Shown here: positions 1-32,000 of the stretch, piece after piece
Layout of the letters: the number at the start of each line of letters is the position of its first letter
How positions within the stretch are numbered: the first letter of the stretch is position 1
Assembly (NCBI GenBank): GCA_963843975.1
Contig: CAWJMG010000003.1
Coordinates: forward strand, 1,710,001-1,742,000
From: an uncultured Actinomycetes bacterium
Lineage (GTDB): Bacteria; Actinomycetota; Actinomycetes; S36-B12; CAIYMF01
Reading direction: 5' to 3'
Length of the DNA stretch: 32,000 bases
The notes under the pieces: generated by a model
What the model was told of the DNA's origin: nothing
The model's input: the letters and a program-made list of their open reading frames with translations, nothing else
Database searches by the model: none
Position numbers and translations under genes: made by a program

Positions 1-1301
1 CCGCCGACCTGCTGCGTCGTGTTGAGCACAGCGGAGCCGACGCCTGCGTCCTCACGGCCGATTCCGTGCAGGGCCGTCGTCGAGACCGGGATGAACACGT
101 GCGCCATGCTCACGCTCATCACGACCATCGCCGGGAACACGTGGGTCCAGTAGTTGGAGTCGGCCTCGAGGGTCGACAACCAGAACAGGCTCAGGGCGGC
201 ACCGATGAGGCCGGGCACCATGAGCGGCTTGGGTCCGACCCGCGGCAGCAGCTGGCTCGCGACACCCGCGCCCAGGATGATGCCGAGGCTGAACGGCAGG
301 AACGCGAAGCCTGCAGTGACCGGGCTCATGCCCTTCACGACCTGCAGCCACAGGCCGAGGAAGAGGAACATCGCGAACATGCCGATGCCGACGATCAGGT
401 TGACGGCGTAGCTCGTGCCGCGGTTGCGGTCGCGCAGGATGCGCAGCGGCAGCAGCGGGCTCACGGCCCGGCTCTCGATGACGAAGAACGCGACGAGCAG
501 CACGATCGCGGCGCCGAACCACGCCAGCGTGACGGGGTCGGTCCAGTGCGCGGTGTCCTGGATGCCGTGCGGGGCCGCCTTGGTGAACGCGTAGACGAGC
601 GCCACCAGGCCGAGGGTCGCGGTGATCGCGCCCGCGACGTCGTAGCGCGCCGCACCGGTCGCCTTGCTCTCCTTCACGTAGGGGACGGCGAGGAGGGCTG
701 CCACGATCGCGATCGGGACGTTGACGAAGAGGCACCAGCGCCACGAGAAGTACTCGGTGAGCACACCGCCGAGCAGCAGGCCGATGGCCGCGCCGCCGCC
801 GGAGATCGCGCCGTACACGCCGAACGCGCGGGCGCGCTCCTTGGGCTCGTGGAACGTGACGGTGATGAGCGAGAGCGCCGCGGGCGCGAGGAGCGCGGCG
901 AAGGCGCCCTGCAGGCCGCGCGCCGCGAACAGCATGAGCGGACCCGTCGCGAGGCCGCCGAGGGCCGAGGCGAAGGCGAAGCCGATGAGGCCCACGATGA
1001 AGATCTTCTTGCGCCCCACGTAGTCGGCGATGCGGCCGCCGAGGAGCAGGAGGCCGCCGAAGGCCAGGGTGTACGCCGTGATGACCCACTGCTGGTCGGC
1101 ATCGGCGATGCCGAGGTCGGCCTTGGCGCTCGGGAGGGCGAGGTTCACGATCGAGGCGTCGAGCACCACCATGAGTGCGCTGATGCCGATGACGAGGAGC
1201 GCGCGCCAGCGGTTGGGGTCGGGCACGAGGTCGTAGCCGTGCTCGTTCAGCTCGCCGGGGACGGGGTCTGCGTTGAGGTCGAGATCGGGGGTGTCGGACA
1301 C
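1..1301 (-). CDS. MFS drug:H+ antiporter, DHA2 (EmrB/QacA-like, 14-TMS) family; C-terminus lies beyond the left window edge
   Basis: Not in the ORF track because it runs off the edge. Manual minus-strand translation from GTG at 1301 (GGAAGG SD about 9 nt upstream) gives VSDTPDLDL..RWRALLVIGISALMVVLDASIVNLALP..WVITAYTLAFGGLLLLGGRIADYVGRKK..LQGAFAALLAPAALSLI..FSWRWCLFVNVPI. It ends at the edge in GVGSAVLNTTQQVGG. There are many hydrophobic helices and near-uniform G/C at third positions. The + ORF 66..1520 is its antisense shadow. Confidence 0.85.
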   Translation of the reverse strand, partial: MSDTPDLDLNADPVPGELNEHGYDLVPDPNRWRALLVIGISALMVVLDASIVNLALPSAKADLGIADADQQWVITAYTLAFGGLLLLGGRIADYVGRKKIFIVGLIGFAFASALGGLATGPLMLFAARGLQGAFAALLAPAALSLITVTFHEPKERARAFGVYGAISGGGAAIGLLLGGVLTEYFSWRWCLFVNVPIAIVAALLAVPYVKESKATGAARYDVAGAITATLGLVALVYAFTKAAPHGIQDTAHWTDPVTLAWFGAAIVLLVAFFVIESRAVSPLLPLRILRDRNRGTSYAVNLIVGIGMFAMFLFLGLWLQVVKGMSPVTAGFAFLPFSLGIILGAGVASQLLPRVGPKPLMVPGLIGAALSLFWLSTLEADSNYWTHVFPAMVVMSVSMAHVFIPVSTTALHGIGREDAGVGSAVLNTTQQVG

Positions 1302-1541
1302 GGGCGGTGCCTTCCGCTTCGGGCGGGCGCCAGGCGGCGCCTCATCGGCGAGCACGGCACTCCGGCCGCACATCTGTCAGGGCTGTCGGTCGCGGGCGTC
1401 GTCGCACGCTCGACTCGGAGCGCAACCATCCCCGCCCCGGGCTTGTTCCCACTCTGCCGAACACATCTGACATCGGCTTCTCGGTTTCTGCTGACCCCTG
1501 TCGCCCCCTGCCGTGCGTGACGCTGCGGCTACGGTGATCGC

Positions 1542-2327
1542 ATGACCGAGGCCGCCGCGCTGCGCACCGTGCGTGCGACGCGCTACGTGCTCGCCCTGCG
1601 CGAGGGCGGCTCGCTGCCCGGCGTGGTCGAGGCCGACGACCTGGGCACCTACGTGCTGAAGTTCCGCGGCGCCGGCCAGGGCCTGCTCGCCCTCGTGGCC
1701 GAGGTGGTCTGCGGCGAGCTCGCCCGGCGGCTGGGTCTCCCCGTGCCCGAGCTGGTGCTGGCCGAGCTCGACGCCGGCCTCGCGAGCGCCGAGCCCGACG
1801 AGGAGGTGCAGGACCTCCTGCGGGCCAGCAACGGCCTCAACCTGGGCATGGACTTCCTGCCGGGCTCCCTCGGGATCGAGCGGCCGGACGGCCTCGACCC
1901 GGTGTTCGCCGCCCAGGTCGTCTGGTTCGACGCCCTCGTCCTCAACGTCGACCGCTCCTGGCGCAACCCGAACCTGCTCCGGTGGCACGGCTCGCCGTAC
2001 CTCATCGACCACGGCGCGGCGCTCTACTTCCACCACGACTGGGCCAGCGCCGCCAGCGTCCCCGGCCGCGCCTACCCGGGGCCGCGCGACCATGTGCTCA
2101 TGCCAGTGGCCGGTCCGATCCGCGAGGCCCACGACGCGCTGGCGCCCCTGGTCACGGCCGACCTGCTCGACGAGGTGCTCGCGCTGGTCCCGGACGGCTG
2201 GCTCGAGCACGACGGCGCCGCCGCCGCGGAGCGCCGTACGGCGTACCGCGACCTGCTGCTCGCCCGCGCCGCCGACCCCGAGCCGTGGCTCCCCGCGCTG
2301 GAGGTGGCCCGTGCCTCGTACGTATGA
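1542..2327 (+). CDS. HipA-like (HipA family) Ser/Thr kinase-fold protein, function unknown
   Basis: 261-aa ORF with high GC3. It has an N-terminal YVLKFRGAGQG stretch, a catalytic-loop-like LNVDRSWRNPNLL (D-x-x-x-x-N) and a following LIDHGAAL, resembling the HipA-type kinase core. Its 3' end overlaps the next gene. Confidence 0.65.
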   Translation: MTEAAALRTVRATRYVLALREGGSLPGVVEADDLGTYVLKFRGAGQGLLALVAEVVCGELARRLGLPVPELVLAELDAGLASAEPDEEVQDLLRASNGLNLGMDFLPGSLGIERPDGLDPVFAAQVVWFDALVLNVDRSWRNPNLLRWHGSPYLIDHGAALYFHHDWASAASVPGRAYPGPRDHVLMPVAGPIREAHDALAPLVTADLLDEVLALVPDGWLEHDGAAAAERRTAYRDLLLARAADPEPWLPALEVARASYV

Positions 2328-2700
2328 GTGGGCCGTGCTGCGGGTGGTCCCCCGCGTGGAGCGCTGCGAGTTCGTGAACGTCGCGGTCGTCGTCTACTGC
2401 CAGGCGCTGGACTACCTCGCCTGCGCCAGCGCGGACGACCTCTCGCGCGCCGTGGCGCTCGACCCCGGGCTCGACGTCGACGGCGTCCGCGCCCACCTCG
2501 ACTCCGTCCGTGCGGTCTGCGACGGAGCGCCCGAGGCGGGCGCCAACGGTGCGCGGAGCCGGGGCGAGCGGTTCCGCTGGCTCGTGGCGCCGCGCTCCAC
2601 CGTCGTGCAGCCGTCCCCGGTGCACACGGGGCTCACCGACGACCCGGCGGCCGAGCTCGCGGACCTCGTCGCCCGCATGGTCGCGCCGCCGACCGCCTGA
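2311..2700 (+). CDS. DUF3037-like protein (uncharacterised family)
   Basis: GTG at 2311 is preceded by GGAGGTG 5 nt upstream. The N-terminus PRTYEWAVLRVVPRVERCEFVNVAVVVYC matches my recollection of the DUF3037 signature (Y-x-Y/W-a-v-LR-v-vP-x-x-x-R-x-EF-x-NVG). It overlaps the upstream kinase gene by 17 nt. Confidence 0.7.
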   Translation: MPRTYEWAVLRVVPRVERCEFVNVAVVVYCQALDYLACASADDLSRAVALDPGLDVDGVRAHLDSVRAVCDGAPEAGANGARSRGERFRWLVAPRSTVVQPSPVHTGLTDDPAAELADLVARMVAPPTA

Positions 2701-2750
2701 GTCGCCCCCGGCGCTGGGCGCACGGCCCGGCATTGGCTAATCTCTGCGGC

Positions 2751-2963
2751 ATGAGCGGCGACGAGCACACCCACGACGAGCACCACGCCCACAAGGACAG
2801 CCCCATCGCGGCGTCCATCGTCGGGCTCATCATCGTGATGCTGTTCGGCCAGGCCTTCGCACTGCTGAACAAGGGCACCTGGGAGACCGCGGTCATCATC
2901 GCCGCCGTGATCCTCGCCGTGCACACCCTCGTCACGATCTGGGTCGTAGACCGCCGCGACTGA
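2751..2963 (+). CDS. small (70 aa) two-helix membrane protein with His/acid-rich N-terminus
   Basis: ATG at 2751 in the frame of ORF 2328..2963. The product is MSGDEHTHDEHHAHKDS followed by two hydrophobic helices (IAASIVGLIIVMLFGQAFALL and AVIIAAVILAVHTLVTIWVV). G/C third positions are strong. Confidence 0.6.
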   Translation: MSGDEHTHDEHHAHKDSPIAASIVGLIIVMLFGQAFALLNKGTWETAVIIAAVILAVHTLVTIWVVDRRD

Positions 2964-2980
2964 CCCCGCAGTTTTCTGCC

Positions 2981-3027
2981 CCTTAGGGTCACAAAGCGCC
3001 CTTGAAGGGCACTTCGTGACCCTAAGG
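2981..3027. terminator. long near-perfect hairpin between convergent genes (probable bidirectional terminator)
   Basis: CCTTAGGGTCAC AAAG CGCCCTT G AAGGGCA CTTC GTGACCCTAAGG. The outer stem is 12 bp and perfect, and inner pairing extends it to about 19 bp. It sits between the stop at 2963 (+) and the stop at 3048 (-). There is no clear U-tract on either strand. Confidence 0.5.
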
Positions 3028-3047
3028 GTCGGAAGCGACCTTCGCGG

Positions 3048-5120
3048 TCAGGGGGTGGGGCCGGTGCGGTCGCTGCCGTGCCGGTCGCGCTCGGCGAGGC
3101 TCGCGAGGTAGGCGTTGTAGTCCGCGTGGTCGTCGCGGCCGATCCCCGTGGTCGCCGCCCGCTCCTGCGCCCGGTCGGTGCGCCGCGCCTCGCGCTCGTC
3201 GCTCTTCACCCACTGCAGGAACATCGCGATCATCACGATCACGATCGGCACCTCGCCGAGCGCCCACCCGATGCTGCCGCCGAGGTGCTGGTCGGCCAGC
3301 AGGTCGGTGAGGTACGGCCGCTGCAGGCCGCCGAACCAGTCCTCGGCGATCACCTGCGTCGTCGCCATGATGGCGAGCGAGAAGAACGAGTGCAGCGGGA
3401 TCACCACGAGCAGGATCACGATGCGTACGAGGTACGGCGGACGGCTCGGGCCGGGGTCGACGCCGATGAGGCTCCAGAAGAACAGCGAGCCGGCGAGCAG
3501 GAAGTGCACGCCCATGAAGATGTGGCCCCAGTGGCTCGTCATGAGCGCCGGGAAGATGCCCGTCAGGTACAGCAGGTAGAAGCTCGAGACGAAGATCACC
3601 GAGGCCACGACGGGGTTCGAGATCACCTGCACGTAGCGCGAGTGGATGAACATCGTGAGCCACTCGCGCGGACCCACCTGGTCGCCGCCGCGCGGCAGCG
3701 TGCGCAGCGCGAGCGTCACGGGCGCGCCGAGCACCAGGAAGATCGGCGCGATCATGCTCAGCACCATGTGCTGCACCATGTGCACGCTGAACAGCACCGA
3801 GGCGTACGTCGCCAGCCCGGTGTTGGTCGCGAGCAGGATGAGCACCGTGCCGACGTACCAGAAGAAGCTGCGGCTGACCTGCCAGCGGTCGCCCTCGCGG
3901 CGCATCACGTGGGTGCCCGTCGCGTAGAGCGCGATCATGAAGCCGCAGACCGTGAGCCAGAAGCCGTCGAGCCGCGCCTCGCCCCAGAGCAGGCCGGGCA
4001 GCGTCGGTGCCGGCGGGAGGTCGAAGCCCAGCAGCAGCCGTGCGGGGCTGAGCGCGTCGACGGGCACCTCGCCCGACACCGGCGGCGGCGTCCGCGAGAG
4101 GGCCACGGCCACGCCGATGGTCGCCGCCATGACCAGCACCTCGACGGCCGCGAGCCGCACGAAGGCGCGTCGCGCGAGGTCGCCGGCGAGGGCCGGGACG
4201 ACGCGACGGCGGTGCCAGACGCCGAATGCCGCGAGCACGGCGATGAGCACGATCTTGAGCAGCACGAGCCGGCCGTACGACGTCGTCAGCAGGTCGGCCG
4301 GGCCGGCGATGCGGACGGTGGCGCTGGCGAGCCCCGACAGCGCCAGGGCGACGGCGGACCAGAGCGCGAGTCGGCTGAACCGCGGCACGGCCACGGGAAG
4401 CGGACGGCGGTCGCTGGTGCCGAGCAGCACGAGGGCAACGAGTCCGCCCACCCACAGCGCGGCGGCGATCACGTGCAGCATCAGGCTCGAGACGGCGAGC
4501 GTGTGCTGGTCCGACGTACCGGCGTGCGACACGAGAGTGGGCGGGAGCATCGCCCCGAGCGCGAGCAGGCAGAGCAGGCCGGCGCCGGTCGTCGTGCGGA
4601 TCGTGACCGAGCACGCGGCGACGAGGAGCACGAGCACGACCTGCACCAGCAGGGCGCGGCCGAGCTCGACGTCGGTGACGAAGCTCCAGAGCAGCGTCGG
4701 GTCGAGGACCTCGCCGACGGGCAGCGCGATGATGTCCGACAGCGACGTGACGACCTGCGCGAGCACCACCGCGGCCCAGGCGAGCGCCGACCAGCGCGCA
4801 GCGCGCGTCCAGGTGAGGCGCGCACCGCGCAGGAGGCCGTCGCGGGCGGGCACGAGCACCGCGCCGAGGAGCAGCAGACCCACCGTGAGGACCGAGGCGA
4901 GGTCGCCGAGCACCCGCAGCGTCGGCACCGCCCACTGGGTGCCGAGCCCGGGGTCGGGGAGGCCGTCCGGCGCGGTCGCCGGACGGCCGTCCCCGGCCCA
5001 CAGCAGCAGCGCCATCACCACGAGGGCGACGACGGGCGCGAGGCCCACGAGCAGGCGCGGCCGCCGGACGTCGACGACGTCCGTGGCCGGGCGCTGCTGC
5101 GCTGCTGCTGTCGTGGTCAT
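3048..5120 (-). CDS. fused copper resistance protein CopD / cytochrome c oxidase assembly factor CtaG (caa3-type) membrane protein
   Basis: Frame of the 718-aa ORF. I prefer the ATG at 5120 (MTTTAAAQQRP), which forms an ATGA overlap with the CopC stop. The N-terminal half is CopD-like (LMLHVIAAALWVGGLVALVLL). The C-terminal half carries the CtaG signature SVHMVQHMVLSMIAPIFLVLGAPVTLALR and HWGHIFMGVHFLLAGSLFFW. It is polytopic. Confidence 0.85.
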   Translation of the reverse strand: MTTTAAAQQRPATDVVDVRRPRLLVGLAPVVALVVMALLLWAGDGRPATAPDGLPDPGLGTQWAVPTLRVLGDLASVLTVGLLLLGAVLVPARDGLLRGARLTWTRAARWSALAWAAVVLAQVVTSLSDIIALPVGEVLDPTLLWSFVTDVELGRALLVQVVLVLLVAACSVTIRTTTGAGLLCLLALGAMLPPTLVSHAGTSDQHTLAVSSLMLHVIAAALWVGGLVALVLLGTSDRRPLPVAVPRFSRLALWSAVALALSGLASATVRIAGPADLLTTSYGRLVLLKIVLIAVLAAFGVWHRRRVVPALAGDLARRAFVRLAAVEVLVMAATIGVAVALSRTPPPVSGEVPVDALSPARLLLGFDLPPAPTLPGLLWGEARLDGFWLTVCGFMIALYATGTHVMRREGDRWQVSRSFFWYVGTVLILLATNTGLATYASVLFSVHMVQHMVLSMIAPIFLVLGAPVTLALRTLPRGGDQVGPREWLTMFIHSRYVQVISNPVVASVIFVSSFYLLYLTGIFPALMTSHWGHIFMGVHFLLAGSLFFWSLIGVDPGPSRPPYLVRIVILLVVIPLHSFFSLAIMATTQVIAEDWFGGLQRPYLTDLLADQHLGGSIGWALGEVPIVIVMIAMFLQWVKSDEREARRTDRAQERAATTGIGRDDHADYNAYLASLAERDRHGSDRTGPTP

Positions 5121-5803
5121 GACGAGGAGCCTGCCCTGCCCCGACGGCCCGCCGCCACCGCAGCCCCGAGCAGCGCGAGCACGGCGAGGCCCCCGAGCAC
5201 CCACGGCAACGCCGAGCCGCCGTCTGAGGACGACGTCGGGATCGTGCTCGGGCTCGGGTCGGGTGTCTCGGTCACGGTCGCCGTGATGGTCTCCCCGTTG
5301 GAGGCCGTCGGCGCGGCCGAAGTCGTCTCCGACGGCGCCGACGGCGACGGCGAGGCGGGATCGGACGGCGACTCGGACGGCGACGGGACCGTGCCGACGG
5401 TGAAGCTGAACGTGCCGGTCACGGGGTGCCCGTCGGCGGACACGACGCGGTACGAGACGCGCACCTCCCCGGCGACCGTGGGCGGCGTGATGGCCTGGGT
5501 GACGAGGGGGCCGTCGACGACGACGCGACCGTCGCCGAGCCTGACACCGGCGGCGTCGGTCACGACGACCGCGGTGCCGAGCTTCTGGGCCTCCTCGCCG
5601 AAGGTCAGGGAGACCTCGGTCGGCGCCTCGGCCACGGACGCGCCGTCCGCGGGAAGGGTGGAGAGCAGCTCGTCGTGCGCCGAGGCCGGCGCAGCGAGGG
5701 ACAGCGGGAGCACGACGAGGGCGAGAGCACCGACGGCGGCCCCGGCGAGCAGGGTGGAGCGGGTCCGGCGAGCGAGCGCGCGGACAGGACGGGTCGAGGA
5801 CAT
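5117..5803 (-). CDS. copC: CopC-domain copper-binding protein with Pro/Ser-rich linker and C-terminal membrane anchor
   Basis: ATG at 5803 (AGAAGG SD about 7 nt upstream). The signal peptide ends in APASA|HDELLSTLPADGASV, so the mature N-terminus starts with His as in CopC. The core has a CopC beta-sandwich pattern (VSLTFGEE..VRVSYRVVSADGHPVTGTFSFTV). A PS-rich linker follows, then the hydrophobic helix LPWVLGGLAVLALLGAAVAAGRR. Confidence 0.85.
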   Translation of the reverse strand: MSSTRPVRALARRTRSTLLAGAAVGALALVVLPLSLAAPASAHDELLSTLPADGASVAEAPTEVSLTFGEEAQKLGTAVVVTDAAGVRLGDGRVVVDGPLVTQAITPPTVAGEVRVSYRVVSADGHPVTGTFSFTVGTVPSPSESPSDPASPSPSAPSETTSAAPTASNGETITATVTETPDPSPSTIPTSSSDGGSALPWVLGGLAVLALLGAAVAAGRRGRAGSSS

Positions 5804-5858
5804 GCGGAACCTTCTGACTGGAGTCGGGCGGGCGGATGCGCGACGCCCGGCCGACCGA

Positions 5859-6449
5859 TCAGCAGGGCGCAGGGACCGCCGGGGGTCCACGGCGTGGACG
5901 ACGTCCCACCACGACGAGGCCGTCGGCACGCACCGCGCCCGACCGCGCAGCCACGACGATGCCTGCGACGGCAGGGACGACGACCCCGCGCGTGGTCAGC
6001 CGCACGGCGTGCAGCAGGGACCACAGCGACAGCGCACAGGCCTCGAGCGCGAGCAGCAGCACGGCGGCCACGAGCACGGCGACGCCGTGCGCCACGAGCA
6101 TCCGCAGGTCGAGCCCTCCCGCAGCGTGGGAACCGTGGGCGCCGGCAGCGGATCCGGCACCGGCGAGGCGCGGGTCGGAGGATCCGGTGGGCGACGACAG
6201 CCACAGCACGCCGTGCACGGCCGGCTGGGCGGCGGTCAGGGCGACGAGCAGGCGCGGCAGCGTCCATCGGTGCCCGGACGCCACGACGGCACCGACGACG
6301 ACGAGCGCCAGTGCCGCGACCACGGCGGGCGTGAGCGCGGAGCCCCCGGCCACGACGTGGCCGGTCGCCGCGACGGCTCCACCGACCGCCCCCACCACGA
6401 TTCCGCGCACGCGCCTGAGCGGTGCGGCGGTACGGGGAGCCGGGGTCAC
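5859..6449 (-). CDS. hypothetical integral membrane protein (about 4 helices, multiple His), first gene of the copper operon
   Basis: 196-aa ORF starting at GTG 6449 with consistently G/C third positions. Hydrophobic helices carry His residues (ATGHVVAG, ASGHRW, PAVHGVLW, GAHGSHAAG, LVAHGV, LLHAV). It lies 55 bp upstream of copC on the same strand. I do not recognise the family. Confidence 0.6.
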   Translation of the reverse strand: MTPAPRTAAPLRRVRGIVVGAVGGAVAATGHVVAGGSALTPAVVAALALVVVGAVVASGHRWTLPRLLVALTAAQPAVHGVLWLSSPTGSSDPRLAGAGSAAGAHGSHAAGGLDLRMLVAHGVAVLVAAVLLLALEACALSLWSLLHAVRLTTRGVVVPAVAGIVVAARSGAVRADGLVVVGRRPRRGPPAVPAPC

Positions 6450-6668
6450 CGCGTCATCGTAGGCGCCGCCACCGCGCTGGCAACGGGGCGCTCCCGTACC
6501 GCGCGGTGAGCCTGCCGGGGAGGCAGACAGCCCACCGACGTACCCGCGCCCCGCACGGAACCTCTCGGTTCGCTCTGCCGACTGGGATCACGGGCGAAGT
6601 CCGGTCAGAATGGATGAGCACGTGCCGTGAGCCACGGTCGACCCTGGTCGGCCCGTCGAAAGAGGGCC

Positions 6669-7031
6669 ATGAACGACATCACCGCGGAGACCGTCAGTCG
6701 CGCCCGGCTCGACTCGCTCGTCGACGAGATCGGCGACCAGGACATCGTGCGGCAGGCCGTGCAGAGCTTCCTCGACGAGCTCGTCGAGCGGCTGCAGGCC
6801 ATCCGCACGACCATCGCCGACGGCGACCCCGTTCTCGTGAAGAAGGCCGCTCACGCCCTCGGCTCTCCCGCGGCGATGCTCGGCGCCCTCGAGGTCAACC
6901 GCATCTGCCGCAGCATGCAGGACCAGTGCGAGGCCGGCCCCGCCGTCCTCGGCGGCCTCATGGGCGAGCTCGACGTCGCCTCGGCCCGCACCGTGGCCGA
7001 GCTGCGCGGCTACCTCGAGACGTCGGCCTGA
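6669..7031 (+). CDS. stand-alone histidine phosphotransfer (Hpt) domain protein
   Basis: ATG at 6669 with AAGAGGG SD just upstream. The 120-aa helical protein has the Hpt-like motif KKAAHALGSPAAMLGA. The candidate phospho-His is H62 (codon 6852-6854). The canonical form is H-x-L-K-G-S-A-x-x-L-G-A. Confidence 0.8.
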   Translation: MNDITAETVSRARLDSLVDEIGDQDIVRQAVQSFLDELVERLQAIRTTIADGDPVLVKKAAHALGSPAAMLGALEVNRICRSMQDQCEAGPAVLGGLMGELDVASARTVAELRGYLETSA

Positions 7032-7042
7032 CCGTTCGACCG

Positions 7043-7067
7043 CCGCACCCGCGATGAGCGGGCGCGG
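7043..7067. terminator. GC-rich hairpin between the convergent Hpt and kinase genes
   Basis: CCGCACCCGC gatga GCGGGCGCGG. The stem is 10 bp with one mismatch. It lies between the stops at 7031 (+) and 7068 (-). There is no U-tract. Confidence 0.4.
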
Positions 7068-8783
7068 CTACGACGCGCGCCCGCCGTCGAGCCAGCGCTG
7101 CACCATGTCCGACAGCGCGTCGATGCCGAACGGCTTGCTCAGGTAGTCGACCATCCCGGCGTCTCGGCACAGGTCGCGCTCGGTCTGCCCCACGTGCGCG
7201 GTCAGCGCGACGATCGGGACGTCGGGCGGTGTCGCGCCGCCTCCGTGGCGACGCCACTCGCGCGTCGTCTCGCGACCGTCCATGCCCGGCATCTGCACGT
7301 CCATCAGGACCAGGCCGTACGCCGTCGCCCGCAGCGACTCGATCGCCGCCTCACCGCTGTCGACCACGTCGGTCGCCACGCCGAGCTTGCCCAGCATGGC
7401 GGCGGCGAGCCGCCGGTTGACGTCGTTGTCGTCGACGAGCAGGACGCGCGTGCTGTGCTCGGAGTGGACGGTCGGGACGTGCACCGGCGCGTGCACGCGC
7501 AGCCGGGCGGAGGTGCCGCCCTCGGCGAGCCGCTGCACCAGCACCGTGCCCCCGAGCGCGGTCGCGAGCCGTGCGGTCTGCGCGAGGCCCGAGCCACCTG
7601 TCGGGCGGCCCGTCTGGTCCCACGTGTAGCCGATGCCGTCGTCGCGCACGTCGAACACGACGGCGTTGTCCTCGAGCGCCACCGAGATCCGCACGCCGCT
7701 GGCCCTCGCATGGCGGACGGCGTTGTCGACGAGCTCGTCGAGCGCCTGCTCGACGAGCGGGAGCGCGAGCTCGACGGGGTGGTCGCCCGCCGGGACCGTG
7801 GCGACGAGGACGGGCACAGCGGGGTCGGAGCGGCGCGCGGCGAGGTCAGTGACGAGCTCGCGCAGGACGACCGGCGAGCGGGGGCCGGCCACGCGGCGCT
7901 CGGTGCCGTCGGCGATGGCGACGAGGGCATCGGCGAGCCGGTCGAGCCGGTCCAGGTCGGCAGCACCCTCCGGTGCGACGCGCCCGCGGAGGTCGGCCGA
8001 GACGTCGTGCAGCTCGTGCACGACCCAGGCGGCGTACGCCGTGCGAGCGTCGTCGGTGCCGCGCCCGTGCCGCGTGAGCGCAGCGACGTCCTGGGTGCGC
8101 TGGGCGAGCAGCTCCTCGAGGCGACGGCGATCCTCCGCCTGCCGCTGCTGCACCCGCTCCCACTCGACCGCGCGGCCGAGCTGCGCGGCCAGCGACGGCG
8201 CGAGCTGCAGCAGCCTCTCGTCGGCCGTCATGGGCTGGTGGTGCACGAACTCGACGACGGCGACGACCTCGATGCCCGTGAGCACCGGGAAGGCCCAGGT
8301 CGCACCCGTCTGCAGACCGCCGCGCGTGTGACCGGGGGCCACCGACAGGTCCGGGATCCAGGCGGCGAGGTGCGAGGCGCCGACCTCGCCGGGGAGCCCG
8401 TTCATGGGGGCGAACCGCTCGTCGACCGTCCCGGCCATGACCGTGTCGAGGAAGTCGAGGTGCCCGGAGTCGGCGTCCCAGATGTCGGAGGTGACGAAGG
8501 CGCCGTCGGGATCGCGCAGCAGCACGTGCGACACGGCGAAGCCGCAGTGCTTCCGGACGACCTTCGCGGCCGCGCTCATGGCCGACAGGGAGTCGTCGGT
8601 CTCGTTCACGATCACGGCGATCGAGGCCAGCAGCTCGACCTCTCGCGCGCGCTCGAACGCGCGACGCAGCTGCGCCTCGGCAGTGCGCTCGGCCTCGAGG
8701 CGGGCGCTGCGCTCCTGCGCCGCGCGGTGCTCGAGGCGGGCGATCTCGTCCGGGCCGGCACCCTCGCCGGGCCCGGCCGTCAT
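7068..8783 (-). CDS. hybrid sensor kinase: coiled coil, GAF, atypical H-box, HATPase_c and canonical receiver
   Basis: 571-aa ORF. Its ATG at 8783 overlaps the upstream stop (ATGA). The region from about residue 50 to 200 is GAF-like. The H-box candidate is AAWVVHELHDV (H256, codon 8016-8018). The N-box is ELVDNAVRHA, G1 is DDGIG and G2 is GGSGLAQ. The receiver has VLLVDDN, LVLMDVQMPGMDG (D495), IVALTAH and SKPF. Confidence 0.85.
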   Translation of the reverse strand: MTAGPGEGAGPDEIARLEHRAAQERSARLEAERTAEAQLRRAFERAREVELLASIAVIVNETDDSLSAMSAAAKVVRKHCGFAVSHVLLRDPDGAFVTSDIWDADSGHLDFLDTVMAGTVDERFAPMNGLPGEVGASHLAAWIPDLSVAPGHTRGGLQTGATWAFPVLTGIEVVAVVEFVHHQPMTADERLLQLAPSLAAQLGRAVEWERVQQRQAEDRRRLEELLAQRTQDVAALTRHGRGTDDARTAYAAWVVHELHDVSADLRGRVAPEGAADLDRLDRLADALVAIADGTERRVAGPRSPVVLRELVTDLAARRSDPAVPVLVATVPAGDHPVELALPLVEQALDELVDNAVRHARASGVRISVALEDNAVVFDVRDDGIGYTWDQTGRPTGGSGLAQTARLATALGGTVLVQRLAEGGTSARLRVHAPVHVPTVHSEHSTRVLLVDDNDVNRRLAAAMLGKLGVATDVVDSGEAAIESLRATAYGLVLMDVQMPGMDGRETTREWRRHGGGATPPDVPIVALTAHVGQTERDLCRDAGMVDYLSKPFGIDALSDMVQRWLDGGRAS

Positions 8784-11194
8784 CGCACGGCTCCCGGCCC
8801 GAGGACGACGTCGAGGAGCCTGCGCAGCTCGCCGATGTCGACCGGCTTGCCGATGTGCCCGTCCATGCCGCTGTTGCGACAGCGCTCGAGCAGGTCGTCG
8901 TCGGCGCCACCGACCATCGCGTACACCGGCACCTTGGCTGCGAGGGGGTCGCGGAGGGCACGGATCTGCTCGGTGGTCGCCGGGCCGTCGACGCCCGGCA
9001 TGCGCGCGGCCACGAGGACGAGGCGCGTCCCGGGTGTCGCGAGGAGCTCCACGGCCTCGGTGGGCGACGCCACGCCGACGCCGGTCACGTCGATGCGCTG
9101 CAGGAGACGAAGCACGTGCGCCCGGCGCGCATCGCTGGACTCGATGACCACGACGGTCGGCGCCTCGACCGCCGACGGCTCGGACGCGACCACGTGCTCC
9201 GCGTCGCCACCAGCGACCTCGACGAGGCGCAGGACGAACCGGAAGGTCGAGCCGGATCCGAGCGTCGACTCGACGGCGATCTGGCCGCCCATGAGGCCGA
9301 CCAGCCGCTCGGCGATGGCGAGGCCGAGGCCAGTGCCCTCCTGGCTGCTGCGGGCCTGGACGAACGGGTCGAAGATCGTCGCCACCTTCTCGGGCGCGAT
9401 GCCGGGGCCGGTGTCGTGCACCTCGACCTCGACCACGGCCTCCGGGCCGCGGCGCGACATCAGGCGCAGCGAGAGGGACACCGAGCCGCTCGCGGTGAAC
9501 TTCACGGCGTTGCCCACCAGGTTGACGAGCACCTGGCGGAAGCGCACCGGGTCGCCGAGGACGCGCGCCGGGATGTCGGGGTCGGACGAGAGCCCGAGCT
9601 CGATCCCCTTGCCGCGGGCCTGCGGGCCGAGCAGGTCCACGACCGCGCGCGCGACGTCGGCCGGCGAGTAGGGCTCGGAGACGAGGTCGATCCGCCCCGC
9701 CTCGACCTTCTGCAGGTCGAGGATGTCGTTGATGATCGTGACCAGGTTCGACGCCGAGGTGTCGATGACACCGACGAGCTCGGCCTGCTCGCCGTCGAGG
9801 TCGGTCGTGCGCAGCAGGTCGACGGTCGCCATCACGCCGTGCATCGGCGTACGGATCTCGTGGCTCATCGAGGCGAGGAACTGCGACTTCGCGTCCGAGG
9901 CCGCGATCGCCTCGTCGCGAGCCCGGGCCAGGGCCTCCTGGTAGAGGACGCGGTCGGTTGCGTCGCGGAACATCCAGAGGGCGCCGAGGTCCTGACCCTC
10001 GGAGACGATCGGCTGGAAGTCGAACTCCAGCACGCGCGAGCCCGACAGTGTCAGCGACTGGTTGACGGCCGGCCAGCGGCGCGTCGTGAGGTCCTCCGTA
10101 CGGCGCAGGAACGCGGCCGGGTCGTCCTCTGGGCGCACGACGTGCGCGATCGCGGCGCTTATCGGCAGGCCGGTGAGCTCATCAGGGTCGACGGCCGAGC
10201 GGAACATCTGCGTGAGCGTCGCATTGGCCATCACGACCCGTCGCTGCCGGTCCTCCACGAGGACGCCGGACTGCATGTGGTCGAGCAGCGTGGTGAGGCG
10301 CGACATCGTGTCGCGCAGCTCGAGCTCCGCGGTCTTGGCCGTCGTCACGTCCAGCATGAAGCCGAACCGGCGGCGCTTGCCGTCCTCGTCCTCCACGACG
10401 CTGTCGACGGCGCGGGTCCAGATCACGCGGCCGTCGGCCGTGAGGAGGCGCAACTCCTCGTCGAAGGGCGAGTCGTCGACCTCCGACAGGTGGTTGGCCG
10501 TCCACGCGCGGTCGCGATCCTCCGGGTGGACGACGACACGGAAGAAGAACGCGGGCTCGCTCAGCCATCGGCGTGCCGGGTAGCCGAGCCAGTCGGCGAC
10601 CTGCGGGCTGATGAACTCGGCGATCGACTCGTCGCCCAGGGTGTCGATGTACATGACGAGCGGTTGCAGCTCGACGATGCGCCGGTACTGCGCCTCGGCG
10701 CGCGTCAGCATGCGGTTGGCGTCGCGCAGCTCTGTGGCCGAGCGCTGGAGCTCGGCATTCAGCGTGCGGAGGTCGTCGAGGCTGCGCTCCTGGCCGCGGC
10801 GCAGGAACAGCAGGTCCGGCGTCTGGTCGACCGGCGAGAAGTCCGCGGCCGACAGGCCGAGCCGCTCGAGCTCCTGCGACGAGGAGACGATCGGGTTGCC
10901 GATGAGCAGCAGCCCTGCGGGATCGGCGACGTCCACGGCCTGGAACCGCATGCGCGGACCCTCCGGCAGGACGCGCATGAGCAGCATCGAGTCGCGGTGC
11001 GCGCGCATGTGCCCGATCGTGCTCACGCCCAGAGGGCGCACGATCTCGAGGGACTCGAGCAGCGGGCGCCCGACGAGCGTCAGGCCGAGGCGGTCCCAGG
11101 ACGGGCCCTGGCGCAGCACGACGAGGTCCTCGTCGCACAGCACGCCGAAGGGGGCCGCGCGGTCGAGGTCGTCGTCCCGCAGCGAGATGCTCAC
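8780..11194 (-). CDS. HNOBA-PAS-PAS histidine kinase with C-terminal degenerate receiver domain
   Basis: 804-aa ORF. Its GTG at 11194 overlaps the H-NOX stop (GTGA). The N-terminus APFGVLCDEDLVVLRQGPSWDRLGL..LLESLEIVRP resembles the HNOBA domain of soluble guanylate cyclases. A coiled coil and two PAS-like segments follow. HisKA is SMSHEIRTPMHGV. HATPase_c has LVNLVGNAVKFT, HDTGPGI and GTGLGLAI. The receiver-like end has Ala in place of the acceptor Asp (LVLVAARMPGVDG). Confidence 0.9.
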   Translation of the reverse strand: MSISLRDDDLDRAAPFGVLCDEDLVVLRQGPSWDRLGLTLVGRPLLESLEIVRPLGVSTIGHMRAHRDSMLLMRVLPEGPRMRFQAVDVADPAGLLLIGNPIVSSSQELERLGLSAADFSPVDQTPDLLFLRRGQERSLDDLRTLNAELQRSATELRDANRMLTRAEAQYRRIVELQPLVMYIDTLGDESIAEFISPQVADWLGYPARRWLSEPAFFFRVVVHPEDRDRAWTANHLSEVDDSPFDEELRLLTADGRVIWTRAVDSVVEDEDGKRRRFGFMLDVTTAKTAELELRDTMSRLTTLLDHMQSGVLVEDRQRRVVMANATLTQMFRSAVDPDELTGLPISAAIAHVVRPEDDPAAFLRRTEDLTTRRWPAVNQSLTLSGSRVLEFDFQPIVSEGQDLGALWMFRDATDRVLYQEALARARDEAIAASDAKSQFLASMSHEIRTPMHGVMATVDLLRTTDLDGEQAELVGVIDTSASNLVTIINDILDLQKVEAGRIDLVSEPYSPADVARAVVDLLGPQARGKGIELGLSSDPDIPARVLGDPVRFRQVLVNLVGNAVKFTASGSVSLSLRLMSRRGPEAVVEVEVHDTGPGIAPEKVATIFDPFVQARSSQEGTGLGLAIAERLVGLMGGQIAVESTLGSGSTFRFVLRLVEVAGGDAEHVVASEPSAVEAPTVVVIESSDARRAHVLRLLQRIDVTGVGVASPTEAVELLATPGTRLVLVAARMPGVDGPATTEQIRALRDPLAAKVPVYAMVGGADDDLLERCRNSGMDGHIGKPVDIGELRRLLDVVLGPGAVR

Positions 11195-11748
11195 GACGTA
11201 CCGGCGCCCCTCAGCCGGACGAAGAACACCTCGTGGTCGGTGCCGTCCGAGGCCACGCCGTCGTGCGTGACGTCCGCAGGCGTGCCGTACAGGTCGCCCA
11301 GCCCTTCGAGCAGGCCGACGACGAACGGGACGAGGCCCACCCGATCGGAGCGGTAGTGGACCTCGAGGGTGCCGTCGCCGGTCTCGAGCACGTCGAACGA
11401 CGGCGGGCGCAGCTCGGGGTAGAGCGACTGCAGCCGCGCGTGCATCTCGTCGAGGTTGCGCAGCACCGAGGGAACGTCGGTGCCCGTGGCGCCGAGGATG
11501 TCGCTGTAGCTCTCGGGGCCGACACGGGTGGACCAGAAGTGCCCGAAGCCGCGCAGCAGCTCGTCGGCCGGCGCGCCGAGCTCGTCGCTGGCGGCGGCGA
11601 CGAGCGCGTAGGTGACGGCGTCGTCGTAGTAGTGCAGCGCCGCGAACGTCTGACTCGTCTCCGCCTTGGTCGCGATCGCGCTCCAGGCCGCGGGTCCGGC
11701 GTTCTCCACGACGTGGCGACGCATCGCCTCGTTGATGAGTCCGTACAC
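11191..11748 (-). CDS. hnoX: H-NOX (haem nitric oxide/oxygen binding, HNOB) sensor protein
   Basis: I prefer the GTG at 11748 (AGAGGGG SD 7 nt upstream). It gives the canonical N-terminus MYGLINEAM. The proximal haem His lies in NLDEMHARL (H103, codon 11440-11442). The haem-propionate motif Y-x-S-x-R appears as HYRSDRVGL (Y132/S134/R136). PPSFDV is also present. At 185 aa the length is typical of the family. Confidence 0.9.
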   Translation of the reverse strand: MYGLINEAMRRHVVENAGPAAWSAIATKAETSQTFAALHYYDDAVTYALVAAASDELGAPADELLRGFGHFWSTRVGPESYSDILGATGTDVPSVLRNLDEMHARLQSLYPELRPPSFDVLETGDGTLEVHYRSDRVGLVPFVVGLLEGLGDLYGTPADVTHDGVASDGTDHEVFFVRLRGAGTS

Positions 11749-11815
11749 CGTCACGCCCCTCTGCGGGTCGAGGTCTGGGCGAGGTCCGAGGCCCGGGCCG
11801 GGGCCCCGTCGAGGG

Positions 11816-12502
11816 TCAGACCGGCTCGAACCGGTAGCCCACCCCACGGAGCGTACGGATGTGGCGCGGGGATGCGGCCGACTCGCCGAGCTTCTTGCGC
11901 AGCTTGCCGACGTGCACCTCGATCACGTGGTCGTCGCCGAACCACTCGCCCCAGATCTGCTCGAGCAGCTGCTCGCGCGTGAAGATGCGGCGCGGGTTGC
12001 CCGACAGCAGGTCGAGGATGTCGAACTCGATCTTGGTGAGCTCGACCTCCTCGCCGTCGACCTTCACCTCGCGGGCCAGCGGGTCGACGATCAGGTGCCC
12101 GAAGTCGCGGACCTCCTGCTGCGCGCGCTGACGCGGGCGGCGGCGCATCGCGCGGATGCGGGCGGCGAGCTCGCGGGGGGAGAACGGCTTGGTGACGTAG
12201 TCGTCGGCGCCGACGGTGAGGCCCACGATCTTGTCGACCTCGTCGTCGCGCGAGGTGACCATGACGACGTAGGCGTCGCTGAAGACGCGCAGCTGGCGGC
12301 AGACCTCGACGCCGTCGGAGTCCGGCAGGGAGAGGTCGAGGATGACGAGCTCGGGCTTGCCGGCGCGGGCGAACTCCAGCCCCTTCTTGCCGAGGGGAGT
12401 CGCGACGACGTCGTAGCCCTCCTTCTCCAGGAGGCCGCGCACGAGCAGGGTGATCTCCGGCGAGTCCTCGATGATGAGGGCCTGACCTCGCTGAGTGGCC
12501 AC
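11816..12502 (-). CDS. OmpR/PhoB-family response regulator (receiver plus winged-helix DNA binding)
   Basis: GTG at 12502 (GAAAGGA SD 8 nt upstream). The receiver has IIEDS, LVILDLSLPDSDG, MVTSR and TKPF. The C-terminal wHTH has LTKIEFDILDLL..REQLLEQIWG..IEVHVGKLRKKL..IRTLRGVGYRF. Confidence 0.9.
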   Translation of the reverse strand: MATQRGQALIIEDSPEITLLVRGLLEKEGYDVVATPLGKKGLEFARAGKPELVILDLSLPDSDGVEVCRQLRVFSDAYVVMVTSRDDEVDKIVGLTVGADDYVTKPFSPRELAARIRAMRRRPRQRAQQEVRDFGHLIVDPLAREVKVDGEEVELTKIEFDILDLLSGNPRRIFTREQLLEQIWGEWFGDDHVIEVHVGKLRKKLGESAASPRHIRTLRGVGYRFEPV

Positions 12503-12537
12503 GATGCTTGTCCTTTCGGCTTGTCCGGTGAGCGCCA

Positions 12538-12550
12538 TCACAGACTGTGA
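12538..12550. promoter_or_regulatory. perfect 13-bp palindrome TCACAGACTGTGA upstream of the response-regulator/H-NOX operon (candidate operator)
   Basis: It lies 36-48 nt upstream of the regulator start and is relatively AT-rich for this DNA. It sits next to a CTCGGAG-N7-CTCCGAG hairpin (12556-12576). Three ACTCC-containing repeats are nearby at 12547-12556, 12577-12585 and 12628-12635. Confidence 0.3.
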
Positions 12551-12725
12551 CACTCCTCGGAGTTGCGCGCTCCGAGAGTTACTCCGTCCGTGTTCCGCCG
12601 GACGTCCCTATCCGATCAACTGTCGTGGTCACTCCATCACATGCGCCTCTCGGGATGCTCAACGAGCGATCAGCGGAGGAGAGCGACCGGAGAGGTGCCC
12701 GCGCCATCGACGCAACCTGGGTCGG

Positions 12726-13910
12726 TCAGCCCGTCGAGTCGGCGACTTCCGCGACGACGTCGTACTTCGGTGCGTAGGTCTCGAGGAACGACATGACGAT
12801 CGCGGCCACGGGAACGGCGAGGACCGCACCGGCGGCGCCGAACAACGAGGCGCCGAACAGGACCGCGCCGAAGGAGACAGCTGGATGGAGGTCGACCGCC
12901 TTGGCGCTGATCTTCGGCTCGATGGTGAGGTTCTCGACCTGCTGGTAGAGCAGAGCCCAGGCCAGCGCGATGAGGCCGATCTTCGGGTCGGGGGACAGCA
13001 GGCCGATGAGGACGGGCAGCGCGATCGCGATGTAGGTGCCGATCGTGGGCACGAACTGCGCGACGACACCGGTCCAGATGCCGAGCGGGAGCCAGTACGG
13101 CATACCGATGATCCAGAGCACCAGGGCGGTGGTGCTGCCGTTGATGAACGCGAGGACGAGACGGGCCGCGACGTACCCGCCGGCCTTCTCGATCGACACG
13201 TCCCAGAGCTCGCTGTTGACCCGCTGCGCTGACCCCGGAAGGAACTTCGAGACCCAGCGTCGGAGACGGGGTGCGTCGGCCGACAGGTAGAAGGTGAAGA
13301 GGAGCAGCGTGAACACGTTGAAGACCGAGCCGACGAAGCTGAAGATCGCGCCGAAGATCCCGCCGGCGGCACCGGCCGCCCACGAGGCGATGGCGCCGGG
13401 CGTGAGCCCGATGCTGTCGAGGATCTTGTCGACGCTCAGGTCGGTCGCGAACTGCCTGTTGACCCAGTCGATGACGTTGGAGACGACGTCGGGCAGCGAC
13501 TTGATGAGCTGCAGGAGCTGGTCGACGAGCAGGTTGCCGAAGATCGCGAAGAAGATGACCGTCGCGACGAGCGCCGCGACCATGATGAGTCCGGCGGCGA
13601 GCCCTCGCCTCATCCCGCGGCGGGCGAAGAACGAGACCGCAGGCTCCATCACGACCGACAGGGCGAACGCCATGATGATCGTGAACAGCACGCCGCCCGC
13701 GTCCTCGAGCACGAACATCCCGAAGGCGATGACCCCGGCGATCACGAGGAAGAGCGCCGCGACGCGGCGCAGGTTGGCCATGTCGAAGATGACGGTGGGC
13801 TCGCGCTCGTGCTTGCGCCCGCCGTCGGCCGCTCTCACCTTCGCCTCCGGCTCGGCCACAGCTCCGTCGGCCGTTCCGCCCCCGTGGGCGCTGTCGTCCT
13901 CGGTCGCCAT
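12726..13910 (-). CDS. AI-2E family transporter (PerM/UPF0118-like permease)
   Basis: 394-aa ORF with ATG at 13910 (GAGGGGA SD 6 nt upstream). It is polytopic. The family-typical C-terminal segments are YVAARLVLAFINGSTTALVLWIIGMPYWLPLGIWTGVVAQFVPTIGTYI and LLYQQVENLTIEPKI. Confidence 0.85.
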   Translation of the reverse strand: MATEDDSAHGGGTADGAVAEPEAKVRAADGGRKHEREPTVIFDMANLRRVAALFLVIAGVIAFGMFVLEDAGGVLFTIIMAFALSVVMEPAVSFFARRGMRRGLAAGLIMVAALVATVIFFAIFGNLLVDQLLQLIKSLPDVVSNVIDWVNRQFATDLSVDKILDSIGLTPGAIASWAAGAAGGIFGAIFSFVGSVFNVFTLLLFTFYLSADAPRLRRWVSKFLPGSAQRVNSELWDVSIEKAGGYVAARLVLAFINGSTTALVLWIIGMPYWLPLGIWTGVVAQFVPTIGTYIAIALPVLIGLLSPDPKIGLIALAWALLYQQVENLTIEPKISAKAVDLHPAVSFGAVLFGASLFGAAGAVLAVPVAAIVMSFLETYAPKYDVVAEVADSTG

Positions 13911-14049
13911 CTGCCGTCCCCTCGGTCAACCCCCTGACCGGCCGATCGTAGGGGGCTCGTCGCCGCCCGGGGCCGACCTTGGCCGTTACGCCGGGTTACG
14001 TGGCGAGGGATCTCACAGGGCGGTTCCGCCGACGGACCGGCGACGTCGA

Positions 14050-14092
14050 CCTCGGATCGCTAGCGTCGAACCCGACGGAACCCGATCCGAGG
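14050..14092 (+). promoter_or_regulatory. 5'-UTR hairpin that can sequester the SD of the CoA-transferase gene
   Basis: Perfect 10-bp inverted repeat CCTCGGATCG (14050-14059) / CGATCCGAGG (14083-14092). The right arm contains the GAGG of the ribosome-binding site for the ATG at 14103. A nested CGTCG..CGACG stem lies in the loop. Confidence 0.35.
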
Positions 14093-14102
14093 ACGGACGA
14101 CC

Positions 14103-15329
14103 ATGCGCACGATCGCACTCGAGGAGCTCGCCGGCGTCCTCGCCCACCTCCCGACGCACCCCCGCGTGGTCACGAGCGGGAACTTCGCCACCCCGCACAC
14201 CGTGCTCGCGGCCGTCGACGCCGCGCTGCCGTCGTACCGCCTGCACGCGCTGAACGCGCAGCCGGGGCTGCCCGACCGCGAGGGCGTGGAGCTCGAGACG
14301 GCGTTCGTCGGGCCCGGCATGCGCAAGAGCCCGCGCCTGGTCTACATCCCGTCGCGGCTCTCGCTCGTCCCGCGGCTGTTCTCGACCACCTGCCCGCCCG
14401 ACCTCGTCGTGCTGCACACGTCGGTGCCTGTCGAGGGAAAGGTCTCGCTGGGCATCGAGGTCAACATCCTCCCGGCCGCCATCGAGGCCGCCCGTGCGCG
14501 CAACGCGATCGTCGTCGCGCAGACCAACCCGCAGATGCCGTACACGTTCGGCGACGCCGAGATCCCCGTCGACCTCGTCGACTACGCGATCGAGGTGGAC
14601 TCGCCGCTCGTCTCGCCCGGCCAGATGGTGATCGACGACGTGTCGGCGGCGATCGGCGACCGCGTCGCCGCACGCGTGCACGACGGCTCGACGATGCAGC
14701 TCGGCATCGGTGCCGTCCCGGATGCCGTCCTGTCGGGTCTCACCGGCCGGCGAGGGCTGAAGGTGTGGAGCGAGATGTTCAGCGACGGCGTGCTCGAGCT
14801 CGACCGGGCCGGCGCGCTCGACCCGGACGCCAAGCTCGTCTCGTCGTTCCTCTTCGGCTCCCCCGAGCTCTACGCGTGGGTCGACCGCAACCCGCGCGTG
14901 TCGATGCTGCGCACCGAGACCACGAACGAGCCGTCGCTCATCGCCCAGCGGCCGCTCATGACCTCGGTCAACACCGCGCTGCAGGTCGACCTCTACGCGC
15001 AGGCCAACGCCTCGCGCGTGAAGGGCCAGATCTACTCCGGCTTCGGCGGCCAGACCGACTTCATCGTCGGCGCGCTGCACTCCCCCGGCGGCCAGGCGAT
15101 CCTCGCGCTGCGCTCGTGGCACCCGCGCGCCAACGTCTCCACGATCGTGCCGATGATCGAGGAGCCCGTCACCTCGTTCCAGGCCTCGGCGATCGTCACC
15201 GAGAACGGAGCCGCCTGGATCTGGGGCTACGACGAGAAGTCGCAGGCCCGCCACCTGATCCGCGACGCTGCGCACCCGGACGTCCGCGACGAGCTGTGGG
15301 AAGAGGCCCGCGCCCTGCGCCTCGCCTGA
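14103..15329 (+). CDS. acetyl-CoA hydrolase/transferase family protein (4-hydroxybutyrate CoA-transferase-like)
   Basis: 408-aa ORF. It has the family pattern MQLGIGAVPDAV, SEMFSDGV, NTALQVDLYAQANAS, GFGGQTDFIVGA and a C-terminal IVTENG. Confidence 0.8.
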   Translation: MRTIALEELAGVLAHLPTHPRVVTSGNFATPHTVLAAVDAALPSYRLHALNAQPGLPDREGVELETAFVGPGMRKSPRLVYIPSRLSLVPRLFSTTCPPDLVVLHTSVPVEGKVSLGIEVNILPAAIEAARARNAIVVAQTNPQMPYTFGDAEIPVDLVDYAIEVDSPLVSPGQMVIDDVSAAIGDRVAARVHDGSTMQLGIGAVPDAVLSGLTGRRGLKVWSEMFSDGVLELDRAGALDPDAKLVSSFLFGSPELYAWVDRNPRVSMLRTETTNEPSLIAQRPLMTSVNTALQVDLYAQANASRVKGQIYSGFGGQTDFIVGALHSPGGQAILALRSWHPRANVSTIVPMIEEPVTSFQASAIVTENGAAWIWGYDEKSQARHLIRDAAHPDVRDELWEEARALRLA

Positions 15330-15351
15330 CCCGAACGGGCGGGCCGAGCGG

Positions 15352-16941
15352 TCAGTTGCCGTACGGGTTGTACCAGAGGCGGCCGTCGATCTCGGCCGGC
15401 GTGAGCGCCGGCTCGATTCCGGTGAAGACCGTGAGGTCGCCGCAGGTGGTCTCGGTGAACGTGTGACCCGTGCCGGTCAACCGCTCGGCGAACACGGCGC
15501 GCTCGCGCTCCTCGTCGGCCGCGAGCGCCCACGTGCCCGGCGCATCAGGTGCGGGCCGATGGTCGAGGAAAAGCGTGACGAGCCGGGTCTGGCGGACGTC
15601 GTACCTCCCGTGGCCCGCGAGGTCGAGCGGCTCCACCTGCCAGTAGCTGCCCGCCACGTGGTCGACGCCGCTCGCGGCGAGGACGTCGGCCGCCGCGTCG
15701 GTGCACTGCTCCGGCGACGGGGCTCCGGCGCGGACCGCCGATTCGCGTGCCACCCACACGACGGTGCTCGAGGCGGAGCCGACGACGAGCACCGCTGCGA
15801 GCAGGACCCGGACGGACGACGGCACGCGGCGCAGCGGCGTCAGGACGAGCGCGAGGACGAACCACGGGAACGCCGCGACGAGGTAGCGCGGCTCGTCGAT
15901 CCGCCAGGACATCGGCGACAGCGCCACGACCAGCGGCATCGCGAGCAGCACGACGACGACCGCGCCCGCGGCGGGCCGGTCCGCCGAGGCTCCACCCCCG
16001 CGCGCCGCCGAGGCCATTGCCGACCACCATGCCGCGACCTGCCGCCGGTGCCGGACGGCCACCACCAGCAGCCCGGCGTACGCCGGCAGCACGAAGCACC
16101 ATCCGGCCACGCCCGGCAGCAGCGGGTCGAAGGGCAACGAGCGCCAGCCCCCGAGGGAGGTGGACTCGACCCCGAGCGCCTGAGGCACCTGGTGGGCGAG
16201 CACGCCGACCAGTCGGGTGGCGTAGGGCTGCTCCTCCGACTCGTAGGTCGGCACGATGCTCCACGTCCAGCCGCCGGACAGCGCCGCGGCCACCGCCCAC
16301 CAGGCACCGAGCAGCACCGCGACCTCCGTGGCCGCGGCCGCGCGCGCCGAGGAGCGGACGGCGGCGACGAGGTCGGGGAGGAACCACAGCAGCAGGGGGA
16401 CGAGCACGACGAGCGAGGTGACCGACAGCCAGACGCCCGTGACCGTGAGGGCGCCGATCGCGGCCATCCGCCACGCGCCGAACGGCCTGCCCCGGAAGCA
16501 GAGCAGTGCCACCGCCATGCCGACGACCTGCACGGACGAGTGCGCACCCCGCGGGTAGAGCGAGTAGAGCACCGCGACCCCCGGGCCGACAGCCAGCACG
16601 AGCCCGGCCACGAGGGCGCGGCGGTCGGAGGCGATCCGGCGTACGACCAGCATCGTGAGGGCGCAGATCACGAGGGCGAGCAGGATGCCGACGATCCGGA
16701 GCGTCCAGGCGTTCTCGCCACCGACGCCGAAGGCCAGCGCCGTGTCGGCCTGCTCGAGCGAGCCCATGTACCGCTGCCCGGCGTAGAACAGGTACGGCTC
16801 GCCGCCGAGCATGTGCCGGGCCATGAGCCCGGTGATGGCCGAGTCGGCGTCGTACGGCGCGAGCCCGAGGATCAGGACGCCGGCACGCACCGCCGCGGCG
16901 GCGACGAGGACTCCGGCGAAGAGCCACCAGAACAGGCGCAT
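15352..16941 (-). CDS. polytopic membrane protein, possibly a GT-C (ArnT/PMT-like) glycosyltransferase, with a C-terminal extracytoplasmic domain
   Basis: Frame of the 551-aa ORF 15352..17007. I prefer the ATG at 16941 (MRLFWWLF, GGAG 6 nt upstream), but the GTG at 17007 is possible. The first loop DADSAITGLMARHMLGGEPYLFYAGQRYMGSLE resembles the acidic first-loop motif of GT-C enzymes. There are more than 10 helices and a soluble tail of about 130 aa. The family call is tentative. Confidence 0.55.
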   Translation of the reverse strand: MRLFWWLFAGVLVAAAAVRAGVLILGLAPYDADSAITGLMARHMLGGEPYLFYAGQRYMGSLEQADTALAFGVGGENAWTLRIVGILLALVICALTMLVVRRIASDRRALVAGLVLAVGPGVAVLYSLYPRGAHSSVQVVGMAVALLCFRGRPFGAWRMAAIGALTVTGVWLSVTSLVVLVPLLLWFLPDLVAAVRSSARAAAATEVAVLLGAWWAVAAALSGGWTWSIVPTYESEEQPYATRLVGVLAHQVPQALGVESTSLGGWRSLPFDPLLPGVAGWCFVLPAYAGLLVVAVRHRRQVAAWWSAMASAARGGGASADRPAAGAVVVVLLAMPLVVALSPMSWRIDEPRYLVAAFPWFVLALVLTPLRRVPSSVRVLLAAVLVVGSASSTVVWVARESAVRAGAPSPEQCTDAAADVLAASGVDHVAGSYWQVEPLDLAGHGRYDVRQTRLVTLFLDHRPAPDAPGTWALAADEERERAVFAERLTGTGHTFTETTCGDLTVFTGIEPALTPAEIDGRLWYNPYGN

Positions 16942-17078
16942 GCGTGGCTCCGGCGCCGCCGGGCCGTCGGCCGAGTGCGGCTCCACCGCCTGCGCCGCAT
17001 CCGCCACAGCGCACCCCGCTCCCCGACGTCCCTGCCCACGTCGGCCGTCACGCTACCGGGACGTGCCACGATCAGCGC

Positions 17079-17393
17079 ATGACTGACGTGAACCTGGACG
17101 ACGCCCTCGCGATGGTCGTGGAGTTCCGCGCCGCCCCGGGGCGCCGTGACGAGCTCCGCGCCGAGCTGCTCGCGCTCGTCGAGCCCACCCGCGCCGAGGA
17201 CGGCTGCCTGCTCTACGACCTGCACGAGTCGCGCGACGACGAGGACGTGTTCGCGTTCTACGAGGTCTGGCGCGACAAGGCCGCGCACACCGCCCACGAC
17301 GCGACGCCGCACGTGGCCCGCATCCGCTCGGTCATCCCCGAGCTGGCCGTCGGCGGCAACCGCAAGCTCAACCTCCGCCGCATCGAGCCCTAG
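17079..17393 (+). CDS. antibiotic-biosynthesis-monooxygenase (ABM) domain protein / putative quinol monooxygenase
   Basis: ATG at 17079 in the frame of ORF 16944..17393. The 104-aa product has MVVEFRAAPGRRDELRAELLALVEPTRAEDGCLLYDLHESRDDEDVFAFYEVWRDKAAHTAH, typical of the YgiN/ABM ferredoxin-like fold. Confidence 0.8.
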   Translation: MTDVNLDDALAMVVEFRAAPGRRDELRAELLALVEPTRAEDGCLLYDLHESRDDEDVFAFYEVWRDKAAHTAHDATPHVARIRSVIPELAVGGNRKLNLRRIEP

Positions 17394-18400
17394 CCGGTCA
17401 GGTCCTGGCCCTCGGCGGCGTCCCTGCGGCGGGCGGCCATGCCGGACAGGACCTCCCAGACGACGCGGTGGCCGTTGTTGACCGTCACGTCGGCGTGGTC
17501 GTATGCCGGCGCCACCTCGACCACGTCCATGCCGATCACCTGAGTCTCCTGCGCGATGCGGCGTACGACGCGCAGCAGGTCGACGGGAGCCATGCCGCCC
17601 GGCTCGGGAGTGCCCGTGCCGGGCGCGAAGCCCGGGTCGAGCACGTCGATGTCGCACGAGATGTAGATGAGGTCGGGGCCGTCGAGGGCCTCGGCGATCA
17701 CGCGGTCGATCACCGCGTGGATGCCGTCCTCCCAGATCTCCTGCATGAAGTGGGTGCGCATCCCCTGCTCGCGCATCCAGGCGACGACGTCGGCGGGTGG
17801 CCAGTAGCCGCGCAGACCCACCTGCACGAAGTTGCGGCCGAGCACCGCACCGCTCTCGATCAGCCGGCGCATCGGCGTGCCGTGGCTCGCGAGGTTGCCG
17901 TCGATCTCCTCGGCCGTGTCGGCGTGCGCGTCGAAGTGGATGACGCCGACGCGCCCGTGGCCCACATGGTCGGCCACCGCCGCGACCGACGGCCACGTGA
18001 TCGCGTGGTCGCCGCCGAGCACCACGGGCACGATGCCGCGGCTGGCGACCGCGTGCACGCGGTCGTAGATCGCCTGCCGCGAGCGCTCCCACTGGCCGTG
18101 GCTGCAGATCGCGTCGCCGTAGTCGACGACGTCGAGATGGTCGAAGATCTCGAGCTGCAGGTCGAGGTGGTAGGTCCCGGGCGTGTGCGCGCCGCGCAGG
18201 GCCCGCGGGCCGAAGCGGGCGCCCGGGCGGTACGTCGTGCCGCCGTCCCAGGGGGCGCCGACCACGGCGACGTCGGGCTTCCACTCGTCGAGCTGCTCGG
18301 GCTCGGTCAGCAGCGGGCGGTGGCCGAAGGTGGCGGGGCCCATGTAGTCGTCCGCACCGAGCTGTTCGCGCATCCCGGGCGGGAGTCGTTCGTCGGTCAC
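17390..18400 (-). CDS. agmatinase-family ureohydrolase (agmatinase / guanidino-acid hydrolase)
   Basis: 336-aa ORF with the arginase-fold Mn ligand motifs GGDHAITWP, HFDAHADT and SCDIDVLDPGFAPGTGTPEPGG. Substrate specificity cannot be read from the sequence. Confidence 0.9.
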   Translation of the reverse strand: MTDERLPPGMREQLGADDYMGPATFGHRPLLTEPEQLDEWKPDVAVVGAPWDGGTTYRPGARFGPRALRGAHTPGTYHLDLQLEIFDHLDVVDYGDAICSHGQWERSRQAIYDRVHAVASRGIVPVVLGGDHAITWPSVAAVADHVGHGRVGVIHFDAHADTAEEIDGNLASHGTPMRRLIESGAVLGRNFVQVGLRGYWPPADVVAWMREQGMRTHFMQEIWEDGIHAVIDRVIAEALDGPDLIYISCDIDVLDPGFAPGTGTPEPGGMAPVDLLRVVRRIAQETQVIGMDVVEVAPAYDHADVTVNNGHRVVWEVLSGMAARRRDAAEGQDLTG

Positions 18401-18445
18401 GGCGTCACCCTAGGGCCGGCCGCCGGCATCCGTATCGTTTCACCC

Positions 18446-21370
18446 GTGACTGACGATCTGACCCTGCCCAGCCCCCTGAAGATCGCCGCCCGCCCCGCCC
18501 TGGACGCCGCGGGGGCCGCCCGCCTCGCCGACGAGCTGTTCGACGCGACCGGCCCGGTGCGCGAGCTCGGCAGCCAGCAGGACCGCAACTTCCGCGTCGA
18601 CACGGTCGACGGGCCGCGCGTGCTCAAGGTCGCGAACCGGGCCTGGGGGCGCGCCGCGATCGAGGCCCAGAACGCCGCCCTCGTCCACGTCGCCGGCGCA
18701 GGCTTCACCGCACCCGTCCCCGTGCCGGCACGCGACGGCTCGCTGCTGCTGGAGGCCGACGTCGCGGGCGAGCTGCTGCCGGTCCGCCTGCTGACGTATG
18801 TCGAAGGCACGCCGTTGTCGGGCGCCCGCTACCTCGCCCCGGTCGTCGTCGCCGACCTCGGACGGCTCGCGGCGCGCACCGCCGCGGCGCTGGCCTCCCT
18901 CGAGCACCCGGGCCTCGACCGGGTGGGGCAGTGGGACCTGCGCCGCGCGTCCGACGTCGTCGCCAGCCTGCTGCCCTCGGTGCAGGACGACGACCACCGC
19001 GTCCTCGTGACCGCGCGCACGAGCGACGCGCAGGCGCGCGTGGACGCGGTCGCGGGAGGCCTGCGGGTGCAGGCGATCCACGGCGACGTCACCGACGACA
19101 ACGTCGTCGGCGAGCCCGACGAGGCCGGCCGTGTGCGGCCGTCCGGCGTCATCGACTTCGGCGACCTCGGCCGCAGCTGGCTCGTGGCGGAGCTCGCCGT
19201 CACCTGCTCCTCCGTCCTGCGCCACCGCCCCGAGGAGCCGCTCGCGGTGCTCGACGCGGTGCGCGCCTTCCACGAGGTCGTGCCGCTCGACGACGCCGAC
19301 ATCGCCGCGCTGTGGCCGCTCGTCGTGCTGCGCGGAGCGACGCTCGTCGTCGCCGGCGAGCACCAGGCCTCGCTCGACCCGGACAACCCGTCCGCGACCG
19401 AGCCGCTCGAGTCGGAGTGGCAGATCTTCGAGGTCGCGCAGTCGGTGCCGTTCGAGGTGGCGGAGGCCGCGGTGCGGTCCGCGCTCGGGCTCGGCTCACC
19501 CTCGCGTCAGGCTGCCGTCCGGTCGGCACTGGCCGGGGCCGGGCGCCTGCTGCCCGACGTCCCCGCGATGGACGTCGTCGACCTCTCGACCGCCAGCGAC
19601 GCGCTCCACGGCGGACGCTTCCTGCAGCCCGGCGTCGAGCGCGAGGTGCTCCGCGCGGCCGCGGGCGACGGTGCGGCCGCCACGCGCTGGGCCGAGGCGC
19701 GCCTCACCCGTACGACGCCGCTCAGCGCCGCGGCACCGGCCACGGTCGCCCTCGGCGTCGACCTCGCGGTGCCCCGCGGCACCCGCGTCGCCGCACCCTG
19801 GGACGTCGTGGTGGCGGAGTCCGGCACCGGGCGCCTCGTGCTCGGCACCCCGGCGGGGCGCCTGCTCCTCGCCGGGGTCGCCGACGCACCGGCAGCGGGC
19901 ACGTCGGTCGCCGCCGGTGGACGCCTCGGCTCGGTCGACGACGGGCACCTGCACGTGCGGATCGGTCTCGAGCCCGGCCTCGACGTGCCCGAGCTGGCCG
20001 CACCCGGCGAGCGCGGGGCGTGGACCCTGCTGGCGGGCGACCCGTCGCCGATGCTCGGCACCGACGTCGCTGCAGCGCCGGTCGACGTCGACGGCCTGCT
20101 CGCGCGACGCGACGCCGTCTTCGCCGGGGTCCAGGAGCACTACTACGCCGAGCCCATGCGGGTCGAGCGCGGGTGGCAGCACCTCATGCTCGACACCGAC
20201 GGCCGCGCGTACGTCGACATGGTGAACAACGTCGCCGCGGTCGGTCACGGCCATCCGCGCCTCGCCGACGCCGTCGAGCGGCAGATGCGCAGGCTCAACA
20301 CCAACTCGCGGTTCCACTACGAGTCGGTGGCCGCCCTGTCCGAGCGGCTCGTGGCGCTGGCACCGGACGGACTCGACACCGTCTTCCTGGTGAACAGCGG
20401 CTCGGAGGCGGTCGACCTGGCGCTGCGCATCGCGCAGGTCGTGACCGACCGCCAGGACGTCGTCGCGACGCACGAGTCGTACCACGGCTGGACGTACCTC
20501 TCCGACGCGGTCACGACCTCGCTCTACGACAACCCGCGCGCGCTCGAGACCCGCCCCGACTGGGTGCACCTCGCGTCCGCGCCCAACCCGTTCCGCGGCC
20601 GGTTCCGCGGTGCCGACGCCGGTGCCGCCTACGGCGAGGAGCTGCGCCAGCTGGTCGAGCGCATCGCGTCCGAGGGACGCGCGCCTGCGGCGTACATCTG
20701 CGAGCCGGTGCTCGGCAACGCCGGTGGCGTCCTGCTGCCGCCCGGCTATCTCTCGGCGGCGTACGACGCCGTGCGATCGGTGGGCGGGCTCTGCATCGCC
20801 GACGAGGTGCAGGTGGGCTACGGCCGCACCGGCCACCACTGGTGGGCGTACGAGATGCACGGCGTGACGCCCGACATCATCACGATCGCCAAGGCGATGG
20901 GTAACGGCCAGCCTCTCGGCGCGGTGATCACGAGCCGCGCCGTGGCAGACGCATTCGCTGCGCAGGGCTCGTTCTTCTCCTCGGCCGGGGGCAGCCCGGT
21001 GTCGTGCGTCGTGGGCCTGACGGTGCTCGACATCATCGAGGACGAGCAGCTGCAGCAGAACGCGGCCGCAGTCGGCGACCACCTGATCGCTCGCTGCACC
21101 GAGCTTATGGACCGGCATCCGATGGTCGGTGCCGTGCACGGCATGGGCCTGTACCTCGGCGTCGAGCTCGTCCACGACCGCGAGACGCTCGACCCTGCGA
21201 CGGCCGAGTGCTACGCGATCTGCGACCGGCTGCGCGAGCTCGGCATCATCGTGCAGCCCACGGGCGAGCGGGCGAACGTGCTCAAGATGAAGCCGCCGAT
21301 GTGCCTCACCCGCGAGGCGGCCGACTTCTACGTCGACATGCTCGAGAAGGTGCTCGTCGAGGGCTGGTGA
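18446..21370 (+). CDS. tri-domain fusion: APH/hydroxylysine-kinase-like phosphotransferase, degenerate M23 peptidase-like domain, and class-III (AGXT2L-like) aminotransferase/phospho-lyase
   Basis: GTG at 18446 within ORF 17468..21370. The upstream part of that ORF is antisense to the ureohydrolase gene. The kinase has QQDRNFRV, IHGDVTDDNV (D214, codon 19085-19087) and VIDFGD. The M23-like part has LGVDLAVPRGTRVAAP..GHLHVRI. The PLP domain has VNSGSEAVD, ADEVQVGYGRTG and TIAKAMGNGQPLG (K816, codon 20891-20893). Confidence 0.85.
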   Translation: MTDDLTLPSPLKIAARPALDAAGAARLADELFDATGPVRELGSQQDRNFRVDTVDGPRVLKVANRAWGRAAIEAQNAALVHVAGAGFTAPVPVPARDGSLLLEADVAGELLPVRLLTYVEGTPLSGARYLAPVVVADLGRLAARTAAALASLEHPGLDRVGQWDLRRASDVVASLLPSVQDDDHRVLVTARTSDAQARVDAVAGGLRVQAIHGDVTDDNVVGEPDEAGRVRPSGVIDFGDLGRSWLVAELAVTCSSVLRHRPEEPLAVLDAVRAFHEVVPLDDADIAALWPLVVLRGATLVVAGEHQASLDPDNPSATEPLESEWQIFEVAQSVPFEVAEAAVRSALGLGSPSRQAAVRSALAGAGRLLPDVPAMDVVDLSTASDALHGGRFLQPGVEREVLRAAAGDGAAATRWAEARLTRTTPLSAAAPATVALGVDLAVPRGTRVAAPWDVVVAESGTGRLVLGTPAGRLLLAGVADAPAAGTSVAAGGRLGSVDDGHLHVRIGLEPGLDVPELAAPGERGAWTLLAGDPSPMLGTDVAAAPVDVDGLLARRDAVFAGVQEHYYAEPMRVERGWQHLMLDTDGRAYVDMVNNVAAVGHGHPRLADAVERQMRRLNTNSRFHYESVAALSERLVALAPDGLDTVFLVNSGSEAVDLALRIAQVVTDRQDVVATHESYHGWTYLSDAVTTSLYDNPRALETRPDWVHLASAPNPFRGRFRGADAGAAYGEELRQLVERIASEGRAPAAYICEPVLGNAGGVLLPPGYLSAAYDAVRSVGGLCIADEVQVGYGRTGHHWWAYEMHGVTPDIITIAKAMGNGQPLGAVITSRAVADAFAAQGSFFSSAGGSPVSCVVGLTVLDIIEDEQLQQNAAAVGDHLIARCTELMDRHPMVGAVHGMGLYLGVELVHDRETLDPATAECYAICDRLRELGIIVQPTGERANVLKMKPPMCLTREAADFYVDMLEKVLVEGW

Positions 21371-21954
21371 GCCGGCCGCTGGCCCCGCCTCGCGCGCTCC
21401 GCCGCGACTACGCTCGGCGGGTGCACGAGCCGACCGCACCGCACCCGTGGCACGTCCTCGTGGTGACAGGGGGGCTCGGTGCGGGCAAGACCTCCGTGGC
21501 GGTGGAGGTGGGCGAGGTGCTGGACGCCCGCGGCGAGCCGGTGTCGGTGGTCGACCTCGACCAGCTGTGCTGGACCTCGCCGGCGGGCTCGAGCTCGCTG
21601 ACGGTGGACGACGTCCTGCACGGCTCGCTGGCCGCGCTGCTGCCTGTGCACGCTGCTGCCGGCGTCCACCGGCTCGTCCTGCCCCGCCTCCTCCGCACGG
21701 CCGCCCAGGTGGGCGCGCTGCGCGAGGTGATCGGGCCGGCGTCGATGCTCGTCGTGGAGCTGACCGCTACAGCAGAGGCCAGGACGGAGCGCCTGCGGCG
21801 ACGCGACTCCGGCGCCGTGCTCGACGGCCATCTCACCGAGGTCGGGACGCTGCTGCCGGACGACGGCGCCGCCGACGTGCGGCTGGCGACCGATGGCCTC
21901 GCCGTCCGCGACGTCGCGCTCGAGGTGGTCCGGCTCTGGGACGCCGCGACCTAG
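21367..21954 (+). CDS. P-loop NTPase / small-molecule kinase-like protein
   Basis: Frame of ORF 21004..21954. The GTG at 21367 overlaps the upstream stop (GTGA), and the GTG at 21421 is an alternative start. The Walker A motif is VVTGGLGAGKTS, followed by VVDLDQL. The family is not recognised further. Confidence 0.6.
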   Translation: MSRPLAPPRALRRDYARRVHEPTAPHPWHVLVVTGGLGAGKTSVAVEVGEVLDARGEPVSVVDLDQLCWTSPAGSSSLTVDDVLHGSLAALLPVHAAAGVHRLVLPRLLRTAAQVGALREVIGPASMLVVELTATAEARTERLRRRDSGAVLDGHLTEVGTLLPDDGAADVRLATDGLAVRDVALEVVRLWDAAT

Positions 21955-21958
21955 CGGG

Positions 21959-24715
21959 TCAGACCTCGACGTCGCTGAGCAGCGAGATCGGGCCCCGGAG
22001 GTACTCCTCGTAGTCGGCGGGTGCCAGGGGCTGGGCCCAGAAGTAGCCCTGCGCGTAGTCGCAGCCCATGCCCTTGAGCAGGTCGGCCTGCTCGGAGGTC
22101 TCGACCCCCTCGGCGATGGTCCGGAGGTCGAGCGCCAGGGCGAGCTGCACCACGGAGCGCGCGAGCATGAGGCTCTGGCGCGAGCTGCCCATGACCGATA
22201 CGAACGAGCGGTCGATCTTCAGGCCGTCGACGGGAAGCGTCGAGAGGTACGACAGCGACGAGTAGCCGGTGCCGAAGTCGTCGAGCGAGAGCCCGATGCC
22301 GAGCGCACGAAGGTCTGCCAGCACCCGCTGCATGGCCTCGGACCGGTCGGCGAGCGTGGTCTCGGTGATCTCGAGGCTGAGCCACGAGGCGGGGAGCGCG
22401 TTGGCGCGGAGCACCTCGTCCACCGTGGGCACGAGGTCGGGCGTCAGCTGGTCGACCGCGATGTTGACCGCGACCCGCAAGGGGTGGCCCAGCTCGGCCG
22501 AGAGCCGTGCGGTCTCGCGCACCGCCTTGTCGAGCACCACGCGGCCGATCTCGCCGATGAGACCGATCTCCTCGGCGAGCGGGATGAAGTCGACCGGTTG
22601 CACCACGCGGCCGTCGACGTCGCGCAGCCGCGCGAGCGCCTCGGCTCCGGTCACGGCGCCGTCCGAGAGCCGGTGCACGGGCTGGTACCAGGCCTCGATG
22701 CGGTCCTCGGCGATCGCACGGCGCAGCCGGTTCTCGGCGGCGATGCGGCGCTCGATCTCCTCGCGCATGTCCGCGTGGTAGCCCACCAGGCGGGTGTGCC
22801 GACCGGACCTGCACCGGGCGAGCGCGAGGTCGGCGGCCTCGAGGTGCCAGTCGGCCGTGCGGCCGACGACGGGGTCGGAGACGACGTAGCCTGCGTGGAA
22901 GCCGAGCTCGATCTCCCGGCCGTCTGCCAGCAGCAGCCCGCGCAGGGCGCTGCGGCACTGGCCGACGACCTCGGTGACCTCCGGCTCCGGGTCGGGGGTG
23001 ACGACGAGGAGCGCGAACGTGTCGCTGCCGATGCGCGACGCAGCGCGGACGGAATCAGGCAGGTGGTCGAAGGCCGACGCGACGGCGACGAGGATCTGGT
23101 CTCCGGTGTCGTGGCCGAGACCGTCGTTCAGGGCGGCGAAGCGGTCGAGGTCGAGCATGGCGACCACGACGCTGTCCCCCGGTGCCGGTCGCTCGAGGTG
23201 CGTCGCGGTCTCGGCGAGGAACGCCTCGCGGCTGAGCAGCCCGGTGAGCTCGTCGCGACGTCGGCTGTTGGCGAGCTGACGTGCGAGCCGGCGCGCGTCG
23301 GAGACGTCGCGCGCGGTGATGACGTAGCCCCGGAACTCGACGTCGGTGATCGGGCGGATCACCGCCTCCATCTCCAGGACCGTGTCATCCCGGCCATGGA
23401 CGAGCAGGTCGTACGGCCCCCATCGGGAGGGATCGGTCGACACCTGGGTGAGCAGCAGCGCGACGTCGGAGTCGGACATGTCGACCAGAGCGGCGTCGAG
23501 CTGCCAGCCGCCGTCAGCACCCAGGGTGAACTCGGCGTCGCGCTCGAAGCGCGGGCTTGCCCACAGCACGCGTGCGGAGGCGTCGACGACGAGGACCGAG
23601 TCCGCCGAGTCGCCGACCAGAGCACGGAACCACCCCTCGCGCGTGCGGACGGCGAGCACCGTTGCCGCGCCCTCCTCCTGCGCCGAGCGGAGCTCGCGGG
23701 CAGCGGTCACCCGGGCCACCAGGACGCCCACCAGGATGCTGGTCCACGCCAGGACCGCCGCCCAGCGGCTGACCCCTTCGAGGTCGTCGGAGGCCCGCTG
23801 GACGACGACCACGCCGGCGACCAGCGCGAGGGCGACCGGGATCCCCGTGGCGATCTGCTCGCGGCGGCGACGCGCCCGGGCGGGCTCGGGCTCGAGCGGG
23901 GGCCGCAGCGCGAAGCCGGCGAGGAGCCATGAAGCGATGACGTAGCCGAGGATCGAGTAGGTGATCGAGGTCGTCTCGTCCGCCCCCGGCACCACCTGCC
24001 CGGCGAGATCGGACAGGAAGTAGATCAGCAGGCCCGCCAGCAGCCGGACCAGCTGCGGGTACGGCAGCGATCCGACCCGACGGCTGATCACGCCGACGCC
24101 GGCGGACGCCGCGAGCGCCCCGAACATGAGGGCCTGGTCGAGGTCCTGCCAGGCCTCGGTGCCTGGCGGCGAGATCCAGGCCGGCACCACGACGCTCCAC
24201 CACACCACAGCCAGCGCGAGGACCGCGACGAGGAGGTCGAGCACCACGAGGCGGCGCTCGCTCGGTGTCATCGCACGTGGCCAGCACATCCGGCCGAGCG
24301 CGTACGCGGCGAACGGGAAGCACAGCAGCGAGGGGATCACCTCGATGCGCGGGTCGAACGCCCCGGTCGAGGTCACGTGCGCGATGTAGCCGACCGCCTG
24401 TCCGATGCCCAGGATGGCGAGCGCGACGAGCATCATCCGCATCGCCGTGCGCCGCAGCGCATCGCGGCGTACCCGGTCGGCGAACGCCAGCACGAGCGCC
24501 GAGGCGCACGAGACTGCGTAGACGGCGGCGAGCGCGCCGCTCCACGGCATCGGGTCGAGGTCGCGGACCCGAGCGACGGCGTCGACGGCGACCGCGAGGA
24601 TCGCGCTGACGCTCGCGATCACGAGCAGGGCGAGGACCCGCATCCGGACGCGCCGCGACGCAGGCTCCCGAGCCTGCTGCGTCCCGTCCGTCGTCACGGC
24701 TTTCACGGTACGCAC
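21959..24715 (-). CDS. membrane-anchored PAS-GGDEF(degenerate)-EAL protein, probable c-di-GMP phosphodiesterase
   Basis: 918-aa ORF starting at GTG 24715. It has about 9-10 N-terminal helices (residues about 25-340) and a PAS-like segment. The GGDEF-domain signature reads RIGSDTF (codons 23015-23029) instead of RxGGDEF. The EAL domain has EALAR, NIA, EITE, DDFGTGYSS, KIDRSF, EGVE and QGY. Confidence 0.9.
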   Translation of the reverse strand: MRTVKAVTTDGTQQAREPASRRVRMRVLALLVIASVSAILAVAVDAVARVRDLDPMPWSGALAAVYAVSCASALVLAFADRVRRDALRRTAMRMMLVALAILGIGQAVGYIAHVTSTGAFDPRIEVIPSLLCFPFAAYALGRMCWPRAMTPSERRLVVLDLLVAVLALAVVWWSVVVPAWISPPGTEAWQDLDQALMFGALAASAGVGVISRRVGSLPYPQLVRLLAGLLIYFLSDLAGQVVPGADETTSITYSILGYVIASWLLAGFALRPPLEPEPARARRRREQIATGIPVALALVAGVVVVQRASDDLEGVSRWAAVLAWTSILVGVLVARVTAARELRSAQEEGAATVLAVRTREGWFRALVGDSADSVLVVDASARVLWASPRFERDAEFTLGADGGWQLDAALVDMSDSDVALLLTQVSTDPSRWGPYDLLVHGRDDTVLEMEAVIRPITDVEFRGYVITARDVSDARRLARQLANSRRRDELTGLLSREAFLAETATHLERPAPGDSVVVAMLDLDRFAALNDGLGHDTGDQILVAVASAFDHLPDSVRAASRIGSDTFALLVVTPDPEPEVTEVVGQCRSALRGLLLADGREIELGFHAGYVVSDPVVGRTADWHLEAADLALARCRSGRHTRLVGYHADMREEIERRIAAENRLRRAIAEDRIEAWYQPVHRLSDGAVTGAEALARLRDVDGRVVQPVDFIPLAEEIGLIGEIGRVVLDKAVRETARLSAELGHPLRVAVNIAVDQLTPDLVPTVDEVLRANALPASWLSLEITETTLADRSEAMQRVLADLRALGIGLSLDDFGTGYSSLSYLSTLPVDGLKIDRSFVSVMGSSRQSLMLARSVVQLALALDLRTIAEGVETSEQADLLKGMGCDYAQGYFWAQPLAPADYEEYLRGPISLLSDVEV

Positions 24716-24867
24716 GGAACCTCTCGGAGGCTTCTCGCCGTGAGGCTCGGTTGAGGCACTGGGAGCGGTTGCACGCGGGAGACGACGCCGCGCCTGAGCA
24801 ACTCTTGAGCCGTCAACGAGCTCGCCCCCTCCCCTTGCCCACGCGGGTCCGCGCCGGCAGTCGTGCG

Positions 24868-25695
24868 TCAGGACACGAGATAGCGGCGCGGCACGAACGT
24901 CTGGCTGTCCAGCGGCGGCCGCACGTAGGCGCGGTGCTGCAGCGGCGGCAGCACGATGTCGTCGTGCTCGATCGGCTGGTACGGCACCAGCGACAGCAGG
25001 TGCGAGATGAGGTTAAGCCGCGCCGTCTTCTTGTCCTCTGCGTCCACGACGTGCCAAGGGCTCTCCTTGGTGTCGGTGTACGCGAACATCTGGTCCTTGG
25101 CCTCGGCGTAGTCCACCCAGCGGGCCTGCGCCTCGAGGTCCATCGGCGAGAGCTTCCACCGCCGGGCCGGGTCGTCGATGCGCGACTGGAACCTCTTGCG
25201 CTGCTCCTCGTCCGAGATCGAGAGCCAGTACTTCACGAGGATGACGCCGTCCTGCTGCAGCGTGCGCTCGAGCAGGGGGCACACCCGCATGAAGTACTCG
25301 TACTCCTCGTCGGTGCAGAAGCCCATGACGCGCTCCACACCGGCGCGGTTGTACCAGGAGCGGTCGAAGATCACGATCTCGCCGGCGGCGGGCAGCTCCG
25401 CGACGTACCGCTGGAAGTACCACTGCGAGCGCTCACGCTCGGTGGGCGCGGGCAGCGCGACGACGCGGCAGTAGCGCGGGTTCATCAGGTAGGTCATGCG
25501 GCGGATGACGCCGCCCTTCCCGGCGGTGTCGCGGCCCTCGAGGATGACGACGAGCCTCTGCCCGGAGAGCCTGATCCACTCCTGCATCGCGACGAGCTCG
25601 GTCTGCAGGCGCTCGAGCTCGCGCTCGTAGTCCTTCTTGGACAGGTGGATGGTGCCGTCGGCGTCGGCCCGCGGGTCCGGCTTCTTCTTCGTCAC
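24868..25695 (-). CDS. ppk2: polyphosphate kinase 2 (PPK2), single-domain
   Basis: 275-aa ORF. It has the Walker A-like LEGRDTAGKGG, then FDRSWYNRAGVERVMGF, and a lid region KYWLSISDEEQRKRFQSRIDDPARRWKLSPMDLEA, all typical of PPK2. Confidence 0.9.
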   Translation of the reverse strand: MTKKKPDPRADADGTIHLSKKDYERELERLQTELVAMQEWIRLSGQRLVVILEGRDTAGKGGVIRRMTYLMNPRYCRVVALPAPTERERSQWYFQRYVAELPAAGEIVIFDRSWYNRAGVERVMGFCTDEEYEYFMRVCPLLERTLQQDGVILVKYWLSISDEEQRKRFQSRIDDPARRWKLSPMDLEAQARWVDYAEAKDQMFAYTDTKESPWHVVDAEDKKTARLNLISHLLSLVPYQPIEHDDIVLPPLQHRAYVRPPLDSQTFVPRRYLVS

Positions 25696-25768
25696 GGGCG
25701 CAACCTACTTGTCCCAGGGGGCGGGACTCTCGGGTTCCGCCCAGGTGGCACCCGACCGGTGCCCGCCG

Positions 25769-26179
25769 TCAGACGGGGTGGACGGCCACGTGCTCGTCGT
25801 CGGGCGTCCCGACCTCGACCGGGCGGTACGTGTAGAAGAACTCCACGCCGTCGGGGCCGACCTCGTCGACCGCATGGGCGACGCCCGGCGGGACGTAGAC
25901 GTAGGAACCCTCGTCGACGCGGCGGCCGAGCATCACGCACGACCCCCGTGTGATGAGCATGTGGTGGTGCGCGCCGTGGTGGACGTGCTCGGGCTTGGTG
26001 CTGCCCGCCTCGACGCGGATGAGCCCGATGGCGACGTCGCCGGACTGCCACAGCAGCTTGTGCGTGGCGCCGTCGATGCCCCGCAGCTCCTCCCACGGCA
26101 TGGCGGCGAGCGCCTCCGACGTGCGGACCACGACACGACCGAGGTCGTCGCGCTGCGACTCGACCGGTGACGGGCTCAT
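25769..26179 (-). CDS. cupin-domain protein (ChrR-like cupin)
   Basis: 136-aa ORF with ATG at 26179 and a strong GGGAGG SD 5 nt upstream. The cupin metal motif region is GSTKPEHVHHGAHHHMLITRG..YVYVPPGVAHAV. Confidence 0.75.
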   Translation of the reverse strand: MSPSPVESQRDDLGRVVVRTSEALAAMPWEELRGIDGATHKLLWQSGDVAIGLIRVEAGSTKPEHVHHGAHHHMLITRGSCVMLGRRVDEGSYVYVPPGVAHAVDEVGPDGVEFFYTYRPVEVGTPDDEHVAVHPV

Positions 26180-26399
26180 GGCTGCCTCCCAGACGTGTGC
26201 TCCTGCCTCGTCCCGAACCTAGCCGTCGGGCGAGCGGGATGTCGGCCGTGCGACCGGCTTCACATCCCCAGCCACCGACCGGGCCCCCCGCCCGGCCGGT
26301 GCCGGGCCGACCCACGCCCGCCTACGCTGGGGACGGGCGCCCCGGTGCGCCCGCACCGAGCCCTGCGCCGGTGCCGAACCCGGCTGGAGACGAGACGAC

Positions 26400-29300
26400 G
26401 TGGCCCGCACGACGCTGACGCGCCTCGTCGTGCCGTCCCTCGGCGCCGCCCTGGTGCTGGGCACCCTCGCGCTCCCGGCCGAGGGAGCACCGGCGGCATC
26501 GCCCACGGCCGTCTCGGTCGCGCCGTCGAGCACGTCGAGTGAGGCGCAGCGCCCGAGCGCCTACCCCGACCGACCGGTGAGCCGGCTCGTGGTCCGGATG
26601 AAGGACCGCGCACCGGTCGACCGCAGGGTCGCCGCAGCCGTCGCCGATGCAGCCGGCGTCGAGGCCGCCGTGCAGCTGCGCAGGACCGTGGGCGGCGCCG
26701 TCGTCGTCGCCCTGTCCGCGGCCATCAGCCCGGCACGGGCGGAGCAGGCAGCCCGCGCGGTCGCCGCCCGTGCGGACGTCGAGTGGGCGCAGCCCGACCG
26801 GTGGATGTTCGTCACGTCCGACCCGACCCCGGCGTACGACCAGAAGCAGCAGTGGAACCTGTGGGACACCACCAAGCCCACCGGCGGCTACTCGGTCAAG
26901 CCCGCGTCGGCATGGGCCTCCACACGCGGGTCGAGCAGCGCCGTCGTGGCTGTCATCGACACCGGCATCACCGCGCATCCGGACCTCGCGGGGAAGACGG
27001 TCGCGGGGTACGACTTCGTCTCCGCCGACGACCTGCCGCCGGGCAGCGGGCTCAACGTGCAGCCCCTCACCGCCAACGACGGCGACGGACGCGACGCTGA
27101 CCCGTCCGACCCGGGCGACTGGATCACGGGCACCGAGTCGGCCAGCTTCAACTTCTTCAAGGGCTGCGCGCAGAAGGCCAGCAGCTGGCACGGCACCCAC
27201 GTCACGGGCATCGTCTCGGCGGCTCCGAACGGGATGGGTGTCGTCGGCGTCGCGCCCGACGTCCGGGTGCAGCCCGTCCGTGCCGTCGGCAAGTGCGCCG
27301 GCTCCGAGAGCGACATCGCGGACGCGATCGTGTGGGCGTCGGGCGGCTCGGTCGCGGGCGCCCCGGCCAACGCGACGCCGGCGTCGGTGATCAACCTGTC
27401 GCTCGGCGGCCCCGGCCGCTGCGGCTCGCTCGTGCAGACCGCGATCACCACCGCGCGCGCCAACGGCGCCACGGTCGTAGCGGCCACCGGCAACGGCGGC
27501 GGGTCGGTCGACTACCAGAGCGCCTCGGACCCCGGCTCCTTCCCGGCGAACTGCGCCGGGGTCGTGAGCGTCGCGGCGACCAGCCGCACGGGGCGGCTCG
27601 GCACCGACTCCAGCGGGACGCCGTACGCCAACACCGGGGACGCGGTCGGCCAGGTCACGCTGTCGGCACCGGGCGGCTCGCAGACCACGAGCGCCGACGA
27701 CGGCATCTGGTCGACCGTCAACGCGGGCACCACGCGTCCGACCACCGCCGCCTACGCGTCGTACGTCGGCACCTCGATGGCCGCGCCGCACGTGTCCGCG
27801 GCGGCCGCCCTGCTGCAGTCCGCGCATCTCTCGGCGCCTCTCACGTCGAGCGAGGTCGAGGCGACGCTGGTCTCGCTCGTGCAGCCGTTCGCCGGCGGTG
27901 TCTGCGCGACCTTCGCGGTGAAGCCCTGCGGCTCGGGGATCCTCGACCTGTCCGGCCTGGCGCCGCAGCAGGTCGTGGCCGAGGCTGGCGACTCGACCGT
28001 CCGCGTGTCGTGGCTCGCCCCGGCGGACGTCGGCGGCCAGCGCGCGACCGGCTACCTCGTCGCGCGGACCGAGTCCGGCTCCTCCGCCGCACCCGCGGTC
28101 ACGACGCTCGGGCCGGGGGTCACGTCGTTCACCGACACCGACGTCGTGAACGGAACGTCGTACGTCTACACGGTCAACGCCTACTACGACGCCTTCGCCC
28201 TCGTGCTCGGACCGACGTCCGACCCGAGCACCGTGGCGACACCGTCTGCGACGCCGGAGCCGACGATGCCCACCGACGTGACGGCGACCGGCGGGATCGC
28301 GTCCATCGGCGTCACTTGGGGCGCACCGGCATCGGGCGCCGGCTCGGTCGAGGGCTACGTCGTGCAGTACCGGCGGACGAGCGCGACGGCGTGGGCCTGC
28401 GCCGGACCGACGTTCGGCGGCACCTGCCTGCCCGTCGCCGGCGGCGCGGCCACCACCGGCTTCACCATCGACCTGTCCTCGGCGCAGCAGCCCGGCGACG
28501 ACTACGACGTGCGCGTCACGGCCGGCACCGCGACCGGGCTGAGCGCCCCGACGCGACCGCTGCGCGTAGCCGTCGTGGGGCTCGTGCGCTCCGCCTCGCT
28601 GTCGGCGCCCACCCTGCGCCCGTTCGCGGACGGGTTCCAGGACTCCGTGACCGTGAGCGCGAGCACCAACGTCGAGTCGACGGCCGAGGTGCGCATCACC
28701 CCGCAGGGCGGCGGCTCACCGGTGCGCACGTACGTGCTCGCCCCAGCCTCGTCGTTCCAGCAGGTGTGGGACGGCACCGACGGCTCGGATGCGCCGGTGG
28801 CTCCCGGGGCGTACGTCGTCGAGGTGCTCACCGACGACCTCGGCGGCTCCCCGTCACCGATCACGACGTCGGCACCGCTGACGGTGACGGTCGCGGGCAG
28901 CGACGTCGCGGCCCCGACCGTCACGCCGAGCAGCCCAGCGGTGTACCCGAAGCGCGACGGCTTCCTCGACACGGTGACGTTCGGCGTCGTGACCGCCGTG
29001 CCCGCGGTCACGAAGCTGCGCATCACCAACCGGACGGGCAGCAAGACGTTCTGGACCTGGACGAGCCCGCGGCAGACCCGGTCGACCAAGGCCTGGGCCG
29101 GCACCCGCCAGCCCACCGGCACGACGTTGCCGGACGGCACCTACTGGCTGCGGATCACGGTCACGGGCGCGAACGGCAGCACCGCCTCGGTCGCCGGGAG
29201 CGCGGCCCACCCGGGCGCCATCCCGGTCGTGGTGTCCTCCAAGCGGCTCAAGGCCGTGCGATTCACCAAGACCGTGAAGCCGAGCGGCGTCGTCATCACC

Positions 29301-29763
29301 GCGCTGCGCGGCAGCGTGCTGCTCAAGCCGCGCGCGTACGACGGCGGCACGAGCACCGAGCTGCTGGTGCGCGGCGGTATCGACCAGGCGGGGTCGCCGT
29401 ACGACGTGCTCGCACTCGAGCTCCTCGCTGCCCTCGACCGTTGCGGCCAAGGGCTACACCAGTGTGAAGGTGACGACGTGCCTGCGCCGGTCGCCGACGG
29501 GCACGAACGTCCTCGCGGGCGGCTACATGGCCTCGACGACGAGGTACGCCGGGTGGTTCTCGGCGATCGTCGACGAGTCGTCGGCGCAGGTGCGCGTCGC
29601 GGCCGGCACGATCGACTGCCGCACGCCGAACCTCGTCACGCCGGCGGTCGCGACGGCCGGCGGGCGCGTGCGCTGGTCGCTGTTCAACTGGGGCCCGCTG
29701 CGCACCGGCTACGTGCCCGTCTACCAGTTCACGATCACCGGCACGCGCTACACGCTCGCGTGA
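26400..29763 (+). CDS. secreted subtilisin-family (S8) serine protease with propeptide, two FN3 and two FlgD-Ig-like repeats; apparent +1 frameshift near 29400-29440 (possible pseudogene or sequence error)
   Basis: GTG at 26400 (GGAGAC upstream) with signal peptide MARTTLTRLVVPSLGAALVLGTLALPA. The catalytic triad is VAVIDTGI (D187), HGTHVTGI (H264) and GTSMAAPHV (S459). The FN3-like repeats have VRVSWLAP..GYLV..YVYTVNAY and GVTWGAP..GYVVQYR. After about 29430 the G/C third-position signal moves to the +1 frame (ORF 29464..29763), which ends at the TGA at 29761-29763. The total length is not a multiple of 3. Confidence 0.8.
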
Positions 29764-30353
29764 GCGACCGGCCCGACGTCCGCGGACTCGCGGCGCGCGT
29801 CCTCGCGACGCAGCCGTCGGTCGGCGCGGTGCGCGTGGTGTGCATCGACGGCCCGTCGGGCGCCGGCAAGACCACTCTCGCCGCCGGGCTCGTGGCGGAG
29901 CTCGCACCCTACGTGGGCGACGTGCCGGTGGTGCACGGCGACGAGGTGTACGAGGGCTGGGCCGTCGTCTCCGACGAGGCCGACCCCGTGCGCGCCTTCT
30001 CGGCGCTCGGCGAGCGGGTGGCGTCGTGGCTCGTGGCGCCGTGGGCGTCGGGTGCTGACGCCGAGCATCCGGTGTGGGACTGGCAGGCGCATGCCTGGGG
30101 TGGTCCGCGTCGTGTGCCGGCCGCGCCGGTGGTGCTGCTCGAGGGCGTCGGGCTCGGTGGTGCGCCGCTGCGGCCCCACGCCTCGCTGGTGGTCTGGCTC
30201 GACGCCGACCCGGAGCTGCGCATCAGGCGCGTCGCCGAGCGCGACGGAGCCGAGGTCGCGGCGCACATGGACGCCTGGCGGGAGCGCGAGGCGGCCTGGC
30301 ACGCGACCGACCGGACCGCGGAGCAGGCCGACGTCGTCCTCGCCACCGGCTGA
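29760..30353 (+). CDS. P-loop nucleoside/nucleotide kinase-like protein (uridine kinase-like)
   Basis: GTG at 29760 overlaps the protease +1-frame stop (GTGA). G/C third-position bias resumes in this frame. The Walker A motif is VVCIDGPSGAGKTTLA, followed by VVLLEGVG and VWLDADPELRIRRVAERDG. Confidence 0.7.
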   Translation: MSDRPDVRGLAARVLATQPSVGAVRVVCIDGPSGAGKTTLAAGLVAELAPYVGDVPVVHGDEVYEGWAVVSDEADPVRAFSALGERVASWLVAPWASGADAEHPVWDWQAHAWGGPRRVPAAPVVLLEGVGLGGAPLRPHASLVVWLDADPELRIRRVAERDGAEVAAHMDAWREREAAWHATDRTAEQADVVLATG

Positions 30354-30397
30354 GCGTCGCTGCGCACGCCCGTCTGGTCCGTGCGAGGCTCGGTGCC

Positions 30398-30637
30398 ATG
30401 CAGCAGAGGGACGTCGTCGGGCCGGGCGGGCGACCGCTGTCCGAGCCGCACCCGTCTCGGCTCGCACCGGACCATCCCCGGAGGGGCGAGATCCTCGCCG
30501 CGCACGATGCGGCGCTCGCCCACGAGGAGGACGGCTACGTCGACCCGGCGTCGGGCTGGTGGGTCTTCTCGGCTGCCCACCTGCTCGACCGCGGGCACTG
30601 CTGCGAGAACGGCTGCCGGCACTGCCCCTATGTCTGA
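30398..30637 (+). CDS. small Cys-rich protein, DUF5522-like
   Basis: ATG at 30398 in the frame of ORF 30074..30637. The 79-aa product ends in GHCCENGCRHCPYV. This matches my recollection of the DUF5522 C-terminal CC-x-x-GC-R-H-CPY signature. Confidence 0.6.
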   Translation: MQQRDVVGPGGRPLSEPHPSRLAPDHPRRGEILAAHDAALAHEEDGYVDPASGWWVFSAAHLLDRGHCCENGCRHCPYV

Positions 30638-30658
30638 GCTGGGGCGTCTGACCCGGGG

Positions 30659-30904
30659 CTACTGGACGTGCAGCGCCTTGCGAGGGCAGGCGCGGGCGGC
30701 CGCATCGGCCTGGCGCTGAAGGGACTTCGAGCTCAACGGGTCGCCCGACACGATGGGGTAGCCCCAGCTGTCGACTGCGACGAGGTCGGGCGCGAGGTGC
30801 GAGCAGATGCCGACGCCGTCGCACACCGACGGGTCCAGCCGCAGGTGCGGGTGCGCCGGGTCGGCCTGGGGCCGCGCGGCACGCATCGGGGAGACGCGGC
30901 TCAT
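30659..30904 (-). CDS. small ferredoxin, [3Fe-4S]-type cluster motif
   Basis: ATG at 30904 overlaps the stop of the upstream NuoF-like gene (ATGA). The 81-aa product carries CDGVGIC (C-x2-x-x2-C) and a distal ACPRKAL (CP) motif. Confidence 0.75.
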   Translation of the reverse strand: MSRVSPMRAARPQADPAHPHLRLDPSVCDGVGICSHLAPDLVAVDSWGYPIVSGDPLSSKSLQRQADAAARACPRKALHVQ

Positions 30905-32000
30905 GACTCCTCCTCCGGCAGCGGCATGACCGAGTGGTTGGGTGCGTCGCACGTGCGTCCCTTGCGGTGCCGGTGGACGTCGTCGGAGAAGACGTGCAGG
31001 CCGGACACCAGCATGCGCAGCGCGCCGTCGGGGTGGCGGCACGCTCCGCGCCCGGAGATCTCGCCGACGTACTTGTCGAGCGTGGCGCGACCGGAGCGGG
31101 AGAGCTTGCCGGCGGTGAGGTCGTCGACGAGCGAGGACGCCGCGGTGAGCCCGAACAGGCACGGGCCGCACTGGCGGGCGGACTGACCGGCGAGGTAGCG
31201 CAGCAGCCTGGCCGACTCCTCGATGCCGCACGCGTTCGCGGGCAGCGGCCCGACGAGGCCGGCGCCGACGGACAGCCCATGGTCGCGGAGCGCGGCGTTG
31301 TCGACGGGCAGGTGGGCGATGCGGTCCCAGGGCACCCACGAGCCGCCGTACCCGCCGAGCAGGACCGCCTGCGGGAGGCGGCCGTCGGGCGATCGCCAGG
31401 TGTGGGCGACCACGTCGCCGAAGGTCTCGTCCGGGCCGACCTCGACGACGGCGCGGTAGGTGTCGTTGATGACGGTGAGGAGGCTGGTCGGCGCGTAGCC
31501 GGCGACGCCGACGTGGGAGAGCAGCCCCGCGCGCGCCAGCGTCTCCGCGTTGTTGACGAGCACCGGCCGCTCGCCCTCGGACCACGGCCGGGCCGGGTCG
31601 GCGACCCAGCGCGGCAGCGTCGGGCCGCCCTCGAGGGTGCGGATGATGCCGGTGGCCTCGCCCGAGAGATAGCGGTCGGGCGCTGCGATCACGCGGATGG
31701 GCGGGTCGATCTCGCCCGCGGCCGCGCGCTCGGCGAGGGCGCGCGTGATCGAGCGGGCGGTCGCGAAGGCGCCGTCGTGGATCCAGACGACACCCTCGTT
31801 GGCCGCGAGCACCTCGATCGCGGCGACGAGGCCGTCGAGCACGAGGTGCGGTCGCGTCTGCAGGAGCACGGCGTCCTTGGCGCATCCGGGCTCGCCCTCG
31901 GCGGCGTTCGCGACGACCGTCGCACCGGGCCCGTGGGCCAGCACCGAGCGCCACTTGGCTGCGGCCGGGAAGTGACCGCCGCCTCGCCCGGTGAGGTGCA
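30901..32000 (-). CDS. NuoF-like (respiratory complex I 51-kDa subunit family) flavoprotein; N-terminus lies beyond the right window edge
   Basis: The frame stays open upstream of the listed GTG at 31944 to the window edge, reading ..HLTGRGGGHFPAAAKWRSV (compare NuoF GLRGRGGAGFPTGLKW). Further motifs are VVANAAEGEPGCAKD, VNNAETLA, QSARQCGPCLFG and GRGACRHPDG. Confidence 0.8.
   Translation of the reverse strand, partial: HLTGRGGGHFPAAAKWRSVLAHGPGATVVANAAEGEPGCAKDAVLLQTRPHLVLDGLVAAIEVLAANEGVVWIHDGAFATARSITRALAERAAAGEIDPPIRVIAAPDRYLSGEATGIIRTLEGGPTLPRWVADPARPWSEGERPVLVNNAETLARAGLLSHVGVAGYAPTSLLTVINDTYRAVVEVGPDETFGDVVAHTWRSPDGRLPQAVLLGGYGGSWVPWDRIAHLPVDNAALRDHGLSVGAGLVGPLPANACGIEESARLLRYLAGQSARQCGPCLFGLTAASSLVDDLTAGKLSRSGRATLDKYVGEISGRGACRHPDGALRMLVSGLHVFSDDVHRHRKGRTCDAPNHSVMPLPEEES

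Follow-up and report, generated by a model that had tools for sequence, protein, structure and literature searches.

The genes for a stand-alone haem-NO binding (H-NOX) protein, two kinases, an Hpt phosphotransfer protein and an OmpR-type regulator form a real five-gene cluster that is shared by a group of actinobacteria. In the window, the whole 32-kb stretch of DNA analysed here, this cluster is a reduced derivative of a two-H-NOX cluster present in nine related species; the second H-NOX of these relatives and a derived double loss in the window's clade are newly described. The locus probably represents a vertically inherited actinobacterial NO-sensing operon, in which H-NOX would signal through kinase 1, kinase 2 and Hpt to the OmpR-type regulator. 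From sequence we infer that H-NOX binds haem and NO, and likewise the sign of its effect and the path of the phosphate. No new principle is involved, since every component, like the logic of the relay, is already known.

Organisation and distribution of the cluster

All five open reading frames proposed in an earlier note on this DNA are present and intact at the coordinates given there (Table 1). The genes for the OmpR-type regulator, H-NOX, kinase 1 and kinase 2 follow one another in this order on the minus strand, and the Hpt gene lies on the plus strand, convergent with kinase 2 and separated from its stop codon by 36 nt. The junctions had also been read correctly: 67 nt separate the regulator stop at 11816 from the H-NOX GTG start at 11748, which is preceded by a GAGGGG Shine-Dalgarno-like motif, the H-NOX stop and kinase-1 start overlap by 4 nt (GTGA), and the kinase-1 stop and kinase-2 start share an ATGA. 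These overlaps point to translational coupling of the H-NOX, kinase-1 and kinase-2 genes.

Table 1. Features of the H-NOX cluster in the window
Feature	Coordinates	Strand	Description
Stand-alone Hpt phosphotransfer protein	6669..7031	+	120 aa; Pfam Hpt 38.9 bits
GC-rich hairpin	7042..7068	.	Between the convergent kinase-2 and Hpt genes
Kinase 2	7068..8783	-	571 aa; long helix 11-61; GAF about 62-188, then helix to H-box; atypical H-box VVHELHD (His256); HATPase_c 344-431; canonical receiver 447-561
Kinase 1	8780..11194	-	804 aa; Pfam HNOBA, PAS_3, PAS_4, HisKA, HATPase_c, Response_reg; H-NOXA about aa 1-125; signalling-helix coiled coil 126-175; PAS 187-284; PAS 299-417; HisKA with His445; HATPase_c 547-657; pseudo-receiver 681-793
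Stand-alone H-NOX protein	11191..11748	-	185 aa; Nostoc/sGC-beta type
OmpR/PhoB-family response regulator	11816..12502	-	228 aa; acid pocket E12-D13; phospho-acceptor D56
Conserved element TGTCACAGTCTGTGA (GTCAC-N5-GTnA)	12538..12552	-	36-50 nt upstream of the regulator start

Fourteen actinobacterial species, the cultured Longivirga aurantiaca among them, have the cluster at one and the same place in the chromosome, flanked by a gene for acetyl-CoA hydrolase and, at the opposite end, by CopC/CopD-CtaG. Such synteny of five genes is far beyond chance. L. aurantiaca (Sporichthyales) is the nearest cultured relative, with an H-NOX that is 87% identical, which bears out the actinobacterial origin suspected from the sequence. 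The Hpt gene is convergent at every locus where it has been found, and the hairpin between it and kinase 2 (MFE -23.3 kcal/mol, z = -3.45; none of 200 shuffles folds as well) is likely a bidirectional terminator, on which a consensus terminator scan is silent because it has no T-run. At the other end of the cluster, the TGTCACAGTCTGTGA element may serve as an operator or promoter; its TGTCA and GT columns are conserved upstream of 13-14 orthologous loci, and the window holds one match against 0.14 expected by chance.

In nine of the relatives (L005, L006, L008-L012, L014 and L015), a second H-NOX gene, of Shewanella type, stands between the kinase genes and directly precedes kinase 2. No Shewanella-type H-NOX gene was found anywhere in the window, where only the Nostoc-type H-NOX is matched, and kinase 2 is without the H-NOX gene just upstream that marks a Shewanella/Vibrio-type HnoX-HnoK pair; the second gene could sit elsewhere in the source genome, outside the window. 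The acceptor Asp of kinase 1 is kept in six of the nine two-H-NOX relatives, namely those with a readable kinase-1 receiver. In the window's clade both the second H-NOX gene and this Asp, replaced by Ala or Ser, are missing, and a rooted tree identifies the loss as derived. The system had been described as unusually complete; it is instead a trimmed form of the cluster in these nine species.

The kinases, Hpt and regulator, and the proposed route between them

A Pfam profile search was run on all five proteins of the cluster. Kinase 1 scores 35.3 bits with HNOBA (cut-off 23.4) and 42 bits with Response_reg and, with its PAS_3, PAS_4, HisKA and HATPase_c matches, is rightly called an HNOBA-PAS-PAS kinase. 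A family profile of its N-terminus matches the H-NOXA structure of a Nostoc punctiforme histidine kinase (2P04, E 1.5e-31) as well as sGC beta1 (E 2.5e-30; residues 207-380) and alpha1; this region is a member of the H-NOXA family. A survey of HNOB-HNOBA neighbours, recommended in the earlier note, places an H-NOXA-type gene directly downstream of a Nostoc/sGC-type H-NOX in 71 of 80 related loci from many phyla. At the C-terminus, Ala729 replaces the acceptor Asp and E685-S686 the usual Asp-Asp, so that kinase 1 has no intact receiver for a multistep phosphorelay; comparison across orthologues confirms that Ala729 stands at the phospho-acceptor position and hence that the label pseudo-receiver is correct. 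The pseudo-receiver is the fastest-evolving domain in the clade (67-73% identity, against 73-100% in other domains), and the signalling helix is 100% identical.

Kinase 2 combines a GAF domain, a HATPase_c domain with intact N and G boxes, matched in Pfam, and a receiver (Response_reg 89.5 bits) that retains D451-D452, Asp495 and K550 and is the sole intact hybrid-type receiver of the window cluster. Its own GAF_2 score of 19.8 bits falls below the cut-off of 28.6, but the proposed GAF fold is borne out by an AF2 model of residues 1-240 (pLDDT 90.8), whose Foldseek matches include GAF domains, and by Pfam GAF matches in orthologues. The Pfam search gave no HisKA match in kinase 2, and its autokinase activity is uncertain because the DHp is atypical and lacks this match. 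Only 67 sequence clusters make up the kinase-2 family, each a relative of full or nearly full length with 42-100% identity; the few members with a named source are actinobacterial MAGs, and in four related species the ATP-binding domain is degenerate. Within the Hpt protein, the sole histidine, His62, is the predicted phosphorylatable residue and lies in AHALGSPAAMLGA, which is invariant among 12 orthologues. The kinase-2 receiver and the Hpt His motif are kept in the twelve loci compared, the frameshifted L005 assembly excepted.

The regulator shows both halves of an OmpR/PhoB-family protein (Response_reg 91.8 bits; Trans_reg_C 93.6 bits), and both a conserved VATQ N-terminus and the divergence of the upstream DNA speak for its GTG start at 12502. 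Orthologues share 97-99% identity with it in L002-L004 and 78-87% in L005-L015. An assignment as MtrA equivalog was rejected, the score of 209.8 bits lying below the cut-off of 300.

In the relay that we favour, H-NOX would regulate kinase 1 through the H-NOXA domain and signalling helix, kinase 1 would autophosphorylate on His445, and the phosphoryl group would most likely pass in trans to Asp495 of kinase 2, because the receiver of kinase 1 itself has lost its acceptor Asp. From there it is predicted to move to His62 of Hpt and on to Asp56 of the regulator, which in its phosphorylated form would change transcription, probably also that of its own gene. Kinase 2, whose ATP-binding domain is complete and whose GAF domain is conserved, probably feeds a second signal into the same Hpt. 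The route suggested in the earlier note, from H-NOX through kinase 1 and/or kinase 2 to Hpt and the regulator, agrees with the residue pattern and the comparative data.

Alternatively, the two kinases may form parallel branches, which we regard as rather unlikely. The H-NOX-controlled kinase 1 would then phosphorylate the OmpR-type regulator directly, its pseudo-receiver being only a structural or regulatory module, and kinase 2 and Hpt would make up a separate, GAF-driven branch, a phosphate sink or a phosphatase route onto the same regulator. Such an arrangement fits the canonical HisKA/HATPase core of kinase 1 and the position of the regulator gene just upstream in the same orientation; loss of the acceptor Asp is expected if a hybrid kinase became orthodox, and in this clade kinase 2 retains both its H-box His256 and an undamaged ATP-binding domain. 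Against it stands the outgroup L016, in which kinase 1 has an intact receiver and a fused Hpt; the kinases of the related L017 and L018 are about as long, and an OmpR-type regulator (49-53% identical) is found at each of the three loci. The ancestral kinase-1 route was therefore probably His-Asp-His-Asp, and the kinase-1 DHp was probably tuned to a hybrid-type receiver, not to the OmpR regulator. Between live-receiver and dead-receiver lineages, moreover, the DHp sequence has changed little.

Returning to the serial relay, we tentatively hypothesize that the window's clade is a natural rewiring in which two parallel sensor-kinase modules collapsed into one serial chain, a possibility to which we give somewhat less than even weight. 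In the ancestor, one Hpt may have been fed by two hybrid kinases, one with H-NOXA and a Nostoc-type H-NOX as partner, the other with GAF and a Shewanella-type H-NOX; now, kinase 1 may depend on the kinase-2 receiver, with kinase 2 left without an H-NOX of its own. If this is true, the sister species offer a ready-made series on the re-routing of phosphorelay specificity, with full, intermediate and alternatively degenerate forms, the last with a dead kinase-2 ATP-binding domain and a live kinase-1 receiver. The relatives differ naturally in the presence of a second H-NOX and in whether the kinase-1 receiver and the kinase-2 ATPase are live or dead, and these variants bear on the rewiring of multi-kinase relays.

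The H-NOX protein and its predicted ligand

The 185-aa protein matches Pfam HNOB (PF07700) over its full length (138.8 bits, cut-off 25.5, profile positions 1-163 of 163) in the HMM search that the earlier note proposed. The Nostoc/sGC-beta pattern recognised there is also found in sequence matches to Nostoc Alr2278 (E 2e-45) and sGC beta1 (E 1e-25), with 41% identity to the Nostoc H-NOX, and in an AF2 model (pLDDT 90.0; TM 0.91 to 2O09/4IAE) for which the best Foldseek matches are Nostoc H-NOX structures (TM 0.90-0.92, rmsd 2.0 Å), followed by sGC beta1. The hallmark residues H103 and Y132-x-S134-x-R136, together with P116, align with Nostoc H105, Y134, S136, R138 and P118 and are invariant among 21 homologues. 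In the distal pocket, Phe142 aligns with Nostoc Met144, a position that we take to be equivalent to Tyr140 in the O2-binding Tt H-NOX and Ile145 in sGC. Because Phe142 occupies this position, the distal H-bond donor is absent, and the protein, with no distal-pocket Tyr, has the pocket expected of the NO-selective, O2-excluding subgroup. Nostoc and sGC H-NOX proteins exclude O2.

The protein would thus be a haem-containing H-NOX that senses NO; CO is a possible ligand and O2 an unlikely one. In Shewanella and Vibrio the NO-bound form of H-NOX is an inhibitor of kinases, yet it activates sGC. It is improbable that the protein responds instead to O2, to CO, to the redox state of haem or to the supply of haem. 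Some H-NOX proteins do bind O2 (Tt H-NOX) or use haem oxidation or Cys/Zn redox (PMC8738867), and a search for NO-metabolism genes within the window found none; against this stand the grouping with the Nostoc and sGC proteins, Phe142 in place of Tyr, and the absence of cysteine from the whole sequence, which makes a thiol/zinc redox switch impossible. Least probable by far is that the cluster is decaying in the window's lineage and is no longer one working pathway: the same clade has lost the second H-NOX gene and kinase-1 receiver function, and no other domain evolves as fast as the pseudo-receiver, but the five reading frames are intact with a GC3 of 0.94-0.96 in each, all other catalytic residues and the gene overlaps are preserved, and the near-identity of the regulator and the identity of the signalling helix within the clade indicate purifying selection.

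Relation to known H-NOX systems

To our knowledge, H-NOX signalling has been worked out almost wholly in Proteobacteria and for the Shewanella/Vibrio subtype, and we know of no established physiological output of the Nostoc H-NOX/H-NOXA kinase pair. A Nostoc/sGC-type H-NOX with an H-NOXA kinase is structurally well known and is the closest bacterial relative of the sensor half of the animal NO receptor; the window cluster connects such a pair with one particular Hpt and one DNA-binding regulator. Since the cluster is present in the cultured L. aurantiaca CGMCC 4.7317, the system is open to experimental study. The view that H-NOX signalling is uncharacterised in Actinobacteria holds in that a 2022 review lists none as characterised, but homologues had already been noted bioinformatically (PMC8738867); literature searches for experimental work on actinobacterial H-NOX after that review found none.

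The Nostoc sp. PCC 7120 Alr2278 and Nostoc punctiforme pair (2O09, 2P04) shares the H-NOX subtype and the His, P and YxSxR residues, its partner kinase starts with H-NOXA like kinase 1, and the H-NOX gene is adjacent in both. In contrast, the window host is actinobacterial, its kinase 1 ends in a pseudo-receiver, and the cluster also encodes a second hybrid kinase, Hpt and an OmpR-type regulator. Animal sGC beta1 has the same order of H-NOX, H-NOXA and signalling helix, whereas in the window H-NOX is a separate polypeptide and the output is a PAS-PAS histidine kinase, not a cyclase. Vibrio HqsK-LuxU-LuxO, Silicibacter TrichCH4B and Vibrio fischeri HnoX-HahK share the relay logic, in which a stand-alone H-NOX controls a kinase and phosphate passes via a receiver and Hpt to a response regulator (PMC6759604, PMC4436077, PMC12369376). 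They differ in using the Shewanella/Vibrio H-NOX subtype, kinases without H-NOXA, and quorum sensing or c-di-GMP enzymes as outputs in place of an OmpR-type regulator. Their Shewanella-type H-NOX is the part that the window lacks and the sister species have. The second H-NOX of the sister species is closest to that of Shewanella oneidensis (E 2e-28), with three Cys aligned between the two, and precedes kinase 2 as hnoX precedes hnoK. Kinase 2 has both a GAF domain and a receiver, neither of which is known from Shewanella HnoK.

The predicted NO-sensing gene cluster and its proteins

The earlier note had described a complete phosphorelay set: an OmpR-type regulator, an H-NOX protein, an H-NOXA-PAS-PAS kinase (kinase 1), a GAF hybrid kinase (kinase 2) and a convergently encoded Hpt protein. 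All five genes are present at its coordinates in the ORF table (listed below), and its observation was confirmed as a whole. GC3 is 0.94-0.96 in each of the five genes, in a window of ~72% GC. The regulator frame ends in ...FEPV-TGA at 11816 and is separated from the H-NOX gene by a 67-nt spacer with a GAGGGG ribosome-binding motif before the GTG at 11748, from which the H-NOX ORF begins (M)YGLINEA. Both proposed overlaps, GTGA at the H-NOX stop and kinase-1 start and ATGA at the kinase-1 stop and kinase-2 start, were found in the sequence. The convergent kinase 2 and Hpt genes lie 36 nt apart, with a GC-rich hairpin (-23.3 kcal/mol, z = -3.45) as spacer. An Rfam search of 6000-13000 gave no match, and sigma-70 and terminator consensus scans returned nothing of relevance to the operon. 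As GTCAC-N5-GTnA, the conserved element upstream of the regulator occurs once in the whole window; with a 10-nt period that agrees with a direct repeat of the OmpR family, it may serve in autoregulation, or else as a promoter element.

Features of the cluster, its surroundings and related loci (each in the coordinates of its own stretch)
Feature	Stretch	Coordinates	Strand	Remarks
OmpR-type regulator	window	11816-12502	-	
H-NOX	window	11191-11748	-	
Kinase 1	window	8780-11194	-	804 aa
Kinase 2	window	7068-8783	-	571 aa
Kinase-2 GAF region	window	8220-8600	-	
Hpt	window	6669-7031	+	
Conserved element TGTCAC-N5-GTnA	window	12538-12552	-	36-50 nt upstream of regulator start; recognisable upstream of orthologous loci
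HipA_2-like kinase gene	window	1542-2327	+	
Copper-handling genes	window	3048-6449	-	CopD/Caa3_CtaG fusion, CopC, conserved 196-aa membrane protein without Pfam match
AI-2E family transporter	window	12726-13910	-	between regulator and acetyl-CoA hydrolase genes
ABM monooxygenase, arginase-family gene, class-III aminotransferase	window	17079-21370		grouped
GGDEF-EAL protein	window	21959-24715	-	918 aa; 9.5 kb from cluster
Second H-NOX	L011	10977-11513		MKGIIFN N-terminus
Second H-NOX	L010	10968-11504		MKGIIFN N-terminus
Kinase 2, degenerate	L011	11486-13231		
Kinase 1 and kinase 2, split frames	L005	8548-13368		long-contig MAG
Kinase 1 with fused C-terminal Hpt	L016	8551-11400		~950 aa; Solirubrobacteraceae MAG

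The H-NOX protein (185 aa) matches the entire Pfam HNOB profile (138.8 bits); an NCBIfam search of it returned no matching model. Its closest solved structures are Nostoc Alr2278 (E 2e-45) and sGC beta1 (E 1e-25), and Shewanella H-NOX is matched at 1e-7 only. The AF2 model (pLDDT 90) superposes on Nostoc H-NOX with TM 0.91 and rmsd 2.0 A. The hallmark residues named in the earlier note, His103, Tyr132, Ser134 and Arg136, do match the haem ligand and the propionate-binding residues of the Nostoc protein in the alignment. With Pro116, they are unchanged across 21 homologues, of which the most distant has 43% identity. Phe142 aligns with Nostoc Met144, the position of Tyr140 in the O2-binding Tt H-NOX, and on this basis the protein is predicted to be a sensor with NO and CO, but not O2, as ligands. 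It contains zero cysteines, which rules out a zinc/thiol redox mechanism like that of Vibrio-type H-NOX (PMC8738867).

Kinase 1 has Pfam matches to HNOBA, PAS_3, PAS_4, HisKA, HATPase_c and Response_reg, arranged as H-NOXA, signalling helix, two PAS domains, HisKA (His445), HATPase_c and receiver. A single-sequence PDB search with its N-terminus gave a weak match to sGC (E 0.006), in which residues 12-156 align with Manduca beta1 213-374. The H-NOXA of a Nostoc punctiforme histidine kinase (2P04, E 1.5e-31) was reached only by a profile of the first 175 residues and 30 homologues (31 sequences), which also matches sGC beta1 and alpha1. The founding paper on HNOBA is reportedly that of Iyer et al. 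2003, and the Nostoc H-NOXA structure is said to be that of Ma et al. 2008. The receiver was rightly called a pseudo-receiver, with Ala729 in place of the acceptor Asp and Glu-Ser as the acidic pair. Within the window's clade (the window and the loci L002-L004) it is the least conserved kinase-1 domain, with 67-73% identity, against 100% for the signalling helix.

Kinase 2 matches HATPase_c and Response_reg in Pfam, with GAF_2 below threshold, and a HisKA HMM search gave no match. It has a conserved His256 in VVHELHD and intact N (DNA), G1 (DDGIG) and G2 boxes, and its receiver (DD, Asp495, Lys) is fully canonical. The GAF assignment is upheld by an AF2 model of residues 1-240 (pLDDT 90.8), which in structure is most similar to GAF domains (target-normalised TM up to 0.78), and by Pfam GAF matches on many orthologues. 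An NCBIfam search of the N-terminal/GAF region found no matching model, and phmmer of the GAF region against PDB sequences found nothing. Eleven GAF residues (R77, H79, C80, H86, D100, W102, D103, D105, H138, W142 and W163) are invariant in 32 orthologues, which suggests a specific ligand or cofactor pocket. Invariance of R77, H79, C80, H86, D100, D103, D105 and H138 had raised the idea that the domain binds haem, as in DosS, or iron, as in NorR. This is unsupported, as Foldseek matched generic GAFs only (fRMsr, PtsP, Nlh, phytochromes); no characterised relative was identified. The kinase-2 family is small, with 67 sequence clusters among 5.8 billion, all full- or near-full-length and 42-100% identical to the window protein; the few source-named clusters are all actinobacterial MAGs (Nanopelagicales, Frankiales).

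The Hpt protein (Pfam Hpt, 38.9 bits) has a single histidine, His62, in AHALGSPAAMLGA, a motif invariant in 12 orthologues. The regulator consists of Response_reg and Trans_reg_C by Pfam, has Asp56, and is unusually conserved (97-99% identity within the window's clade).

Vertical inheritance and derived losses among related loci

In a scan with a single genome for each species, the H-NOX protein had 173 relatives, the top ones actinobacterial, in line with the origin read from the sequence. The best match is from the cultured Longivirga aurantiaca CGMCC 4.7317 (87% identity; Sporichthyales, Actinomycetes per NCBI), and ~17 MAGs with actinobacterial labels (Nanopelagicales, Actinomycetes, Solirubrobacteraceae, Acidimicrobiales) rank next. 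Below these are Planctomycetota, Verrucomicrobiota, Myxococcota and others, with identities of 38-47%. An H-NOXA-type gene directly follows the H-NOX gene in 71/80 loci, indicating that this pairing is a general rule for the H-NOX subtype. The related loci L002-L015 keep the order regulator, H-NOX, kinase 1, kinase 2 and convergent Hpt, and also the flanks, with acetyl-CoA hydrolase upstream and CopC/CopD-CtaG downstream. This conservation argues that the cluster has long been part of the chromosome and has been passed on vertically. A recent horizontal transfer can be rejected, because the GC of the cluster matches that of its flanks and the genes on either side keep their synteny throughout the clade. 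The copper-handling genes directly downstream of the Hpt gene are syntenic in most related loci.

In nine related species (L005, L006, L008, L009, L010, L011, L012, L014 and L015), a second H-NOX gene (~178 aa), separate from the first, lies between the two kinase genes. Its products match HNOB with 115-121 bits, are nearest to Shewanella oneidensis H-NOX (E 2e-28), and carry the proximal His, YRSxR and three conserved Cys aligned with those of the Shewanella protein. Neither the window nor L. aurantiaca (L002), L003 or L004 has this gene, and these four are also the only loci with a replaced acceptor Asp in kinase 1; every other locus with a readable kinase-1 receiver, the outgroup L016-L018 included, is canonical. 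In a tree built by neighbour joining from kinase 1, H-NOX and regulator (1201 columns), with L016-L018 as the root, the window's clade (bootstrap 100/100) is nested inside the two-H-NOX group, whose members are monophyletic in 0/100 replicates. Hence, on this tree, both the absence of the second H-NOX and the replacement of the acceptor Asp are read as derived losses. The kinase-2 GAF domain was considered as a substitute for the lost H-NOX and rejected, since its residues are equally invariant where the second H-NOX is retained.

The outgroup kinases 1 of L017 and L018 (941 and 950 aa) have canonical receivers, as does that of L016, where neither a kinase-2 orthologue nor a second H-NOX was detected within the fetched stretch. 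All three outgroup loci hold an OmpR-type regulator (49-53% identical). Kinase 2 has a degenerate ATP-binding domain in four species (L011, L012, L014 and L015), with neither the N-box Asn nor the G1 box left and no match to Pfam HATPase_c. These loci keep the kinase-2 H-box His and receiver and an intact kinase-1 receiver. Their kinases 2 may be pseudokinases that serve solely as phosphotransfer or phosphatase modules. The split kinase-1 and kinase-2 frames of L005 are probably frameshifts from assembly indels and not pseudogenes.

Proposed phosphate route and relation to known H-NOX systems

The reading of the cluster as an H-NOX relay, put forward in the earlier note, is supported in silico, and in its general form we consider it likely. 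Ancestrally, the phosphate probably passed from the kinase-1 His to the Asp of its own receiver, then to the Hpt His and the regulator Asp. As the kinase-1 receiver is dead in the window's clade, the receiver step would have to be supplied in trans, and transfer from kinase 1 to kinase 2 is favoured because kinase 2 has the only intact hybrid-type receiver of the cluster. We hypothesize that NO-bound H-NOX acts on kinase 1, that phosphate would move from its His445 to Asp495 of kinase 2, His62 of Hpt and Asp56 of the regulator, and that kinase 2 would contribute, via its own His256, an input sensed by its GAF domain. This serial order is put forward tentatively, at somewhat less than an even chance. 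In the main rival, kinase 1 would phosphorylate the regulator directly, and kinase 2 and Hpt would make up a branch that runs in parallel.

Vibrio, Silicibacter and V. fischeri are known to have relays of H-NOX, hybrid kinase and Hpt (PMC6759604, PMC4436077 and PMC12369376), and an H-NOX/H-NOXA-kinase pair is known from Nostoc (2P04; as cited in PMC2828450). The cluster is a variant within H-NOX two-component signalling, and not a new kind of system. A 2022 review had already listed actinobacterial H-NOX homologues from a sequence-similarity network, none of them studied by then (PMC8738867); literature searches gave no experimental work after it. The cluster is informative in that it ties an sGC-like H-NOX/H-NOXA pair to a relay with two kinases, that its reduced and rewired forms make up a natural series, and that one of its hosts is in culture.

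No NO-metabolism genes were found in the window. The long N-terminal region of the GGDEF-EAL protein has no Pfam match; c-di-GMP enzymes are common H-NOX outputs. Among the loci fetched, the AI-2E transporter gene is present only in the window and L002-L004, a clade-specific difference. Arginase and ABM homologues also lie near the cluster in L003 and L010.

Follow-up and report, generated by a model that had tools for sequence, protein, structure and literature searches.

A predicted kinase/phospho-lyase fusion of the NF004800 family with a patchily conserved ureohydrolase neighbour in an uncultured actinomycete

Within a 32,000-nucleotide stretch of DNA from an uncultured actinomycete (the window), a ureohydrolase gene lies back to back with the gene of a 974-aa fusion enzyme, which is followed by a small P-loop gene. 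On its sequence, the fusion is an ordinary member of the widespread, catalogued NF004800 family (PRK06149), and its action on an amino alcohol, first as a kinase and then as a phospho-lyase, is well supported by homology. The best explanation of the locus, and in our judgement the probable one, is an NF004800 kinase/phospho-lyase core with the ureohydrolase as a lineage-specific accessory neighbour. An earlier note on this DNA had joined the three genes in one pathway. All sequence features that it reported were found and the three genes are intact. With a third-codon-position G+C of 0.93-0.96, they look like real coding genes.

Family membership and domain structure of the fusion

The fusion gene (18446..21370, plus strand) matched NF004800 with 1304.3 bits (cut-off 973), residues 14-974 aligning with profile positions 12-972 of 972. 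It shares its three-domain order and invariant catalytic residues with NF004800 and the sister family NF004799 (PRK06148). Nothing sets it apart from NF004800 but its neighbours here, one a gene of the arginase fold and the other a P-loop kinase. Orthologs with 47-55% identity were found in Streptomyces, Mycobacterium, Leifsonia, Rhizobiaceae and Pseudomonas. A special subclade of the Pseudomonas fusions and those of this genus was considered and rejected. Identities of the query to Pseudomonas sequences (47-49%) were no higher than to those of rhizobia and mycobacteria (49-53%), and there is therefore no sign of a substrate-specific subfamily. In an alignment with 12 relatives from Actinomycetota and Alphaproteobacteria (A1), the residues H212, D214, N219, D237, D786 and K816 were invariant.

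The N-terminal domain (residues 39-265; 18560..19240, plus strand) is an APH-fold small-molecule kinase domain (Pfam APH, 90.6 bits with the cut-off at 23.2, E-value 1.8e-25). Its active site is intact, as had been claimed, with HGDVTDDN at residues 212-219 and IDFGD at residues 236-240. These contain both motifs expected of the fold, HxDxxxxN as the catalytic loop H212-G-D214-x4-N219 and the D-F-G-type metal-binding motif as D237-F-G-D240, and the motif residues did not vary among the 12 relatives. The best solved relative of this domain was the homoserine kinase 2ppq, with an E-value of only 0.0065, and no aminopropanol kinase was found among its solved-structure matches. The nearest language-model clusters comprised stand-alone bacterial APH proteins. 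One of these clusters carries the automatic name hydroxylysine kinase, which we record as a lead only.

The C-terminal domain (residues 571-970; 20156..21355, plus strand) has the class-III fold of PLP enzymes and appears to be of the phospho-lyase type (Pfam Aminotran_3, 261.9 bits, E-value 1.1e-77). The motifs DEVQVGYGRTG (786-796) and TIAKAMG (813-819), with Lys816, were present as described. The residues that define class-III PLP enzymes, the Schiff-base K816 and the pyridine-nitrogen-binding D786 of the DEVQ motif, were both among the invariant positions. The motif NTNSRF (618-623), which the fusion has in common with human ETNPPL, was likewise invariant. The domain was placed by ranking bit scores against PDB sequences. 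Human ETNPPL (6tor) ranked first, with 360 bits and an end-to-end alignment, followed by the phospho-lyase A1RDF1 from Arthrobacter (258 bits). Dialkylglycine decarboxylase (199 bits), racemases (179-195 bits) and GABA transaminases (GabT, about 167 bits) scored lower. The two closest solved relatives are thus proven phospho-lyases, far ahead of the transaminases, and the proposed order of kinase and then phospho-lyase is well supported for this reason. Since no assayed member of NF004800 was found in the literature searched, the chemistry of the fusion is predicted from its similarity to ETNPPL and A1RDF1. Searches of the literature for bacterial kinase/phospho-lyase fusions, covering A1RDF1, AGXT2L1 with AGPHD1, and hydroxyputrescine with phospho-lyase, found none.

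The earlier note was right about both ends of the protein and wrong in counting two domains, as it did not mention a third, LytM/M23 domain at about residues 355-560 (19508..20125, plus strand). The AlphaFold model of this middle region had a pLDDT of 95.8, and about 37 of the 40 Foldseek matches listed for it were LytM/M23 domains. The beta-barrel is degenerate. The position of the HxxxD zinc-ligand motif reads A435-L-G-V-D439, so that the first zinc ligand is missing, and the HxH motif, kept here as H501-L-H503, is replaced in most relatives of the alignment. With HxxxD degenerate and HxH not conserved in the family, the domain has a LytM/M23 fold but is not a peptidase, and the candidate M23/LytM peptidase function was rejected.

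Intergenic region and P-loop gene

The gap between the ureohydrolase gene and the fusion gene measures exactly 45 bp (18401..18445), as reported. It holds two -10-like hexamers of the form TAnnnT, each 6-7 nt 5′ of its own start codon: TATCGT on the fusion side (18433-18438) and TAGGGT on the minus strand on the ureohydrolase side (18407-18412). The two elements are 20 nt apart. Equal hexamer-to-start spacing was observed in relatives at the fusion (L129 and L130) and at the ureohydrolase (L121). The positions of the hexamers suggest leaderless, overlapping back-to-back promoters. A scan of 17000-22400 for sigma-70 consensus promoters and terminators gave no match, and an Rfam search of the window found no RNA families, including the guanidine riboswitch.

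The P-loop gene (21367..21954, plus strand) was said to overlap the fusion gene through GTGA. A GTG at 21367 does overlap the TGA of the fusion, but the start is insecure, as there is a second in-frame GTG at 21421. A homologue with 79% identity starts at the position matching the latter, and members of the family align only from about residue 28. The protein would have 195 aa from the first GTG and 177 aa from the second. Its Walker A motif reads GGLGAGKTS (residues 35-43), and residues 142-147 make up a lid-like RLRRRD motif. No Pfam model reached its gathering score (AAA_18, 22.3 against 29.4), while 56 of 60 family members matched AAA_18. In its predicted model (pLDDT 92.7) the best Foldseek match was the chloramphenicol phosphotransferase 1qhs (E = 7e-9, TM 0.64-0.69), other best folds being APS kinases and gluconate kinases. 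By this model, the product is a small-molecule kinase of the chloramphenicol-phosphotransferase/APS-kinase fold. A HypB/UreG-type nickel maturase serving a GdmH-like enzyme was rejected as its identity because the fold is of that kinase type. A 197-aa P-loop ORF at 29760-30353 was also considered as a paralog and discarded, the similarity being at the superfamily level only.

Identity of the ureohydrolase

The ureohydrolase gene (17390..18400, minus strand) encodes a 336-aa protein of the arginase fold (Pfam Arginase, 4e-87) with all six metal ligands intact (H132, D157, H159, D161, D250 and D252). The label “agmatinase-family” of the earlier note holds for the fold and for the TIGR01230 “agmatinase” model (207 bits, cut-off 174.3), but it is loose. 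The protein scored under the cut-off of PRK02190 (237.5 against 302), and its closest solved relative was not SpeB but the guanidine hydrolase GdmH of Synechocystis (7esr/7oi1, 219 bits). Guanidinobutyrase (GbuA, 185 bits), guanidinopropionase (GpuA, 175 bits) and PAH also ranked above the true agmatinases, which reached only 124-140 bits.

This ranking raises a possible, if doubtful, alternative to the accessory neighbour, in which the enzyme would be a GdmH-type guanidine hydrolase or a guanidino-acid hydrolase for nitrogen scavenging, unrelated to the fusion and placed in a variable slot of a syntenic backbone. The slot between a CoA-transferase gene and the fusion does vary within the genus, holding an MFS transporter, a pentapeptide-repeat protein, a MerB-like protein, an aldo-keto reductase, DM13 or AsnC. 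However, known GdmH loci have the adjacent nickel maturases GhaA/GhaB (HypA/HypB-like), often together with a guanidine riboswitch (PMC12704784), and no HypA/HypB-like nickel maturase genes were found among the neighbours in the window, nor was there the riboswitch. In addition, the identity to GdmH is moderate only, and the protein passes the agmatinase cut-off of TIGR01230.

Conservation of the neighbourhood

Neighbourhoods were annotated by ORF calling, clustering and Pfam/NCBIfam scans. Among the 18 genomes of the genus, the ureohydrolase gene adjoined the fusion gene in 8 and the P-loop gene lay 3′ of it in 4; all three genes occurred together in only two (G000 and G021). A ureohydrolase ortholog (>80% identity) was not found in the closest relative, G007, nor in five other fusion-bearing genomes, and in G011 it was located on another contig. 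Outside the genus, none of 94 loci (76 + 18) had an arginase-family gene within 6-8 kb of the fusion, and none had the P-loop neighbour. Co-conservation of the three genes, which the proposed pathway demanded, is therefore weak, the neighbours being patchy in the genus and missing from the 94 outside loci, and the three-gene pathway fails on this point.

Other neighbours recur. In 22 of 25 Pseudomonas loci, aguA, often with aguB, was found on the same strand directly 3′ of the fusion (AguA 576 bits with TIGR03380, AguB 488 bits with TIGR03381). In loci of rhizobia, mycobacteria and Thermoleophilia, the fusion was flanked by polyamine ABC transporters of the Pot type (a PotA-like neighbour scored 394.6 bits with TIGR01187, cut-off 355.6), and other C-N hydrolases adjoined it in some other lineages. 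RidA, an enamine/imine deaminase, was encoded directly upstream of the fusion in one Thermoleophilia locus, which fits elimination chemistry.

Of the 13 genus genomes that have the ureohydrolase ortholog, at least 8 carry it next to the fusion. To read the enzyme as a loose neighbour may give too little weight to this adjacency and to the independent placement of aguA/aguB beside the fusion in Pseudomonas.

The recurring neighbours bear on the full pathway, which we consider unlikely. The ureohydrolase would remove urea from a guanidino alcohol such as hydroxyagmatine, yielding a 1-amino-2-hydroxy diamine such as 2-hydroxyputrescine, which the fusion would phosphorylate and cleave to an amino-aldehyde such as 4-aminobutanal, on the way to GABA, with the divergent promoters co-regulated. 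Two non-homologous solutions for removing the guanidino group do stand beside the fusion family in two phyla (the arginase type and aguA with or without aguB), and Pot-type transporters adjoin it in three other groups. Also in favour of the pathway are the close spacing of the two -10-like elements and the gene order in G021, where the ureohydrolase is paired with an AsnC regulator and the two genes run divergently from those of the fusion and the P-loop protein. On the other hand, G007, whose fusion is 86% identical, lacks both the ureohydrolase ortholog and the P-loop gene, and the 94 loci outside the genus are all without an arginase-type neighbour. Proteins that share 70-75% identity with the ureohydrolase occur in Actinomycetota at large and outside them, which characterises it as a conserved general enzyme rather than a specialised partner. 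Similarly, three of five Pseudomonas genomes have no aguA other than the one beside the fusion, and this one is therefore the general agmatine gene. Each lineage represents one evolutionary event only, and no hydroxyagmatine pathway was found in the literature searched. The guanidino idea is nevertheless not dead, given aguA/aguB in Pseudomonas and the Pot transporters or C-N hydrolases elsewhere, and a hydroxylated guanidino-amine or diamine as substrate of the fusion remains a testable lead.

Discussion

In the accessory-neighbour explanation that we prefer, the N-terminal APH-fold domain would take ATP as phosphate donor and phosphorylate an amino alcohol at its hydroxyl group, next to a carbon that bears a primary amine. 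The PLP domain at the C-terminus would then bind the amine as an aldimine and eliminate phosphate and ammonia, leaving an aldehyde or ketone as product. The catalytically inactive LytM-type barrel that joins the two is probably a scaffold. The fusion is apparently transcribed leaderless, together with the small kinase of the CPT/APS-kinase fold, whose target for phosphorylation may be a second hydroxyl or some related substrate. From the divergent ureohydrolase, the fusion may receive an amine freed from a guanidino compound, without being dependent on this enzyme.

Two unfused pairs of kinase (APH) and PLP genes occur elsewhere in the same genome, a link to the fusion of the Rosetta-stone type. 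That the PLP domain is instead an ordinary omega-transaminase, with the kinase domain unrelated or regulatory, is very improbable: the source annotations ([quoted passage not shown]) point that way and characterised class-III-fold enzymes are mostly transaminases (PMC8154272), but two phospho-lyases head the ranking of solved relatives, 60-190 bits above every transaminase, the ETNPPL motif NTNSRF is retained throughout the alignment, and the fusion together with the repeated unfused pairing of both folds argues for consecutive reactions.

The same two-step logic, an APH-fold kinase followed by elimination of phosphate and ammonia by a class-III-fold PLP enzyme, is found in animals, where the hydroxylysine kinase HYKK/AGPHD1 precedes the phospho-lyases PHYKPL (AGXT2L2) and ETNPPL (AGXT2L1) (Veiga-da-Cunha et al. 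2012, J Biol Chem 287:7246, as cited in PMC8154272). In contrast to the fusion, kinase and phospho-lyases are unlinked proteins in animals, and a LytM-like domain is missing from them. A1RDF1 of Arthrobacter aurescens (PDB 5g4i/5g4j), deposited as a phospho-lyase, is a bacterial class-III-fold enzyme that aligns with fusion residues 542-969. It is a stand-alone protein without kinase or LytM domains, and its equivalent of the NTNSRF motif differs from that of the fusion. The RMM (aminoacetone/aminopropanol) microcompartment of mycobacteria and Rhodococcus comprises an (S)-1-amino-2-propanol kinase and a class-III “aminotransferase” (Mallette & Kimber 2018, J Biol Chem 293:19909, as cited in PMC8007038; locus in PMC4207490). 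Like the fusion, it pairs an APH-family amino-alcohol kinase with a class-III-fold PLP enzyme in what would be amino-alcohol breakdown, but there the two genes are unfused and belong to a locus with shell proteins, whereas no shell genes were present at the fusion locus. Agmatine is converted to putrescine by the SpeB agmatinase, by AguA-AguB or by AguA-AguY (PMC12283126, which makes no mention of a kinase or aminotransferase neighbour of the agmatine genes). An arginase-fold “agmatinase” adjoins the fusion here, as AguA/AguB adjoin the Pseudomonas orthologs, although the present ureohydrolase is nearer to guanidine and guanidino-acid hydrolases than to SpeB.

A broader proposal, to which we give a low probability, is that NF004800 stands at the centre of an undescribed pathway that degrades hydroxylated guanidino-amines or diamines, running for instance from hydroxyagmatine through 2-hydroxyputrescine and its O-phosphate to 4-aminobutanal and GABA. 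Lineages would have recruited non-homologous unmasking enzymes to it, arginase-fold here and AguA-AguB in Pseudomonas, with import by Pot-type transporters.

The locus is one more variant neighbourhood of NF004800 and not a new kind of system. The family itself abounds in bacteria of soil and fresh water and in those associated with plants (Streptomyces, Mycobacterium, rhizobia and fluorescent pseudomonads). Work of the 1970s on Pseudomonas and Erwinia is reported to have found amino-alcohol kinase and phospho-lyase activities (Jones & Turner, Biochem J 1973), to which no genes are known to have been assigned. NF004800 is an obvious candidate for them. That the fusion stands repeatedly beside agmatine-type enzymes and polyamine-type transporters narrows the search for its substrate to a short, assayable list.

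Gene content and predicted promoters

The window (G+C 72-75%) belongs to a 4.19 Mb assembly in three contigs, and its genes had their closest public relatives in MAGs labelled Candidatus Nanopelagicales or Frankiales. An arginase-fold ureohydrolase ORF of 336 aa (17390-18400, minus strand) was separated by 45 bp from the divergent ORF of a 974-aa fusion protein (18446-21370, plus strand). A P-loop ORF (21367-21954, plus strand) followed, its GTG start overlapping the preceding TGA. The genes, gap and overlap were all found as described in the earlier note, as were the fusion motifs at residues 212-219, 236-240, 786-796 and 813-819, with Lys816 as the Schiff-base lysine. The three genes had a G+C of 0.93-0.96 at the third codon position and are thus considered real. 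The overlapping start of the P-loop ORF is not secure, since a 79%-identical homologue begins at an in-frame GTG (21421) and the family is alignable only from about residue 28.

In the gap (18401-18445), a TAnnnT hexamer was located 6-7 nt ahead of both divergent start codons, with equal spacing in relatives. This suggests that the ureohydrolase and the fusion have leaderless transcripts, from predicted promoters with -10 elements 20 nt apart. Such back-to-back elements might link expression of the two genes or set them in competition.

Domains of the fusion protein

The fusion matched NCBIfam NF004800 (PRK06149) over its full length (1304 bits, cut-off 973). Pfam recovered the two domains previously claimed, APH (residues 39-265) and Aminotran_3 (residues 571-970), but a third domain between them had been missed. 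The predicted model of the interdomain region (residues 355-560) had a pLDDT of 95.8, and nearly all of the structural matches listed for it were LytM/M23 domains. Because the position of the first zinc ligand is taken by Ala435 and the HxH motif was not retained among aligned relatives, this predicted middle domain is a dead LytM barrel, presumably with a scaffold role.

Residues H212, D214, N219, D237, D786 and K816 were invariant across 12 aligned Actinomycetota and Alphaproteobacteria relatives, as was the NTNSRF motif (residues 618-623). When the PLP domain was searched against all PDB sequences, the top match was the human ethanolamine-phosphate phospho-lyase (6tor, 360 bits), which aligned end to end and has NTNSRF in common, followed by an Arthrobacter phospho-lyase (5g4i, 258 bits). 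Dialkylglycine decarboxylase (199 bits), racemases (179-195 bits) and GABA transaminases (approximately 167 bits) scored lower. On this bit-score ranking the PLP domain belongs with the phospho-lyases, in agreement with the earlier proposal. No close solved relative of the kinase domain was found in the PDB. A language-model search grouped it among stand-alone bacterial APH proteins, with one cluster automatically named hydroxylysine kinase, which we treat as a lead only. Sequence comparison supports the reading of the enzymology as a kinase followed by a phospho-lyase.

Unfused paralogs

Two unfused versions were found in the source genome (G000), and the presence of unfused APH and PLP pairs beside the fused form in one genome provides a Rosetta-stone argument for consecutive steps. 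The first (L153:8026-13291; G000:C3 approximately 1544300-1549600) comprises three genes on one strand, which encode a histidinol-dehydrogenase-like (HisD-like) protein of 441 aa, an APH kinase of 367 aa and an M23+PLP protein of 676 aa. It represents an unfused paralog of the fusion combined with a HisD-like amino-alcohol/aldehyde dehydrogenase. A LacI-type regulator is divergent from these genes. The second (L154:7976-11964; G000:C3 approximately 1431175-1435160) has an APH kinase gene (351 aa) and then a gene for a PLP enzyme that lacks the LytM domain. This pair lies downstream of a Na+/H+ exchanger-type gene bearing a TrkA-C domain.

Conservation of the neighbourhood

The region was syntenic across the genus, in the order histidine kinase, response regulator, (AI-2E transporter), CoA-transferase, variable slot, fusion, second variable slot, PPK2, cupin and S8 protease. 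The earlier note had proposed the ureohydrolase, fusion and P-loop genes as one pathway unit, and this unit was not conserved. The ureohydrolase filled the first variable slot in 8 of 18 genomes, and the P-loop gene was 3′ of the fusion in four of 18, including the two most divergent. Outside the genus, neither an arginase-family nor a P-loop homologue was found near the fusion in 76 loci with 6-kb flanks (Rhizobiaceae, Pseudomonas, Mycobacterium, Streptomyces, Leifsonia and others) or in 18 further loci with flanks of about 8 kb, taken from 300 sampled genomes of the class.

Alternative occupants of the first slot included genes for an MFS transporter, for pentapeptide-repeat, MerB-like and DM13 proteins, for an aldo-keto reductase and for an AsnC regulator. 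The AsnC gene was divergent from the fusion in three relatives, where the gap holds the palindrome CTAGCGGATCG(C/A)TAG; comparison of the gaps at L130, L123 and L128 showed this palindrome to be absent from the window. In the genus genome G021 the order reads fusion, AsnC, ureohydrolase. The AsnC regulator is lost from the source genome. Of 28 genomes searched across the genus, 13 had a ureohydrolase ortholog (>80% identity); in at least 8 of these it adjoined the fusion, and in G011 it lay on a different contig. No ortholog was found in G007, the closest fusion relative, nor in five further genomes that carry the fusion. The gene at 15352-17007 (minus strand) encodes a 551-aa multi-pass membrane protein of very high hydrophobicity. 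The protein had no Pfam or NCBIfam match, and no counterpart was found in the syntenic slot of the 17 other genus genomes; its gene, lying between those for the CoA-transferase and the ureohydrolase, appears to be a lineage-specific insertion.

Pseudomonas loci had aguA (agmatine deiminase) downstream of, and co-directional with, the fusion in 22 of 25 cases: 11 had the order fusion-aguB-aguA (aguB, N-carbamoylputrescine amidase) and another 11 fusion-aguA without an intervening gene. AguA and AguB each scored above their equivalog cut-offs. They represent a route for removing the guanidino group from agmatine that is non-homologous to the arginase-fold ureohydrolase. The adjacent aguA was the sole copy in three of five Pseudomonas genomes, which makes it the general-purpose agmatine gene rather than a specialised duplicate. 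The agu genes start approximately 100-330 bp past the fusion stop (L055-L116, all fluorescent-group Pseudomonas), and a dCache sensor kinase is often upstream in these loci.

A PotABCD-type ABC transporter, whose PotA-like protein exceeded the TIGR01187 cut-off, was present at rhizobial (5-10 of 34), mycobacterial (three of eight) and Thermoleophilia fusion loci. Different C-N hydrolases adjoined the fusion in other lineages (alpha/beta hydrolase, amidohydrolases, S58 peptidase). In 13 rhizobial loci (L068, L074, L096 and others), the gene immediately upstream of the fusion, and co-oriented with it, encodes PurU (formyltetrahydrofolate deformylase); downstream are genes for an S58 peptidase, a LysR regulator and a dipeptide-type ABC transporter. 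A RidA enamine/imine deaminase was directly upstream of the fusion in a Thermoleophilia relative, which fits a reaction releasing an enamine. In this MAG locus (L053:51-8883), genes for a Pot-like ATPase, a solute-binding protein, an HpaB-like flavin monooxygenase, an amidohydrolase and RidA precede the fusion on a single strand, forming a compact putative operon in which the amino alcohol could arise by action of a hydroxylase.

Ureohydrolase and P-loop protein

The ureohydrolase retained six of six metal ligands and passed the TIGR01230 "agmatinase" threshold. Among its solved relatives, true agmatinases gave only 124-140 bits, against 219 for the Synechocystis guanidine hydrolase GdmH, 185 for guanidinobutyrase, 175 for guanidinopropionase and 172 for proclavaminate amidinohydrolase. 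Neither of the hallmarks of GdmH (PMC12704784), a guanidine riboswitch and genes for nickel maturases, was found in the window. Guanidino compounds as a group are the candidate substrates. Since orthologs with 70-75% identity occurred across Actinomycetota and beyond, the ureohydrolase is a conserved general enzyme.

No Pfam model matched the P-loop protein at threshold. Its family consists of proteins of approximately 170-185 aa, of which 56 out of 60 matched AAA_18 and many additionally matched AAA_33, APS_kinase or CPT. The predicted structure (pLDDT 92.7) was most similar to chloramphenicol phosphotransferase, then to APS and gluconate kinases, so the modelled protein is a second small-molecule kinase. 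These kinase-type matches ruled out a GTPase or metallochaperone. One Streptomyces locus (L090:9005-10027) has an extra stand-alone APH-family kinase gene directly 3′ of the fusion, analogous to the P-loop kinase here. A separate AAA_18-type kinase-like frame in the window (29760-30353, plus strand), in the tail of a 1317-aa S8 protease ORF, is only distantly related to the P-loop gene that follows the fusion.

Proposed reaction and substrate

In the proposed mechanism, a 1-amino-2-hydroxy compound would be phosphorylated with ATP, and PLP-dependent loss of phosphate and ammonia would then yield an aldehyde. Ethanolamine, 1-amino-2-propanol, 5-hydroxylysine or a 2-hydroxy-diamine could serve as the substrate. 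2-Hydroxyputrescine would give 4-aminobutanal, which may enter GABA catabolism. The neighbour pattern points towards polyamine-like amino alcohols, with small statistical weight because each lineage represents one evolutionary event. The earlier pathway reading survives in part: the Pseudomonas aguA/aguB and Pot-type neighbours favour it, while the lack of a conserved three-gene unit does not. The locus is a member of a known, catalogued family in a lineage-specific neighbourhood, and provides a modest, testable lead on the substrate class of the fusion.
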